A stretch of 63,628 nucleotides of DNA, counting the filler. It is 6 parts of 6 records of this genome, joined end to end, with 100 filler letters (N's around TTAATTAATTAA, not from the genome) between each part and the next. Parts side by side here need not be neighbours in the genome. Positions count along the whole stretch, not along the records: positions 57,440 to 63,628 come from SRR2962707_2799; 5 more parts are not named here. The stretch is one strand, 5' to 3'. Positions 1 to 63,628 of this stretch are shown here, one piece after another. Position 1 is the stretch's first letter; each line of letters starts with the position of its first letter. A program made the translations under genes and the position numbers. The notes under the pieces are model-generated. The model was given only the letters and a program-made list of their open reading frames with translations. It had not been told where the DNA came from and searched no databases.

Positions 1-158
1 TCTTGCCCAAAGCCGTCTTTCATCGTCGGCGTATAGGGCGGAATTGACAGCGCCAAATCAGATAGCGATATCTTGAACACAATAAAGAACGGGATCAGAA
101 ACAGCGCCAACAGCCAGGCATAGGGCACCGCGATCAGGAAAAAGCGCCGCATATTCAT
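1..158 (-). CDS. potH: Polyamine ABC transporter permease PotH/PotB-type, N-terminal part (runs off window)
   Basis: Manual translation MNMRRFFLIAVPYAWLLALFLIPFFIVFKISLSD...PPYTP; ATG overlaps the potG stop (ATGA); operon order potF-potG-potH. Confidence 0.8.
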   Translation of the reverse strand, partial: MNMRRFFLIAVPYAWLLALFLIPFFIVFKISLSDLALSIPPYTPTMKDGFGQ

Positions 159-1282
159 TGCTCTAGCAGCACGCCAGCGGTCGCGCTCCACGAGATCCAG
201 ACTTTGTCTTCCCAAGTAATACTGCGCCGGGAAAGACGACGGGTATTTGCCGTTTGCGCCTTGATGATTTGCCCACCCGTCAGTTGAACGTGATAGGTGC
301 TGAGGTTGCCCAGATACGCGATATCCAACACGCTGCCCTGTACGGCGTTCTTTGCATCTTCGGGCTTTTCGGTCGTGATCGAAATCTTTTCCGGCCTAAT
401 GGCAAGATGCGCTTTTTGCCCATCGCTGAACGGCACATCCGAAGTCGCCATAAACGGCGCTTCGTTCTCGGCCCAAGCAAGAGAATACACACCATCACCC
501 GCAGGTTTGACCGTTCCTTCGATAATGTTCACGTCCCCGATAAAATCGGCGACATACACCGAATTAGGGGCCTCATAGATACCATCGGGCGTCGCGACCT
601 GAATAATGCGCCCTTCGTCCATCACCGCGACCCGGCTTGCGACGGTCATCGCCTCTTCTTGGTCATGGGTCACGATAACAAATGTCGTACCCGTGCCCTC
701 TTGGATATCCATCAGTTCAAATTGGGTATCTTGCCGCAATTTCTTGTCCAACGCGCCAAGCGGTTCATCCAACAGCAACAACTTTGGAGCCTTCGCCAAG
801 GACCGCGCAAGGGCCACGCGCTGCCGCTGGCCACCTGAAATCTGATGCGGCTTCCGACCTGCAAATTTGGTCAATCGCGTCAGCTTGAGCATCTCTTCGA
901 CACGGGCCGCAATGGAGCGTTTGTCCATATCGCCCCGCTTGAGGCCAAAGGCGATGTTCTCCCAAACGCTAAGATGTGGAAACAATGCATAGGACTGGAA
1001 CATCATGTTCACGGCCCGCTTGTTGGGTGGAATACCGGCAATATTCTTGCCTGCCAGTTCCATTTTGCCCGATGTCGGGTTTTCGAAACCTGCCAACATA
1101 CGCATCATCGTTGTCTTGCCGCAGCCCGATGGCCCCAGCAAAGCAAAGAATTCTTTCTCGTAGATGTTCAGTGTCAGATCATCGATCGCGGTGAAATCAC
1201 CAAACTTCTTGGTGACGTTTTCAAACCGGATCAACGGCTTTTCATTCGGGTCATCCCAAGGGGCAAATATTTTCTGGCTCAC
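155..1282 (-). CDS. potG: Putrescine/spermidine ABC transporter ATP-binding protein
   Basis: Walker A GPSGCGKTT, ISGGQRQRVALAR signature, LLLDEPLGALDKKLR, C-terminal TOBE-like region. Confidence 0.9.
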   Translation of the reverse strand: MSQKIFAPWDDPNEKPLIRFENVTKKFGDFTAIDDLTLNIYEKEFFALLGPSGCGKTTMMRMLAGFENPTSGKMELAGKNIAGIPPNKRAVNMMFQSYALFPHLSVWENIAFGLKRGDMDKRSIAARVEEMLKLTRLTKFAGRKPHQISGGQRQRVALARSLAKAPKLLLLDEPLGALDKKLRQDTQFELMDIQEGTGTTFVIVTHDQEEAMTVASRVAVMDEGRIIQVATPDGIYEAPNSVYVADFIGDVNIIEGTVKPAGDGVYSLAWAENEAPFMATSDVPFSDGQKAHLAIRPEKISITTEKPEDAKNAVQGSVLDIAYLGNLSTYHVQLTGGQIIKAQTANTRRLSRRSITWEDKVWISWSATAGVLLEQ

Positions 1283-1366
1283 TTAGGGGCATTCCTTTGA
1301 ACAGTCCGGCAGGCGGCGGGGGCAGAAAAGGGCAAGGCCGACTGACCCTGCCCCGTTATAATCGGC

Positions 1367-2452
1367 TTAGGTGCCGGATTTAACCTTGGTCCAAAGACGC
1401 GTCACAACACGTTGGACTTTGGGCGCATAGGGCGACGTGGTATAAAGGTTTTCCAGTGTCGCCGCGTCTGGGTAAATCGCTGGATCCCCGATCACGTCTT
1501 CCACCAGAAACTCCTGGCTCGCCTTGTTGCCGTTGGCATAATAAACATAGTTCGACGCTGCGGCCATGTTCTGCGCATCCATGATGAAGTTCAGGAATTT
1601 ATGCGCAGCGTCCGGATTGGGCGCGTCCACAGGGATCGCCATGTTGTCAAACCACATCAAAGCACCTTCTTTCGGTGCATAGTATTCGATCTCGACGCCG
1701 TTATCGGCCTCTGCTGCGCGGTCGCGCGCCTGCAAAATGTCGCCTGACCATCCAAAGGCCACACAGATATCACCGTTGGCCAATGCGTTAATATATTCAG
1801 AGCTGTGGAATTTTTGCACATACGGTGCCACGGCAGCCAGTACAGGTTCGGCCTTGGCGATGGTTTCCGGATCTTGCGCATCGGGATCTTCGCCCAGGAA
1901 TTTCAGCGCAGCGGGGATCATTTCAGCCGGCGCATCCAGGAAATGAACGCCGCATTCGGCTAGCTTTTCCATGTTCGACGGATCCAGCACCAATGCCAGC
2001 GAATCTACTGGTGCATCTTCGCCCAGGACTTCTTTGACCTTGTTGATGTTCACGCCGAAACCAGTGGTGCCCCACATATAGTTGATCGCATATTCGTTAC
2101 CGGGGTCATATTTTGACACGCGATTATCGATAACGTCCCACATGTTGCCGATGTTCGAAAGTTTGGATTTGTCCAGCTTCTGGAACGCACCCGCCGAAAT
2201 CTGACGTTGCAAGAATGTGCCCGATGGCACGACGACATCATAACCAGACCCGCCAGCCAGCATTTTGGTTTCAAGCACCTCGTTGCTGTCAAAGACATCA
2301 TAGATGAGATCAATGCCAGTTTCGGTTTCGAATTTCTCAAGCAGCGATTCGTCGATGTAGTCGGACCAGTTATAGACCCGTACTTCTTCGCCCAGCGCGC
2401 TTGTGGCGATCATTGCAGTGGCCGCAACGCCACCTAGAATACGATATTTCAT
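1367..2452 (-). CDS. potF: Polyamine ABC transporter periplasmic binding protein
   Basis: Signal peptide, VRVYNWSDYI, YDVFDSNEVLETKMLAG, YMWGTTG, WTKVKSG end typical of PotF. Confidence 0.9.
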   Translation of the reverse strand: MKYRILGGVAATAMIATSALGEEVRVYNWSDYIDESLLEKFETETGIDLIYDVFDSNEVLETKMLAGGSGYDVVVPSGTFLQRQISAGAFQKLDKSKLSNIGNMWDVIDNRVSKYDPGNEYAINYMWGTTGFGVNINKVKEVLGEDAPVDSLALVLDPSNMEKLAECGVHFLDAPAEMIPAALKFLGEDPDAQDPETIAKAEPVLAAVAPYVQKFHSSEYINALANGDICVAFGWSGDILQARDRAAEADNGVEIEYYAPKEGALMWFDNMAIPVDAPNPDAAHKFLNFIMDAQNMAAASNYVYYANGNKASQEFLVEDVIGDPAIYPDAATLENLYTTSPYAPKVQRVVTRLWTKVKSGT

Positions 2453-2478
2453 TCTTTGCTCCCGTTAGATAGGCTTGG

Positions 2479-2508
2479 TTGATCCAGGCCTTTGATCAAT
2501 TTGATCAA
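2479..2508. promoter_or_regulatory. Repeated TTGATCAA palindromes, putative GntR operator in the potF/gntR divergent region
   Basis: TTGATC at 2479, TTGATCAA at 2492 and 2501; related AATTTGATCATATT at 3318-3331. Confidence 0.5.
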
Positions 2509-2598
2509 GTTTTGCGTCTTACGACAAGATAATTTATGATTTCACGCAGGCGCAGATAGCGCAAGCAACACGAGCTGAACAGTTTTTGGGCATATTGA

Positions 2599-3279
2599 AT
2601 GATCCGTTCTGACGTACAAACACCACCGGTGCCGATCCAAGTTGAGGGCGCAAGAATTCCGGCACATCAACATGTCTATCAGCAGTTGCGCAGTCAGATA
2701 TTGTTTGGCGATCTGGCACCGGGGCAACCCGTGACGATTCAAGGGCTGATCACGGCGCTGGGCGCAGGCATGACCCCGGTCCGAGAAGCATTACGCCGCT
2801 TGATTGCCGAAGGCGCATTAGTGCATCAGGGAAACCGCCGTGTCTCGGTACCTGTCCTGTCGCCAGATGGCGTTGAGGAGCTTGGTTTTATGCGAAAAAC
2901 GCTAGAGGCCGAGCTTGCTCACCGTGCAGCAACCCGCATGACCAAAGATATTTTGGAAGCCCTAAAGCAGACCGATGATGCGCTGAATGATGCCATTTTG
3001 CGCGGCGATATTGGCGAATATTTGACGCAAAACTATCAGTTCCATTCCGATATTTACCGCTGTGCAGATGCACCGATAATGGCCGAAACCGTTGATCGCT
3101 TGTGGCTGCGCTTTGGTCCTTCCTTGCGGGTCGTATGTGGGCGCTTTGGAACATCCAACCTGCCCGACAAACACGCCGACCTATTGGACGCTTTTCGCGT
3201 GAAAGACCCTGATGCTGCCGCCCAAGCAATGGCCGAGGATGTCAGCCAAGGTATCCGTCAAATTCAAGCTTCTGTCTAA
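2599..3279 (+). CDS. GntR/FCD family transcriptional regulator
   Basis: N-terminal wHTH (GAGMTPVREALRRL) and FCD-like C-terminus (NYQFH). Confidence 0.9.
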   Translation: MIRSDVQTPPVPIQVEGARIPAHQHVYQQLRSQILFGDLAPGQPVTIQGLITALGAGMTPVREALRRLIAEGALVHQGNRRVSVPVLSPDGVEELGFMRKTLEAELAHRAATRMTKDILEALKQTDDALNDAILRGDIGEYLTQNYQFHSDIYRCADAPIMAETVDRLWLRFGPSLRVVCGRFGTSNLPDKHADLLDAFRVKDPDAAAQAMAEDVSQGIRQIQASV

Positions 3280-3305
3280 TCCACCACAGATTTGACGTGA
3301 TTCGA

Positions 3306-3333
3306 TTGACTCCGCATAATTTGATCATATTCT
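3306..3333 (+). promoter_or_regulatory. Putative sigma70 promoter (TTGACT-16 nt-TATTCT) with an overlapping TGATCA-core operator
   Basis: -35/-10-like hexamers about 40 nt upstream of the aminotransferase ATG; palindrome AATTTGATCATATT lies in the spacer. Confidence 0.45.
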
Positions 3334-3372
3334 GCGCTTAAACGTCCCCCCACACTTCTGAGGTGCATACAC

Positions 3373-4803
3373 ATGTCCTATATTACCAATCACTTGCCCA
3401 CGGCCGAATTACAGGCGCTGGACGCCGCGCATCACATGCACCCTTTCACCACGAATGATGAATTGGCCGCCAAAGGCGCGCGGATCATCACCAAAGCCAA
3501 AGGCGTTTACCTGACCGACAGCGAGGGAAATGAAATCCTTGATGGGATGGCTGGCCTTTGGTGCGTGAACATTGGCTATGGCCGTCAGGAGATGGCCGAT
3601 GTCGCAGCGCGCCAGATGCTTGAGCTGAACTATTACAACACATTCTTCATGACGTCTCATGTGCCTGCAATCGCGCTGGCCACAGAGATCGCAAAACTTG
3701 CCCCCGGTGATCTAAATCATGTGTTCTTTGCCGGTTCCGGGTCCGAGGCGAACGATACCAACATCCGCATGGTGCGCACCTATTGGGCGATGAAGGGGAA
3801 ACCGGAAAAATCCCACATCATCAGCCGCAAGAACGCTTATCACGGGTCTTCTATGGGGTCGGGATCGCTAGGCGGGATGACCTATATGCACGAACAAGGC
3901 GGCATGCCGATCCCTGGCATCCACCACATCAACCAACCCGATTGGTGGGCCGAAGGCGGCGATCAAACACCCGAGGCATTCGGCCTTGCCCGCGCGCAGG
4001 AGCTTGAGGCGAAAATCCTTGAACTGGGCGCAGACAATGTTGCTGCCTTTATCGGAGAACCCATTCAAGGCGCTGGCGGTGTTATCATACCCCCCAGCAC
4101 CTACTGGCCCGAAATCCAGCGCATTTGTGATAAATACAATGTTCTGATCATCGCGGACGAAGTAATCTGCGGATTTGGTCGCACCGGCAATTGGTTCGGC
4201 TCGCAAACCATGGGGATCAAACCCCACATCATGACAATCGCCAAAGGCCTCAGCTCTGGCTACCAGCCCATTGGTGGATCGATTGTTTGCGATGAAATCG
4301 CCGAAGTTATCGGTTCAGGCGAATTCAACCACGGCTACACCTATTCCGGCCATCCGGTTTGTTCCGCCGTCGCGTTGGAAAACCTGCGCATCATGCAAGA
4401 TGAGAAAATCCTGGATCACGTCAATAACGTGGCTGCGCCCGCCCTGCAGGAAGGGTTGGACAAACTGGCCGAACACCCGCTTGTGGGCGGCGTTAACGTA
4501 TCGGGCATGATGGCGTCGCTGCCCCTTAGCCCACGCAAGGAAACGCGGTCAAAATTTGCTGGGGCTGCGGGTACCGTCGGCTATATGTGTCGGGAACGCT
4601 GCTTTGCCAACAATCTGGTGATGCGCCATGTTGGTGACCGGATGATCATTTCCCCGCCGCTGGTCATCACGCCCGAGGAAATCGGCATCTTTATGACCCG
4701 TGCCACGAAAGCGCTGGATGAAACCTATACCGCGCTCAAGGATGAAAATCTGTTTCATGCAGCCGAAGACCATATCCACGATGCTGATTCGCCTTTGGGC
4801 TAA
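3373..4803 (+). CDS. Class III PLP aminotransferase (putrescine/omega-amino acid-pyruvate type, SpuC-like)
   Basis: DGMAGLWCVNIGYG, SGSEANDT, ADEVICGFGRTG, TIAKGLSSGY (PLP lysine), HGYTYSGHP; next to pot genes. Confidence 0.88.
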   Translation: MSYITNHLPTAELQALDAAHHMHPFTTNDELAAKGARIITKAKGVYLTDSEGNEILDGMAGLWCVNIGYGRQEMADVAARQMLELNYYNTFFMTSHVPAIALATEIAKLAPGDLNHVFFAGSGSEANDTNIRMVRTYWAMKGKPEKSHIISRKNAYHGSSMGSGSLGGMTYMHEQGGMPIPGIHHINQPDWWAEGGDQTPEAFGLARAQELEAKILELGADNVAAFIGEPIQGAGGVIIPPSTYWPEIQRICDKYNVLIIADEVICGFGRTGNWFGSQTMGIKPHIMTIAKGLSSGYQPIGGSIVCDEIAEVIGSGEFNHGYTYSGHPVCSAVALENLRIMQDEKILDHVNNVAAPALQEGLDKLAEHPLVGGVNVSGMMASLPLSPRKETRSKFAGAAGTVGYMCRERCFANNLVMRHVGDRMIISPPLVITPEEIGIFMTRATKALDETYTALKDENLFHAAEDHIHDADSPLG

Positions 4804-4812
4804 ACGGCATTC

Positions 4813-4837
4813 GGGGCGCGAGGTATCCTTGCGCCCC
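4813..4837. terminator. Hairpin between convergent genes, probable bidirectional terminator
   Basis: GGGGCGCGAGG-TAT-CCTTGCGCCCC. Confidence 0.55.
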
Positions 4838-5991
4838 TACACCAATTTCTGACCAAGACGTTCCAACATTCCCAAGCAGGCACCAAGCTGATCCAGGCTG
4901 ACGAATTCATCGGGCTTATGCGCCTGTGCAATTGACCCCGGCCCGCAAACGACCACATCCATACCCATCTGCTGAAACAGGCCTGCCTCGGTTCCGAACG
5001 GAACAACGTCAGCCCCGTTCGCCCCAACCAAACCCGACACAAGATCACGCGCAGCATTTTCGCTCATCGGCTCAAGGCCCACGACCTCGCCCAATGTCTC
5101 GGTCGAGATATCCGCCTGCGGGTACACCGCACGCATTTGCGGCAGCAACTCCTGTTCGACAAACGCCTCCATCGTTTCTTTGACAAAGCGCAAATCATGC
5201 GTTTGCACCGGGCGGAACTCCCAATCGACCTCGGCCTTTCCGACAATCACGTTATGCGCATGACCACCTTGGATCCGGCCAATGTTGATTGTGGTATAGG
5301 GCGGTTCAAAGCGGCTGCCGTCGGGGACACGGGCGCGTAAATCCTCGCGCAGCGCCATCAACCGTGTGACATAGCGCACCGCATATTCGGCGGCATTCAC
5401 ACCCAGATCGGGCGACGATCCGTGCCCCTCAAGCCCTTCAAACCGTGTCGTATATTCACAGCAGCCTTTATGGCCCTCGATCACGCGCATCTCGGTCGGC
5501 TCGCCGATAATGGCGATGTCGGGTTTGATGCCAAGGCGGTTCAGCTCCGGTATCAACGCCTGCGCGCCCAAGCATCCGGTTTCCTCGTCATAGGTAAAGG
5601 CGAAATGCACGGGGCGTTTCAGGGGCAGCGTGGCATAGTGTTCCGCCATCACGACGCTTGCCGCGATGAACCCCTTCATATCGCAGGTGCCGCGCCCATA
5701 AAGCCGCCCGTCGGCCTCGCGCATCTGGAACGGATCGCTTGACCAATCCTGATCGGTCACCGGCACCACATCGGAATGCCCCGACAGCAACACGCCGCCC
5801 GGTACATCCGGCCCCAATGTCGCAAACAACGTAGCCTTGGATCCGGTTTCGTCGCCAAAGATATGCGTCCGCGCGCCCAGCGATTGCAGCCGCCCCGACA
5901 AATCGATGATCAGCTCAAGATTGCTATCGGTCGAAACGGTCGGGTAGGCGATCAACCGGTCCAGCAAATCAACGGTGGCTTGCAACGTCAT
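4837..5991 (-). CDS. argE: Acetylornithine deacetylase-like M20 amidohydrolase
   Basis: LLSGHSDVVP, YGRGTCDMKGF, YDEETGCLGA, IIGEPT, GPGSIAQAHKPDEF. Confidence 0.85.
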   Translation of the reverse strand: MTLQATVDLLDRLIAYPTVSTDSNLELIIDLSGRLQSLGARTHIFGDETGSKATLFATLGPDVPGGVLLSGHSDVVPVTDQDWSSDPFQMREADGRLYGRGTCDMKGFIAASVVMAEHYATLPLKRPVHFAFTYDEETGCLGAQALIPELNRLGIKPDIAIIGEPTEMRVIEGHKGCCEYTTRFEGLEGHGSSPDLGVNAAEYAVRYVTRLMALREDLRARVPDGSRFEPPYTTINIGRIQGGHAHNVIVGKAEVDWEFRPVQTHDLRFVKETMEAFVEQELLPQMRAVYPQADISTETLGEVVGLEPMSENAARDLVSGLVGANGADVVPFGTEAGLFQQMGMDVVVCGPGSIAQAHKPDEFVSLDQLGACLGMLERLGQKLV

Positions 5992-6224
5992 TTAACGAAC
6001 ATCTGCCGGGGTCGGTTACAGAAGGTTTCCGCAGCGCCATCTTCGCGGATGCGGATGCTTTCGGTGATCTCGATCCCCCAATCCTTCATCCAAAGGCCGG
6101 GCATGAAATGGAAGGTCATATTCGGCTCAAGCACGGTTTCATCCTCGGCGCGCAGCGATATCGTGCGTTCGCCCCAATCAGGCGGATAGCTAAGGCCGAT
6201 GGGATAGCCGCAGCGCGCGCCGCG
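5988..6224 (-). CDS. doeA: M24 family ectoine hydrolase DoeA/EutD-like, C-terminal fragment (truncated by contig end)
   Basis: Manual translation RCGYPIGLSYPPDWGERTISLRAEDETVLEPNMTFHFMPGLWMKDWGIEITESI...RQMFVK*; SYPPDWGE is characteristic of DoeA/EutD; stop overlaps the argE ATG. Confidence 0.7.
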   Translation of the reverse strand, partial: RGARCGYPIGLSYPPDWGERTISLRAEDETVLEPNMTFHFMPGLWMKDWGIEITESIRIREDGAAETFCNRPRQMFVK

Positions 6225-6324
6225 NNNNNNNNNNNNNNNNNNNNNNNNNNNNNNNNNNNNNNNNNNNNTTAATTAATTAANNNNNNNNNNNNNNNNNNNN
6301 NNNNNNNNNNNNNNNNNNNNNNNN
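6225..6324. other. Artificial contig linker
   Basis: N44-TTAATTAATTAA-N44 (stops in all six frames). Confidence 0.98.
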
Positions 6325-7308
6325 ATCGCGCCCTGGAATTATCCGCTGCTGATGGCGGCCTGGAAGATCGCGCCGGCGATTGCGGCGGGCAATGCCGTGG
6401 TCATCAAGCCCTCGGAAATGACCCCGCTCAGCCTGTTGGCGCTCAGCGAAATTTTCGCGGACATCCTGCCGCCCGGCGTCGTCAATGTGATCTGCGGCAA
6501 TGGTCCGGAGGTGGGCCATCGGCTGATTTCGCACGATCTTGTGCGGATGATCTCGCTGACGGGCGATGTGCGCACGGGGCGCGCCGTGTTGCAGGCGGCG
6601 GCCGGCAATACGATCAAGCGGACCCATCTTGAACTGGGCGGCAAGGCGCCGGTGATCGTCTGCGCGGATGCCGATCTCGACAAGCTGGTCGAGACCTTGC
6701 GCGAGGCGAGTTTCTACAATGCCGGACAGGACTGCACCGCAGCCTGCCGCATCCTGGCGCACAAGGACATTGTGCAAGAACTGACCGGCCGGCTGGAAAC
6801 CATGATCGGCTCGCTGGTCTATGGCAGGCCCGAGCGGGACGATGTGGAGTTCGGCCCGGTGATCAGCGCGCGGCAGCTGGAACGTGTCGACGGGTTTGTG
6901 TCGCGGGCGCGCAGCGAAGGCTTCGAGGTGATGCAGGGCGCAGCGCCCGATCCCGAAGGCTATTTCTTTTCGCCCACGCTAGTGGCCGCGCCGATCGAAG
7001 CGGAGATCGTGCAGAAGGAAGTGTTCGGCCCAGTGCTCAGCATCACGCCATTCGATGACGCGCAGCAGGCAGTCGATTGGGCCAATGCATCCGAATATGG
7101 GCTTGGGTCATCGGTCTGGTCGCGGGATGGCAGCCAGGCCATGGCGATTGCCAATGCGCTTGAATATGGGGTGACCTGGGTCAACACCCATGGCGTCATG
7201 GCAACCGAAATGCCCCATGGCGGCATGAAGAATTCGGGCTATGGCTCGGACCTCTCCATGCAATCTCTGATCGACTACACCCAGATCCGCCATATCATGG
7301 TGGAGTAG
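6325..7308 (+). CDS. Aldehyde dehydrogenase (aminobutyraldehyde dehydrogenase-like), 5'-truncated
   Basis: IAPWNYPLLMAAWK, LELGGKAP, NAGQDCTA catalytic Cys, EVFGPV, PHGGMKNSGYG. Confidence 0.88.
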   Translation: MAPWNYPLLMAAWKIAPAIAAGNAVVIKPSEMTPLSLLALSEIFADILPPGVVNVICGNGPEVGHRLISHDLVRMISLTGDVRTGRAVLQAAAGNTIKRTHLELGGKAPVIVCADADLDKLVETLREASFYNAGQDCTAACRILAHKDIVQELTGRLETMIGSLVYGRPERDDVEFGPVISARQLERVDGFVSRARSEGFEVMQGAAPDPEGYFFSPTLVAAPIEAEIVQKEVFGPVLSITPFDDAQQAVDWANASEYGLGSSVWSRDGSQAMAIANALEYGVTWVNTHGVMATEMPHGGMKNSGYGSDLSMQSLIDYTQIRHIMVE

Positions 7309-7330
7309 GGCCCGGTTGCCCGGGCCCTTT
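7307..7330. terminator. Hairpin terminator between convergent genes
   Basis: AGGGCCCGG-TTGC-CCGGGCCCT followed by TT. Confidence 0.6.
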
Positions 7331-7336
7331 GATGGA

Positions 7337-8296
7337 TCAGTCGGTGAGTGCATCGAGATCGCGGCCGGAAATGGCGGCGAGCACGGCCGACGCCATCATG
7401 CCTGCGGCGGTATAGGAGCGCGCGACAGCGTCCTCGCGCGGCAGCAGCACGAAGCGTTCTCCCTGGCAGGCGGTGAGGAAGTCGCAGAAGCCCGGCGCGA
7501 CCGTGTCGATTTCGGCAATGGCCTGGGCAGGCGTTTGGCCGCGCGGAGCATCATAGGTGAGGAACATGAAATCGGCGTCGAACGCCTGCAATTCCTCTCC
7601 TGAGAACAGGACCCGGTCGCTCCCCTCGATAGCGTTGAGCACATCCGGAAACACAAATCCGGCGTCGCGCAGGACCTTCCCGATAACGCCATAGGTGTGC
7701 CAGGCCTGGATCTGTCCGGCATTGGTCAGGATGATCGATGCCGAGATCTTGCGATCCCCAAGAACCGCCCGGATCTGGTCGACCTGCGCCTGGTAGCGAG
7801 ACTTCAACAGGTCCAGCCGGTCCTGCGTGCCGGTCAGCTCGGCGATATCCTCAAAGGTCGCCAACTCCCCGCGCATATTGTCCTCGACTACCACCGTCGG
7901 CGCGATAGCTTCCAGGCCCTCCATTGGTGTCTGCTGGAAAGCCGCGGTGATGATGAGATCGGGCTCCAGTGCGGCGATCGCCTCAAGGTCCGCGGGAGAG
8001 CCGCCGACATTTGCGATGCCGGAATTCTCGAAGGTGACGCCGGTCAGGGTAGCGGCACCACGCATATAGGGTCCGGCGTCGCCTTCGCGTCCAAAGGCGC
8101 CCACGGGCAGGATGCCGAGTTCCACCAGGGGAACGGTCAGCGAGCTGTCATGCAGGGTGACGATCCGTTGAGGCGCGACAGGCACTTCGATCGTTCGGCC
8201 GGCATCGTCGGTGTAGGGACGGGTCTCCTGGGCTTGGCCAGGCTGAACGGCGGCAATCAGAGCCAGGCCAGTCAGAATGAGGGGCAGCTTGCGCAT
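7337..8296 (-). CDS. Iron-siderophore ABC periplasmic binding protein (paralog 1)
   Basis: Signal peptide; PQRIVTLHD, EAIAALEPDLII, LEAIAPTVVV (FecB/FhuD class III SBP motifs). Confidence 0.85.
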   Translation of the reverse strand: MRKLPLILTGLALIAAVQPGQAQETRPYTDDAGRTIEVPVAPQRIVTLHDSSLTVPLVELGILPVGAFGREGDAGPYMRGAATLTGVTFENSGIANVGGSPADLEAIAALEPDLIITAAFQQTPMEGLEAIAPTVVVEDNMRGELATFEDIAELTGTQDRLDLLKSRYQAQVDQIRAVLGDRKISASIILTNAGQIQAWHTYGVIGKVLRDAGFVFPDVLNAIEGSDRVLFSGEELQAFDADFMFLTYDAPRGQTPAQAIAEIDTVAPGFCDFLTACQGERFVLLPREDAVARSYTAAGMMASAVLAAISGRDLDALTD

Positions 8297-8322
8297 GGGT
8301 TATTTTCTCCAGTCAAAAGGGG

Positions 8323-8348
8323 CATGGCCCGCATCCGTGCGGGCCATG
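8323..8348 (-). terminator. Intergenic hairpin between SBP2 and SBP1 (attenuator or mRNA-stabilising stem)
   Basis: CATGGCCCGCA-TCCG-TGCGGGCCATG, perfect 11-bp stem, followed on the minus strand by CCCCTTTT. Confidence 0.55.
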
Positions 8349-8354
8349 GGCGTT

Positions 8355-9317
8355 TCAATCGGCCTTGGCGACGAAGTCGCGCCCGGAAATGTGCGAAATG
8401 ACCATGTAGCTGAGCACGCCGAGGCCGTAATAGGACGAGGCGGAGGCTTCCTCGCGTGGTACGATGATCATCTGGTTCTCGCGGCAGGCGTGCAGGAAGT
8501 CACAGAAGCCGGGCATGACCTCTTCGAGATATTTGACCGCGTCGGCCGGGGTTTCCAGCGTGTCGGTGCGATAGGTCACGAAGACGAAATCGGCATCGAG
8601 TTCGGGCAGTGTCTCGGCGCTCATGCGCTCGAACTGTCCTTCGGCAATGGCCTCGACACGATCAGGGAAGGCAAAGCCTGCATCGCGCAGGACTTTTCCC
8701 AGCACGCCATAGGTGTGCCAGCTCAGGACCTCTCCATTGACGCCCTGGATGACGTTGACCGAGACGTTTTCCGTATCGATCAAGCGCTGGATCTGGGCAA
8801 TCTGACCTTCATAGCGCGCCTTGAGGACGGCAAGGCGATCCTGGGTGCCGGTGATTTCGGCCAAGGCATCGTGCATGGCCAGATCGCCACGCTTGGAGTC
8901 ATCGAGCACAATAGTGGGTGCAATGGCGTCGAGCTGTTCGAGCGGCGCGGTCTGCCAGGGTGTGGTCAGGATCAGATCGGGTTCCAGGGCGGCAATGGCC
9001 TCGACATCGGCGGGCAGATTGCCAACGAAGCTGATTTCGGAATTGTCGAAATCGACGCCGGTGAGCACATCGGATGAGCGAATGAATGGTTCGCCTTCGG
9101 CCGTGGTGCGGCCGTGGCTGCCGACGGGTGTGACGCCCAGTTCGAGCAGCGGCACGGTGATGGCGAGGTCCTGTAGTGAGACTATACGCAGGGGCGCGGC
9201 AGGGATTTGTACGGTGCGGCCGGCATCGTCGGCGAAGGGGCGGGTTTCCTGGGCGTGGGTGCCGGTCAGGCAGGCGATCACCGCAAGGGGAGCGAGGGCG
9301 AGGGCAAGTTTGTGCAT
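8355..9317 (-). CDS. Iron-siderophore ABC periplasmic binding protein (paralog 2)
   Basis: Likely start MHKLALAL; PLRIVSLQD, VEAIAALEPDLIL, LDAIAPTIVL. Confidence 0.85.
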   Translation of the reverse strand: MHKLALALAPLAVIACLTGTHAQETRPFADDAGRTVQIPAAPLRIVSLQDLAITVPLLELGVTPVGSHGRTTAEGEPFIRSSDVLTGVDFDNSEISFVGNLPADVEAIAALEPDLILTTPWQTAPLEQLDAIAPTIVLDDSKRGDLAMHDALAEITGTQDRLAVLKARYEGQIAQIQRLIDTENVSVNVIQGVNGEVLSWHTYGVLGKVLRDAGFAFPDRVEAIAEGQFERMSAETLPELDADFVFVTYRTDTLETPADAVKYLEEVMPGFCDFLHACRENQMIIVPREEASASSYYGLGVLSYMVISHISGRDFVAKAD

Positions 9318-9327
9318 GGTTGTGCTT

Positions 9328-10314
9328 TCAGTTGCGATCATGGGCGATGGCGGGAAAGTCGAGCGTGCCGAGTGCCGTCGTCATGGCATAGGCAATCATG
9401 GTGAGGCCGGCATATGAGGTGGCCCAGCCTTCTTCTCGCGGCATCAGGACTATCCTGCCTACCTGGCAGGCCACCAGCACCGCACAGTATCCGGGCACCG
9501 CCTCTTCCAGCGCCGCATTGGCGTTCAGGGGCGTTTCGCCTTTGTCGCTGCGATAGCTGACGATGACCACATCGGCATCGAGCTGTGGCAGAACCTCGGC
9601 GCTGAGCTGTTCGGAAGTACCCTCGGGAATGCTCTCGATCACCTCGGGAAAGGAAAACCCGGCGTCGCGCAGCACCTTGCCGAATGAACCGTAGGGGTTC
9701 CAGACGGACAGATTGCCATTCTGGGCGTGGAAGGCGCTGACGGTCATGTCGAGATCGGCAACGCGCTGCAGTTGCGCAATCTGGGCCTGGTAGCGGGCCT
9801 TGAGTGCAACAAGCTGGTCCGACCGTCCGGTCAATTCTGCGAGCAGGTCGTAGAGCGCGAAATCGTCGCGAATGCCCGATCGGGTATCGATGACGACCGT
9901 CGGGGCAATCTTTTCCAATTGCTCGACGCTGGCCTGCTGCCAGGTGGTGGTGAGGATCAGGTCGGGTTGAACCGAGGTCAGCCGTTCCACATCAATGGGA
10001 TTATGGCCCAGATCGGCAATCCCGCCTTCGGCGAAGTCCTGGCCGGTCAGCAGCAGCGCGGCCCGGATCATGGGGGTTCCGTCGGGACCGGGGCGGCCGT
10101 GGCTGGCCACTACCGGAGCGCCAAGCTCGAGCAGCGGCACACTCAGCTCGATATCGTGCAGCGTCGCAATATTTGTGGGATCGAGCGGGCTTTGCACGGT
10201 GCGGCCGAGATCGTCGATGAAGGGGCGGGTGTCCTGTGCGGCGGCCGGAAAGGCCAGGGCCAGGAGCAGGGGGACGGACGCCAAGGCCCGGAGATGGGTG
10301 ACGGGCATGATCAT
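9328..10314 (-). CDS. Iron-siderophore ABC periplasmic binding protein (paralog 3)
   Basis: Signal peptide ending AAAQ; DTRPFIDDLGRTV, VQPDLIL, LEKIAPTVVI. Confidence 0.85.
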   Translation of the reverse strand: MIMPVTHLRALASVPLLLALAFPAAAQDTRPFIDDLGRTVQSPLDPTNIATLHDIELSVPLLELGAPVVASHGRPGPDGTPMIRAALLLTGQDFAEGGIADLGHNPIDVERLTSVQPDLILTTTWQQASVEQLEKIAPTVVIDTRSGIRDDFALYDLLAELTGRSDQLVALKARYQAQIAQLQRVADLDMTVSAFHAQNGNLSVWNPYGSFGKVLRDAGFSFPEVIESIPEGTSEQLSAEVLPQLDADVVIVSYRSDKGETPLNANAALEEAVPGYCAVLVACQVGRIVLMPREEGWATSYAGLTMIAYAMTTALGTLDFPAIAHDRN

Positions 10315-11273
10315 TCCTTTGCGGAAAGCGGGGTGAAATTGCGACCAGCAATGCCGGCGTGAACCGTCGCGATGGCGAGATCCATGGCGTTGTAAGAGAC
10401 GGTGAATGCCTCATCGCGCGGCAGGAACAGGACCTGGTCATTGCGGCAGGCGTGGAGGAAATCGCACCAACCGGGCACGGATTCTTCCATGGCAGCGCGG
10501 GCATCTGCGGGCGTGTCGCCGCGGTCGTTCCGATAGGTGATGATGACGAAATCCGCGTCAAGTTCGGCCAGGCGCTCGGCGGAGATCGACGACTCCACGC
10601 GGAGCTCTTCCATGATCTCGATCGAGCTGAAGCCGGTTTCGGTCAGGACGTGGCCCAGCGAGCCATAGGTGGGCATGTAGGACGCCACAACGACGCCGAC
10701 TTCGCCGCCGCTCAGGATCGAGACGGTGGTGTTTTCGGCATTGGGGACGGCCTGGCGCAGGCCTTCAATCTGCCATTCGAGCCGGCCCTGCAGCTTTTTG
10801 AACTGTGCGGTAGCGCCCACGGCGTCCGCGAGAATACGGAAATGGTCGGTGCCGGAGCGGTTGTAGCGGTTCAGGCTGATGCTTGGAGCAATGAGATTGT
10901 ACTGGCGAAGCAGCGCTTCATCGGCCTCGGGGGTGATGATGAGATCGGGCGAAAGGGCAGCGATGGCCTCCATGTCGTCGTCAGCCACAAACGCGATGTC
11001 GGAATTGTCAAAATCCACACCGAGAAGGGACATGCCGGAGCGCAGATAGATCGACCCGTCGCCGCGCACACGGCCACTGCTGGCTATTGGCGCGATACCC
11101 AGTTCGAGCAGGGGTATCGTCAACCCCACATCGTGCAATGCGACAATGCGTTTGGGGTGGACGGGTATTTGTGTCGTGCCGGTGTCGTGGGTGAAGTCTC
11201 GCATCTCCTGGGCGGAAACAGGCGCGAGGGACAACGCCGCTATGACTGCGGCGATGGCAAGTTTTCTGATCAT
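10311..11273 (-). CDS. Iron-siderophore ABC periplasmic binding protein (paralog 4)
   Basis: Signal peptide; PKRIVALHD, EAIAALSPDLII. Confidence 0.85.
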   Translation of the reverse strand: MIRKLAIAAVIAALSLAPVSAQEMRDFTHDTGTTQIPVHPKRIVALHDVGLTIPLLELGIAPIASSGRVRGDGSIYLRSGMSLLGVDFDNSDIAFVADDDMEAIAALSPDLIITPEADEALLRQYNLIAPSISLNRYNRSGTDHFRILADAVGATAQFKKLQGRLEWQIEGLRQAVPNAENTTVSILSGGEVGVVVASYMPTYGSLGHVLTETGFSSIEIMEELRVESSISAERLAELDADFVIITYRNDRGDTPADARAAMEESVPGWCDFLHACRNDQVLFLPRDEAFTVSYNAMDLAIATVHAGIAGRNFTPLSAKE

Positions 11274-11319
11274 AGAATCAGGGCTCCGATTGTGCCTGGA
11301 CGTCAGGCGAGTGGTCAGG

Positions 11320-11334
11320 TGGGGCCTGAATGGG
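11320..11334. repeat. 15-nt direct repeat TGGGGCCTGAATGGG, copy 1
   Basis: Identical 15-mer at 14273-14287; both copies are intergenic. Confidence 0.7.
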
Positions 11335-11339
11335 GTTGG

Positions 11340-12254
11340 TCAGTGCGGTGCAGGGTTTTCGGTGCTCACCGCATCAAGGCACCAGCGCAAAATGGTTTGC
11401 CCGCCGCCCTCGGCGACGACACCGCAATTGCCTTGGACAAAGAAGTTCTGGGCGTGCAGCCGGATGGAGAGGCGCTCGCTGAAGACATCGGCGACAAAGG
11501 TCAGCTCTGTGCCTTCATCGACATGTTCGGGGATCGACCCGCTCAAGGGGACCTCGCGCACCGTGTGCCCGCGCTCAGCGGCCCAGCGCATGGCGGCCAG
11601 TTCGGCGATCTGGGCGGGCTCGGGCTGGCCAGATCGGCCCTTATAGGCGGGCAGGTAGATTTCATCGCGCTCAAGCGCTGCGAGAAACGCCGGGGCGAGA
11701 CCGGCGGTCATGCGGCCATAGCGCTGACGCTGTGGCATCACGACCAGCGAGGCGGCAAATCGACACCCGCCGATATGGGTGGCCTGTACGATGTTGAAGC
11801 GTGTGGGATCGGCGATGGCGACCAGCGCCTTGTAGGTGGAAAAGCCATGGCGGGCGCAGCAGGCGTCGCGGCGGCTGTCGGTACAGCAAAGGATTGTTGG
11901 ACGGGTATCGATCTCGCCGGCAAAGAGCTGGCCATTGACGTAATTGCGGATAGCCGTGATCAGATCGGCTTCGTCGGGGAAGTCGGCAAAGACGTTTTCG
12001 GGCAGGGCATGGAGCGTGGGCAGGCCGCCCTGTGCTTCGACCTTGTCGACCAGGGCGACATGCAATCCTGCCTGGGAGGCTGCATGCAGTGCGGCGGTCA
12101 GATCTGCCGACATATCAACCGATTCCCACCGCGGAGTGCGCCATTTGCCACGCGGCCAGGCCAGCATGAGGATGCGCTGTGGCGCATCCCCAAGGCCTTC
12201 AAGCGGCTCGCCGCGTTCGCGGCAGAGATCGGTGCAGAAGACGTGCTTGCCCAT
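11340..12254 (-). CDS. Sucrase/ferredoxin-like (Apd1/Aim32-type thioredoxin-like ferredoxin) protein
   Basis: ILCCTDSRRDACC (C-x8-C), THIGGCRFA, YGRM, YKGRSG; family layout with an N-terminal Cys and a WP..W segment. Confidence 0.8.
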   Translation of the reverse strand: MGKHVFCTDLCRERGEPLEGLGDAPQRILMLAWPRGKWRTPRWESVDMSADLTAALHAASQAGLHVALVDKVEAQGGLPTLHALPENVFADFPDEADLITAIRNYVNGQLFAGEIDTRPTILCCTDSRRDACCARHGFSTYKALVAIADPTRFNIVQATHIGGCRFAASLVVMPQRQRYGRMTAGLAPAFLAALERDEIYLPAYKGRSGQPEPAQIAELAAMRWAAERGHTVREVPLSGSIPEHVDEGTELTFVADVFSERLSIRLHAQNFFVQGNCGVVAEGGGQTILRWCLDAVSTENPAPH

Positions 12255-12258
12255 GGCC

Positions 12259-13233
12259 CTATTCTTCAAACGGGGTGAATGACCGGCCCGCCACGTGGCT
12301 CTCGACCAGTTCGAGCGCGAGTTCGAGAGACTTCATGGTGCCCCCGAAGGTGATGCCGGGCAAAAGCACGAGCTGATTGTTTCGGCAGGCGCTCAATGCC
12401 TGGCAAAAGCCGGGGGCGAACTTTTCATAGGCCGCAAAAATGGCTTCGGGCGTGGCGGCGGCCTGATGCTTGTAAAACCCGAAGATGAAGTCAGCATCGA
12501 GCTCTTCAATCCGCTCGGGGCTGAGAGAAACGCGGCTTTCCGCAATGCCGGCCACCAGGTCGATCTGCTGGAAACCAATGTCGTCAAAGACGCGGGTAAA
12601 GGCGCCCATGCCGGTGCGATAGGCCGAAAGAGTCTCGCCGGCCGGGAAGATGAATGTCGTTGCCGCCGAAATCTCCTCAGGATTGCCGATGAACTGGCGG
12701 GTGCGTTCGACATTTGCCAGATAGCGGTCAAATCGAACGGCAAAGCTTTCCGACTGACCCGAGAGCTCGGCAAGGGCGCGCAGGGTGCCTTCAAAGCCCA
12801 GCTTGTCCTCATCGATGACGATTGCAGGCGCAACGGCCTGAAGCTGCTCGATAATGGCAGCATCGGTATAGGGCAGGCCGATGATCAGGTCGGGTTCCAG
12901 CGCGGCGACCGCCTCAACATCAATGGCGTCGCCGGTGCCGATAAAGGCAATGTCGGTGTTGTCGAAGTCGATGCCGAACGTGTCCATGCCGCCGCGCATG
13001 TAGATATTGCCTTCGCCGTCGACGCGGCCGGTGGAGCCGACGACCACTGCGCCCAGTTCCCAGAGAGGCAGGGTCAGGATCTGGTCGTTGAGCGCGACAA
13101 TGCGCTGCGGTTCGACCGGAATGTCGAAACTGCCGTTGGCGGCGGTGAAGGAGCGGGTTTCCTGGGCAATGGCAGGATGAACCAAGAGGGCGGCGACCAT
13201 GGCTGCGGCGGCCAGGATGGGTGTGAAACGCAT
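12259..13233 (-). CDS. Iron-siderophore ABC periplasmic binding protein (paralog 5)
   Basis: Signal peptide; PQRIVALND, VEAVAALEPDLII. Confidence 0.85.
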   Translation of the reverse strand: MRFTPILAAAAMVAALLVHPAIAQETRSFTAANGSFDIPVEPQRIVALNDQILTLPLWELGAVVVGSTGRVDGEGNIYMRGGMDTFGIDFDNTDIAFIGTGDAIDVEAVAALEPDLIIGLPYTDAAIIEQLQAVAPAIVIDEDKLGFEGTLRALAELSGQSESFAVRFDRYLANVERTRQFIGNPEEISAATTFIFPAGETLSAYRTGMGAFTRVFDDIGFQQIDLVAGIAESRVSLSPERIEELDADFIFGFYKHQAAATPEAIFAAYEKFAPGFCQALSACRNNQLVLLPGITFGGTMKSLELALELVESHVAGRSFTPFEE

Positions 13234-13259
13234 TGATGAAATTCCTTTTGCTGTATCGG

Positions 13260-14255
13260 TCAGGAATTGGGGGAGAGCGGCACGAAATCACGTGTGCCGA
13301 TCTGCGAAACGATGATGTCGAGCACCGAGCGCAGGGCCTGGAAGCTGACCGCGCGCATTTCCTCGCGATTGACCATGAAAACCTGGTTGTGGCGGCCGGC
13401 ATGGAGGATGTCGCGCCACCCGGGCAGCGCGGCGTCCCAGGCCTCCAGCTTTTGTGTGGGGCTCTGGTTGCGGGCGGTCCAATAGGTGTCGATCATGAAA
13501 TCGGCATCGATCCGGGGAAGCAGTTCGAGGCTGAGATTGGCATTGGCCTCTTCCATTTCGGCGATGATGGCCGGCATGGAAAAGCCAAGGTCGCGCAGAA
13601 CCTGGCCGAGCGTGCCATAGTCGCGATAGACCGAAATGCGATCTTCGAATGCTGAGGCAACGGCAACCGAGATTGTCGAGGTGTCGCCCACGGTTTCCGC
13701 CAGCGTCTGGCGGGCCCGGTCCAGCCGTTCGGCATAGCGGGCGCTGAGCCGCGCGAAGGTCTCCTCCCGGTCGGCGAGGTCGGCGACCTTGGCATACATG
13801 TCCAGCATATCCTGGCCCCAGACCTGCAGCACCACGGTCGGGGCAATCAGTGAGAGGCGGTCGTAATCGTCCGAGGCGAAGTCGGGGATGATGATCAGGT
13901 CCGGTTCAACGACCGAAATGGCCTCATAGTCGTGGTCGTTGGGACTGCCGACCCAGGTGACGCCGGATTCCTCGAAGCGGAAATCAAGCGCGTCATAGGC
14001 ACCCCGGACATAGGGGCGTCCCTCATTGACGGCCTCATTCAGCAAGCCGGACGACCCGACCAGATTTGCTCCCAATTCATAGAGTGGGGCGGTGAACTGC
14101 TCGCCACGCAGCGACACGATGCGCTGGGGCGACACCGGGATGGTGACCTCGTGGCCCTGGTCATCGACAAACAGGCGCGTTTCCTGCCCATGGGCGGCAG
14201 TGGCGAATGCCAGCAGGCCAGCCATCGCCAGGGCACCAAGCTTGATAAGGTTCAT
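13260..14255 (-). CDS. Iron-siderophore ABC periplasmic binding protein (paralog 6)
   Basis: Signal peptide; QETRLFVDDQG, PQRIVSL, VEPDLII, LSLIAPTVVL. Confidence 0.85.
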   Translation of the reverse strand: MNLIKLGALAMAGLLAFATAAHGQETRLFVDDQGHEVTIPVSPQRIVSLRGEQFTAPLYELGANLVGSSGLLNEAVNEGRPYVRGAYDALDFRFEESGVTWVGSPNDHDYEAISVVEPDLIIIPDFASDDYDRLSLIAPTVVLQVWGQDMLDMYAKVADLADREETFARLSARYAERLDRARQTLAETVGDTSTISVAVASAFEDRISVYRDYGTLGQVLRDLGFSMPAIIAEMEEANANLSLELLPRIDADFMIDTYWTARNQSPTQKLEAWDAALPGWRDILHAGRHNQVFMVNREEMRAVSFQALRSVLDIIVSQIGTRDFVPLSPNS

Positions 14256-14272
14256 AGTCTTCTCTCCAGGTT

Positions 14273-14287
14273 TGGGGCCTGAATGGG
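14273..14287. repeat. 15-nt direct repeat TGGGGCCTGAATGGG, copy 2
   Basis: Identical to 11320-11334. Confidence 0.7.
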
Positions 14288-14293
14288 TGATTG

Positions 14294-15280
14294 CTATTGG
14301 CGCGCGTCTGGCACGGGCGTTGCCGGATCGCCGTCTGACGCGGCCTCGAGCATGGGGACCATGGCGTCCAAGGCTACGGGGATGGAGAGCAGGGACACGC
14401 GCGCCATGGCCGCTACGGGCAGGTCGCCAAGAAACACCTCGCCGCCGCTTTTGCTGGCCTTGAGGAATTGGCGGCCCGGCTCGGCGGCGACTTTTTCCAC
14501 CAGTTCGTCGGTCACGTAATAGACGATGACATCAGCATCGATGACCTCAAGCTGCTCGGGAGAAAGTTCGAGCCAGAATTCATTTGGATCGGCCAGTTCG
14601 GCCATGGCCGGGGTCTGGGCAAAACCCATTTCGTAGAGGAACTTGGCCCGGACGTCGTACATTGAATAGGCCCATGGCGCGCCGTCGGTGATGCCGCCAA
14701 GGACGGCGGTCTGGTCCGCCCATTCAGGATGCGCGGCTGCGATTTCCGCCAGTTGATCGCCAATGGCGGTGATGCGGCGCTCTGCCTCGGCCTCTTCTCC
14801 TACGGCCCGGCCGACCAGCCGGGCGCGATCCTCCCAGGACAGGCCATAATCGCTCGACCCTTCCGGTACGGCGACAACCGGAGCGATCAGGCTGAGTTTA
14901 TCGTATGCGTCCTGATCAATGCCGGAATAGAGCGCGATGATGACTTCCGGATTGGTTGCCGCGATGGCCTCGAAATCGAGCTCGCCGTCGAGCAGAACCG
15001 GTTCGGTGGTCAGCAGATCCTCGGCCCAGGGGCCGGCGGTGTGCTCGAAACCATCCATGGCGCGCCACTGGCGGACGGTGACCGGCGAAACGCCCACGGC
15101 GAGGAGATTGTCGATGCCGCCATAGTCGATGCTGGCGACGGCTTCAGGCTTGGTGGGGATGACCGTCGTGCCGAACTTGTGTTCGATGGTCAGCGGAAAT
15201 TGCTGCGCCATGGCCGGTACGGCAAGCGCGAGTGTTGTTGCGCTGGCAAAGAGCAAGGTGCGAACAGGCGTGGGCTTCAT
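14294..15280 (-). CDS. Iron-siderophore ABC periplasmic binding protein (paralog 7, different subfamily)
   Basis: FPLTIEHKFGTTVIP, FEAIAATNPEVII, YDKLSLIAPVVA. Confidence 0.85.
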   Translation of the reverse strand: MKPTPVRTLLFASATTLALAVPAMAQQFPLTIEHKFGTTVIPTKPEAVASIDYGGIDNLLAVGVSPVTVRQWRAMDGFEHTAGPWAEDLLTTEPVLLDGELDFEAIAATNPEVIIALYSGIDQDAYDKLSLIAPVVAVPEGSSDYGLSWEDRARLVGRAVGEEAEAERRITAIGDQLAEIAAAHPEWADQTAVLGGITDGAPWAYSMYDVRAKFLYEMGFAQTPAMAELADPNEFWLELSPEQLEVIDADVIVYYVTDELVEKVAAEPGRQFLKASKSGGEVFLGDLPVAAMARVSLLSIPVALDAMVPMLEAASDGDPATPVPDARQ

Positions 15281-15291
15281 GGGACGCTCCA

Positions 15292-16359
15292 TCAATAGGA
15301 TTGTGAATGACGGCTGCGGATGAGCAGCAGGACAAAGACGGGGACGCCGATCAACGAGGTGAGGATGCCGGCGGGAATCTGGATGGGCGCAAAGGCGGCG
15401 CGGCCTATGAGATCGGCAAGTCCGACCAGGACGGCGCCCAGCAGGGCTGTCAGGACCAGGTGCAGGCCCATGCCGGCGGGTGCCAGGCGCTTGGCGGCGT
15501 GCGGGGCGATGAGGCCGACAAAGCCGAGTGGACCAACGACCGAGGTGGCGATGGCGGCAAAGCCGACGGCAATGACCAGTTGCAGATTGCGCACCATGGC
15601 CACCGGTGCGCCAAGGCCCGTTGCTGCCGCTTCGCCGAAGCGAAGGGCGCTCATGGCGCGGCTGAGCAGTAACAATGGAGGGAACAATGCCGCAGTCCAG
15701 CCCAGCAGCGTCCAGACATCGCCCCAGCTTGCCGCATTGATCGAGCCGGCCAGCCAGGCGAGCGCGGCCATGGCGCGGTCGATTTCGCCATAGGTGAGCA
15801 GGATCGATGTGATCGAGGAAATGAAGGCCGACAGCCCGATGCCCATCAGGATGAAGCGGATCGTGCTGCCGCCCTGGTGGGTGTGGGAGAGTGCGCGGAT
15901 TGCGGCGGCCACCAGCACCGAGCCGAAAAAGGCGATCCAGGGCCGAAGGCTGGAATTGAGCTCTGGGAGCGCAACGGTGAGGGTCACGACGGCCAGCGCG
16001 GCGCCCTGACTGATGCCGACCAGCGAGGGATCGGCCAGGCTGTTGCGCGTGGCGTTCTGCAACACGCCGCCGGACAGGGCCATCATGGCGCCGACCAACG
16101 CCGCGCAGATGGTACGGGGGAAGCGGAACTCCCAGACGACATTGTCGATGGCGCGGCTGATGGTGACGCCGCGCAGTGTCTCCCAGACCTCGCCCAGAGC
16201 AACGCCATAGCTGCCCGTGGCGAGGCTGATGGCCGAGACGATGAACAGGGCCAGTAGCAAGAGGGCTGCCATGGTGATGCCGCGCAGGGGCAGGCGCAGC
16301 GCGATGAGTTCGCGCGGGGTGCGCAGGACGATCTGCCGCGGCGGAAGAGCGAGGGCCAT
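15292..16359 (-). CDS. FecCD-family iron-siderophore ABC permease
   Basis: RFPR, QNATRNSLADPSLVGIS, GPLGFVGLIAPH, GILTSLIGVP. Confidence 0.9.
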   Translation of the reverse strand: MALALPPRQIVLRTPRELIALRLPLRGITMAALLLLALFIVSAISLATGSYGVALGEVWETLRGVTISRAIDNVVWEFRFPRTICAALVGAMMALSGGVLQNATRNSLADPSLVGISQGAALAVVTLTVALPELNSSLRPWIAFFGSVLVAAAIRALSHTHQGGSTIRFILMGIGLSAFISSITSILLTYGEIDRAMAALAWLAGSINAASWGDVWTLLGWTAALFPPLLLLSRAMSALRFGEAAATGLGAPVAMVRNLQLVIAVGFAAIATSVVGPLGFVGLIAPHAAKRLAPAGMGLHLVLTALLGAVLVGLADLIGRAAFAPIQIPAGILTSLIGVPVFVLLLIRSRHSQSY

Positions 16360-17387
16360 CAGCGGGTCCTCCGGCGCACCAGATGCACGAAGAGCGGCGC
16401 GCCGATCAGCGCGGTGATGATGCCGGTGGAAATCTCGCGCGGCGGGATGGCCACGCGCGCCACGATATCGACCGAAACGAGATAGGCCGCGCCAGTCAGG
16501 GCCGCATAGGGCACGATCCAGCGATAGTCCGAGCCGACATAGAGCCGCACCACATGGGGAATGACGAGGCCGATAAAACCCAGCGGTCCTGCCAGGGCGA
16601 CAGAACCGGCGGTCAGGACAACAACTACGGCCAGCAATTGCGCCTTGAGCATGCCGGTCTTGACGCCCAACCCCTGGGCCACTTCGTCGCCCATGGCCAA
16701 TACGGTGACGCGCGGGGCGAGCAGAATGCCGCCGACCAGCGCGATCAGCATCCAGGGCCCCACATACCAGAGCAGGGTGATATCGCGGCCGGCGAGCGTG
16801 CCTGTGAGCCAGACGCGGAGATTTTCGAAGGTGTCCTGATTGAGCAGGTGAATGACCGAGATGATGGTGCCGAGAAACGCGCTGACCGCCGCGCCGGCCA
16901 GGGTCATGCTGAGCGGGGTGGCTCCACCGGGCACCATGCGGGAAATGAAGAAGACAATGACAGCCGCGCCGAGCGCGCCGCCCATGGCGATCCAGGGGGT
17001 AAACGCCATGCTGGTAAAGCCAAAGACGGAGTGGGCGACCACCACCGCAAAGGCGGCGCCTGTGGTCAGGCCCAGAAGGCCTGGATCAGCGAGGGGATTA
17101 CGGGTCACGCCCTGCATCAGTGCCCCGGCCAGCGACAGGCTGGCGCCGACGACGACAGCGAGTGCGGCGCGCGGCAGGCGCAGGTTTTGCACGATGACGT
17201 GGTCGAAATTGGTGGAGTCGAAGCTGATCAGCGCTTCAAACACCGTGCTGATCGGCAATTGCTTGGCGCCGACTGCAATATGGAACAGGAACGCCGCGAC
17301 GAGTGCGATCAACAGGATAGGCACGCCACTCCAGGCGCGCACCGGATGCTGAGCCGCTGCCGTTGTGGTGGCGGTAATCTGGCTCAT
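16359..17387 (-). CDS. FecCD-family iron-siderophore ABC permease
   Basis: RLPRA, QGVTRNPLADPGLLG, GPLGFIGLVIPH, GIITALIGAP; ATGA overlap with the ATPase stop. Confidence 0.9.
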   Translation of the reverse strand: MSQITATTTAAAQHPVRAWSGVPILLIALVAAFLFHIAVGAKQLPISTVFEALISFDSTNFDHVIVQNLRLPRAALAVVVGASLSLAGALMQGVTRNPLADPGLLGLTTGAAFAVVVAHSVFGFTSMAFTPWIAMGGALGAAVIVFFISRMVPGGATPLSMTLAGAAVSAFLGTIISVIHLLNQDTFENLRVWLTGTLAGRDITLLWYVGPWMLIALVGGILLAPRVTVLAMGDEVAQGLGVKTGMLKAQLLAVVVVLTAGSVALAGPLGFIGLVIPHVVRLYVGSDYRWIVPYAALTGAAYLVSVDIVARVAIPPREISTGIITALIGAPLFVHLVRRRTR

Positions 17388-18190
17388 TGGGCCGCCTCGG
17401 TCACCCGGCGGCGGGCGGTGAAGGGCACGCAAACCAGGCGGCCGCTGGCGGGATCGCGCAGCACACTGGCGTCGAGGTCGAAGACCTGTTTGAGCCGATC
17501 GGTGGTAAAGATGTCGTCCGGATCGCCGGACGCCACAATCTGCCCGTCTTTCATCATCACCAGGTGGTCGGCATAGGCGGCAGCAAGGCTCAACTCGTGC
17601 AGCACGATGACCAGGGTGCGGCCGCGTTCATGCGCCAGGCCGGTGAGCAGATTCATCAGGTCGACCTGGACCTTGAGGTCGAGAAAGGTGGTGGGCTCAT
17701 CGAGCAGGATGAGTTCAGTTTCCTGGGCCAGCACCATGGCGACCCAGCAACGCTGGCGCTGCCCGCCAGAGAGGGTGTCGACCGAGCGATCGGCGAAATC
17801 GGTTATGCCGGCGGTCTCCATGGCGCCGTTGACCGCATCCTCGTCGGCCTGGGTCCACTGGCGCAGCAGCGATTGATGCGGGAAGCGGCCCTGGGTCACC
17901 AGTTCGCGGACCGTCAGGCCTTCGGGCGCGATGGGCCCCTGGGGCAGAAGGCCAAGCCGGGCGGCGACGGATTTGGTGTTGAGCGTGTGGATATCCTTGC
18001 CCTCGAGCAGCACGTGGCCGCGCGAGGGCGGGAGGATGCGGGCCATGGTCTTGAGCAGGGTGGATTTACCGCAACCATTGGGCCCGATCAGGATGGTGAC
18101 CTGACCATCGGGGATGACCAGATCAACCGATTTGAGGATGGTGGTCTCGGCATAGCCGGCATGGATTTGAAGTGCTTCAAGCCGGCTCAT
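17384..18190 (-). CDS. Iron-siderophore ABC ATPase (FecE/FhuC-like)
   Basis: GPNGCGKST, LSGGQRQR, LLDEPTTFLD; GGAGG SD before MSRLEAL. Confidence 0.9.
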   Translation of the reverse strand: MSRLEALQIHAGYAETTILKSVDLVIPDGQVTILIGPNGCGKSTLLKTMARILPPSRGHVLLEGKDIHTLNTKSVAARLGLLPQGPIAPEGLTVRELVTQGRFPHQSLLRQWTQADEDAVNGAMETAGITDFADRSVDTLSGGQRQRCWVAMVLAQETELILLDEPTTFLDLKVQVDLMNLLTGLAHERGRTLVIVLHELSLAAAYADHLVMMKDGQIVASGDPDDIFTTDRLKQVFDLDASVLRDPASGRLVCVPFTARRRVTEAAQ

Positions 18191-18208
18191 GCGACCCTCC
18201 ATCAGGCT

Positions 18209-19123
18209 TTAGCGGGTGCTTTCGAGCCCATAGACATTTTCGATATCGTCGAGCAGCAGATTGCCCGCGATATAGCCGCCGGCGGTGTTCCAGACGGCGT
18301 CAGAGACTTCGTGCACCTTGCCGGCCTGCACCACGGCCAGGTTCTGCCAGAGCGGGTCGTTGAGCCAGTCCTGGGCCTGGGTGTCGCCTTCACCATTGCC
18401 GGTCTCATAGGTGAAGTAGAACAGACGATCGCCTTCAAATTCTGGGATGCGTTCCTTGGTGATCTGCTCGGCAAATTCGGGCTTGTCCTGAGTCGCAGGG
18501 CGGGCAAAGCCGATCTGTTCCAGGGTCAGGCCGGAAAAGCTGTCCTTGAAATAGATGCGGGTCTGGCCGCCCATGAAACGGGCGATGGAGATTTCTTCAT
18601 CAAGGCTGTCGCCCAGCGCGGCGGAAATGGCGGAGATGCGCGCGTCATAGGCGTCGAGCGCAGCCTGGCCTTCGGCGCCCTTGCCGATGGCGTCGGTGTA
18701 AAGCGCCATATTGATCTTCCAGTCGCCGCGCAGACGCTCTGAAACAACTGTCGGCGCGATGGCCGAAAGCTGCTCGTAAATGGCTTCGTGACGGGCCTTG
18801 TTGGCCAGGATCAGGTCGGGCTCGAGCGCAACGAGCAATTCGAGATTGACGGCGGATTCTTCACCGACATTGGTGACCTCGGTCATCTGCTCGGCAATGT
18901 GATCGTACCAGGGATCGCCCAGCCAGGACTTGGCCGCGCCGACCGGAGTGACGCCAACGGCCAGCAGGGCCTCGGTGCCTTCATTGGTCAAAACGACAAT
19001 GCGCAGGGGATTGTCCGGCACGTCGGTCACGCCCATGGCATGGGTGATGTCACGCGCCTGGGTCGATATGGACATGGTGCCGGCAACGATGGTCGCGGCA
19101 ATAAGCAGGTGAGGACGCTGCAT
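18209..19123 (-). CDS. Iron-siderophore ABC periplasmic binding protein (paralog 8, YfiY-like)
   Basis: RIVVLTNEGTEALLAVGVTPVGAAKSWLGDPWY and VWNTAGG...LLDDIE recall the Bacillus YfiY subfamily. Confidence 0.85.
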   Translation of the reverse strand: MQRPHLLIAATIVAGTMSISTQARDITHAMGVTDVPDNPLRIVVLTNEGTEALLAVGVTPVGAAKSWLGDPWYDHIAEQMTEVTNVGEESAVNLELLVALEPDLILANKARHEAIYEQLSAIAPTVVSERLRGDWKINMALYTDAIGKGAEGQAALDAYDARISAISAALGDSLDEEISIARFMGGQTRIYFKDSFSGLTLEQIGFARPATQDKPEFAEQITKERIPEFEGDRLFYFTYETGNGEGDTQAQDWLNDPLWQNLAVVQAGKVHEVSDAVWNTAGGYIAGNLLLDDIENVYGLESTR

Positions 19124-19188
19124 CTTTCTCTTCCCTAACTTGACAAGAAAGCTCTTAAATTGGATGGCTTCATCCATCAGAATTTAAT

Positions 19189-19205
19189 CTGACTGTCAAC
19201 ATCAG
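19189..19205. promoter_or_regulatory. IRO/iron box (CTGA-N9-TCAG) in the divergent promoter of the iron island
   Basis: CTGActgtcaacaTCAG matches the TGA-N9-TCA RirA/Iron-Rhodo consensus; ACTTGAC half-site near 19138. Confidence 0.6.
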
Positions 19206-19219
19206 GATAAGAGGTTGTC

Positions 19220-20242
19220 GTGACCAGCGTGGTCGAGGGCATGAGCGGTATGGTTCGAGCGGACAGATCGCGCTGGCCGGTCTATGCAGCACTCGTGCTC
19301 GGCCTGGGCGTCGCCGTATTGGCCAGCCTGACCCTGGGCTATAAGCTCTATGGCCTGGACGAAGTCTGGGCGGCGCTGTTCGCCCATGATAGCTCTGAAA
19401 CCGCCACAGTGATTGCCGGTTTGCGTCTGCCGCGCGCCTTGATCGCACCGCTGGCTGGTGTAGCTTTGGGCATGGCCGGGGTGATGGTACAGACCCTTTC
19501 GCGCAATCGGATTGCGTCGCCCGACACGCTTGGCCTCAATGCCGGTGCGTCGATGGCCGTCGTATTGGCAACGGTGGTCTTTGGTGTCGGATCTTTGGCG
19601 GGCCTGTCGCTGGCGGCTGCGATCGGCGCGCTGTTGACCAGCATCATCGTCTTTGGCGTGGCGGCCGGGGCGGGGGGCTTGTCCCCACTCAAGATCGTTC
19701 TTGTCGGCGTGACCTTTGCGGGGCTTGCCCATGCGGTGGTCGAAATCGTACTCACCAGCAACGAAGCGCAGTTGCAGCAATTGCTGTTCTGGCTGTCCGG
19801 CGCCTTTGTCGACCGGCCGATCAGCCTGTTCTTCAACGGCTTGCCCGTTGTGCTGGTTGGGGCGGCGCTGGCCTTTACGCTGACTTCGGCCCTGGACGCG
19901 TTGCAGGCCGACGATGCGACGGCGGCCAGCCTCGGCGTGCCTCTGGTGGCGGTGCGGGGGCTGACTTTTATCGCGGTTTCGCTGCTGACAGGGGCGGCTG
20001 TGTCCATGGCCGGACCGGTGGCCTTTGTGGGGCTGGTGGTTCCGCATGCCGCACGGGGGCTGGTGGGGCTGCGCCATCGTCACCAGCTTGCAGCCGCCGC
20101 CTTGGTTGGTGCGATCTATACCACGCTGGCCGATGTCGCGGCCCGTTTCGTGATCTATCCCGTCGAGGCCCCGGTGGGCGCCATTACGGCGGTGGTGGGG
20201 GCCGGGACCTTGGTGCTGTTGCTGATGCGGAGGCTCGCGTGA
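19220..20242 (+). CDS. FecCD-family iron-siderophore ABC permease
   Basis: LRLPRA, QTLSRNRIASPDTLG, GPVAFVGLVVPH; exact start uncertain. Confidence 0.88.
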   Translation: MTSVVEGMSGMVRADRSRWPVYAALVLGLGVAVLASLTLGYKLYGLDEVWAALFAHDSSETATVIAGLRLPRALIAPLAGVALGMAGVMVQTLSRNRIASPDTLGLNAGASMAVVLATVVFGVGSLAGLSLAAAIGALLTSIIVFGVAAGAGGLSPLKIVLVGVTFAGLAHAVVEIVLTSNEAQLQQLLFWLSGAFVDRPISLFFNGLPVVLVGAALAFTLTSALDALQADDATAASLGVPLVAVRGLTFIAVSLLTGAAVSMAGPVAFVGLVVPHAARGLVGLRHRHQLAAAALVGAIYTTLADVAARFVIYPVEAPVGAITAVVGAGTLVLLLMRRLA

Positions 20243-21282
20243 GTGAGGTCGCGGCTATGCGCCGCCGGACGATGCCAGGGCCCACGACCATTGCCCTCCT
20301 GGCTGTGTTCGCTATCTTCGTTCTGCTGTTTCTTGCCGGCGTCGGTTTCGGTTCGACCTGGATACCGCTCGATACCGTCACCGGCATTTTGCTGGGTGGG
20401 GGCGAGCGGACCGACAGGCTGGTCGTTCTGCAATTGCGCCTGCCGCGCGTGCTGGCGGCGGCAATTGCGGGGGGCGCCATTGCCTATGCCGGTTATCTCC
20501 TGCAACGCATCACCCGCAACGAGCTCGCTTCGCCCGGTGTGCTGGGCGTGGTCGATGGTGCAGCGCTGGGCGTGGTGCTGTTTCTCGCCATCTTTTCCAA
20601 CGAATCCAATGCGCTCACCGTGCCGGTGGCCTGGCAGCCCCTGTCGGCGGCGATCGGAGCGATAAGCGCGATCGGACTGGTTTTCCTGCTCTCGGGGCGG
20701 CAAGCGTCCTCTGCGATCCGGCTGATCCTGTTCGGCATTGCCATTGCGGCGGTTGCAAAGGCGCTCACCACCATTTTCATGCTGATCGGGCCGATCTATC
20801 AGGCAGCCCAGGCCGCGCGCTGGCTGGCCGGGGCCGTCAACACCATCAATTGGAGCGAAGTCCAGATCATGCTGATGGTGCTGGTGCCGGTGGGAATCGT
20901 TGCCGGCGTTGCCGCGCGCAATCTGCCGCCGGCCGATCTGGATGATGTTTCCTCGCGCAGCATTGGCCTCAATCTGCCGGTCTATCGCATCATCATGTTC
21001 CTGCTCGCGGCCTTGCTGACAGCAGGTGCGGTTGCCTTTGCGGGTGGCGTCGGGTTTGTCGGGCTGATCGCGCCGCATATGGCTCGTCTGCTGGTCGGGC
21101 GCGGGCGGGTGCCTGGCATCGTCATGTCGATCCTGCTCGGGGCGATCATCCTGGTCGGCGCCGACCTCCTGATCCGCGTGGCCTTTGCGCCGCTTGAGGT
21201 GCCCGCCGGCACGGTGACCGCCATTATCGGGGCGCCCTATTTCCTCTATCTGCTCATGTGCAAGGACAACGGCAATGGATGA
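20239..21282 (+). CDS. FecCD-family iron-siderophore ABC permease
   Basis: LRLPRV, QRITRNELASPGVLG, GVGFVGLIAPH, IIGAPYFLYLL. Confidence 0.88.
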   Translation: MSEVAAMRRRTMPGPTTIALLAVFAIFVLLFLAGVGFGSTWIPLDTVTGILLGGGERTDRLVVLQLRLPRVLAAAIAGGAIAYAGYLLQRITRNELASPGVLGVVDGAALGVVLFLAIFSNESNALTVPVAWQPLSAAIGAISAIGLVFLLSGRQASSAIRLILFGIAIAAVAKALTTIFMLIGPIYQAAQAARWLAGAVNTINWSEVQIMLMVLVPVGIVAGVAARNLPPADLDDVSSRSIGLNLPVYRIIMFLLAALLTAGAVAFAGGVGFVGLIAPHMARLLVGRGRVPGIVMSILLGAIILVGADLLIRVAFAPLEVPAGTVTAIIGAPYFLYLLMCKDNGNG

Positions 21283-22072
21283 CCAGATCGCCAATCGGAT
21301 CGAGGTCAAGGCGTTGAGCCTGAGTTACGGGCCTGAAGTCGTGCTCGATGCGCTCAGCCTGCCGATCCCCAGCGGCCAGATCACGGTGCTGGCCGGTCCC
21401 AATGGTTGCGGCAAATCCACCCTGTTGCGCGCCATTCGCCGGCTGCATGCGCCGCAATCGGGGCAGGTGCTGCTCGACGCGGAAGATATTTCAAAGCTCA
21501 ATGGCAAGGCGCTGGGCCGCCGCATTGGCTTATTGGCGCAAAGCCCCAGCGCTCCGCAGGACATGACGGTAGAAGAGCTGGTGCGGCTGGGCCGCTATCC
21601 GCACCAGGCGATGATGCAGCCCTGGGGCGCGGGTGACGATGCGGCGGTTGCCGCAGCCATGGTGGGCACCGGGGTGGCCGAGATGCGGCAACGGCGTATC
21701 GGCTCACTATCGGGCGGGCAATTGCAGCGCGCCTGGATTGCCATGGTGCTGGCGCAGGAGACCGACGTGATCTGCCTTGATGAACCGGTCAATCACCTCG
21801 ACATGGCCCATCAACTCGATTGTCTCGAACTGGTGACCCGGCTCAACAAGGAGCAGGGCCGCACGATCGTCCTGGTGCTGCACGACCTGAACCTGGCCGC
21901 CCGCTATGCCGACCAGCTCGTTTTCGTCGCCGACGGCAAGGTGCGCGAGCGCGGGGCGCCAGAGACGATGATGCGTTCGGACCTGATCGAGGAGGTGTTC
22001 AATGTCACCGCCGAGATCATCATCGACCCGGTGCATAAACGCCCGATCTGCATTCCACACCGGCGCGGCTAG
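21275..22072 (+). CDS. Iron-siderophore ABC ATPase (FecE/FhuC-like)
   Basis: GPNGCGKST, LSGGQLQR, LDEPVNHLD, LHDLNLAARY. Confidence 0.9.
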   Translation: MDDQIANRIEVKALSLSYGPEVVLDALSLPIPSGQITVLAGPNGCGKSTLLRAIRRLHAPQSGQVLLDAEDISKLNGKALGRRIGLLAQSPSAPQDMTVEELVRLGRYPHQAMMQPWGAGDDAAVAAAMVGTGVAEMRQRRIGSLSGGQLQRAWIAMVLAQETDVICLDEPVNHLDMAHQLDCLELVTRLNKEQGRTIVLVLHDLNLAARYADQLVFVADGKVRERGAPETMMRSDLIEEVFNVTAEIIIDPVHKRPICIPHRRG

Positions 22073-22893
22073 AGTCGATAGATCCTTTTGGCGTTGGCGT
22101 TGAGCAGTTTTGTCTGCTCGTCAGCGCTGGCACCCTTGATGATCTCCCGCGTCGCGCCGACCCAGTCGGTTAGGGAACCGCCGAGTGTAACGACGGGGTG
22201 GTCCGAGCCCCAGACAATGCGGTCCCAGCCGAAGCTGTCGATGACGTGCTCGATATAGGGACGAATGGCTTCGAGCGTCCACTCCTTGCCGGCATAGGCG
22301 ATGATGCCGGAGATCTTGGCATTCAGATTTGGGCGCCGGGCGATTTCGGTGATGTGCTCACGCCAGGGAGAGAAACCGCCCACAGTGATGTCCTGCGCGC
22401 CGCAATGGTCGAGCACGAAGGTGACATCGGGGCAGCTATCGACCAGGGCCCGGCCAATGAGCAATTGGTTGTGGCGCACGCAGAGGTCGAAAGTCAGGTC
22501 ATGGGCCGCGAGACGCCGGACATTCGCGGCGAAATGGGGCGTCTGGCTCAGCGTATCGGGTGCCTGATGCAGGATGCGCCGTAGGCCGCGAACACCCGGC
22601 ACGGCGGCTAGACCTTCCAATTGACGTTCGAAGTCGGGGTTTTCCGGCCGGCATCCAGCGATAGCACCGGCTATGCCGTCCAGTTCCAGCACAAAACGCG
22701 ACTCTGCCTCTATGTCGCCTTCGTCGACATCGACCTCCATGTGCAGGGCCGCCTCGATGCCGAGCGGGCGTGCTTCGGCCAGGTAGTCCTCGATGCTCCA
22801 GGGGCGATTGATCGCCGGCGCACCCGAAAGCCAGGGATAGGCGAAGCGATCCGGATAGATCAGGTGCAGATGGGTATCGATGATCGGGATCAT
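22069..22893 (-). CDS. Amidohydrolase_2 family protein (sugar lactonase-like)
   Basis: IIDTHLH, GLRRIL, VLDHCG, AKISG, VWGSDHPV, NAKRIYRL. Confidence 0.8.
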   Translation of the reverse strand: MIPIIDTHLHLIYPDRFAYPWLSGAPAINRPWSIEDYLAEARPLGIEAALHMEVDVDEGDIEAESRFVLELDGIAGAIAGCRPENPDFERQLEGLAAVPGVRGLRRILHQAPDTLSQTPHFAANVRRLAAHDLTFDLCVRHNQLLIGRALVDSCPDVTFVLDHCGAQDITVGGFSPWREHITEIARRPNLNAKISGIIAYAGKEWTLEAIRPYIEHVIDSFGWDRIVWGSDHPVVTLGGSLTDWVGATREIIKGASADEQTKLLNANAKRIYRL

Positions 22894-22951
22894 GGCGCGG
22901 GCCTTGGTCGGTGTTATCTGGGTCTTCGAGTGCCGCATCGCTGGCACGGGG

Positions 22952-24298
22952 TCAACGCCGGACGCCGAGACGGTTCATTTTTTCGCTCAGGGTACGGCGC
23001 GGCACCTGCAAGGCGTCGGCGGCGGCGGCGATGGCGTTGTCATGGCGGTCGAGCTCGGCCTCGATCAGATGTCGTTCATAGGCGGCCACGCGCTCGGCCA
23101 GGCTGATCCCTGCGCTGGCGGGCGCCTTGTGGCCCAGAATATCTCCAATTGAGCGGCCTGTGGCGCCCAGCCCAAGCGCAAAGCGATCGGCGGCGGCCTT
23201 GAGCTCGCGGACATTGCCGGGCCAGCCATGCGCCAGCAAGGCATTGATATCTGCAGGATGCAGGGCAGGGGCCTGGCGGCCGAAGCGGCGTGAGGCTTCG
23301 GCCAGAAAATGGTGGAAGAGTATGACGCTGTCGTCGCCCCGATCCCGCAGCGGCGGCAGGTCGAGGGTGGCCATGTTGAGGCGATAATAAAGATCGGCGC
23401 GGAAGCGGCCGGCCTGGCTTTCTGCGTTCAGGTCGACCTTGGAGGCGGCAATGATGCGCAGGTCGAGAGGGATCTGCTTGTTAGAGCCGAGGCGCTCGAC
23501 CACGCGCTCCTGAATCACCCGAAGCACCTTGGCCTGGGCGAGCAGGGGCATGGATTCGATCTCGTCGAGCAGCAATGTGCCGCCATGGGCATATTCGAAC
23601 TTGCCGATGCGCTGGCCCGAGGCGCCGGTGAAAGATCCCGACTCATGGCCGAACAGCTCGCTTTCGATCAGCTCGGCCGGGATGGCGGCACAGTTGACGG
23701 CAACAAAAGGGCCCTTGGCGCGCGGCGAGAAGTCATGCAGGCAGCGGGCGACGACCTCCTTGCCGGTGCCGGTTTCGCCCAGAAGGATGATGTCGGCCGG
23801 GATCGGGGCGAGGTCGAGAACAGCGTGGCGCAGCGCCTGCATGGCCGGTGAAGCCCCGACCAGGCGGGTGGCCAACTCGTTTTCGCCCCCATCGAGCTTG
23901 CGGCGCAGGTCGGCAAGCTCGCGCTTGAGGCGTGCCTGTTCGGCCGCTCGGGTGATGGAATTGACCAATTGGTCCGGCACATAGGGCTTTTGCAGGAAAT
24001 CGAAGGCACCGGCGCGCATGGCCTCGACGGCCATGGGTACGTCGCCATGGCCGGTGATGAGGATAATTTCGGTGGGCAGGCCGCGCTCGGCAATTGAGCG
24101 CAGCAGGTCGAGGCCCGACAGACCCGGCATGCGCACGTCGGTCAGTACCACATGGGGATGAATATCATCGATGCTGGCCAGGGCCTCGCCTGCATCTGCC
24201 GCGGTAGCGGTCGCGAAGCCGGACAGGCGCAACCATTGTTCAAGCGCAGTGCGCATCATTTCTTCGTCGTCGACGATCAGGACGATTGGTTCATTCAT
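22952..24298 (-). CDS. dctD: Sigma54-dependent response regulator
   Basis: Receiver domain (VDDE, DVRMPG), AAA+ GETGTGKE, GSFTGA, FRADLYYRL, WPGNVREL, Fis HTH. Confidence 0.85.
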   Translation of the reverse strand: MNEPIVLIVDDEEMMRTALEQWLRLSGFATATAADAGEALASIDDIHPHVVLTDVRMPGLSGLDLLRSIAERGLPTEIILITGHGDVPMAVEAMRAGAFDFLQKPYVPDQLVNSITRAAEQARLKRELADLRRKLDGGENELATRLVGASPAMQALRHAVLDLAPIPADIILLGETGTGKEVVARCLHDFSPRAKGPFVAVNCAAIPAELIESELFGHESGSFTGASGQRIGKFEYAHGGTLLLDEIESMPLLAQAKVLRVIQERVVERLGSNKQIPLDLRIIAASKVDLNAESQAGRFRADLYYRLNMATLDLPPLRDRGDDSVILFHHFLAEASRRFGRQAPALHPADINALLAHGWPGNVRELKAAADRFALGLGATGRSIGDILGHKAPASAGISLAERVAAYERHLIEAELDRHDNAIAAAADALQVPRRTLSEKMNRLGVRR

Positions 24299-26133
24299 GC
24301 GGAAGCTCGTGCGGCGACACTGGCCGCCGGGGAAAGGGATATGGTGAAGGTACTGCCCTGGCCGGTTCTGGATTGCACATTGATGGTGCCACCGCTGTCG
24401 CGGACGAGGCCAAAGGAAATGGCCAGTCCCAGGCCAAGGCCTTTGCCGGCCGGCTTGGTGGTGAAGAATGGATCGAACAGGTTCGATATCTCTTCTGGCG
24501 CAATGCCCGTGCCGGTGTCGGCAATGGTGATCTCGACCGCGCCGGAGCGTTGCGTGACACCGATGGACAGGATGCGCATGGGCGCCTGCTGCATGGCGTC
24601 GGCGGCATTGGCGATCAGGTTGATCAGGACCTGTTCGAGATGCACAGGATTGGCCATGACCGCGATGGCCGGACGCGGGCGGCGATATTCGATATCCACA
24701 CCGACCTGGCGCAGACGATGATCGGTGAGTTCAAGGGCATTGGCGATGGCCGTGCCGATATCGGCCTGCATCGGCTCGCGGGTCTGCTTGCGGGCGAAGG
24801 TCTTGAGATGTCCGGTCAAGGTGGCCAGGCGTTCAACCACCTTGTCCATGGCCGCCAGCACCGGGCCCATTTCACTGCCGCCGCGCCGCTGGTCCAGCAG
24901 GCGGGCGCTGGCAAGATGGGTAGTGAGCGCCGCCACCGGCTGGCTGACTTCATGGGCCACGCCGGCCAGCGCTTGACCGAGGCTGGCGAGTTTGGCCGCT
25001 TGCACCAGATGCTCGCGGGCATCGTGTTCGGCTTTCTCGGCACGGACGCGTTCGGCTATTTCGGCGCGTAGCTGCTCATTGGTGGTGTGCAGGTCTTCGG
25101 TGCGCTCGGCCACGCGCATTTCGAGCTGGTTGTGATCGGCCAGGCGCTGGGCAACCAGGCGCCGTCGCTGTTCGAGCAGCACGATAATGAGCAGGACCGC
25201 CGCGCAGCCCAGGGCGGCGGCCGTCGCCATGGTGACGGCGCTGCCATAAAGCGGGGTGAGCGGCGAAAAGGAGAGGATGCGCCAAGCATGCTTGGGCAGG
25301 CGCAGCTCCTGCAGGACGAAATAGCCCGAGGTTTCCGGATCGCTGCCCGAGAGCAGGGCAAATTCGGCCCCACGCGAGTGCCAGCGATCGGTGATGATGC
25401 CACGATTTTCAACCCCGTTCTCGCCATAGCGCTGCTGGCCGGAAACAGCGGCAAACTGGGTCAGCGGGATGGTCTGGAGCGGGCGATAGCGCCAATCTGG
25501 CCTGGTGGATAGGATGACGACATCGTTGAGGTCGACAATGCCGATCAGTTCGCCTGAGCGCCACCAATTGGCTTCGATCTCGCCCAGATTGATCTTGATA
25601 ACAGCAACCCCAAGCGGTCCGTTTGGTCCCTCGACGCGCTGGGACAGGAACAGGCCCGGCACCCTTGTGGACATGCCGAAGGCGTAAAATTCTGCCCGGC
25701 CGCGCGCCATGGCGTCAGCAAAATACGGGCGGAACGAGTAATTGGTGCCGACCAGACTGGTCAGGGTCCACCAATTGCTGGCAGCGACCACGGCGCCGGA
25801 ATTGTCCATGAGAAAAATTTCGCTGGCGCCAGCGGTTTCATTGATCTGGCTGAGAAAGCCGTTGGCCGCTTCGATTGCACCGCTGTCGTCGGCGCTTTCC
25901 AGCACCGTGCGGGTTTCCCGGGCCTGCGAAATGGCCACCGGGAGATAGTGAAAGCGCTCGATAATGGCTTCGAGCGTGCGGTCGAACAGGGCGAGGCGCC
26001 GCTGCGCCTGTTCCTCGGCATCGCGCACGGCAGCGGTCAGGGTCAACTCGAACGCGACCCAAAAAACCATCAAAACGATGGCCAGACCCGCCGCGACAAG
26101 GGCGAGTTGGCGGCCTCCGATCCAGTTGCGCAT
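24295..26133 (-). CDS. dctB: DctB-like sensor histidine kinase
   Basis: TM + periplasmic Cache (GTNYSFRPYF) + TM; H-box LAGVAHEVSQP; FDPFFTTK, GLGLGL. Confidence 0.85.
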   Translation of the reverse strand: MRNWIGGRQLALVAAGLAIVLMVFWVAFELTLTAAVRDAEEQAQRRLALFDRTLEAIIERFHYLPVAISQARETRTVLESADDSGAIEAANGFLSQINETAGASEIFLMDNSGAVVAASNWWTLTSLVGTNYSFRPYFADAMARGRAEFYAFGMSTRVPGLFLSQRVEGPNGPLGVAVIKINLGEIEANWWRSGELIGIVDLNDVVILSTRPDWRYRPLQTIPLTQFAAVSGQQRYGENGVENRGIITDRWHSRGAEFALLSGSDPETSGYFVLQELRLPKHAWRILSFSPLTPLYGSAVTMATAAALGCAAVLLIIVLLEQRRRLVAQRLADHNQLEMRVAERTEDLHTTNEQLRAEIAERVRAEKAEHDAREHLVQAAKLASLGQALAGVAHEVSQPVAALTTHLASARLLDQRRGGSEMGPVLAAMDKVVERLATLTGHLKTFARKQTREPMQADIGTAIANALELTDHRLRQVGVDIEYRRPRPAIAVMANPVHLEQVLINLIANAADAMQQAPMRILSIGVTQRSGAVEITIADTGTGIAPEEISNLFDPFFTTKPAGKGLGLGLAISFGLVRDSGGTINVQSRTGQGSTFTISLSPAASVAARASA

Positions 26134-26178
26134 CAATGCGGCGATAGCCAGTTCTCCTCACTGGTTTATCAACGGTTT

Positions 26179-26226
26179 TGGCAAGATATTGCCAGCGGTA
26201 GGGCGTGAACTAGGCAATTTCTTGCC
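26179..26226. promoter_or_regulatory. Tandem GGCAA-N4-TTGCC palindromes, putative DctD enhancer sites
   Basis: TGGCAAgataTTGCCA 26179-26194 and GGCAAtttcTTGCC 26213-26226, 33 bp apart, upstream of a sigma54 promoter. Confidence 0.6.
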
Positions 26227-26279
26227 GAAAGTGTTATCATGATCGGCTTCAATTGCATATCTGCCTTGCAAATTTCGCG

Positions 26280-26295
26280 TGGCACGGCGTTTGCA
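26280..26295 (+). promoter_or_regulatory. Sigma54 (-24/-12) promoter of tctCBA
   Basis: TGGCAC-GGCGT-TTGCA, full consensus match. Confidence 0.85.
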
Positions 26296-26358
26296 GGGGA
26301 TGTGCCGGGCCTGGGGGAGGACATTCCAGGCCAATCCAATTGGGAGGATATCCAGAAC

Positions 26359-27342
26359 ATGAAAACCATCGTGAAGATGATTGCCGCCGGCCTGGTTGCC
26401 GGTTCAGCCCTGAGCGCCGCCGCCGTCGTGGCGCAGGACTATCCGACGCAGCCCGTGACCATCGTCGTGCCGTTCTCGGCCGGTGGCCCGACCGATACCG
26501 TCACGCGCCTGGTCGCCGCCGCCATGAGCGAGGATCTGGGCCAGCAGGTAGTGGTGCAGAATGTGGGTGGTGCCGGCGGTACGCTGGGTGTTGGTCAAGT
26601 GGCCGCTGCCGCCAATGACGGCTACACGCTGCTTCTGCATCATATCGGCATGTCCACCGCCCCGGCGCTCTACGCCAGCCTGCCTTATGAGCCGATGACC
26701 GATTTTGCGCCCATCGGGCTGGTCACCGAAGTGCCCATGACCATGGTAGCGCGCAAGGATTTCGAGCCGGCAACGCTCGAAGACCTGATCGCCTACGTCA
26801 AGGAGAATGGCGAAAACGTCACCTATGCCAATGCCGGCATTGGTGCGGCCAGCCAGCTCTGCGGCCTGCTGTTCCAGGATGCGCTTGAGACCAAGCTGAC
26901 CGAAGTGCCCTATCAGGGTACCGGCCCGGCCATGACCGACCTGCTCGGCGGCCAGATCGACATGATGTGCGACCAGACCACCAATACAACCAGCCAGATC
27001 CAGGCCGGCGAGATCAAGGCCTATGCTGTGACGACGCCGGAACGCATCGCCGTGCTGCCGGACGTTCCGACCATGGCCGAGGGTGGCGTCGAGAACTTCA
27101 ACCTCTCGATCTGGCACGGACTCTATGCGCCCGCCGGCACCGACCAGGCCATCATCGACCGCCTGACCCAGGCTCTGCAGGCCGCTTTGGCCGATGAGAC
27201 CGTTGGCAACAGCTTTGCCGAGCTGGGCACCTATCCCGTGCCGGCAAGCGAAGCCACGCCCGATGCGCTTGCGGAAAAGCTCGAAGGCCAGACGGCCCTC
27301 TGGGCCGAGGTGATCGCTGCGGCCGGCGTTGCCGCGCAGTAA
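26359..27342 (+). CDS. tctC: Tripartite tricarboxylate transporter substrate-binding protein (Bug/TctC)
   Basis: YPTQPVTIVVPFSAGGPTD, NVGGAGG, VPYQGTGPA, LPDVPT; GGAGG SD. Confidence 0.88.
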   Translation: MKTIVKMIAAGLVAGSALSAAAVVAQDYPTQPVTIVVPFSAGGPTDTVTRLVAAAMSEDLGQQVVVQNVGGAGGTLGVGQVAAAANDGYTLLLHHIGMSTAPALYASLPYEPMTDFAPIGLVTEVPMTMVARKDFEPATLEDLIAYVKENGENVTYANAGIGAASQLCGLLFQDALETKLTEVPYQGTGPAMTDLLGGQIDMMCDQTTNTTSQIQAGEIKAYAVTTPERIAVLPDVPTMAEGGVENFNLSIWHGLYAPAGTDQAIIDRLTQALQAALADETVGNSFAELGTYPVPASEATPDALAEKLEGQTALWAEVIAAAGVAAQ

Positions 27343-27352
27343 ATCCGAACTG

Positions 27353-27381
27353 GAGCTCCCGTCCCATTGGGGCGGGAGCTC
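27353..27381 (+). terminator. Stem-loop after tctC (mRNA stabiliser or partial terminator)
   Basis: GAGCTCCCGTCCC-ATT-GGGGCGGGAGCTC. Confidence 0.55.
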
Positions 27382-27403
27382 TTGTGAATAGGGAGGGGGA
27401 CGC

Positions 27404-27865
27404 ATGGCACTGAACGCGTCGCGAAACGACCTGGTATCGGGGGCGATCTTCATCGCATTCGGCGCCTATTTTGCGCTGGAAGCCCTGCGCTATGATTTCG
27501 GCACGCCGTTTCGCATGGGCCCCGGCTTCATGCCGGTGGTGCTGGGCGGTATCCTGATCGCGCTGGGCATAGCGGTGGCCGCCAAGGGGATGGGAAAACC
27601 CGATGAAGAGGCGGCCCCGCCTTGGCCATTGCGCGGCATCGTGCTTGTGCTTGGCACAATCCTGTTTTTCGCGGCGACCATTCGCGGGCTCGGCTTTATC
27701 CCCGTGGTGCTGATTGCTGCCTTTGCCACGGCCCTGTCTTCAAGCCGGAACACCTGGCTTTCATCGCTGATCATCTCGGCCGGCTTGTGCGTTCTCTGCC
27801 TTCTGATCTTCGTGGTGGGGCTGGGCATGATCGTGCCGCTGATCGGCCCCTGGCTGCGGTTCTAG
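27404..27865 (+). CDS. tctB: TctB family small membrane subunit
   Basis: GTPFRMGPGFMP, about 4 TM helices, lies between tctC and tctA. Confidence 0.85.
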   Translation: MALNASRNDLVSGAIFIAFGAYFALEALRYDFGTPFRMGPGFMPVVLGGILIALGIAVAAKGMGKPDEEAAPPWPLRGIVLVLGTILFFAATIRGLGFIPVVLIAAFATALSSSRNTWLSSLIISAGLCVLCLLIFVVGLGMIVPLIGPWLRF

Positions 27866-27875
27866 GAGCGACATA

Positions 27876-29381
27876 ATGGACCTTTTTGCTTCGCTCGGGC
27901 TCGGCTTTTCGGTCGCCCTCGACCCCACCAACATTCTCTACTGTTTCATCGGCGTGCTGCTGGGCACATTGGTGGGTGTGCTGCCGGGCATCGGGCCGAC
28001 GGCGACCATTGCCATGCTGTTGCCGATCACCTTTTCGCTGAACCCGGAAACCGCACTGATCATGCTGGCGGGCATTTATTACGGTGCCCAATATGGCGGG
28101 TCGACCACTGCCATTCTGATCAATTTGCCGGGTGAAAGCTCGGCGGCGGTGACCGCGATCGACGGCTACCAGATGGCCCGCCAGGGCCGTGCCGGTCCGG
28201 CGCTGGCGGCGGCGGCACTCGGCTCCTTCTTTGCGGGGTCGGTAGCGACTTTCCTCCTCGCTGCCTTTGCGCCGCCGCTTGCGCGGGCTGCGCTCAATTT
28301 CGGGGCGCCGGAATATTTCTCGCTGATCGTCCTGGGCCTGCTGGTTTCCATTGCGCTGGCGCATGGCTCGATCATCAAGGCGCTGGGCATGATCGTGCTG
28401 GGGCTGCTGCTGGGCATGGTGGGGCAGGATATCTATACCGGCACGCCGCGCTTCACCTTTGGCTTGCGTGAATTGTTCGGCGGGCTCAATTTTGTCGCCG
28501 TGGCGGTGGGCGTGTTCGGGGTGGCGGAAATCCTGCGCAATCTCGAAAACGAACATGAGCGCGAAGTCGGCGTCAAAGCGGTCAAGAACCTCTGGCTGAC
28601 GCGCGACGATCTCAAGCGCATCGTCATGCCGGTGCTGCGCGGGACCGGTATCGGCTCGCTGCTGGGCGTGCTGCCTGGTGGCGGGCACATCCTTTCGGCC
28701 TTCGCCTCATACTCGGCGGAGAAGCGCCTGTCGAAGCACCCCGAAGAGTTCGGCAAAGGCGCTATCGAAGGCGTGGCGGGGCCGGAATCGGCGAACAATG
28801 CCGCAGCCCAGACCTCGTTCATTCCGCTGATGACGCTGGGCATCCCGGCACACCCGGTCATGGCACTGATGATCGGGGCGTTTATCCTGCAAGGCATTAC
28901 GCCGGGACCCAACGTCATCAATGAACAGCCGGCGCTGTTCTGGGGCATCATCGCCTCGATGTGGATCGGCAATTTGCTGCTGGTCGTGCTCAACCTGCCC
29001 TTGGTGGGGTTGTGGGTAAAGATGCTCTCGATCCCCTATCGGGTGCTGTTCCCAGCCATCGTGCTGTTCGCTTGTATCGGCACCTTTTCGATCAACCAGA
29101 ATATCTACGACATCTATGCCATCGCCTTCTTCGGCATCGTGGGCTATCTGCTGATCCGCTTCGGCTGCGAGCCGGCGCCACTCTTGCTCGGCTTCGTGCT
29201 GGGGCCGCTGCTGGAAGAGCATTTGCGGCGCGCCATGATCATCTCGCGCGGCGATCCGTCGATCTTTGTCACCCGGCCGATCTCGGCAACCTTGCTGGTG
29301 CTGGCTCTGGCAGCCGTGCTGGTGGCGGTGCTGCCTGCAATCCGCAAGAAACGGGCCGAGGTGTTTGTCGAAGAGGACTGA
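27876..29381 (+). CDS. tctA: TctA family permease
   Basis: GVLPGIG, GAQYGGSTTAILINLPG, GVAGPESANNA, TLGIP. Confidence 0.92.
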   Translation: MDLFASLGLGFSVALDPTNILYCFIGVLLGTLVGVLPGIGPTATIAMLLPITFSLNPETALIMLAGIYYGAQYGGSTTAILINLPGESSAAVTAIDGYQMARQGRAGPALAAAALGSFFAGSVATFLLAAFAPPLARAALNFGAPEYFSLIVLGLLVSIALAHGSIIKALGMIVLGLLLGMVGQDIYTGTPRFTFGLRELFGGLNFVAVAVGVFGVAEILRNLENEHEREVGVKAVKNLWLTRDDLKRIVMPVLRGTGIGSLLGVLPGGGHILSAFASYSAEKRLSKHPEEFGKGAIEGVAGPESANNAAAQTSFIPLMTLGIPAHPVMALMIGAFILQGITPGPNVINEQPALFWGIIASMWIGNLLLVVLNLPLVGLWVKMLSIPYRVLFPAIVLFACIGTFSINQNIYDIYAIAFFGIVGYLLIRFGCEPAPLLLGFVLGPLLEEHLRRAMIISRGDPSIFVTRPISATLLVLALAAVLVAVLPAIRKKRAEVFVEED

Positions 29382-29388
29382 AATTCCG

Positions 29389-29419
29389 GCCCTCCCCTTT
29401 CGCAGGGGAGGGCTTTTTC
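29389..29419 (+). terminator. Rho-independent terminator
   Basis: GCCCTCCCCT-TTCGC-AGGGGAGGGC-TTTTT. Confidence 0.8.
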
Positions 29420-29423
29420 TGCT

Positions 29424-29766
29424 TCAGCGTGGGCCGACGCGTGAGGCATCAATGGAATTGGGGCGGCCGGGTAGTGACAGCGCACTTTCGCGGCGCGGCG
29501 CAGTTGCAATCACCTTCCCCGATTTGATTACAGCCAGGCGTGTGGCCTTGAGCCGGATGGCTTCGATGGGATCTGCGGCCTGGAGCAGGACCATGTCGGC
29601 CTTGCTGCCCACTGCGATGCCGTAGCCTTCCAGGTGCATGATTGCCGCCGGGCCCTTGGTCACCAGATCAAAGCAGGTGCGCATGGCATCGCGGCTGGTC
29701 ATCTGCGCCACATGCAGGCCCATCGAGGCCACTTCGAGCATGTCGGCCTGGCCCAGCGAATACCAG
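29424..29766 (-). CDS. Cytosine deaminase-like amidohydrolase, C-terminal fragment
   Basis: WYSLGQADMLEVASMGLHVAQM...ADMVLLQAADPIEAIRL. Confidence 0.75.
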
Positions 29767-29866
29767 NNNNNNNNNNNNNNNNNNNNNNNNNNNNNNNNNN
29801 NNNNNNNNNNTTAATTAATTAANNNNNNNNNNNNNNNNNNNNNNNNNNNNNNNNNNNNNNNNNNNN
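29767..29866. other. Artificial contig linker
   Basis: N44-TTAATTAATTAA-N44. Confidence 0.98.
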
Positions 29867-29962
29867 GATCCAGACAAGCGAAGCGACGTCGTAGCCTCCG
29901 GTATCCAGCGACCCGGCGTCTGCCGGATCAAAGGCCTCTTCCCCCCAAGGACTTGGGCGAGA

Positions 29963-29991
29963 TGGATGCCGGATCGGTGTCCGGCATGACG
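29963..29991 (-). repeat. CGTC-tagged REP-like palindrome near the contig end
   Basis: Minus strand CGTCATGCCGGACACCGATCCGGCATCCA, typical alphaproteobacterial intergenic stem-loop repeat. Confidence 0.55.
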
Positions 29992-30040
29992 AAGACTGGG
30001 GGCGTCCTGCGATCACGGAAAGAGCAGCAGGTTTCCCCCC

Positions 30041-31441
30041 TCAAACCGCCACATTGCGCTCCAGCGTCAGATGGCTGAACCGGCCCGCGCCAACCTTGGC
30101 CAGGTCCTTGGTCACCACCTCGTTCCAGCGGCAGCCCACAATCGCGCCGCCCGGCGTGGTGTCGAACATGTTGCCCGAGATCAGGGCTGAGCCTGCGCCT
30201 TCGACCACCGAGACGGCAACGCCTGCGCCGCAATGGCGGATTGTGTTGCCGGTGAAATTGACCGACCGCAGGAACGGCCCCCAGCCCATCAGCACGCCCC
30301 ATTTCGGCGCGCCTTCGATGACGTTGCCCGAGACCGCCGCATCCGCCTCGATTGCTATGCCGACGCCGAAGCCGGCCACTCTGGCCGGGTAGGGGCCCTG
30401 GCTCGAAAGGTTGCGGATGATGTTGCCGGTGACCGAGGCCAGCCGTCCGCCCTCGTTGAAATTGGCCACCGAGATTCCCACCGTGCCGCCATCGATCAGG
30501 TTTGAGGCGATCACCGCGCCCTCAAAAGAGAACTCGGCATAGATCGCGGTTTCACCCGAGCGGATCGCCTGGTTGGCGACAATCTGGATGTTGCTCGCCT
30601 GGTTGGCGCGGATGGCCGAAAAGGCGCAATCGGACACATGGTTGTTGGTCACCAGCACATTGCCGGCGCGGAAGATGTTGATGCCGTTGCCGTTCTGCCC
30701 GGTGCCGCCGGCGCGCGCTGCAATCCGCATCACCCGGTTGCCGTCGATCAGCGTCGCGTCCTCGCCGATTGACCAGCGATGCACCAGAATGCCGCCATTG
30801 GCACAGTCGCGCACCACGTTGCGGGTGATCGCCAGCGAACGGCTTTCAATGGCGTAAATCCCGGCCAGCCGCGCGCCGGAAATCTCGCAATGGTTGATCC
30901 GCCCGCCGCAGGCCTCAAGTGTCATGCCGTGGCCGTCCGCCCCGGTGATGGTCATGTCCTCAATGACGGCTTCGCTGACACCGCGAAGGTGCAGCAGCGC
31001 CGAGGCGTGGTCTCCCAGCCGCTGGTTGGCGCCATCAAGCACCAGGCTGGACAGCTCGATCCGCCGCGCCCCTTCGGCCAGCATGAAGTGCCCGCGTCCG
31101 CCATAGATCAACCGCGTCGCACCGGGCACGCCGGTGATCCGGGCGCCGTCCGGCAGGTCGATGTTGGAAACCACGAAACGGCCGGGCGGCAGCCGCAGGA
31201 TCCGGCCCGCCGCGGCCGCGTCATCGATGGCGCGCTGAAACAGCCGGCTCTGATCATCCACCGCATCAGGCAGCAGGCCAGCGAGGGAGGCATCATGGCC
31301 GCCACGCAGGTCAATCTGACTGAACAGATCGCCTGCCATGGCCCCGGGAACTGTGACCGGGGCGAGAAGACTTGCCGCGCCCGCACCTGCAATACTGGCG
31401 AGAAGCGCGCGGCGGCTCAAAACGTGACGGTTCGTGCTCAT
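30041..31441 (-). CDS. TAT-exported repetitive beta-helix protein (TIGR03808-like)
   Basis: SRRALL twin-arginine signal; repeated N-x-I beta-helix units; GGTGQNGNGINIFRA, ETAIYAEF, NFNEGGRL, GWGPFLR. Confidence 0.8.
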   Translation of the reverse strand: MSTNRHVLSRRALLASIAGAGAASLLAPVTVPGAMAGDLFSQIDLRGGHDASLAGLLPDAVDDQSRLFQRAIDDAAAAGRILRLPPGRFVVSNIDLPDGARITGVPGATRLIYGGRGHFMLAEGARRIELSSLVLDGANQRLGDHASALLHLRGVSEAVIEDMTITGADGHGMTLEACGGRINHCEISGARLAGIYAIESRSLAITRNVVRDCANGGILVHRWSIGEDATLIDGNRVMRIAARAGGTGQNGNGINIFRAGNVLVTNNHVSDCAFSAIRANQASNIQIVANQAIRSGETAIYAEFSFEGAVIASNLIDGGTVGISVANFNEGGRLASVTGNIIRNLSSQGPYPARVAGFGVGIAIEADAAVSGNVIEGAPKWGVLMGWGPFLRSVNFTGNTIRHCGAGVAVSVVEGAGSALISGNMFDTTPGGAIVGCRWNEVVTKDLAKVGAGRFSHLTLERNVAV

Positions 31442-31452
31442 GCGTCTGGTGG

Positions 31453-31468
31453 AGCAGGAACCATGCCA
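31453..31468 (-). promoter_or_regulatory. Putative sigma54 promoter directly upstream of the TAT beta-helix gene
   Basis: Minus strand TGGCATGGTTCCTGCT, GG/GC at -24/-12 spacing. Confidence 0.5.
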
Positions 31469-31694
31469 GTTGCTGCTGTGCCGTTATGGGACAGGGCAGG
31501 CGCTCGTATGGCTTGCCGGGACCTGTTTGCCATAGCAGTTCCCGCCGTTTTGCTGTCGGACACCCCGGTTGATGGGAAAGATTCCGTATTTCGGTTGAGC
31601 CAGATCAAAAACTGCCTGCAGCCCCCGGTCTAGGGTGCGTCTCAGGGGACACCGGGCCATCCCGGCTGCGGGTCGAAAAAACAAGGAGGCAATC

Positions 31695-31889
31695 ATGCTC
31701 AGGCTTGTCGCAATGGTCTACATCGTTGTCGGTAGCATGTTGGCGGGCAGTTTTGTCATCGCCGCACTGGTGTTGGGCCGGATGGATGCCATGTCGATCG
31801 CGGTTGCCGCGGCCATGGGCGCACTGGTGGCATTGGCGGTGGCCTGGGTGATCGCCTCCCAATTGAACAAAGCCATCCGACCGGCCTGA
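31695..31889 (+). CDS. Small two-TM membrane protein, function unknown
   Basis: AGGAGG SD; 64 aa with two hydrophobic helices. Confidence 0.7.
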   Translation: MLRLVAMVYIVVGSMLAGSFVIAALVLGRMDAMSIAVAAAMGALVALAVAWVIASQLNKAIRPA

Positions 31890-31893
31890 CGTA

Positions 31894-32024
31894 GCGCGGC
31901 CCACTCTTCGGATTTAGTCCGCCGCCGGAGAGTGAAGGCAGCGCGCAAGCGTCGAAGCCGAGGATGGGAGGAGCGCGGGGCAGGCCCGGGAGGTGGGCCG
32001 CCCCGTTGCTATTCCGTCTTCGGC
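31894..32024 (+). ncRNA. Candidate structured RNA or repeat element (two long hairpins)
   Basis: 31902-31911 pairs with 31925-31934; 31957-31969 pairs with 32012-32024 and encloses a GC stem; G-U pairs favour the plus strand. Confidence 0.3.
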
Positions 32025-32054
32025 ATATGCCACCATGTCCACACACCATCGTCC

Positions 32055-32088
32055 AAATAAAAAATCCGGCGATTTTCACCGCCGGATT
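32055..32088 (-). terminator. Rho-independent terminator
   Basis: AATCCGGCG-8 nt-CGCCGGATT followed on the minus strand by TTTTATTT. Confidence 0.7.
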
Positions 32089-32145
32089 GAACTCTGATAC
32101 AATGGGGCACCATGAGATGCCGCGTAGTAGGAGGTGCCGTTGTCC

Positions 32146-32502
32146 TTAGACGAACTGCGACAGGCCCGGGATCGCAGCGACGATTTCGTCGATGGAATCG
32201 CCTGCGCCGTTTTCGCGGGCATAGCCCATGGTTTCCTTGGCAACGCTTGAAATTTCACCCATGCCGAGACCCATGCCCATAAGCTTCTGGCCAAGGCCCA
32301 TGACGCCGCCCATCGACAGCATGCCGCCGCTTGGAGCCAGAGCGATCAGATCTGCGGAGCCCGGTACGGCTGCCATCATTTCCTGAACCTTGTCGGCAGG
32401 GCCTTCCGACTGCAGGAACGCCAGAATGGCGCCGACAGCCTTGGCTGCAACATCAGGATCTATGCCGACATTGGTCGCGATGCGTGAGACGAGGTCGTTC
32501 AT
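32146..32502 (-). CDS. DUF2267/DUF2780-like small conserved protein
   Basis: MNDLVSRIATNVGID...AIPGLSQFV, Gly/Met-rich, GGAG SD. Confidence 0.7.
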   Translation of the reverse strand: MNDLVSRIATNVGIDPDVAAKAVGAILAFLQSEGPADKVQEMMAAVPGSADLIALAPSGGMLSMGGVMGLGQKLMGMGLGMGEISSVAKETMGYARENGAGDSIDEIVAAIPGLSQFV

Positions 32503-32522
32503 GGGTTATTCTCCGAAATGTG

Positions 32523-32536
32523 TGACGTTAACGTAA
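32523..32536. promoter_or_regulatory. LiuR-like operator
   Basis: TGACGT-TA-ACGTAA matches the ACGT-N2-ACGT LiuR palindrome, about 20 nt upstream of the ATG. Confidence 0.5.
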
Positions 32537-32640
32537 GCGTAAAGATCAGATGTCGCCTTTGCAAGCATCACAGCGCGAATTTTCGACTGTTATTCGTTGA
32601 TCAATCCGGCTGCATGCGGCTCGACAGCCAGACCTGACAA

Positions 32641-32708
32641 TTAAAGCGTGTTCCTGAAAGTGGGAACCGGTTTTCGGAATGAAACATGCGCCAGAAAAAT
32701 CTGAAGCA
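32641..32708. repeat. Rhizobiales intergenic palindromic repeat (Bru-RS/RIME-like)
   Basis: TTAAAGCGTGTTCC..AAGTGGGAACCGGTTTTCGG..AACATGCG..AAAA pattern. Confidence 0.55.
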
Positions 32709-32791
32709 CATTGCATGAATAGGATTCATTCCAACCTGCTTCAGGCGTCACGAACCGGTGTAGCAACCTGGAATGACAGCATTGCGATGGC

Positions 32792-33670
32792 TCAGAACAT
32801 GGTGCCCTTGAGGAATGCCAGCGTGCGCGACCAGGCAAGATCAGCGGCCTCCTTGCTGTAGCGCGCTGCCGAGGTGTCATTGTTGAAGGCGTGGTTGACG
32901 CGGGGGTAGACGTGCAGGCCGAACACCTTGTCGTTGTTCAGAAGTGCAGACCGGTACTCCTGCAGGCCGGAGTTGATGCGCTCGTCGAGGCCGGCATAGT
33001 GCAACAGCATCGCCGCCTTGATCGCCGGCACATCCTTGATGTCGGGCTGGCGTCCGTAATAGACAATCCCTGCGCGCAGATCCGGGTCGGCCACGGCCAA
33101 CTGGTTGACCAGCCCGCCGCCCCAGCAAAAACCGATTGCGGCCACCTTGTCGGTCACCCTCGGATGCCCGGCGAGCCAGGCCCGCGCGGCCACCGCATTG
33201 GCAACCGTGTCGGAACTTTTCAATTCGTTGAACATCTCGCGGGCTGTGTCTTCATCGCCGGGCGTGCCGCCCAACGGCGAGAGGAAATCGACAGCCAATG
33301 CGGCATAGCCTTCCAGTGCCAGACGCCGAGCGATGTCGCGAATGTGATCGTTAAGGCCGCGGTTTTCGTGAATGACCAATATGCCCGGCACAGCCTCGGT
33401 GGCAAACGCCGGCATCGCCATATAGCCGCCCATCACGCCCGTTGCGCCTCTGAATCTTACATCCGATGTCGCGACCCGCTTGTCATCGGCCGCCACAATT
33501 GCGGCCTCCGCACTGTTGGCTGCCAGAAGTGGAGCGATCGCCGCAGCTGCAGCGCCTGATCCGGCGAGTCTGGAGAGCTTGTCCATGAACGCGCGCCGGT
33601 CCAGCGTCAGATGCGTGTAGTCGTCATAAGCCTGGATCATGGCCTGTGTAACAGTAGGTTTGTCTGCCAT
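32792..33670 (-). CDS. Dienelactone hydrolase family protein (YghX-like)
   Basis: YDDYTH..LDRRAF, VIHENRGL, GFCWGG nucleophile, VNHAFNND. Confidence 0.88.
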   Translation of the reverse strand: MADKPTVTQAMIQAYDDYTHLTLDRRAFMDKLSRLAGSGAAAAAIAPLLAANSAEAAIVAADDKRVATSDVRFRGATGVMGGYMAMPAFATEAVPGILVIHENRGLNDHIRDIARRLALEGYAALAVDFLSPLGGTPGDEDTAREMFNELKSSDTVANAVAARAWLAGHPRVTDKVAAIGFCWGGGLVNQLAVADPDLRAGIVYYGRQPDIKDVPAIKAAMLLHYAGLDERINSGLQEYRSALLNNDKVFGLHVYPRVNHAFNNDTSAARYSKEAADLAWSRTLAFLKGTMF

Positions 33671-33962
33671 GGTCGTTCTCCCGATTCAGTTTCTCATATA
33701 GTACGCGACATTCGTAATTTAGTATGTTTGAAAGGCCAAAAAAGGGCGCGGCTGAACGAATTCCACCGGCAATCCCCGCCACGGCTCGCGCGGCCAGCCT
33801 GACTTGTCTCGTCAAACACGAGTACCGCAAAAACCGGACACGAAGAACCCTGCAGACGCGGGAGTGATTTCTTGCACAATGACGGCTCCTGCCGTGGTCG
33901 AGCTTGGCTTGGCAAACCGTTTGTTATGCGCCATGCATGAGAGCAAACTTGGAGAGCAAGCC

Positions 33963-34376
33963 ATGACCACACTTATGCCCGCAACCGATCTCGAATCCGA
34001 CGCCCGCGTCAAGGCCGTGTTCGATGATATCCGCGCCACGCGCAAGACTGACTTCATCAACAATATGTGGCGCTGGCTGGCCTTCGATCCGGCCCTGCTC
34101 GAGCGCACCTGGACCGAAGTCAAGGAAGTGGTTGGCACGCCGTCTTCCATCGATCCCCTGACCAAGGAAATGATCTATATTGCGGTATCGGTCGCCAACA
34201 ATTGCACCTATTGCGTCCATTCCCACACCGCTGCGGCCCGTGCCAAGGGCATGACTGACGAGCAGTATGGAGAGCTTCTGGCGATCATCGGGCTGGCGGG
34301 GAAGACCAACCAGCTTGCCACAGCACTTCAGGTGCCGGTCGACGACGTCTTCGAAGCCGGCAAGACCGGTCAATAG
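33963..34376 (+). CDS. Carboxymuconolactone decarboxylase/AhpD-like protein
   Basis: KEMIYIAVSVANNCTYCVHSH; GGAG SD before MTTLM. Confidence 0.85.
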   Translation: MTTLMPATDLESDARVKAVFDDIRATRKTDFINNMWRWLAFDPALLERTWTEVKEVVGTPSSIDPLTKEMIYIAVSVANNCTYCVHSHTAAARAKGMTDEQYGELLAIIGLAGKTNQLATALQVPVDDVFEAGKTGQ

Positions 34377-34380
34377 ACAG

Positions 34381-35355
34381 ATGATACGGCTTTATGACAG
34401 CCACGGCGCCTGTGTTGAAACGCCGGCCTCACTAGAGGCGGCGCTGCCGCAAACCGTGTGCTGGATCGATCTGATCCACCCGTCGCCAGAAGAAGAGCTG
34501 CAGGTCGAGAGGCTAATCGGCGTCGAGGTGCCAAGCCGCGACGAATTGCGCGACATCGAACCTTCAAGCCGGCTCTATATCGAGAACGGTGCAGCCTATC
34601 TGACCGCCAGCGTGGTCTCGAAATCAGAGACCGATTTCGCCGAGATCGCCGATGTCGGCTTTGTGCTGGCCGGAGGACGGCTGGTCACCATCCGCTATGC
34701 CGAACCCAAGGCATTCGCCATATTTGCGGCCAACACGGCACGGGAGTTTGCAGGCCTTGATGGCCGTGATGTGCTCACACGCCTGATCGAGGCGATGATC
34801 GACCGTTGTGCCGAGGTGCTGGAAAGCCGCTCGCGGCGCATTGACGCCCTGTCGACCGAGGTGTTTTCACGCGGCTCTGTCAGCAACCCCGAAGCCGTCA
34901 CCCGTGATCTCGAAGCCACGCTCGGTGTCATCGCCAGCCACCAGCGCACCATTGCCAAGGTCCGCGAAAGCCTGATGTCGCTGGGGCGGGTGTCTGGCTA
35001 TCTGCAGACCATGCCGGAAATGTCAGGCGAGAAGGTGCTCAAGCAGCGCTGCCGCGCCATGGCCGTTGATATCCAGTCACTCTCCGAGCACGCCGACTTC
35101 ATCTCGGAAAACATCATCTTCCTGCTTGATGCCGCGCTGGGGCTGATTTCGGTTCAGCAGAACCAGGTGATGAAGGTGCTGTCGGTGGCGGCCATGGTCT
35201 TCCTGCCGCCGACCTTCATCGGCACCGTTTACGGCATGAACTTCCAGGACATGCCCGAACTTGGCCAACCCTGGGCCTATCCCGTTGCTCTGGCGGTGAT
35301 GGCGGCATCGGCGCTGGGACCGTATCTCTGGTTCAAGCGAAAGGGGTGGTTCTGA
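34381..35355 (+). CDS. corA: Magnesium/cobalt transporter CorA family
   Basis: WIDLIHP, EPSSRLY, PPTFIGTVYGMNF, WFKRKGW. Confidence 0.9.
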   Translation: MIRLYDSHGACVETPASLEAALPQTVCWIDLIHPSPEEELQVERLIGVEVPSRDELRDIEPSSRLYIENGAAYLTASVVSKSETDFAEIADVGFVLAGGRLVTIRYAEPKAFAIFAANTAREFAGLDGRDVLTRLIEAMIDRCAEVLESRSRRIDALSTEVFSRGSVSNPEAVTRDLEATLGVIASHQRTIAKVRESLMSLGRVSGYLQTMPEMSGEKVLKQRCRAMAVDIQSLSEHADFISENIIFLLDAALGLISVQQNQVMKVLSVAAMVFLPPTFIGTVYGMNFQDMPELGQPWAYPVALAVMAASALGPYLWFKRKGWF

Positions 35356-35498
35356 AGCATTGCAGGGCATCGCTTCCGCGAAGGACTAAAAGTTATCACG
35401 GGGCAGGAGAAACATACCAAATAATTAATCCGCACTCCCTAATGGTTAAAGGGTGACAACGTTGCTTTGAGCTGAGACTTGTTTCAGTCCAGGGCCCC

Positions 35499-36764
35499 AT
35501 GACGAATGCAGGTATCAAAATGGCAGCCAACAATCCGACACCTCCACGTCAATCCAGTGAGCTGGAGGCAGATTTCGGATTTGAAGAGCTTTTATTCTCC
35601 CGCACCGACAGCCTTGGTAAAATCACATCCGGCAACACGGTTTTCCAGCGGGTCAGCAAGTATGACTGGAGCGAGCTTCTGGAAGAGCTGCACAACGTCA
35701 TCCGCCATCCCGATATGCCCAAAGGTGTGTTCTGGCTGCTGTGGGACAGGATCCGCAAGGGCTTGCCGACCGGCGCCTATGTGAAGAACAAGTCCAAGGA
35801 TGGCCGTTACTATTGGGTCTATGCGATCATCACTCCGATTGCCGATGGCTATCTTTCGGTCCATCTCAAACCCGGCAGCGCCTTGTTTGCCCAGGTTCAG
35901 AAAGAGTACCGGGACCTGCTTCAGGCCGAACAGGATCAGGATCTCACGCCCGCCAAAAGCGCTGAAGCATTGCTGAACCGCCTCAAGCAACTGGGGTTCA
36001 GGGATTATCAGAGCTTCATGACCAAGAGCCTTCTCGAGGAAGAGCTCAACCGTGCCAAGGTGCTGTCCAAAAAAACTGCCACCACCATCAGTCGGTTTCA
36101 GGAACTGCTGCTCGCGTCGGAAAAATTGCTGGAGACAGCAACAGCTGTCGCCGGCACCTACCACGACTTTCGCTTTGTCCCTCTCAATCTCATCATTCAG
36201 GCTGGCCAGCTTGGAAAAAACGGCGCCGCAATTGGCACGATATCGAACAATTACAGCCTGTTGGCCGAAGAAATAAAGCTGGGGCTGGGTGGCTTTTTTG
36301 ACGCCGCCAGGCAGGTCTCCGATACGATCAGCGAAGGCGCATTCCTGCTTTCGACATCCGGTATGCAGGAAGATATTGCCAATGCTATCGCGACCGAGGA
36401 CAAGGCCTCTGACGTGGATCACGTCAACGATCTGAACCATCTCAATCAGCAGCGCGCGCATTATTCTGCCAAGGCTCTGGAGAACCTGTCGAACATTCAG
36501 CGAGACCTCGAGGTCTTTGCCAAGGGAACCGGTGAGATCAAGCGGTTGACCTCCGGTCTGGCAGCGGTTCGCATCATGGGCAAGGTCGAGGCCGGGCGCC
36601 TGAGCAGCAGTGTTCTCAACGACCTGATCACCGATCTGGATTCATTCCAGCACATCCTGAGTAAAGGACTGACCGAGATTCAGGTTCTCAACTCCGATCT
36701 GTCAAAACGCTCCGGCCAGCTTCTGAGCGCTCATGCGGCCGAGACAAGGGCCCTGGCTGCCTGA
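35499..36764 (+). CDS. Soluble Aer-type PAS protein with helical, degenerate MCP-like C-terminus
   Basis: FSRTD..GKI, HNVIRHPDMP, YVKNKSKDGRYYWV (Aer PAS); no TM segment; start may be 35520. Confidence 0.75.
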   Translation: MTNAGIKMAANNPTPPRQSSELEADFGFEELLFSRTDSLGKITSGNTVFQRVSKYDWSELLEELHNVIRHPDMPKGVFWLLWDRIRKGLPTGAYVKNKSKDGRYYWVYAIITPIADGYLSVHLKPGSALFAQVQKEYRDLLQAEQDQDLTPAKSAEALLNRLKQLGFRDYQSFMTKSLLEEELNRAKVLSKKTATTISRFQELLLASEKLLETATAVAGTYHDFRFVPLNLIIQAGQLGKNGAAIGTISNNYSLLAEEIKLGLGGFFDAARQVSDTISEGAFLLSTSGMQEDIANAIATEDKASDVDHVNDLNHLNQQRAHYSAKALENLSNIQRDLEVFAKGTGEIKRLTSGLAAVRIMGKVEAGRLSSSVLNDLITDLDSFQHILSKGLTEIQVLNSDLSKRSGQLLSAHAAETRALAA

Positions 36765-36979
36765 TGGTGCAGATCCGCCTCTGATGCAAATCGGCTCAGG
36801 CATCAGTCACTGGTGCAAGGCACGGTAGCCGGCATTTCAACGAAGGCATGTTTGCCACGCTGACTGGAGCAATCGACGCCGGATTTCTCTTCAAGATTGC
36901 AAGGCGAGGGCCAATCAACGCTTAGTTAACCATGATCAGCGATAGTTTACTGACGTTGCTGTTATGGATTGAGTGAGCC

Positions 36980-37867
36980 ATGTTTTCCCGTCTTGCCTTT
37001 GCTTGTATCTCTTCGTGTCTTGTCATGGCGGGGTGTGCCTCAAAGCCTCCTTCCAGACTTGAATCCACGACAACCGCCTATGTTCCCGCCGCCGACAAGC
37101 AGTCGCTGCTGGGCCGCGATCAGGATGGCGGGCCTGAAAGTCCGGCTTTTGCCGGCTTCGGCAAGGCGCCCGGTGGCAAGAATTTTGGCGCATTGGCCGG
37201 GCGGACCCTGAAGGTGGCTTCGATCTCCGACATCCGGTTGCGCGACAAGGAAGTCATCCTGACCTTTGATGACGGGCCGATGCCGCGAAAGACAGACAGG
37301 GTGCTGGAGATCCTCAGCCAATATGGCGTCAAGGCAACATTTCTGATGGTCGGCCAGATGGCCAGCAGCTACCCGGCGGTAGCAGCAAGAGTGGTCAATC
37401 ATGGCCATTCCATTGGCGGTCACACCTACAACCATGCCAATCTGGCAAATGCAGGCAATGCCCGCGCGCTCGATGACATTGCGACTGGAAATGCAGCGGT
37501 CGCCAGGGCAACAGGAACCAGGGTCGGCTTCTTCCGGTTCCCTTACCTCGCCGACACCGGCGCGCTGCGTCAGTCTGTTGCCAACCGCGGCCTTGTCATC
37601 CTGGATGTCGATATCGATTCCAAGGACTATTTCTCATCAAGTCCGCAAACCATTGCAGCGCGTACCATGGCGCAGGTCCGTTCCAGGCGCAAAGGCATCA
37701 TCCTGATGCATGATATTCATGGGCGGACAGCGTCAATGCTTCCCTCTCTGCTGTCACAGCTGAAGGCTGGCGGCTACAAGGTCGTGGCTCTGCAATACGG
37801 GCGCTCACGGATGCCTGAGGCGATGGTGTCTGCCGAGACTGCCAAGACCGCATCGCGCCAGATGTAA
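36980..37867 (+). CDS. Polysaccharide deacetylase (CE4), probable lipoprotein
   Basis: MAGC lipobox-like; LTFDDGP, HTYNH, FRFPYL, DSKDY, ILMHD. Confidence 0.88.
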   Translation: MFSRLAFACISSCLVMAGCASKPPSRLESTTTAYVPAADKQSLLGRDQDGGPESPAFAGFGKAPGGKNFGALAGRTLKVASISDIRLRDKEVILTFDDGPMPRKTDRVLEILSQYGVKATFLMVGQMASSYPAVAARVVNHGHSIGGHTYNHANLANAGNARALDDIATGNAAVARATGTRVGFFRFPYLADTGALRQSVANRGLVILDVDIDSKDYFSSSPQTIAARTMAQVRSRRKGIILMHDIHGRTASMLPSLLSQLKAGGYKVVALQYGRSRMPEAMVSAETAKTASRQM

Positions 37868-37900
37868 GGCTGAAAGCCTGACGGGAAAGCAATTCTCACC

Positions 37901-38383
37901 ATGACCTCATGCCCCTGCGGCTCAAACCTTGCCTATTCGGCCTGTTGCGGCCGCTACCATGCGGGCGACTCGGCACCCACTGCCGAAGCGCTGATGCGAT
38001 CGCGCTATGCGGCCTATGCGCTGGGCAATCTCGATTACATTGAAGCGACCTGTTGCGGCCCGTCAAAGATTGCCTTCAACAGGGCGGAAGCGGAAGTCCT
38101 GCAACTCGGGACTGAATGGCTTGGTCTTGAGGTCCGCCGGACGACCAGGGGCCGCGAGCGCGACAGTGAAGGCACGGTCAGCTTCACCGCGCACTACCGC
38201 CACAAGGGCACCGACGAAGCGCTGGTTGAAATCTCGCAGTTCCGCCGTGTCGATGACCGCTGGTTCTATTATGACCGCTTACCGGCTGTTGCAGCCGGGG
38301 CAGGAGCAACCCGGGTCGGCCGCAACGATCCATGTCCCTGTGGCTCGGGCAAGAAATACAAGAAATGCTGTGGCGCCGGGTAA
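37901..38383 (+). CDS. ychJ: YchJ family SEC-C motif protein
   Basis: [36 protein letters not shown]. Confidence 0.9.
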
Positions 38384-38390
38384 GCCGGTG

Positions 38391-38430
38391 ACAGTCTGCC
38401 TTCCTGTTCTGACCGGAAGGCAGACTGTTT
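38391..38430. terminator. Bidirectional terminator hairpin
   Basis: ACAGTCTGCCTTCC-10 nt-GGAAGGCAGACTGT, 14-bp perfect stem between convergent genes. Confidence 0.7.
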
Positions 38431-38445
38431 CTCAAACGCTTCGGA

Positions 38446-39003
38446 TCAACCGTCCTGCGCTGCATTTCGCTGGATGAAACGCAGCCGGTTGCCGAACGGG
38501 TCGATCACCTGCATCTCGAGCCCCCAGTCCTGCTTTTGCAGGCCCGGGCGGTTGTAGCGGTAGTTTTTCTCCAGCAATTCGTCGTGCAGTTTTTCGACAT
38601 TTTGAGCGAATACCACCGCATTGGCGCCCGGCGTGGCGTCGCCTGAATGCTCGCTCAGGTGCAGCACCATCGCCCCGCGTGAGACCTGCATGTAGAGCGG
38701 CGCATCGGCGCCGAAACGGTGCTCAAAGTCGACGCTGCAGCCGAGAAACTCGAGATAGAATTCGCGGGCGCGGGCCTCGTCGAATATCCGGATGATTGGG
38801 GCTGCCGCCTCCAGCCCGATGCCGCCATCGTCGCGGGACTTCGGGCTTGCCGCGATTCGCGCCGCCAGGATGTTCCAGGTGTCGAAGCCGAATTGCCCGG
38901 CGACGATTTCCAGCGCCTGGCTGTGGGTGATAGTGACGCCGCTGCTTGCCAGCCGCTCGCGCATGGCCGAAGCCATGGCTTTTGAATCGAGAAATGTACG
39001 CAT
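38446..39003 (-). CDS. Glyoxalase superfamily protein (N-terminal helical Glyoxalase_8-like domain + VOC domain)
   Basis: SKAMA..MR..HSQALEIVA..GFDTWN; PIIRIFDE..FY, LHLSEHSGDATPG, DPFGNRL. Confidence 0.8.
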   Translation of the reverse strand: MRTFLDSKAMASAMRERLASSGVTITHSQALEIVAGQFGFDTWNILAARIAASPKSRDDGGIGLEAAAPIIRIFDEARAREFYLEFLGCSVDFEHRFGADAPLYMQVSRGAMVLHLSEHSGDATPGANAVVFAQNVEKLHDELLEKNYRYNRPGLQKQDWGLEMQVIDPFGNRLRFIQRNAAQDG

Positions 39004-39202
39004 AGGTCAGTCCTGTCTGCGGCGAAGTGGATGATCAGTGTCCGCATTGCTGACTTTTTCGCCGATCAGGAGAACCGGAAAAACAAGACGCGCTTTCGCC
39101 AAACCCCAAAGAGGCGCGGACTGCCGGCAGCGCTGGCCGTGGCGCAATTATTTCTCAGATGTCGCTGCAGATCAATCGCAAATTTGCAGGCTGACGCGAG
39201 GA

Positions 39203-40114
39203 TCACTCAGCCGCGTCTGCCACCCCATTGATATGCGGCGCATATCTGGTGTGAAACCGCGCATAGCCCTGTTCCGTCGCCATCAGATGCTCCGCTGCCA
39301 GTCTGTGCAACTCCGGCAGCTTGTGAAACGGCACCGTCGGGTAGCTGTGATGTTCGGCATGGTAGGGCATGTTCCACGCCAGCCGCCGCACGGCTGCGTT
39401 GGTCAAGGTGGTACGGGAATTCTCCAGCATGTTGGTCACATAGGCACAACGGCCATGCTCGGCCATCAGGTAAAGCCGCAGGAATGGCTGGCCGATCAGC
39501 ATCGGGATCAGCCAGATGTAGAGCAACACCGTGCTTCCAAATGCGATGCTGCCGGCCAAAAGGACCAGATAGGCGGCCAGCATCATCCGCGCCTCATTGC
39601 GAACCGCTGCGCGCCTCGCCTGCGGCACGAATTCATCGTCACAGCGCCCCGCCGCGTTGTGGATCAGCGTGCGGAGATGGCTGGCCCACACCGGGAGCCC
39701 CGAGACGTGCAGCACATACTGCCCCCAGGTTTCGGGCTTTGGCTCGGCCAGTTCCGGATCCTTGCCCGGCATCTGCGTGAACCGGTGATGGGCGAAATGA
39801 AAATAGCGGAACCAGCGCGGCGCCAGAAAGATGACAAAGCCGCTGAGGTAAGCAGCAAGCGTGTTGAGCCAGCGTGAGCGGAACGGCGTGAAATGGCTGG
39901 CCTCATGCAGCAGCGTGAACAGAAACACCAGCAGAATGCCCAGCGGCAGCATCAGCAGCGGCCACAACGGCACTTGCGCCACGATCAGTCCGCCCAGCAG
40001 CATGATCGCGCCAAGATGCAGCGCAAGATGCGTGAGCCCTCTGAGATCCGATGTCGCGGTCAGCTCGCGGCATTGCTCCGCTGACAGGCTGGCGAGAAAG
40101 CTCTTGTGATCCAT
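39203..40114 (-). CDS. Membrane fatty acid desaturase-like di-iron enzyme (MocD-like)
   Basis: His boxes HEASH, HFAHH, HAEHH; LYLMAEH; WNMPYH. Confidence 0.85.
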   Translation of the reverse strand: MDHKSFLASLSAEQCRELTATSDLRGLTHLALHLGAIMLLGGLIVAQVPLWPLLMLPLGILLVFLFTLLHEASHFTPFRSRWLNTLAAYLSGFVIFLAPRWFRYFHFAHHRFTQMPGKDPELAEPKPETWGQYVLHVSGLPVWASHLRTLIHNAAGRCDDEFVPQARRAAVRNEARMMLAAYLVLLAGSIAFGSTVLLYIWLIPMLIGQPFLRLYLMAEHGRCAYVTNMLENSRTTLTNAAVRRLAWNMPYHAEHHSYPTVPFHKLPELHRLAAEHLMATEQGYARFHTRYAPHINGVADAAE

Positions 40115-40243
40115 GTGCTGTCCTTGCCCGTCAGGCCGTTCGGGGGTGAAATCCGCTGCTGTGGCGGCCCGATTGCGGTGGTCAACCAGCAGAATAAACC
40201 GCGAACGCTGGTCTTTCGACCCCGAATCACTACATTCACGGGT

Positions 40244-41199
40244 ATGACAAGTCCAGACGATGATATTCCGTTTTTCGGCGACGAAGATCCGGCACCGCGC
40301 ACCCCCCCGGCAGCCCCATCTTCAGCCCCACCTGCATCAAATGCAGGTGGCTCGATTGCGGCGCGGGCCCTTGCGGCCAGCCAGCAGGCGCGCAGTGCGG
40401 CCCAGCCGACGCCAAACTATATTTCGGGCCTCAATCCCGAGCAGGCCGATGCGGTCGAATCCATCGAGGGTCCGGTGCTGGTTCTCGCGGGTGCAGGCAC
40501 CGGCAAGACAAGGGTTCTGACCACCCGCATTGCCCATATCCTCAACCTGGGGCTGGCCTATCCCTCGCAGATCCTCTCCGTCACCTTCACCAACAAGGCG
40601 GCGCGCGAGATGAAGGAGCGCGTCGGCGTGCTGGTCGGCGGCGCGGTCGAGGGCATGCCCTGGCTCGGCACTTTCCACTCCATCGGCGTCAAGCTGCTGC
40701 GCCGCCATGCCGAACTGGCCAATCTGCGCTCCGATTTCACCATTCTCGACACCGATGATGTGATCCGGCTGTGCAAGCAGCTGATCCAGGCCGAGGGCAT
40801 TGACGACAAGCGCTGGCCGGCCCGGCAATTCGCCAACATGATCGACGGCTGGAAGAACAAGGGCCTTGGACCGGCGGAGATCCCCGAGGGTGATGCCCGC
40901 GGCTTTGCCAATGGCAAGGGCAGGGTGCTTTACGCCGCCTATCAGGAGCGCCTGCAGACGCTCAACGCCGTTGATTTCGGCGATCTGCTTTGCCTGCCGA
41001 TCCGCATTTTCCGGGCCCATCCGGATGTCTTGAAGGAATACCAGCGGAAATTCCGCTTCATTCTGGTCGACGAGTATCAGGACACCAACACCGCGCAATA
41101 TATGTGGCTGAGACTTCTGGCCCAGCGGCCTGCGGGCGAACGCCCCAACATCTGCTGCGTCGGCGATGACGATCAGTCGATCTATGGCTGGCGCGGCGC
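40244..41199 (+). CDS. uvrD: ATP-dependent DNA helicase UvrD/PcrA, 3'-truncated
   Basis: LAGAGTGKT, TFTNKAA, GTFHS, VDEYQDTN, VGDDDQSIYGWRG. Confidence 0.9.
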
Positions 41200-41299
41200 N
41201 NNNNNNNNNNNNNNNNNNNNNNNNNNNNNNNNNNNNNNNNNNNTTAATTAATTAANNNNNNNNNNNNNNNNNNNNNNNNNNNNNNNNNNNNNNNNNNNN
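41200..41299. other. Artificial contig linker
   Basis: N44-TTAATTAATTAA-N44. Confidence 0.98.
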
Positions 41300-42170
41300 G
41301 CGCATCGATCAGGACGACCGCATCGCGCTTTTGGGCCGCAACGGTCAGGGCAAATCGACCCTGTCGAAACTGCTGTCCAACCGTCTGGTCCTGTTCGAAG
41401 GCAAAGCGGTCAATTCCAACAAACTGCGCATTGGCTTCTTTGCACAGCATCAGGTCGACGAACTGATCATCAACGAGACCCCGTTGCAGCACATGATCAC
41501 CGCGCGCCCCGGCGTCATGCAGTCAAAACTGCGCGCACAGCTGGCGGGTTTCGGCCTTGGCCCCGACCAGGCCGATACCGAAGTTGGCCGCCTGTCCGGT
41601 GGTCAAAAGGCGCGCCTGTCGCTGCTGTTGGCCACGCTCGACGCGCCGCATCTGCTGATCCTCGACGAACCGACCAACCACCTTGATATCGAATCCCGCG
41701 AGGCACTGGTCGAAGCGCTGACCCGCTATTCGGGTGCCGTGATCCTTGTCAGCCACGACATGCACCTGCTGTCGATGGTGGCCGACCGTCTGTGGCTGGT
41801 GTCCGACGGTACGGTCAAACCCTACGAGGACGACCTCGAAGCCTACCGCAAAATGCTGCTGACCGTTGAAAAACCCGTCAGCAAGAACGCCAAGCCGGTG
41901 AAAGAAGCGCCAAAACCCAAACGCGCCTCGCGCGAAGACATTCTTGCCCTGCGTTCCGAAGTGCGCACCGCCGAGGCCCGCGTGACCAAAATCAACGACA
42001 TGCGCGACAAGCTGGCCAAGAAACTTGCCGACCCTGCCCTTTACGAAAAGGAAAAAGTCGGCGAACTTGAGGTGTGGAACAAAAAATACGCCGAAGTCAT
42101 GGCCGCCCTTGAACGTGCAGAAGCGATCTGGATGGCCGCTCTGGAAAAACTGGAAACAGCCTCCGCCTGA
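41300..42170 (+). CDS. ABC-F family ATPase (YheS/Uup-like), 5'-truncated
   Basis: GRNGQGKST, LSGGQKAR, LDEPTNHLD, VSHD, C-terminal coiled coil. Confidence 0.88.
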
Positions 42171-42189
42171 CGATTGACACACTCTTAGC

Positions 42190-42241
42190 TTGGCTTCTCT
42201 GGCTCACAAATATCCCGGGGGTCCGGGGGCTGGCCCCCGGG
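42190..42241. repeat. Rhodobacteraceae-type intergenic repeat
   Basis: CTTCTCTGGCTCACAAATATCCCGGGGGTCCGGGGGCTGGCCCCCGG. Confidence 0.5.
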
Positions 42242-42248
42242 AATACAT

Positions 42249-42899
42249 ATGATGACACTCGACATTGCCTTTATGATCACGGCCTTTGCCACCATGATTG
42301 TCATCATTGACCCCTTTGCGATCGGGCCGATGTTTCTGGCTCTCACCCCCGGCCTGTCCCCTGCACAACGGCGCCGCATCGCATGGCGTGGTGTGTTCAT
42401 TGCGGGGCTGATCTTGTTGGTTTTTGCGGCCTTCGGCGAGGCCGTGCTGGGCTTTATCGGCATCTCCATGCCCGCGTTTCGCGTCGCCGGGGGGATTTTG
42501 CTGTTTTTGACAGCCCTTGAAATGCTGTTCGACCGCCGCACAAAACGGCGCGAGCAAAGCACGACAGACCCTGATCACGACGCCGACGATCATGACGACC
42601 CGTCGGTCTTTCCGCTGGCCATTCCGTTGATCGCGGGCCCGGGTTCGATTGCGTCGGTGATCCTGTTGACCGGTGAAAAACCCGGCGTCGAAGGGTTCGT
42701 GACCGTGATGGGGATCACCTTTGCCGTGCTGGCGCTGATGGGGATCACCATGCAAGCAAGCGGCTATCTGGAACGCGTTTTGGGCAAGGTCGGGATCAAT
42801 GTCATCACCCGACTGCTGGGCATGCTTTTGGCCGCGCTTTCGGTGCAATTCGTTCTCGAAGGTCTCAGCGCCTTTGGTTTTGGGCCGGGTGCGGGCTGA
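42249..42899 (+). CDS. marC: MarC family membrane protein
   Basis: IIDP, AFRVAGGILL, FPLAIPLIAGPG, TRLLGMLLAALSVQF. Confidence 0.9.
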   Translation: MMTLDIAFMITAFATMIVIIDPFAIGPMFLALTPGLSPAQRRRIAWRGVFIAGLILLVFAAFGEAVLGFIGISMPAFRVAGGILLFLTALEMLFDRRTKRREQSTTDPDHDADDHDDPSVFPLAIPLIAGPGSIASVILLTGEKPGVEGFVTVMGITFAVLALMGITMQASGYLERVLGKVGINVITRLLGMLLAALSVQFVLEGLSAFGFGPGAG

Positions 42900-42950
42900 C
42901 AAAACCCGTCACACGCCCCATATTCCACCCAAGGAACAACGGAGCGTCCA

Positions 42951-43538
42951 ATGGCAGAATTTGAAACCGGTCGTCTGATCTATCTTTTAGTGTTGCTGGC
43001 GATGGTCGCGGGCTGGTTCTTTATGCAGGGCCGCGGCGAGGGATTTAACAAAACCCTGCAACAGGCCGCGGTTTGGGGCATGATCTTTGTCGGTGCCGCA
43101 GCGGCTTATGGGTTGTGGGGCGACATCACGCGCAATTCGGGCGCACCCCAGCAAAGCTATGCGGACGGGATTGGCACCGTCACCCTGCCCCGTGCGCGGG
43201 ATGGCCATTATTACCTGACGGTGCAGATCAACGGCGCGCCGATCCGCTTTGTCGTGGACACGGGGGCCAGCGACATGGTTCTGACCCGCGAGGATGCGCA
43301 ACGCGTCGGCCTGTCGCCTGATACGCTCAACTACCTTGGTCGCGCCAATACCGCCAATGGCGAGGTGCGCACCGCCTTTGTACGCCTGAACGAAGTGCAA
43401 TTGGGGGATGTGCGCGATTTCGATGTCCCTGCCGTGGTGAATGACGGCGAGATGGGGCAATCATTGTTGGGGATGGGCTATCTGCAACGTTGGGGCCGGA
43501 TCGAGATTTCGAATAACGAGTTGATCCTGACACGTTAA
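42951..43538 (+). CDS. Clan AA aspartic protease (TIGR02281-like)
   Basis: DGHY, VDTGAS, TANG, SLLGMGYL; two N-terminal TMs. Confidence 0.88.
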   Translation: MAEFETGRLIYLLVLLAMVAGWFFMQGRGEGFNKTLQQAAVWGMIFVGAAAAYGLWGDITRNSGAPQQSYADGIGTVTLPRARDGHYYLTVQINGAPIRFVVDTGASDMVLTREDAQRVGLSPDTLNYLGRANTANGEVRTAFVRLNEVQLGDVRDFDVPAVVNDGEMGQSLLGMGYLQRWGRIEISNNELILTR

Positions 43539-43556
43539 GATCGCTCAGTAACCTAC

Positions 43557-44015
43557 TCACATTTCTGCCTTTTTCTCCCAGCGACCGCTTTCTTCGGACC
43601 AGTATTGCGCCGACACGCTTGCGTCTTTCAAAGCTTTCCACTGGCCTCGCGCCTTGTTCAGCGCCCGCTCATCCAGCCCGTCAAACAGAATGCATACCCG
43701 GTCCAGATTGGTGACTTCGGCAGCGGTCACATCTGCCCCGTGGATCGAAAACACACAGGTGGCCCCGTTCGGTGCCTCGGTTTGGGTGGTCAACAAAACC
43801 GGCTGTTCCGCATCATGGGGGCCACCGGCCAACCCGTGCGGCAGGAACCCGTCATCGGGCCCTTGCCACAGGGCGGCATCCATTTGCGCCAGCAAATCGG
43901 GGTCGGTGCCGCGTACCGCCACACGCCACCCTGCCCCTTGGGCCTTGCCCAGCAGCATGGTTAATGTCTCGACCAAAGGTCGCTGTGTCAGATGGTAGAA
44001 ATACGCGGCACCCAT
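43557..44015 (-). CDS. holC: DNA polymerase III chi subunit
   Basis: FYHL, DAALW..FLPHG, ARGQWK; downstream of pepA. Confidence 0.88.
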   Translation of the reverse strand: MGAAYFYHLTQRPLVETLTMLLGKAQGAGWRVAVRGTDPDLLAQMDAALWQGPDDGFLPHGLAGGPHDAEQPVLLTTQTEAPNGATCVFSIHGADVTAAEVTNLDRVCILFDGLDERALNKARGQWKALKDASVSAQYWSEESGRWEKKAEM

Positions 44016-44019
44016 GGGC

Positions 44020-45492
44020 TTATTCGACCTCGAAATTATCCGAAATCAACCGGTTCAAGGATGCAACGCCCCATCCTGTGGCCCCGATCGGTGCCAATGT
44101 CGTTTCCGTCTTGAGCGACGCCACACCTGCAATATCAAGGTGAATCCAGGGTGTCTCGTCTTTCACGAACCGCCCAAGGAACTGCGCCGCAGATACGGCA
44201 CCGCCATCGCGCCCGCCGATGTTTTTCATGTCGGCAATCCGGCTTTTCAGCAGTTTGTCATAGCCGGGGCCCATGGGCATCCGCCATGCACCTTCGTTCT
44301 CTGCCTCAGCGGCCTTTAGGAAGGCGTTGCACAGGGTGTCATTGTTAGAAAACACGCCCGCATTTTCATGGCCAAGACCAATTACGATGGCGCCCGTCAG
44401 CGTCGCCAAATCGATCATGCCCGCAGGTTTAAAGCGGTCTTGCGCGTACCACAGCACGTCACACAGCACCAAACGCCCCTCGGCGTCGGTGTTGATCACC
44501 TCGACGGTGTCGCCTTTCATCGATTTGATCACATCGCCCGGACGCGTCGCCATGCCCGATGGCATGTTTTCGACGATACCAACAAGGCCCACAACATTGG
44601 CTTTGGCCTTGCGCAGGGCAAGGGAGCGCATCACGCCAGCGACCACGCCCGCGCCGCCCATATCCATGGTCATGTCTTCCATGCCAAGGCCGGGTTTCAG
44701 GCTGATGCCGCCGGTGTCAAAGACAACGCCCTTGCCGACCAGCGCCAGTGGGGCTGCGTCTTTCTCGCCGCCATTCCATTTCATAACAACAACATAGGAC
44801 GGGCTGGACGACCCTTGGCCAACCGACAAAAGCGTGCGCATGCCCAGCTTTTCCAGTTCGGCGTCGTCCAGCACTTCGACCTCGAGGCCGATGTTTTCCA
44901 TCTCGGCCAGACGGTTCGCGAATTCGGTGGTGGTCAGCACGTTGGCAGGTTCATTGATCAGATCACGGGTCATAAAGGCACCGTCGGCGATGGCGAGCAA
45001 AGGTTCTGCGGCCTCTTTCACCTCGTCGGGCTTGCTGGCCATAATCGTGATAGCGCCCTTGCGCGGCTTGCCGTCGCTCTTGTTGTCCTCAAAGCTGTAG
45101 TCACGCATGGCAAGGCCAAAGCACAGCTCGGCCGATTTGCGCAGCCCGCCTGTCAGAACCAGCAAATCCGCAGCACCGCGCAGCTTGGCCAAGCTGCCGC
45201 CGGCTTTGCGCAAATCCTGCACATTGGCGTTGTTCGCCAGTTGGATCACGTCCACGGCCTCGGCCAGCATGCCCGTGGGATAGCCCATGCTGAGCACGTC
45301 GCCGGGTTTCAGATCGGCGAATTTGGTGGTTTGGACCAGACGTTCCAGCGCACCTTTTGTCAGCTTGTTGATCCGGCGGGCGCTTGGGTTCATCTTGCCT
45401 TCGGCATCAATGGTGACGGCAACACGACCAGCGTGTTCCGCAATCTGGTCAACGTCTGTTTGGGCAAAACTGATTGGGGTCAATGCGGTCAT
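44020..45492 (-). CDS. pepA: Leucyl aminopeptidase
   Basis: VGKGVVFDTGG, DMGGA, NTDAEGRLVL, DLATLTGA, HLDIAG; start MTALTP. Confidence 0.93.
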   Translation of the reverse strand: MTALTPISFAQTDVDQIAEHAGRVAVTIDAEGKMNPSARRINKLTKGALERLVQTTKFADLKPGDVLSMGYPTGMLAEAVDVIQLANNANVQDLRKAGGSLAKLRGAADLLVLTGGLRKSAELCFGLAMRDYSFEDNKSDGKPRKGAITIMASKPDEVKEAAEPLLAIADGAFMTRDLINEPANVLTTTEFANRLAEMENIGLEVEVLDDAELEKLGMRTLLSVGQGSSSPSYVVVMKWNGGEKDAAPLALVGKGVVFDTGGISLKPGLGMEDMTMDMGGAGVVAGVMRSLALRKAKANVVGLVGIVENMPSGMATRPGDVIKSMKGDTVEVINTDAEGRLVLCDVLWYAQDRFKPAGMIDLATLTGAIVIGLGHENAGVFSNNDTLCNAFLKAAEAENEGAWRMPMGPGYDKLLKSRIADMKNIGGRDGGAVSAAQFLGRFVKDETPWIHLDIAGVASLKTETTLAPIGATGWGVASLNRLISDNFEVE

Positions 45493-45629
45493 GGTCTGCG
45501 TCCTTTTGGTATGAATTACCCCAAGACCTAGCGCGCAGCCGCCGGTATTGCCAGATAGCAGTTTTCGCCGACGAAAATTTGTTTTATCGTGCGTGCAAAA
45601 TATCAGCATAAATATCTAAGGGATGCAGA

Positions 45630-46760
45630 TTGGCTAAGTTTGACCGCTATATGTTGTCCCAGTTCCTGATCCTGTTCAGTTTTTTCGCGCTGATCTTGGT
45701 CGCGATTTTTTGGATCAACCGCGCCGTTATCTTGTTTGATCGCCTGATTGGCGACGGCCAGACGGCGTTGGTGTTTCTGGAATTCACTGTGCTGGGCCTG
45801 CCCAAGCTGATCACCACGGTGTTTCCCATCGCTGCATTCGCGGGGTCGGTCTATGTGATCAACCGCATGACCAGCGAATCCGAGATGACAGTGCTGCAGG
45901 CCACGGGCAGCGGGCCGTGGCGGTTGGCGCGCCCTGTGTTGGTGTACGGTGTTTGCGTTGCGGTGATGATGTCGGTTCTGACGCATTTTCTGGTGCCCAT
46001 GGCCAAGGCCCAATTGTCCCAACGCGAGGCCGAGATTTCGCAAAACGTATCGGCGCGGTTGCTGACCGAGGGCGAGTTTCTGCACCCCTCGTCCAAGGTG
46101 ACGTTCTACACGCGGCTGATTGGCACCGACGGCGTTTTGCGCGATGTGTTTCTTTCTGATCGCCGCAACCCAGAAGAAGGCATTATCTACTCCGCATCCG
46201 AGGCCTATCTTGTGCGCAATGGCGAAGGGACGACGCTGATTATGGTCGATGGATTGGCGCAGCGCCTCACAAGCGAGACCAATCAGCTGTCTACCGCGAA
46301 ATTCCGGGATTTTTCTTTCGATATCTCGGCGTTGGTCAGTAACAGCACCGAGGAGTATACATCGGTGGATAGTATGGTGACGCCTGCATTGTTTACCGAT
46401 TGGACGGCCCTTGGGGACAAGGCCGAAATATCCCAAGGTGTCATCACCGAAGAATTTCACGCCCGCTTTGCCGCGCCGCTGTTTTGCATTGTCGCGGCGA
46501 TGATCGGCTATGCCACGCTGATCTTGGGCGGGTTTTCGCGGTTTGGCGTCTGGCGCGAGATCGTGATCGCCTTTGGCCTGCTGATTGCCATTGATGGTCT
46601 TCGCAGCACATTGGAAGGTATGGTGCGCAGTGACGCCAGCCGCTGGCCGTTGATCTATTTGCCCAGCTTGATAGGTCTGATTTTGGTGTTGGCGATGATT
46701 TGGCAAACCGCCCATCCGGGTTGGTTGCGCCGAATGCGCCGGGCAAAGGTGGCGGTATGA
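45630..46760 (+). CDS. lptF: LPS export permease LptF
   Basis: FDRY, ESEMTVLQATG, divergent from pepA, precedes lptG. Confidence 0.88.
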   Translation: MAKFDRYMLSQFLILFSFFALILVAIFWINRAVILFDRLIGDGQTALVFLEFTVLGLPKLITTVFPIAAFAGSVYVINRMTSESEMTVLQATGSGPWRLARPVLVYGVCVAVMMSVLTHFLVPMAKAQLSQREAEISQNVSARLLTEGEFLHPSSKVTFYTRLIGTDGVLRDVFLSDRRNPEEGIIYSASEAYLVRNGEGTTLIMVDGLAQRLTSETNQLSTAKFRDFSFDISALVSNSTEEYTSVDSMVTPALFTDWTALGDKAEISQGVITEEFHARFAAPLFCIVAAMIGYATLILGGFSRFGVWREIVIAFGLLIAIDGLRSTLEGMVRSDASRWPLIYLPSLIGLILVLAMIWQTAHPGWLRRMRRAKVAV

Positions 46761-47854
46761 TCCTGCATTTCTATTTCGCGCGCCGTTTCCTAACCGGCTT
46801 TGTGCTGATCTCGGCGGTGCTGTTTGCGCTGTTGGTGTTGGTCGATATGGTCGAACAGGCCCGCAGATTTGGCAGCTACGACATCGGTTGGCAGCGCATT
46901 TTCGGGCTGACCATGTTAAACACCCCCGCGACCATGAACCTGATTTTGCCATTGATCATGATTTTGGCGACGGTCGTTTTGTTTCTATCCCTCGCGCGGT
47001 CTTCCGAACTGGTCGTGACCCGTGCTGCGGGGCGGTCGGCGCTTAGCGCGTTGCAGGCCCCTGTTATGGTGGCATTTATCATCGGGGTCATGGCGGTTGG
47101 CATGTTGAACCCGATCGTGGCCGCCACGGCAAAACGCTATGTGCAAGTGTCCGAGAACATCCGCGCGGGCGGTGCGTCGGCCCTGTCGATCAGCCACGAA
47201 GGATTGTGGCTGCGTCAGGGTGGCGAGCAAGGGCAAACCGTGATCCGTGCGTGGCGGTCCAACGCCGATGCGTCGGTGTTGTATGATGTGACGTTCATTT
47301 CCTATGCCCCCGACGGCGGCCCCATTCGCCGGATCGAGGCAACCAGTGCCGAGCTGGAAGAGAATTCATGGGTGCTGACTGGCGCAAAATCATGGCCGCT
47401 CGAGGTCGGGGTGAACGCCGAAGGCAATGCCGAATTCTTCGAGACACTGACATTGCCGTCTAACCTGACGCTGGACCGTATCCGCGAAAGCATCAGTGAT
47501 CCGGGTGCCGTGTCGATCTATGATCTGCCCGAATTTATCAGCCAGCTTGAACAGGCCGGGTTTTCGCCCCGCCGCCACAAGGTCTGGCTTCAGACCGAAT
47601 TGGCCCGCCCGTTCTTCCTTGTGGCGATGGTTCTTGTTGCGAGCGCATTCACCATGCGCCATACGAGGTTCGGAGGCACAGGCGTTGCCGTGTTGGCATC
47701 AGTTCTGTTGGGGTTTGGCTTGTATTTCATTCGCAGCTTTGCACAAATTTTAGGGGAAAACGGGCAGATCCCGGTGATCCTCGCGGCATGGGCACCGCCG
47801 GTGGCGTCGATCCTGTTGGCCCTTGGTTTGCTGCTCCATGCGGAGGATGGCTGA
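46757..47854 (+). CDS. lptG: LPS export permease LptG
   Basis: LARSSELVVTRAAG, LWLRQ, LAAWAP, LLHAEDG. Confidence 0.88.
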   Translation: MILHFYFARRFLTGFVLISAVLFALLVLVDMVEQARRFGSYDIGWQRIFGLTMLNTPATMNLILPLIMILATVVLFLSLARSSELVVTRAAGRSALSALQAPVMVAFIIGVMAVGMLNPIVAATAKRYVQVSENIRAGGASALSISHEGLWLRQGGEQGQTVIRAWRSNADASVLYDVTFISYAPDGGPIRRIEATSAELEENSWVLTGAKSWPLEVGVNAEGNAEFFETLTLPSNLTLDRIRESISDPGAVSIYDLPEFISQLEQAGFSPRRHKVWLQTELARPFFLVAMVLVASAFTMRHTRFGGTGVAVLASVLLGFGLYFIRSFAQILGENGQIPVILAAWAPPVASILLALGLLLHAEDG

Positions 47855-49973
47855 TATGCGGCGGTTTATCCTGGCGCTTTGCTTGCTGCTTCCCCTGCCC
47901 GCAACGGCGCAAAACCTTGGTGAACGGCCTGCGGTTCTGGTGGCTGACGACTTGTTGATCACCCGCGACCGGGTGTTGATCGCCCGCGGCAACGTCGAGG
48001 CATTCCAAGGCGACACCCGCATTCGCGCCAAATCAATCAGCTATGATGAACAGACCGGCGCGCTGACCATCGAGGGGCCTATTGTGCTGACCGATGGTGC
48101 GGGATCGGTGATCTTGGCTGACGCTGCCGAACTGGACAGCAGTTTGCAAAATGGTCTTTTGACCGGCGCGCGTATGGTGATGAACCAACAGGTGCAATTG
48201 GCCGCCGTGCAGATCGACCGCGTCGACGGGCGTTATAGCCAGCTTTATAAAACTGCCGTAACGTCTTGTAAAATATGCGAAGATGGCGAAGTTCCCTTGT
48301 GGAAGATCCGGGCGCGTCGGGTCATCCATGACGAGGTCGGGCAGCAGCTTTATTTCGATGATGCGACGTTTCACATCAAAAACGTTCCGGTCTTTCACCT
48401 GCCCCGTTTGCGGATGCCGGACCCGACGCTTGACCGTGCGACCGGGTTTCTGACGCCCTCAATTCGGACCACGTCGCAATTGGGCACGGGCCTTAAGATA
48501 CCGTATTTCATCAAGCTGGGCGACAGCCGTGACCTGACCTTGGCACCTTATCTGTCGACCGCGACGCGGACGCTTGAATTCAGGTACCGGCAGGCGTTCG
48601 TTGGCGGCAATATTTCATTCGAAGGGGCCTATACCCGCGATGATGAGATCCCCGATACGAACCGCGGCTATCTGGATTGGCAAGGCGCGTTTGATCTGCG
48701 GCGCGATTACAAACTAAGCTTCAACATCAAGATCGTCAGCGACGAGGCATATTTTACCGAATACGGCTATCTCGACGAAGACCGTTTGCGCAGCGATATC
48801 ACCGTCAGCCGCGCACGGCGTGACAGCTATGTACGGGCCAGTCTGTATAACTTTGAAACCCTGCGCGACGGCGAGATCAATTCGACCCTGCCGACCCTCG
48901 TGATCGACGGCGAATTCGAGCGCCGCTTTTTCCCCAAGTCGGTCGGGGGCGAGGTTCGGTTTTCGCTTGAGGCCCACAGCCACCAACGCAGTTCCACAGT
49001 GGATGTGATCGGCCGGGACGTGGCGCGGATCAATGGCAAGCTTGAATATCTGCGGCGGTTCACCCACCAAAGCGGGCTGGTGACGGATGCGCGTGCCGGC
49101 CTGGGCTTTAACGCGTTTGATATCACCCAAGACACGACATATTCGCAAAACCATACCGATCTGGTGCCCTCTGCATCCGTTGGCCTAAGCTATCCTATGG
49201 TGCGCCGCGGGGCGGGTGGCGTGACGCAGATGCTGACGCCTCTGGCGCAAGTCGGATGGACTGGGGGGGAACGTCTGGACATCCCTAACGAGGAAAGCAC
49301 ACGGGTCGAGTTTGATCAGGGCAACCTGCTGAGCCTGTCACGTTTTCCCAGCTCTGACCGGCAGGAACGGGGTACTGTCACCGCCGTGGGGATGAACTGG
49401 TCACGCTTTGACCCGCAGGGGTGGGATACGCATATTGCCGTGGGTCAGGTGTTCCGGTCGGTCTTTGATAGCGATTTCACCAATTCGTCAGGCCTGTCCG
49501 GCACCAAATCCAACATCCTGCTGGCCGGGCAAATCCGCAACCACGCCGGTTTGTCGCTTACCGCGCGCACCCTGTTTGACAACAACTTTGAGGTATCCAA
49601 GACAGAGCTGCGCGGCGATCTGGGCTTTCGGAACGTCACCCTTGGCGGCACATATGTCTGGCTTGAAGCAGATGCAGCCGAAGACCGCACCGAACCCGTG
49701 TCAGAAATTTCACTGGATGGGTCCTATGATTTTCGCAATCATTGGACCGCCAGCGCCGACGTCCGCTATGACGTCGATAATGACCGTGCTGCGACGGCGG
49801 GTCTTGGCCTGACCTATAACAATGAATGCGTCAGCGTCGACCTTTCCGTCCGCCGGCGCTATACCTCATCAACAAGTGTTGAGCCCTCGACGGATATCGG
49901 GTTTAACATCGGCCTGCGGGGCTTTTCGGCCTCCAACGGAAAAGAAAGATATGTGCGATCATGTGGGATGTAA
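47847..49973 (+). CDS. lptD: LPS assembly outer-membrane protein LptD
   Basis: TSCKIC, PDPTLDRATGFL, PNEES, YNNEC; beta-barrel pattern; start 47847 or 47856. Confidence 0.9.
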   Translation: MADMRRFILALCLLLPLPATAQNLGERPAVLVADDLLITRDRVLIARGNVEAFQGDTRIRAKSISYDEQTGALTIEGPIVLTDGAGSVILADAAELDSSLQNGLLTGARMVMNQQVQLAAVQIDRVDGRYSQLYKTAVTSCKICEDGEVPLWKIRARRVIHDEVGQQLYFDDATFHIKNVPVFHLPRLRMPDPTLDRATGFLTPSIRTTSQLGTGLKIPYFIKLGDSRDLTLAPYLSTATRTLEFRYRQAFVGGNISFEGAYTRDDEIPDTNRGYLDWQGAFDLRRDYKLSFNIKIVSDEAYFTEYGYLDEDRLRSDITVSRARRDSYVRASLYNFETLRDGEINSTLPTLVIDGEFERRFFPKSVGGEVRFSLEAHSHQRSSTVDVIGRDVARINGKLEYLRRFTHQSGLVTDARAGLGFNAFDITQDTTYSQNHTDLVPSASVGLSYPMVRRGAGGVTQMLTPLAQVGWTGGERLDIPNEESTRVEFDQGNLLSLSRFPSSDRQERGTVTAVGMNWSRFDPQGWDTHIAVGQVFRSVFDSDFTNSSGLSGTKSNILLAGQIRNHAGLSLTARTLFDNNFEVSKTELRGDLGFRNVTLGGTYVWLEADAAEDRTEPVSEISLDGSYDFRNHWTASADVRYDVDNDRAATAGLGLTYNNECVSVDLSVRRRYTSSTSVEPSTDIGFNIGLRGFSASNGKERYVRSCGM

Positions 49974-49978
49974 CTAAG

Positions 49979-51196
49979 ATGAACCTGAACCGTCTGACAC
50001 GCCGCGTTGCGATTGTTGGCCTTGCGGTCATGACAGCCGCACCCGTGCTTGCGCAGAACCTCTATGCGCCGGTGGCCAAGGTGAACCAATCCGTTGTGAC
50101 CGAATTCGAAGTCCAGCAGCGTCAACGTTTCTTGCAACTGCTGAATGCGCCGGGTGCCACCCGCGAAGGGGTGATCGACGCCTTGATCGACGAACGTGTG
50201 CGCAACGAAGCGGTGGCCGATGCGGGGATCGAACTGACCCCCGAAGGCATCGATGAAAGCCTCGCTGAATTCGCAGGCCGCGCCAATCTAAGCACAGCCG
50301 AGTTTACCAAGGCGCTTGGTCAGGCCGGCGTGTCCCCCGAGACATTTCGTGATTTTGTGGTGAATTCCATCGGCTGGCGTGAATTGGTCCGGGCGCGTTA
50401 TGCGTCGCGGGTGCAGATCACCGATGCCGAAATCGACCGTGCGCTTGGCACCGCAAATAACAGCGGCGTGCGCGTGCTGGTGTCCGAGATCATTATTCCG
50501 GCCCCACCTGAAAACGCGGCGCGGGTAAATGCGTTGGCTGAACAAATCTCGCAGTCCCGTTCGGTGTCCGAGTTTTCGAACTATGCCACCCAGTATTCCG
50601 CAACCGCCTCGCGCGGTCGCGGCGGTCGTTTGGGCTGGCAAGACCTGTCCTTGCTGCCGCCCAGCATCCAGCCGCTGATCCTGGGCCTTGCCCCGGGCGA
50701 GGTTACTGCACCCCTGCCGATCCCGAATGCCGTTGCCCTGTTCCAGCTGCGCGATATCCAGGAAACCGGCAGCCCGACCAACAACTATTCGTCGATTGAA
50801 TATGCTGCCTATTATTTACCCGGTGGCCGCAGTCCGGAAACATTGGCACAAGCTGCGAAAATTGCCGCCCGTATCGACAACTGCAACGATCTTTACGGAG
50901 AAGCACAGGGCCAGCCCGCCGAGGTGCTTGAGCGCGCCACCAAGGCCCCCGCCGACATCCCCCAAGACGTCGCGATTGAACTGTCCAAGCTGGACGCGGG
51001 CGAAGTGTCGACGGCGCTGACCCGCTCCAACGGCCAAACGTTGATGTTCTTGATGATGTGCAGCCGCACCGCTGCCGCCAACCAAGAAGCAAGCCGCGAG
51101 GCCGTGATCAATTCGCTGCGTCAGGAACGTCTGGTGGGCTATGCGGAGCAACTGCTTGAGCAGCTCAAAGCCGACGCGCGTATCGTGCGCAAATGA
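49979..51196 (+). CDS. surA: SurA-type peptidyl-prolyl isomerase chaperone
   Basis: VAKVNQSVVTEFE, GGRLGW, LAPGEVT; lptD-surA-pdxA synteny. Confidence 0.85.
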   Translation: MNLNRLTRRVAIVGLAVMTAAPVLAQNLYAPVAKVNQSVVTEFEVQQRQRFLQLLNAPGATREGVIDALIDERVRNEAVADAGIELTPEGIDESLAEFAGRANLSTAEFTKALGQAGVSPETFRDFVVNSIGWRELVRARYASRVQITDAEIDRALGTANNSGVRVLVSEIIIPAPPENAARVNALAEQISQSRSVSEFSNYATQYSATASRGRGGRLGWQDLSLLPPSIQPLILGLAPGEVTAPLPIPNAVALFQLRDIQETGSPTNNYSSIEYAAYYLPGGRSPETLAQAAKIAARIDNCNDLYGEAQGQPAEVLERATKAPADIPQDVAIELSKLDAGEVSTALTRSNGQTLMFLMMCSRTAAANQEASREAVINSLRQERLVGYAEQLLEQLKADARIVRK

Positions 51197-51996
51197 CCGT
51201 GTCCCGGCCTGTCGTCATCTCGTGCGGTGAACCGGCAGGCATCGGACCAGAGGTTGCAGCCCGTGCATGGGCTGTGCTCGCTGGCGAAGTACCAATGGTC
51301 TGGCTGGGCGACCCGCGTCATTTGCCCGCCGACATCCCCCACCGCGTGATTGATCGTTGCCATCAGGCCTTGGATGTCGGGGCAGATGCCCTGCCCGTGC
51401 TTGCCCATCCTTTCCCCGCCGACAATGTTCTCGGGCAGGCCGTTCCAGCCAATGCCCAAGCGGTGATTGATGTGATCGCACGCGGCGTTGATCTGGTGCG
51501 CGCGGGTGATGCCTGCGCGCTAACCACCGCGCCAATCCATAAAAAGGCGCTCAAGGACGGGGCGAATTTTGCCTATCCGGGCCATACTGAATACCTCGCA
51601 GCGCTTGCCGGTATCGATGATGTGGTGATGATGCTGGCGTCGGATCAATTGCGCGTGGTGCCTGCGACAATCCACATCGCGCTGGATCAGGTCCCGCATG
51701 TTCTGACACCACCCCATCTGCGCCGGGTGATCGAAATTACCGCTGCGGGCCTGAAAAGCCAATTCGGCATTGCCAACCCCAAGATCGCCATCGCGGGCCT
51801 GAACCCGCACGCAGGCGAAGGCGGCACAATGGGCCGTCAGGAAGTCGACTGGATGAACGACCTGGTCACGACCATGCAAGGCGAAGGTTATGATCTGATG
51901 GGTCCGCTGCCCGCCGATACGATGTTTCACGCAGCCGCCCGTGCCCGCTATGACGCCGCAATTGCAATGTATCACGATCAGGCGCTGATCCCGATC
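51193..51996 (+). CDS. pdxA: 4-hydroxythreonine-4-phosphate dehydrogenase, 3'-truncated
   Basis: GEPAGIGPE, TAPIHK, GHTEYL, LNPHAGE, ADTMF, MYHDQALIP. Confidence 0.93.
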
Positions 51997-52096
51997 NNNN
52001 NNNNNNNNNNNNNNNNNNNNNNNNNNNNNNNNNNNNNNNNTTAATTAATTAANNNNNNNNNNNNNNNNNNNNNNNNNNNNNNNNNNNNNNNNNNNN
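51997..52096. other. Artificial contig linker
   Basis: N44-TTAATTAATTAA-N44. Confidence 0.98.
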
Positions 52097-53519
52097 GCGC
52101 TATCACATCACCCGCAAGACGGGCGGTTTAAGCCGGATCATCGAACGCGGTGTCAAAGGCGTTGATTTCCTGCTGCGGTTCTTGCTGTTCTCAATCGGGC
52201 CGCTGATCCTTGAGTTGATATTGATCGGGATCATTCTGACGGTGCTGTTTGATTTCTGGTATCTGCTGGTCGTTGCCGTGACGATCGCGCTTTATGTTTG
52301 GTTCACTTTTGCGGTGACCGAATGGCGCGTCAGGCTGCGCCGTCAGATGAATGACCAAGACACCGATGCCAACCAAAAGGCCATCGATAGTTTGTTGAAC
52401 TACGAAACGGTCAAGTATTTCGGCGCAGAGAACCGCGAGGCGCAACGCTATGATAGCGCGATGGCGGGCTATGAAGAGGCCGCGATTAAGACCAACTATT
52501 CGCTGGCGTTCTTGAACTTTGGCCAGTCCTTGCTGATCACATGTGGTTTGGTTGGCGTGATGATCATGGCTGCAATTGGTGTGCAGAATGGCACGCTGAC
52601 GGTCGGCGATTTCGTTATGGTTAACGCCTATATGGTGCAAATCACCATCCCGTTGAACTTTCTCGGGACGGTGTATCGCGAAATCCGTCAGGCTTTGGTC
52701 GATATGGGGCAAATGTTCACCTTGCTGGATCAACCCGCTGAAATCAAAGACAAACCAGACGCGCGCGATCTTAAGGTCGACGGCGGGCGGATCACTTTGA
52801 AGGACGTGCAGTTTGGCTATGACCCGGATCGTCAGATCCTCAAGGGGATATCGCTTGAGGCCGCACCGGGTGAAATGGTCGCGATTGTCGGATCGACGGG
52901 ATCGGGCAAATCGACCATCGGGCGGCTGTTGTTCCGGTTTTATGATGTGAACGGCGGGGCGTTGTTGATTGACGGCCAAGACGTGCGCGACGTGACCCAA
53001 GATAGCCTGCACAAGGCCATCGGGGTGGTGCCGCAAGATACCGTTCTTTTCAACGATACGATTGGCTATAACATCGGCTATGGCCGCGATAATGCCACCC
53101 AAGCCGAGATCGAGGCCGTGGCAAAAGCGGCGCAAATCCACGACTTTATTCAGCGTTTGCCACACGGATATAACACCGCCGTGGGCGAACGGGGGCTGAA
53201 GCTGTCGGGTGGTGAAAAGCAACGTGTGGGGATCGCCCGCACCTTGCTAAAGGATCCGCCGATTTTGTTGCTGGACGAAGCCACCAGCGCGCTGGACAGC
53301 GAGACAGAACACGAAATTCAAGACGCGCTGCGTCAGGCCGGCAAGGGCCGTACGGTGCTGATGATCGCGCACCGTCTTTCGACTGTCGCCGAAGCCGATC
53401 GAATTGTGGTGCTTGAGCAAGGCGAGATTGTCGAGCAGGGCAGCCATGACGATCTGCTGGCACGCAATGGTCGCTATGCGCAGCTGTGGCAGCGTCAACA
53501 ATCCGAGGATGAGACGTGA
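52097..53519 (+). CDS. Atm1/ABCB7-like ABC transporter (permease + ATPase), 5'-truncated
   Basis: RKTGGLSRIIERG, DSLLNYETVKYF, PLNFLGTVYREI, GSGKST, LSGGEKQR. Confidence 0.9.
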
Positions 53520-53670
53520 TCTAACGGTCTGGTGCACTGCTGCTGGCGAAGTGGGCCTGAAAGAAGTGGCCTTGAAACTTGTCGCCAGCGTGATACGTAA
53601 AACTGTCTCTTGCTGCATTGCAGCAAGACGGTAGTGACGAGACTTAATATCCATCCCAAAAGGATTCCCC

Positions 53671-54879
53671 ATGCAAACCAGCATGCTGCGCACCGCGCTT
53701 ATTCTGGGGCTGATCTGCGTGACCGGCCCTTTCGCCATCGACATGTATCTGCCCGCGCTTCCCGCGATCGAGGCCGCACTTGGGACATCGGTTTCAGGCG
53801 CGCAGCTGACGTTGGTCGCGTATTTTCTGGCTTACGGGGTGTCGCAACTGGTCTATGGCCCGCTGTCTGATCAGATCGGCCGTAAAAAGACGTTGCTGAT
53901 CGGGATGAGCATCTTTGCAGTCGGCTCGGTCATTTGCGCATCCGCGCCCACAATCGAGGTTCTGGTGATTGGCCGTCTGATCCAGGGGATGGGCGGTGCA
54001 ACCGTGATGGTGATCCCGCGCGCGATCATTCGCGACATGTACACCGGCGCACAGGCCACACGGTTGATGGCGACGATTATGCTGGTGATCTCGATTTCAC
54101 CGATGCTGGCCCCCTTGGCGGGCAGTGGCATTGTTGCGGTGGGCAGCTGGCGCGAAATTTTTCTGGTGATGGGAATATTCTCAGGTGTCAGCCTGACCTT
54201 GGCCCAAGCCACACTGCCAGAGACCCTAAAGCAAGAGCGTCGGCGCAAGGTGAACATCAAGGAGCTGTCGCGCAGCTGCGGGATATTGCTGCGTGATCCG
54301 GTTTTTGTGGGCCTGACCTTTATTGCAGGCTTTGGCATGGCCAGCTTTTTCCTTTTCGTGTCCAGCGCGTCCTTCGTCTACACTGGCGAATACGGCCTAA
54401 CGCCGACCCAGTTTTCATTGGCTTTTGCGTTTAACGCGGTCGGGTTTTTTGTCGCCACCCAGATGGCCGGACGTTTGGCCGAAAAATGGGGGCTGGCAAC
54501 ATTGATCGGGCGCGGCGTGATCGGATTTGCGACCTGTGCGACTGTGTTGGCACTGCTTGAGCTGGCGGGTTTCCAAGGTATGTGGCTGCTGCTGATCGGC
54601 TTGTTTCTGGCCTATGCCTGTCTGGGCGTGGTGATCCCGTCGGCCATGGTTGCTGCACTTGACGCCCACGGGCGGCGCGCGGGCATGGCGTCGTCGCTCA
54701 GCGGCAGCATGACCATGCTGACCAGCGCCATTTGCATTGGGCTTTCGACGCCGTTTTTTGACGGGACCGCATTGCCCATGGTTGTCAGTATCGCGCTATG
54801 CGGGCTGGCCGCGGTGGCGCTGGTGATCGTGACCATGCCAAAGCTTCGGCAGCAGCAAATGGAACTTGCTGTCGCCTAA
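53671..54879 (+). CDS. Bcr/CflA family multidrug MFS transporter
   Basis: AIDMYLPALP, GPLSDQIGRK, RAIIRD, PETL. Confidence 0.9.
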   Translation: MQTSMLRTALILGLICVTGPFAIDMYLPALPAIEAALGTSVSGAQLTLVAYFLAYGVSQLVYGPLSDQIGRKKTLLIGMSIFAVGSVICASAPTIEVLVIGRLIQGMGGATVMVIPRAIIRDMYTGAQATRLMATIMLVISISPMLAPLAGSGIVAVGSWREIFLVMGIFSGVSLTLAQATLPETLKQERRRKVNIKELSRSCGILLRDPVFVGLTFIAGFGMASFFLFVSSASFVYTGEYGLTPTQFSLAFAFNAVGFFVATQMAGRLAEKWGLATLIGRGVIGFATCATVLALLELAGFQGMWLLLIGLFLAYACLGVVIPSAMVAALDAHGRRAGMASSLSGSMTMLTSAICIGLSTPFFDGTALPMVVSIALCGLAAVALVIVTMPKLRQQQMELAVA

Positions 54880-54882
54880 GGG

Positions 54883-57339
54883 TTATTCGGCGGCGCGCAG
54901 TTTCGCCAGTCCATCGGCCGGATCGGGGCTGTGCGCCGGTTCGGCGTCATCACCCCAAATCAGGATGCCGGTCTTAAGCCGCTGCGCGTCCTTTTCCAGC
55001 GCCCAGTCCTGTGCTGCCTTACTGGCACGGCCCAGCGACATCTTTGCCAACAACTGCGCCACCCAGCGTGCATAGGTGGTGGCCCACACGCGCAGGGCCA
55101 GCAGCGATGGCGTCACCATCAGCGTCAACACCGTGGCCACGCCAAGGCCGAATACAACGGCTGTCGCCAGCTGTTTCCACCACAGGGCAGTGGGGCTGTC
55201 GATGGTGTAGCCGCCATTGGCGAAATCAAGGCTAAGCCCGAACATCATCGGGGCAAGCCCCGCCATTGTCGTAATGGTGGTCAATAGAACCGGGCGAATA
55301 CGGGCCTGAGCGGTGCGAATAATCGCCTCGATCCGCGGCATGTACTGGCTGAATTCCTGATAGGTATCGATCAGGATGATATTGTTGTTCACCACGATCC
55401 CGGCCAAGGCGACAATCCCTGTGCCGGTCATGATGATCGAAAACGTTTGATCCATCACCAGCATCCCGATCAACACGCCCGTGGTCGACAGAACGACGGC
55501 GATCAGCACCAGAACCGAATTATAGATGCTGTTAAACTGGGCGAGCAAGATGATGAACATCAATCCCAAGGCCGCCGTAAAGGCAGAGCTTAGGAACGCC
55601 TGACTTTCGGCCTGATCCTCTTGATCGCCGGTCCATTCATAGCTGACGCCAGTGGGTAACGGGTTTGTTTCAAGCCATTTGGTGATCTCGGTAATACGTT
55701 CGTTGGCATTGATCGGGATCAGGCGCAGCTGTGCCTTGGCCAGCCCGTCTTGCAGGTCGATATCGGTGGCCGCAACTGTGCGGTCGGTGATCTTGTACCC
55801 CGTGCCATCCAGTGCTGTGATATCCGCATCCGACGCCGCCGGACGCATGGTGGCCAAGGTGATATCCGTCTCTTCGCCGTCGATCACATCAGTCTTCACC
55901 AGCTTGGCCAGACCCACAGAAACACCGGCCTTGATGTCGAGATAGCGCTTTTGCTCGACGCGGTTGATTTCGGCCAATTTGGGGACGGGCATGCGTGTGA
56001 TGAAATTCGACAGGGGGACCAAACCATCAATTGTGCGCACCTTGAGCGTATCAAGGGTGCTGAGCACGCGATCATTTTCAGGTAGGCGGACCCTGATCTC
56101 GATCTCTTCATCCGAGGTATCAACCCGCATGGTGTCCAAAAGCAACCCGCGCGTGACCAGCTGCACCATGGCACCGACTGTCAAAACATCGGCCCCGTAT
56201 TGCCCCGCCTTGGCGACATCCACGTCGATTTGCCAATCAATGCCGGGCAGGGGGCGCGTGTCTTCTACCAAGGTCAGACCGGGGGTTTTGTCAAACTGCG
56301 CGCGCGTCAGTTCGGTCGCGACAATCAGATCGTCAAAGTCGTTGGCCTTTAGTCGCAGATGCACGGGCTTGGCCGATGCCGGACCTCGGGCCTGAGCCAG
56401 AATTTCGATTTTGATGCCGGGGATTTGGCCAAGCTCTTCGGTCAGTTCCGCAATCACAAGATCGCCGTCCAATTCGGGCCGCAGGGCGCGGTCTTCCCAT
56501 GGAATGGTCTCAAGCTGGATCTGGCCGATGCTGTCCTTGGGGGCCTGTGCGCCGCCGGTATTGCTGTCCAGCCCGCCTTCGCCCGCAAAGGCAAATGCCG
56601 TCAACACGCCGGGGTGGTTCAGCACGATCTCTTCGGCCTGCTTCATGATCGCGTCTTTTTCTGTCAAAGACAGGTTGCCCCGGGCCAAGACGTAAACGAT
56701 GGCTTGCTCGGGTTCGGATTCAACAAAGAATTCAACGCCTTTTGAGTTGTTGCTAAAAAAGATCATCGTTGTGCCAACAAAAACAAACACCACACCAATC
56801 ACGACCAGCGGCATCACAGGGTTGCCCGCGATAAATTCGATGACGCGCCCGAATGCCGATCTGCGATAGCCTGCCTTGATGACATCGACGGGCTTGCTAA
56901 ACATCTTGGACGTGACCCATTGGCCACCGCGCCCCATGCGCGTGAACAGCGCGAAAAAGCTGACAAGCCCCAGCATCGCGCCCGATATGCCAACCGACAC
57001 GAGGGCAGCCAGCGCCGCAATGCACAGGAAAACAACGGCAAATGCCGGAATGACAGAGCCGACAATATCCAGCCCGTCCATGGATGCAAATTGCGCCGAC
57101 ATCACCCCGAACAAGGGTTGTGCCAATGCCATCGGAATGGCCACCATGACAAAAGCCACCGGAAACAGCAGCAAATGCAGGTACAGGCGCAGGTTCGCGA
57201 TGGCTGTCATGTTATCGGCCATCCAGCGTTCAAGCCGCCCTGTCACGCCGCCCAGAACGGGCAGATAAACCAAGGCAACCACCAAGGATGCGGACAGAAC
57301 GAAAATCAACGTGACCGGCAACATGCCCATGAATTGCCC
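54883..57339 (-). CDS. AcrB/AcrD/AcrF RND permease, 5'-truncated
   Basis: ILLAQFNS, LAGIVVNNNIILID, RIRPVLLTTITT. Confidence 0.88.
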   Translation of the reverse strand, partial: GQFMGMLPVTLIFVLSASLVVALVYLPVLGGVTGRLERWMADNMTAIANLRLYLHLLLFPVAFVMVAIPMALAQPLFGVMSAQFASMDGLDIVGSVIPAFAVVFLCIAALAALVSVGISGAMLGLVSFFALFTRMGRGGQWVTSKMFSKPVDVIKAGYRRSAFGRVIEFIAGNPVMPLVVIGVVFVFVGTTMIFFSNNSKGVEFFVESEPEQAIVYVLARGNLSLTEKDAIMKQAEEIVLNHPGVLTAFAFAGEGGLDSNTGGAQAPKDSIGQIQLETIPWEDRALRPELDGDLVIAELTEELGQIPGIKIEILAQARGPASAKPVHLRLKANDFDDLIVATELTRAQFDKTPGLTLVEDTRPLPGIDWQIDVDVAKAGQYGADVLTVGAMVQLVTRGLLLDTMRVDTSDEEIEIRVRLPENDRVLSTLDTLKVRTIDGLVPLSNFITRMPVPKLAEINRVEQKRYLDIKAGVSVGLAKLVKTDVIDGEETDITLATMRPAASDADITALDGTGYKITDRTVAATDIDLQDGLAKAQLRLIPINANERITEITKWLETNPLPTGVSYEWTGDQEDQAESQAFLSSAFTAALGLMFIILLAQFNSIYNSVLVLIAVVLSTTGVLIGMLVMDQTFSIIMTGTGIVALAGIVVNNNIILIDTYQEFSQYMPRIEAIIRTAQARIRPVLLTTITTMAGLAPMMFGLSLDFANGGYTIDSPTALWWKQLATAVVFGLGVATVLTLMVTPSLLALRVWATTYARWVAQLLAKMSLGRASKAAQDWALEKDAQRLKTGILIWGDDAEPAHSPDPADGLAKLRAAE

Positions 57340-57439
57340 NNNNNNNNNNNNNNNNNNNNNNNNNNNNNNNNNNNNNNNNNNNNTTAATTAATTAANNNNN
57401 NNNNNNNNNNNNNNNNNNNNNNNNNNNNNNNNNNNNNNN
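57340..57439. other. Artificial contig linker
   Basis: N44-TTAATTAATTAA-N44. Confidence 0.98.
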
Positions 57440-57467
57440 TCACTCACTCACTCACTCACCCACTCAC
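57440..57467 (+). repeat. (TCAC)n microsatellite at contig start
   Basis: TCACTCACTCACTCACTCACCCACTCAC. Confidence 0.8.
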
Positions 57468-57468
57468 A

Positions 57469-59678
57469 ATGAGCGGCGGTATCTTTCGCCTTCCACCTCT
57501 GTTTGCAGCGACTGCTGCAGTTGCTTCAGCCGCAGCAAGTGGCACTTCCGGAGACTTGCTGAGCGCTAGCTGGCGCGCAAGTGAAGCAACGGAGTTTGTA
57601 GTCGTGGCTCACGAGTCACTCGCCGACTGGAAGCGCCAGGAAGAGAGCGACGAAGGAGGACTGCTGCTCGTCGGAGCGAAACGGGACGCTTCTTTAGGCA
57701 GCAGCAGTAGCGACGGTGGGCACGCACGGTTTCGGTCGATGCTGGACTCGCTCGAGCGGGTGCCAGTGACCTACCTGAACGGTCAACGCAGTGTCTGCTT
57801 CTTGCCACCGCCTCCTGAGGTTGTTGCTGCGGCTTCGAAAAAATCTGCAGCGCAGGCAGCTCAAGAACGAGCAGCAGCTGCTGCTGCGTCAGGAGCTGTG
57901 GAGATTGACGCGGATAAGGCCGCTGCGGTGGCCGCTCGTGTGCGACGTTTCGAAGGCAAATGCGCGACAATGCCGGATGGGTATTGGCATTATGCTGTGT
58001 GCCCTTTTGACAAGGTGCGACAATTCCACCCGAATCCGAAAGGAAAGCCGAGCAGCGAGTTCAATTTGGGAACATTCAACCAGACAGAGTCCATGGAAGT
58101 GCCAGCCTTCTTAGCCAAGCGTGGTGGTGTTTTTTCGGCTTACACGCAAAAGTTTTCAGGTGGGACAGAAGGCCGTGAAACACAAGTACGTGTGGTGAGG
58201 CGATCGGGTATTGAATCGGAAGGAGACAGTGCTCGGAGGGTTGTTATCGGGCATTACTTTGGGTGGGTGATGATGACTGTCTTGCTTGTTGATACTTGAA
58301 TCAGGTTCACTTCGTTTGCAGTGGTTCAGCACTGGACCCGTCCCCGGAGCGACATCCCACCGATACCCGTGGAGCTATTGGAGCGACCAGGGGGCATGGA
58401 TCACTGGTGATTGCCAAGGTGGAGGAGGACCCGCAGCATGTGTCCGTACAGACTGGCAGCCGAGCACGACAATGGTTGCTCACAATTCTCCTCAAGCCTG
58501 TAGCATTCCGTCTCACCTCCCGCATTTTTATGACCGACCATAGGTATCATATCACAGTGGTAACGTCAGACGTGTGTGGGGTAAGTGAATCACCGCAACA
58601 ACTTATTGCAGGCGCTCCTACTGATTGCCTGCGACATGTCGGTTCGTGGTGGACCGCGGAGATTTGTCCATTTCGGCGAGTCCGACAGTATCACAAGGTA
58701 CGCCAAGGTCTTCCTTTCTTGATCATCGACCGGGCAAACCTATGTGCTCTTAATCTCGAGAAACTGTTCTGGTTCTGTAATGTCCTGCGCTTTCCTGCCC
58801 CCTTTCAAGGAACACGATGGGTCTCGGACAGAAATTTCCCTTGGGATGCCGAAGGAAGAATCAGGCATTCTGGTTGCCACCCCTAAACAAGCTATTGCCG
58901 CAGCACACAACTTGCGCAGGTAGGAAGTTACCACATTGGCCTCGACACCAAAAGTTTTGCCGGTTTGATGCACGGTTCTATGCTTCGGAACACGGTGTGA
59001 TATATGTTTTGCTGTTCCACCGGTATGTTGCCATAGGTACCTCCTCGCATCCAACCAGAACACAGGTCCTGAGGCACAAGCCAGGGTCGACGCGATGGTA
59101 ACTGCTGTGGGTGGTGACCCGCTTCCGTATTTTGAAGAGGTCTTCACGAGTGGTTCCCCATGTGGCGTTGGGCCGGACGCTCCTCGACGCGCAACTGTTG
59201 TGCGGTGCGTAAAGTAGCTCACGTACATTCCTGACCCCGTTTTTCGCACAGTTCCATTGTTCACTATTCTGGTTTTTTTTCATGGCAGGTATTTCTGTGA
59301 CGGTGAGGACAATGAACCAACTTCGATAGGCACGACGCATGCGGGTGGAAGCGACGATCCAGATTTTTTTCGAGTGGAGTCAGCTGAATTTCGATCTATT
59401 GATGGTTTCAAGGAGGTTGCTGAATGCTTGTGAGTAGGACCCTCCGCACACTCTTGACAGTTCTTTGTGTGGCTTCGGTCCAGTTGGGTCCTAAATTTTG
59501 CTATTCCAACGTCAATCACAGGTATAAAGTGGACCTTCGACTCCCTGAGTTGTGCCTCCACCCAGCTTTTCATCACCAAAGGAACACGCCATCGGAGACA
59601 CATACACTGTCAAAAATAAACTGTGTTCCGGCGGATGACCTCGAAGAAGGCGCCCGCGAGAGAGCTGCGTCGACTTAA
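57469..59678 (+). CDS. Eukaryotic OS-9/erlectin-like ER lectin with two MRH domains, 7 exons
   Basis: Exons 57469-58185, 58305-58441, 58544-58697, 58810-58919, 59037-59204, 59289-59429, 59522-59678 join in frame through GT-AG introns; motifs GYWHYAVCPFDKVRQFH, WWTAEICPFRRVRQYH, RRATVVRYFC, ECLYKVDLRLPELCLHPAF. Confidence 0.8.
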
Positions 59679-59846
59679 TGCTTGGCCCTGCGATTGTAGA
59701 ACATAAATTATGATATTATGCAATGAAGGCAGAGACTGCTTGCTACTTCCTGGGCAGCTACCGTTTGTTGGCCATTTTAGCATACGTGTAAGCCTAACAG
59801 TAGCAGCCAACATCCGAGAACAAGTATCAACAGTTAGCGACTTTGC

Positions 59847-62800
59847 TCACATGCGCAGAATGCTGGCGCATGTCAGCAGGTGTACAAAAAAAGTGCATTG
59901 TCCCACGACTACTGTAAAGGCGTGATCACGCACCGCTGCTCCGCGGGAACCACTGGTGCTGGCGCTGGCGCTGGCGCTCCTCCTGCTGCTGCTGCTGCTG
60001 CTTGATGTCTTTCTATCATTTGTTCCGCCGCGTGTAGGGTAGCTACTTGAAGACGAAGCTCGACTTTCTGCCAGCTGCTTTCGGATAACATCGTCGACCT
60101 GCTTCTCCCAACCAAAGTCGAGACCAGTCATTTCGTAGAATCGTTGATTGTGAGGTTGGAAAAAGTTTTTGAGCCCCCGTAGCACTTGAATAGAAGGCTT
60201 CTCGTGCTTGCCCTTGCTGTTTGTATTGGAAATTGTCACAGAACCGTCGTCTTTGTGAATATCTACCCTTGGGACCCCGATGTGATCAGTGATCCTGTCG
60301 ATATTGCTCTGCACGCCCTCGGCGCTGTTTTCCATGTCCTCAAATGACAGAAACAAAAACTGTTCAATGGGGAAATACTGCAGCCAGCGGTACAACTGAT
60401 GATGGTAAATACTAACTGCCAAGTACCTACACAAATCCAGACAGGCAGCATCAGATGAGAGGTCGACATGAATTCGTAAAAAAAGCTGGCACATGCACTG
60501 AAAAAAGTGGAAATCACATGGATGTCAGGGGTCAACGTGCGAATTCAGTGGAACGGGCTCAATGCTGTGACGGTAATTAAGGTTCTTGAGGGCAGGGTAG
60601 CAGAACTCGAATTTTTCGTTTGCCATTTCTGCGTCGAGGCACGACGGGTCATCAAGGCCTTGCTGCAGTTCACTCACAATGGCCTGTGGCGAAAAATAAA
60701 GGAAAATAATCAAAGGTTCGAACCAGGCTTCCCAAGTAAACCTCGCAACACATGAAGCCTCCCCACGCAAAAAAAACTGCTTGCCTCCTGGAAAGTGGCG
60801 TGTGGCTCCCGGCCGCTCATGAGATAACGCTCCATTCGCCAGTGAGAAAATGCTCGTAATATGGGATTACGAAGAGTGACGATAATTTTTGCGTTGGGCG
60901 CGGTCTCGAACATGCGGCGTGGGGCCTACAACCGAAGCATCGCACAGGTGTAATCCAGTGATCCTTTTGTGCTGTATCCAAACAACTAAATTTTCCGCCA
61001 CGCCACTGCACGACTTTTTGTGGGCACGCACCTGCGGATGCATGAAGTAGCGAACGCTCGCCTCGCCGGTGATAGCATTGAGGCCGGCTGGGAGTGGTGG
61101 CATGACTTCTGCATAGTGCCGATCGTACTTGCCTTTCCAGTTGAGAAAGTTCAGTTCTTTGTCATCCCAAGTCTCCCACAGCATGATGTTGTCATGCCTC
61201 TTCAGGTTGTCAAAAAGTGTTGTGGACCCACTGCGCGGTGCTCCGATTAGCACAAAACTTGGAAGGCAGTTCAGCTTCACAGCACTACGGCTGGACGTTG
61301 CGGGTGTTTTTTGCCAGCAAGAGGCGTTAAGTTGGACCTGGATGTCAGAGCGAAGATCCTGTGCATTGGGGGGAATATTGTGCGGGGCCCTTTTTTTGTG
61401 CTCACGGAACACCCATGCCAATGTTTCATCATTGTCTTCTGTCCAATCGAACTAAAAACCGCACGGTATTGCGACGCAGTCAATTGGACCAGCAGCCTGC
61501 ACATGCAGACACATAACTTCAGTGACTTGTATGCGAAGTGCATGCACGCACCTGCAGAGTTGGCACAAGCCAATTGTGGTATGCAGCCATTTCTTCGCGG
61601 CCAAGTTTGTGATATACGCTTATCATGTTGTTGATGAGAGTACCCGAGCGTGGATTGTGCTCCACAAAGTACTCGTACACCTCGATGGCCTTCTGGTTGT
61701 CACCACTCTGGTACCTACAGTTACGACCGTGCAAACAACAATGAAGCCATAGGCAATTCGATAATATGGCAGCGCACCCAACCATCATTTTCCGTTCAGT
61801 TAGTCAGCACTGACAGCGGTGGCAAGCCGACACAACGCACTGGTGAATATCAGCTAAATTAATGATTCCTTTGATGTTGTCCGGCTCTTGCATTAATGCT
61901 TGTTCAAACAGGTGGCGAGCACGCGGCCAATTCTCCTCCCGATAATACCTTTCAGCCATACAGTTCAACCGAGCATCACGTAACTTCAAAGCATCCACCT
62001 GCCAAGCATTGATGACGCGAATACTCAACATAATCTAAGAATGTTCGGAGCGTGTGTACGTGACTCACCAGTACCCCCAGTTGTTGAGCGCAAAGCCGGT
62101 ATTTGTGGCGCGGAACCGCTGGGCGTTCGTGTAAAGGGCAACTGTGTTCGTCCAAGGACGGGACGCCGCTCGCGTCAAAACCACGAGCAAGCCCAATACC
62201 AAAAGAACGGCACCAATCTTCACAACGTCCGCGGTGCGTTTGGCGAAGTACCCTTTGACGAACAGAAGTGCGGAAACTGGTGCCATGACAAGGGCTGGCA
62301 AATAATGGTAACGATCTGCTCCCATAGTCAACACACCATGCTGCACTATACCAATGGCAGGAAGGCTCCAAGTGATGTAAAACACCCATGCCGCAGAAGC
62401 AACGAAACTAGGCGAAAGCAGCTGCGCAATGGCGGCTTCGTTGCCACCCTTAGCTCCAGAGGCCTCCTCGTACTTTGTTTCTGCGCCAGGCGCGTTTTTT
62501 TTGCCAGTGGCACCCCGTGATTTTTTCTCATCCGATGTGGATGTGGCAGAGGCCGGTGTAGCAGTAGCAGCAGCGAGGTCGCGCAGAAACACGAACACGG
62601 CAATCACCGTCGCGAGTGGAATCAAGACGCACGGCAATATATACTCGGCCGTGTCGAATCGCAATGGGTTCTCTCCGTTCTCCAGTGCATAGTGAGGCAT
62701 GTGTTGCGAAGGCCAAAAGGTCATGCGAAAGTAGAATCCCAGGGCCCAGCATGCACGGATAAAGCGGTCCTTGACGGTCAGGCAAACCCCAGGCGTGCGC

Positions 62801-63628
62801 AAATTTTCGCAAGGGTCATCGCCGGGAGCCGCCATGCGCACGCAGAAGATAGCAAGCGCGACGAAGAGAAGTTTGTCCGCAAAGGCACCGAACGGATTCA
62901 GCCACTTTTGCACAGGCAGCAACCTTCGCGGGCGCGTGAATGCATCGATGAAGAGGAAGCCAAAAAGGGTGGAGATAGCCGGTGTCTTGCAGGCAAGGGC
63001 AAGAAATAGAAGTACGGCGGCACCTCCATAATTCAGGATGCGCAGGACGACATGGCGTGCCGTCAGGTAATGATAATAGCATAACATGCTGCCCACCACA
63101 AAAACGATCCCAAAATTGTACGAAATGCACGAAATCCACCCGACAACCTCTGCGCGTAGAGGGTGAAGCGTCCACACAATTGCGCCGAAAGCACAAGCCA
63201 AACCTTGCACACGACGATTGTTCGGACAAAGATGTTCACCCAGCACAGTGAGGCAGAGTCGGTACAGGAGCGCACCGCCAGTGGCATGGGAAAAAATCTG
63301 CACGTCGCGCCAACGGCTGGCGTTCAAGTCGAAGCAGTACCACACGATTGCTTTAAGAAACCACGCGACAGGCTCCCACACGTCCAGGTGCTTGGAATTC
63401 CACATCCACTCGAGGTGTTCCTTGGAAAACCCTTTGTACGCGTTGTTGTGGACAAAATTGTCTTCATCGTCCAGGGTCACGAACTGCTTCTCCCCGTCCT
63501 CCGCAACGTTGGTGGCGAAACTGGCAATGCTCAGCGCGTACACCAGGCCAAACACGGCGGCAAATTCGAGAAGAGCCGAGTTGAACAGCGGGCTCGCGGA
63601 AGAAGAAGAAGCAGAAGAAGAAGAAGAA
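59847..63628 (-). CDS. Eukaryotic spliced gene: TMTC-like GT-C glycosyltransferase + TPR repeats + PAPS-dependent sulfotransferase (5'-truncated)
   Basis: Exons 63628-62069, 61948-61841, 61714-61552, 61451-61032, 60925-60785, 60683-approx 60541, 60426-59847. GT-C motifs LDD, HPLRAEVVGWIS, LACK, ADRYHYLP; TPR NNWGYWYYREENWPRARHLFEQALMQEPDN; sulfotransferase IGAPRSGSTTL, GEASVRY, LRNPILRAFSHW, FFQPHNQRF. Confidence 0.7.

Follow-up and report, generated by a model that had tools for sequence, protein, structure and literature searches.

The gene studied here lies on the minus strand of the DNA that was analysed (the window; 63,628 nucleotides), wholly within one of its pieces (57440–63628), and runs from 63627, at the window end, to a stop codon at 59760–59758. 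It is a spliced eukaryotic gene in which exons for a multi-helix membrane domain, TPRs and a sulfotransferase are fused; it is truncated on the 5′ side by the window end and lacks its start codon. The gene model comprises eight exons and seven introns of 100–140 nt (Table 1), and the resulting coding sequence (3,063 nt; at least 1,020 residues) is in frame with one stop codon, at its end. Two of the seven introns (introns 5 and 6) are of the GC-AG type, and for intron 5 a GT start is impossible at any placement within the four-base ambiguity of the RNA joint.

The product of the convergent neighbour gene contains two MRH/PRKCSH-like lectin motifs (PRKCSH, E = 1.3e-10, 42.4 bits against a cut-off of 27). 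The transcript of this neighbour and the 3′ end of the fusion gene overlap.

Table 1. Features of the fusion gene and its neighbour in window coordinates.
Feature	Position	Strand	Evidence or remark
Convergent neighbour gene, outside the fusion, 7 exons	57469–59678	+	Six GT..AG RNA joints
Exon 1 (5′ partial, 519 aa): predicted 11-TM GT-C-fold glycosyltransferase domain and start of TPR 1	62069–63627	-
Exon 1 motif LDDEDN (DD motif)	63474–63457	-
Exon 1 motif HPLRAE	63165–63148	-
Exon 1 motif ACKTP (K214)	62994–62980	-
Exon 1 motif ADRYHY	62319–62302	-
Intron 1, 120 nt, GTGAGT..AG (GT-AG)	61949–62068	-	RNA joint 61946/62067, cut +2
Exon 2: remainder of TPR 1, start of TPR 2	61841–61948	-	TPR profiles
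Intron 2, 126 nt, GTGCGT..AG (GT-AG)	61715–61840	-	RNA joint 61712/61839, cut +2
Exon 3: TPR 2–3, ending ...LVPTLQ	61552–61714	-
Intron 3, 100 nt, GTGCGT..AG (GT-AG), key TPR/sulfotransferase junction	61452–61551	-	RNA joint 61451/61552
Exon 4: Cys-containing linker and N-terminal part of sulfotransferase	61032–61451	-
Exon 4 linker motif NASCW	61328–61314	-
Exon 4 linker motif NCLPSF	61271–61254	-
Exon 4 5′-PSB loop IGAPRSGSTTL	61247–61215	-
Exon 4 motif DDKELNF	61166–61146	-
Intron 4, 106 nt, GTGCGT..AG (GT-AG)	60926–61031	-	RNA joint 60924/61031, cut +1
Exon 5: sulfotransferase	60785–60925	-
Exon 5 3′-PB motif LRNPILRAFSHW	60874–60839	-
Intron 5, 101 nt, GC-AG (GCAAGC..CACAG)	60684–60784	-	RNA joint 60681/60783, ambiguity 4
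Exon 6: sulfotransferase insert, conserved Cys pair SCLDAEMANEKFEFCYP	60541–60683	-
Intron 6, 114 nt, GC-AG (GCACGT..TGTAG), inferred	60427–60540	-	Ortholog alignments and end of RNA contig 9
Exon 7: C-terminal half of sulfotransferase and Ser-rich tail	59934–60426	-
Intron 7, 140 nt, GTGCGT..TTAG	59794–59933	-	Bases missing from RNA contig 9
Exon 8, coding part: ...AYTYAKMANKR, then TAG at 59760–59758	59758–59793	-

A single transcript and its relatives

Splicing of the gene was observed in a 2,066-nt contig (record 10) of run X2, which comes from the same organism as DNA run X1 and whose label as RNA is a guess. This contig extends from 63203 to approximately 60586 in exon 6, with introns 1–5 removed exactly within ambiguity, and connects the membrane, TPR and sulfotransferase exons, the key junction 61552|61451 included. 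On this stretch, 11 joints of run X2 fall at intron borders, against none of X1; X1 is colinear with the fusion gene. The exon 6–exon 7 junction is absent from the listed RNA joints. Intron 6 was placed from P0011, P0183 and P0027, which align without gaps across ...PLNS|YLAVSIYHH, and from RNA contig record 9, which stops exactly at 60426. Intron 7 was recognised because 77 bases of the latter contig cover 59795–60011, a span of 217 bases, so that 140 are missing. A GT-C-fold membrane domain, approximately three TPRs, a conserved cysteine-containing linker and a PAPS-type sulfotransferase domain of the 3-OST/NDST kind are encoded in a single reading frame on one spliced mRNA.

The earlier note on this DNA had proposed that a glycosyltransferase-like multi-TM part continues through TPRs into a sulfotransferase within one eukaryotic gene, and this is borne out by the spliced RNA, which spans the three groups of exons across 62069–61032, and by three relatives. 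The six introns that it implied (62068–61949 to 60540–60427) are real, introns 1–5 according to RNA joints and intron 6 as deduced above; the size range of 100–126 nt holds for these six but not for the seventh, which is longer. Its limit for the coding sequence (59847) has to be moved, as the stop codon lies approximately 90 bases further, past the seventh intron. The proposed joining of 61552 to 61451, giving ...VPTLQ|FDWTED... in frame, recurs in the RNA contig, and both sulfotransferase motifs that the note named were located (Table 1).

The three relatives with the same architecture are transcripts of Incisomonas marina, P0027 and the L003/L004 lineage. The Incisomonas transcripts, from EukProt (P0011 and P0183), cover the end of the TM region, the TPRs and a full sulfotransferase, and an Incisomonas protein derived from a transcript is 62% identical to the spliced window protein over 547 residues, with no gap at any junction. 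P0027 is an uninterrupted open reading frame of 1,014 residues (64% identity over 985 columns). In L003/L004 (39% identity), an open reading frame for TM helices, TPRs and linker is followed by a single 125-nt GT-AG phase-0 intron and then by a 330-residue sulfotransferase reading frame, and in the lineage of approximately 40% identity (P0008–P0010) the TPR–linker junction has no intron and is read straight through. The fusion and its conserved linker are kept in four sequence lineages, down to approximately 40% identity, so that a small clade of marine, stramenopile-like eukaryotes shares this conserved architecture.

It is highly improbable that the locus instead consists of two adjacent genes, or reflects an artefact of the gene model or assembly, with no fused protein. 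Whereas the window is made of pieces joined by runs of N and holds bacterial DNA elsewhere, the gene lies in a single piece with which DNA run X1 is colinear. Although the RNA contig is the product of an assembly, not a single molecule, and comes from a run with a guessed label, the splice that it contains is in frame, and the same continuity is repeated in the transcripts of Incisomonas, in P0027 and in the L003 lineage, and in P0008–P0010 without any intron at the TPR–linker junction.

The membrane domain and TPR region

In its AF2 model (pLDDT 89.1, pTM 0.90), the N-terminal domain encoded by exon 1 clearly adopts the GT-C fold. When this model was compared with 48,161 chains using VIA-align, ranks 1–20 were all GT-C-fold entries (17 glycosyltransferases and 3 GPI-transamidases; Z 17.3–8.8, 299–359 residues aligned), and rank 21 dropped to Z 6.2. 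The best scores were obtained for AglB (17.3), STT3B (15.6), Pmt1 (15.0), Pmt4 (14.8) and ArnT (14.7). AglB, ArnT, DPY19, STT3 and Pmt4 also formed the top Foldseek rows, at weak E-values (3e-3) and a probability of 1.00. At the level of sequence profiles, exon 1 matched no Pfam family at E ≤ 0.1, the membrane domain gave no DUF1736 or PMT match even at E ≤ 1, and the full-length ortholog P0027 likewise had no DUF1736 match at E ≤ 1.

A sequence search with exon 1 returned 4,920 representatives at E ≤ 1e-3, 1,043 of them at E ≤ 1e-10. Among the listed matches, the nearest relatives outside the clade are TM+TPR proteins of 500–800 residues (approximately 25–34% identity); the few named sources are all bacterial, as are the TM+TPR proteins of the Atlas look-alike clusters. 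Among 12 distant relatives scanned, none matched DUF1736 and one had a sub-threshold PMT_2/PMT match. The TM+TPR proteins carry the same conserved residues as the window membrane domain but end in TPRs, with no sulfotransferase among the 21 listed matches scanned, whereas the window gene is eukaryotic and has spliceosomal introns. In an alignment of 146 family members, the window protein keeps all 4 invariant and all 19 near-invariant residues; conserved positions include D53, D54, H155-P-L-R158-x-E160, K214, D228 and D438-R-Y..Y442. The acidic motif FVTLDDEDNF, in the first extracytoplasmic loop (EL1) after TM1, holds the invariant D53 together with D54, which is present in at least 90% of members.

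The TPR region that follows is short, with approximately three repeats. Exon 2 alone matches TPR_19 (E = 1.7e-4) and TPR_2 (E = 2.2e-4), both under the cut-off, and consensus-TPR structures match the ortholog at E = 6e-15.

The metazoan TMTC1–4 are ER protein O-mannosyltransferases of the GT-C/PMT clan that modify cadherins. In a published TMTC analysis (Eisenhaber et al, 2021; PMC7801869), TMTCs have 11 TM helices with a cytosolic N-terminus and lumenal C-terminus, a hydrophobic non-membrane helix occupies the TM7–TM8 loop, human TMTCs match TMTC_DUF1736 (PF08409) at E < 1e-30, and motifs M1–M5 and M7 are given in Table 4 as DD, SHKSYRP, RxD, KE(T/Q)xxT, DW and ERxxY. Compared by eye with these motifs, the window protein has DD in EL1, R-x-(D/E) after TM3 (as RAE), a lysine after TM5 and (E/D)RxxY before TM10 (as DRYHY), and SHKSYRP is only loosely kept (KHLDVWEP). 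At the position of KE(T/Q)xxT it reads K-T-P-A-I-S, with the lysine kept and the glutamate replaced by threonine, and DW is absent; in that comparison, neither of the two proposed TMTC metal-ligand positions (the glutamate of KExxT, and DW) is retained. The GT-C domain is N-terminal to the TPRs as in TMTCs, but TMTCs have a long TPR array and, as described, no sulfotransferase domain. A protein-language look-alike search returned diatom DUF1736 clusters at 0.94–0.95. The term TMTC-like, which the earlier note had applied to this domain, suits its GT-C fold, its predicted topology and its DD, R-x-(D/E), Lys and (E/D)RxxY motifs, but not its Pfam (DUF1736/PMT) results, its metal-ligand positions or its number of TPRs.

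Based on the helix list of the model, hydropathy, charge and analogy with TMTCs, the membrane domain is predicted to have 11 TM helices and a cytosolic N-terminus. The ratios of K+R to D+E are 2:1, 2:0, 5:1 and 2:0 in the short loops that this prediction places in the cytosol and 7:12 in EL1, and the least hydrophobic helix (residues 285–304) lies at the position of the non-membrane helix in the published TMTC scheme (PMC7801869). With this number of helices and this orientation, the secretory-pathway lumen would hold the DD loop as well as the TPRs and the sulfotransferase; conserved cysteine pairs occur in the loop and linker and also in the sulfotransferase. The topology prediction, which had been suggested as a check, fits an N-in/C-out protein with both catalytic sites predicted to be lumenal.

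The sulfotransferase domain

As judged from profiles and alignments, the C-terminal part is a Sulfotransfer_1/3 domain whose nearest solved relatives are heparan-sulfate 3-O-sulfotransferases. The window exons, scanned one by one, scored below threshold, yet matched consecutive parts of the profiles: exon 5 corresponds to positions 118–144 of Sulfotransfer_3 and 88–124 of Sulfotransfer_1, and exon 7 to positions 138–190 of Sulfotransfer_1 (E = 4e-4). In the orthologs, which pass the curated Pfam cut-offs, Sulfotransfer_1 (cut-off 22 bits) reached 46.9 bits in P0027 and 37.8 bits in P0183 (profile positions 3–248 of 255), Sulfotransfer_3 reached 40.8 bits in P0027 (cut-off 27), and the L003 reading frame gave 27.3 (Sulfotransfer_1) and 29.1 bits with sulfotransferase profiles. 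The motifs IGAPRSGSTTL (residues 679–689) and LRNPILRAFSHW (residues 768–779) are conserved in P0027, P0183 and P0174.

The best solved relatives by sequence are 3-OST-5, -1 and -3 (E = 5.8e-8 to 2.5e-6) and NDST, at 20–24% identity. In the alignment with 3-OST-1, the 5′-PSB loop faces GVRKGGTR, R683 standing at the position of the loop lysine, and E709 faces the glutamate of NEVHFF. Using a model with a mean pLDDT of only 59, Foldseek matched the domain to 3-OST-3 (E = 3e-10, TM 0.69–0.73), and the first 18 listed rows were all 3-OST, NDST or one bacterial sulfotransferase. The resemblance to heparan-sulfate O-sulfotransferases noted previously is thereby supported by sequence search, by alignment and by fold. 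In common with 3-OST-1/3/5 and the NDST sulfotransferase, the window domain has the 5′-PSB loop, the glutamate of (K/N)E.(H/N)FF and the 3′-PB motif RNPxxRxxS; it differs in the loop arginine and in an extra cysteine-containing insert, and it is anchored by a putative polytopic GT-C enzyme, in contrast to the single-pass type II anchor of 3-OSTs and NDST. The 3-OSTs and NDST are lumenal enzymes, and in NDST a single Golgi polypeptide already combines two activities that modify glycans, which makes it a precedent. We know of nothing that points to heparan sulfate in these organisms.

In the L003 lineage, the 5′-PSB loop reads GAPRAATTT and DKEL is replaced by RRDY, so that, in a lineage of approximately 40% identity, the catalytic residues are not strictly conserved. 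The EF-hand protein P0174/P0180 of a marine eukaryote contains a paralogous sulfotransferase (46–49% identity) that shares the NAxCW...CLPSF linker and the cysteine pattern of the window protein, but a series of EF-hands takes the place of the GT-C/TPR module, which argues that the cassette needs no GT-C partner.

These features could indicate that the fusion is real and only one half catalytic, the GT-C domain serving mainly as an anchor or scaffold, or the sulfotransferase as a module that binds PAP(S) or sulfated glycans, and we regard this as unlikely. The TMTC metal-ligand motifs are changed relative to the published Table 4 (PMC7801869), but the same positions also differ in the consensus of the 146 sequences, which points to a family trait rather than decay, and every invariant and near-invariant GT-C family residue is kept, including DD, HPLRxE, K214 and DRYxY. 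In the sulfotransferase, the arginine in place of lysine, the variable loop and base region of the L003 lineage and the EF-hand partner in P0174 are set against a retained 3′-PB R...S motif and the aligned glutamate. Active sulfotransferases with an arginine in the PSB loop do occur.

Proposed function and significance

Glycosylation followed by sulfation of one target by a putative two-domain enzyme is a reasonable inference. The GT-C domain would take a sugar from a polyprenyl(dolichyl)-phosphate donor and add it to a secreted or surface protein or to a glycan; the TPRs would probably recruit this acceptor, and the tethered sulfotransferase would use lumenal PAPS to sulfate, on that acceptor, either the transferred sugar or one next to it. 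We lean slightly towards the view that both halves are coupled, with putative GT-C sugar transfer preceding sulfation of the same acceptor in the lumen. That a single lumenal "glycosylate-and-sulfate" enzyme places a lipid-donated sugar on a TPR-held acceptor, for the 3-OST-like half to sulfate at once, is possible but doubtful. Dolichol-donor GT-C enzymes act in the ER, but the Golgi is the usual site of carbohydrate sulfotransferases and of PAPS import, so that bringing both substrates together poses a problem for the coupled proposal.

It is improbable, by our estimate, that both halves are active on different molecules or steps, as in sulfation of a polysaccharide by an enzyme that the GT-C/TPR part holds at the membrane in the right compartment. 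Such a division of labour would agree with the occurrence of the cassette with another partner (P0174), with the action of the closest solved relatives on long heparan sulfate chains, not single O-linked sugars, and with a TPR region of so few repeats; however, conservation of fusion and linker across four lineages is more easily explained by a coupled function.

Both domains are of known kinds and the clade is small; we found no published description of their combination in one protein. To our knowledge, TMTC-type GT-C enzymes and their numerous TM+TPR relatives are poorly understood, and donor and acceptor are not known for most of them. A natural fusion with a carbohydrate-type sulfotransferase provides a guilt-by-fusion clue to the fate of the GT-C product, and raises the cell-biological question of where lipid-linked sugar and PAPS meet. 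The named species Incisomonas marina is represented by a transcriptome in EukProt, so that sulfated hexose on secreted proteins or glycans, as predicted here, could be looked for in it. If the coupled reading is true, PAPS and a polyprenyl-phosphate sugar would share one compartment, and the fusion would act as a Rosetta stone, a hint that sulfotransferases can use what the huge, little-studied TMTC-like GT-C/TPR family makes. In these marine heterotrophic stramenopiles, one polypeptide would then suffice as the pathway to a class of sulfated O-glycans.

Structure and transcription of the fusion gene

The fusion gene was modelled from stop-to-stop frames and reading of the sequence, with the exons joined in a script. 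The spliced coding sequence of 3063 nt is in frame, carries a single terminal stop (TAG, 59760-59758) and encodes 1020 residues. The earlier note had placed the end of the coding sequence at 59847; this is the stop reached by reading through into intron 7, and the coding sequence ends about 90 bases further on. The model has no start codon up to the window end, and relatives start 13-30 residues upstream of the equivalent point, which indicates that the 5' end of the gene is cut by the window end.

Coordinates of the fusion gene, its convergent neighbour and the borders between joined pieces
Feature	Position	Strand	Remark
Exon 1	63627-62069	-	spliced model
Exon 2	61948-61841	-	spliced model
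Exon 3	61714-61552	-	spliced model
Exon 4	61451-61032	-	spliced model
Exon 5	60925-60785	-	spliced model
Exon 6	60683-60541	-	spliced model
Exon 7	60426-59934	-	spliced model
Exon 8	59793-59758	-	spliced model
Convergent neighbour gene	57469-59678	+	six GT-AG introns by RNA joints
N-joined border	6225-6324		paired 44-N runs
N-joined border	29767-29866		paired 44-N runs
N-joined border	41200-41299		paired 44-N runs
N-joined border	51997-52096		paired 44-N runs
N-joined border	57340-57439		paired 44-N runs

All seven introns are short and spliceosomal (120, 126, 100, 106, 101, 114 and 140 nt for introns 1 to 7). Four of the seven donors read GTGCGT and one reads GTGAGT; the other two introns, 5 (60684-60784) and 6 (60427-60540), are of the GC-AG type. 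For intron 6, an alternative acceptor (...ttggcag, with donor c/gtcac) was tried and rejected, as it would remove RHSIEPVPLNS, a stretch conserved in the homologous proteins P0011 and P0027.

Transcription was followed in two sequencing runs, X1 and X2, of one organism, both of which contain the stretch and whose contigs were compared over 57500-63628; a marine metagenome, X3, had a word share of 0.05 and supports no claim. X1 behaves as DNA: its contigs follow the window colinearly, with 0 joints. We took X2 as RNA on one ground, that its contigs skip introns, and this label is a guess. X2 shows 11 joints over the compared region, every one at an intron border: six GT..AG joints belong to the convergent plus-strand gene and five to the minus-strand fusion gene. 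One X2 contig of 2066 nt (record 10), which is an assembly and not one molecule, covers 63203 (exon 1) to about 60586 (exon 6) and lacks introns 1 to 5. The earlier note had joined the TPR and sulfotransferase parts in frame at 61552/61451 and had named RNA across 62069-61032 as a check; this contig carries that junction in spliced form and covers the whole span spliced, linking the two halves. Because the junction between the halves is spliced and in frame, the pre-mRNA must span both. At intron 5, GT cannot be obtained at any placement within the ambiguity of the X2 joint, which upholds the GC-AG type. A second X2 contig (record 9) stops exactly at 60426, where exon 7 starts, and is without the 140 bases between 59794 and 59934, consistent with intron 7; an exon 6-exon 7 joint is absent among the X2 joints listed. 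The fusion gene is expressed as one mRNA with one open reading frame, which encodes GT-C and sulfotransferase-type domains with their family-conserved residues intact.

The last piece of the window (57440-63628), which its spliced RNA marks as eukaryotic, contains the entire gene. The product of the convergent neighbour has a lectin domain of the PRKCSH/MRH kind (glucosidase II beta / OS-9-like; E 1.3e-10) together with another, similar Cys motif. The neighbour's transcript reaches into the 3' end of the fusion gene, and the two were merged in the RNA assembly. Bacterial DNA shares the joined stretch with this eukaryotic gene, since positions 8001-28000, the tested part of piece 6325-29766, are 98% identical over the whole 20 kb to contig C24 of the prokaryote genome G001. 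G+C content is 62-64% in that region versus 53% in the last piece. The other pieces gave single matches only to G001 (66-74% identity), and the fusion gene had no match in this genome.

Relatives sharing the architecture

A word-index search with exon 1 scored 8000 candidates, of which 26 proteins had E<=0.001. Closest to the window are P0001-P0004 (53-66% identity), genomic ORFs that stop where the window has intron 1 or 3; P0002 ends in ...AQVR, which fits read-through of a GTGCGT donor like those of the fusion gene. In more distant proteins (P0008-P0010, about 40% identity), one reading frame continues past the membrane domain and the TPRs as far as the linker (ADWSEDADETMAW...LNAQCWQK...NCL) and is intronless there. 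In DNA of the P0008 lineage (L003/L004), the TM+TPR+linker ORF ends ...NCL/GTAAGT and a 125-nt GT-AG phase-0 intron (3977-4101) separates it from a sulfotransferase ORF. This second ORF, of 330 residues, starts PSFAVLGAPRAATTT and scores above the Pfam cut-offs of both Sulfotransfer_1 and Sulfotransfer_3. Against the window model, the joined protein of the L003 lineage shows 39% identity over 995 columns.

Two isoforms, P0011 and P0183, come from transcripts of Incisomonas marina (EukProt; Stramenopiles, Bigyra, Nanomonadea) and comprise the last TM helices, the TPRs and an entire sulfotransferase. Their identity to the window model is 60-62%, and the alignment is gap-free at every splice junction. 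P0027, an uninterrupted 1014-residue ORF on a 3509-nt contig, shares 64% identity with the window model over 985 columns. It was the only longer homolog among 7999 scored candidates, which is weak evidence on the rarity of the fused form. The architecture shared by these relatives places the fusion in four sequence lineages, with differing intron positions.

The membrane domain adopts a GT-C fold in the model

Profile searches were largely uninformative on this domain. Pfam gave nothing for window exon 1 at E<=0.1, and for P0027 at E<=1 it matched the TPRs and sulfotransferase only, with nothing for the membrane domain. NCBIfam returned TPR-type matches only, and a PDB profile search with A1, the alignment of 146 membrane-domain family members, was dominated by TPR proteins. 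The family itself is large: a HMMER scan of 1.84 billion representatives found 4920 relatives at E<=1e-3, 1043 at E<=1e-10 and 7 at E<=1e-30, and among the matches listed these are mostly 500-800 residues long, with about 25-34% identity over query residues ~20-350. Those relatives of exon 1 that carry a name or taxon (word-index search, Atlas clusters) are bacterial TM+TPR proteins. Protein-language look-alikes comprise TM/TPR clusters of bacteria, among them one in which 18% of members have PMT_2, as well as, at 0.94-0.95, diatom clusters named 'DUF1736 domain-containing'.

Across the 146 members, D53, P86, P156 and W164 are invariant. At least 90% conservation is seen for D54, N61, W74, W89, H114, H155, L157, R158, E160 and K214, and further for D228, P306, P423, G426, D438, R439, Y440, Y442 and W492. 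The window protein has every one of these residues.

The AF2 model built from this alignment is confident (pLDDT 89.1, pTM 0.90). When it was compared with 48,161 representative solved chains, ranks 1-20 were all GT-C-fold membrane proteins and rank 21 dropped to Z 6.2. The highest scores were for AglB (17.3), STT3B (15.6), Pmt1 (15.0), Pmt4 (14.8), ALG12 (14.7), ArnT (14.7) and PglB (13.7), followed by AftD, AftB, ALG3, GPI-transamidase (three times), ALG9, AftA, GPI-MT-I, DPY19, EmbA/B, ALG6 and PimE (8.8). We presume that the matched chain U of GPI-transamidase has a GT-C-like fold. The top Foldseek rows were the same GT-C families with weak E-values.

Eisenhaber et al (2021, PMC7801869) argue that TMTCs cross the membrane with 11 TM helices, keep the N-terminus in the cytosol and the TPRs in the lumen, and carry in the DUF1736 loop (TM7-TM8) a helix that is hydrophobic yet stays out of the membrane. 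As a prediction, the helix list of our model, together with its hydropathy and charge counts, would fit this arrangement. The modelled helix 285-304 has the lowest hydropathy among the long helices (0.83) and would lie between TM7 and TM8. Short loops assigned as cytosolic have K+R:D+E counts of 2:1, 2:0, 5:1 and 2:0, and EL1 has 7:12. The DD loop, the TPRs and all C-terminal parts are thus predicted to be lumenal. The loop that follows TM8 contains an Ala/Ser/Thr/Lys-rich low-complexity insert (~62580-62410, minus strand; residues ~350-405); the model shows this insert as disordered (pLDDT about 50), and its length and sequence vary among orthologs.

Motifs were compared by eye with those in Table 4 of the same paper. 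The M1 DD is present in the window protein, M2 (SHKSYRP) is only loosely retained as KHLDVWEP, and M3 (RxD) corresponds to R158-A-E160. In M4 (KE(T/Q)xxT), which reads K214-T-P-A-I-S, the Lys is kept but the Glu is lost; M5 (DW) is absent, and M7 (ERxxY) corresponds to D438-R-Y-H-Y. The proposed TMTC metal-ligand positions differ in the window protein. Among 12 relatives scanned with Pfam at E<=1, DUF1736 was found in 0, and one (P0150) showed sub-threshold PMT_2 and PMT matches. The earlier description of the domain as TMTC-like therefore holds for the GT-C fold seen in the AF2 fold search and for the overall architecture, but a Pfam match to DUF1736 is absent. Based on the fold, motif and topology comparison, we class the N-terminal domain as a GT-C-fold enzyme of a large TM+TPR subfamily with TMTC-like architecture, outside the TMTCs as Pfam defines them.

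TPRs, sulfotransferase and their proposed coupling

The TPR part is short. In the ortholog, about 90 residues match consensus-TPR structures (E 6e-15), and the P0183 model has six helices in this part; together these suggest an array of ~3 repeats (model residues 511-610). The linker that follows features two conserved Cys (NASCW, NCLPSF).

Taken singly, the window exons gave sub-threshold Pfam matches to successive parts of the Sulfotransfer_1/3 profiles; the sulfotransferase of intact orthologs passes the cut-offs. Solved relatives by sequence are heparan-sulfate 3-OST-5 (E 5.8e-8), 3-OST-1 and 3-OST-3, along with an Alicyclobacillus sulfotransferase and the NDST sulfotransferase domain. In comparison with 3-OST-1, GVRKGGTR pairs with window GAPRSGST, placing an Arg at the Lys position, and NEVHFFDW pairs with KELNFLNW, with Glu opposite Glu. 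We take this Lys and Glu of 3-OST-1 to be its catalytic residues. The 3'-PB motif RNPxLRAFSHW is kept in all orthologs. In the L003 lineage (L003 4102-5094, plus strand), GAPRAATTT occupies the loop and RRDYLT replaces DKELNF, so conservation of the presumed catalytic residues across the clade is not strict.

The P0183 model, built from a 14-row alignment, is poor overall (mean pLDDT 59, pTM 0.47); only its sulfotransferase match was used, with caution, and the packing of TPRs against sulfotransferase is not readable from it. For this part, the best predicted fold match is 3-OST-3 (E 3e-10, TM 0.69-0.73), followed by other 3-OSTs and NDST; sulfotransferases fill all of the first 18 rows, and TPR proteins come next. 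Look-alike clusters of the sulfotransferase are haptophyte and diatom eukaryotic sulfotransferases and animal 3-OSTs. In P0174 and P0180 (891 and 905 residues, marine eukaryote), a paralogous sulfotransferase with 46-49% identity keeps the preceding NAxCW...CLPSF linker, and a long EF-hand series stands in place of the GT-C/TPR module. The sulfotransferase cassette has thus acquired at least two distinct N-terminal partners.

We infer that GT-C transfer, acceptor holding and PAPS-dependent sulfation may be coupled on one polypeptide. On the lumenal face, the polytopic GT-C half would draw its sugar from a polyprenyl-phosphate donor, the TPRs would hold the acceptor, and the tethered sulfotransferase would sulfate the product or a nearby sugar using PAPS. 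Conservation of the fusion and its linker over about 40% divergence supports this coupling, as does the predicted topology, in which both halves would face the same side. Caution is called for by the differing TMTC metal-ligand positions and by the fusion of the same cassette to EF-hands. Dolichol-dependent transfer is an ER function and carbohydrate sulfation usually occurs in the Golgi, which again argues for caution.

Our literature search brought up no account of a sulfotransferase joined to a GT-C or TMTC-like enzyme, and the word 'sulfotransferase' occurs 0 times in the TMTC paper (PMC7801869). The GT-C and sulfotransferase domains are each of a known kind, and their combination appears to be new.
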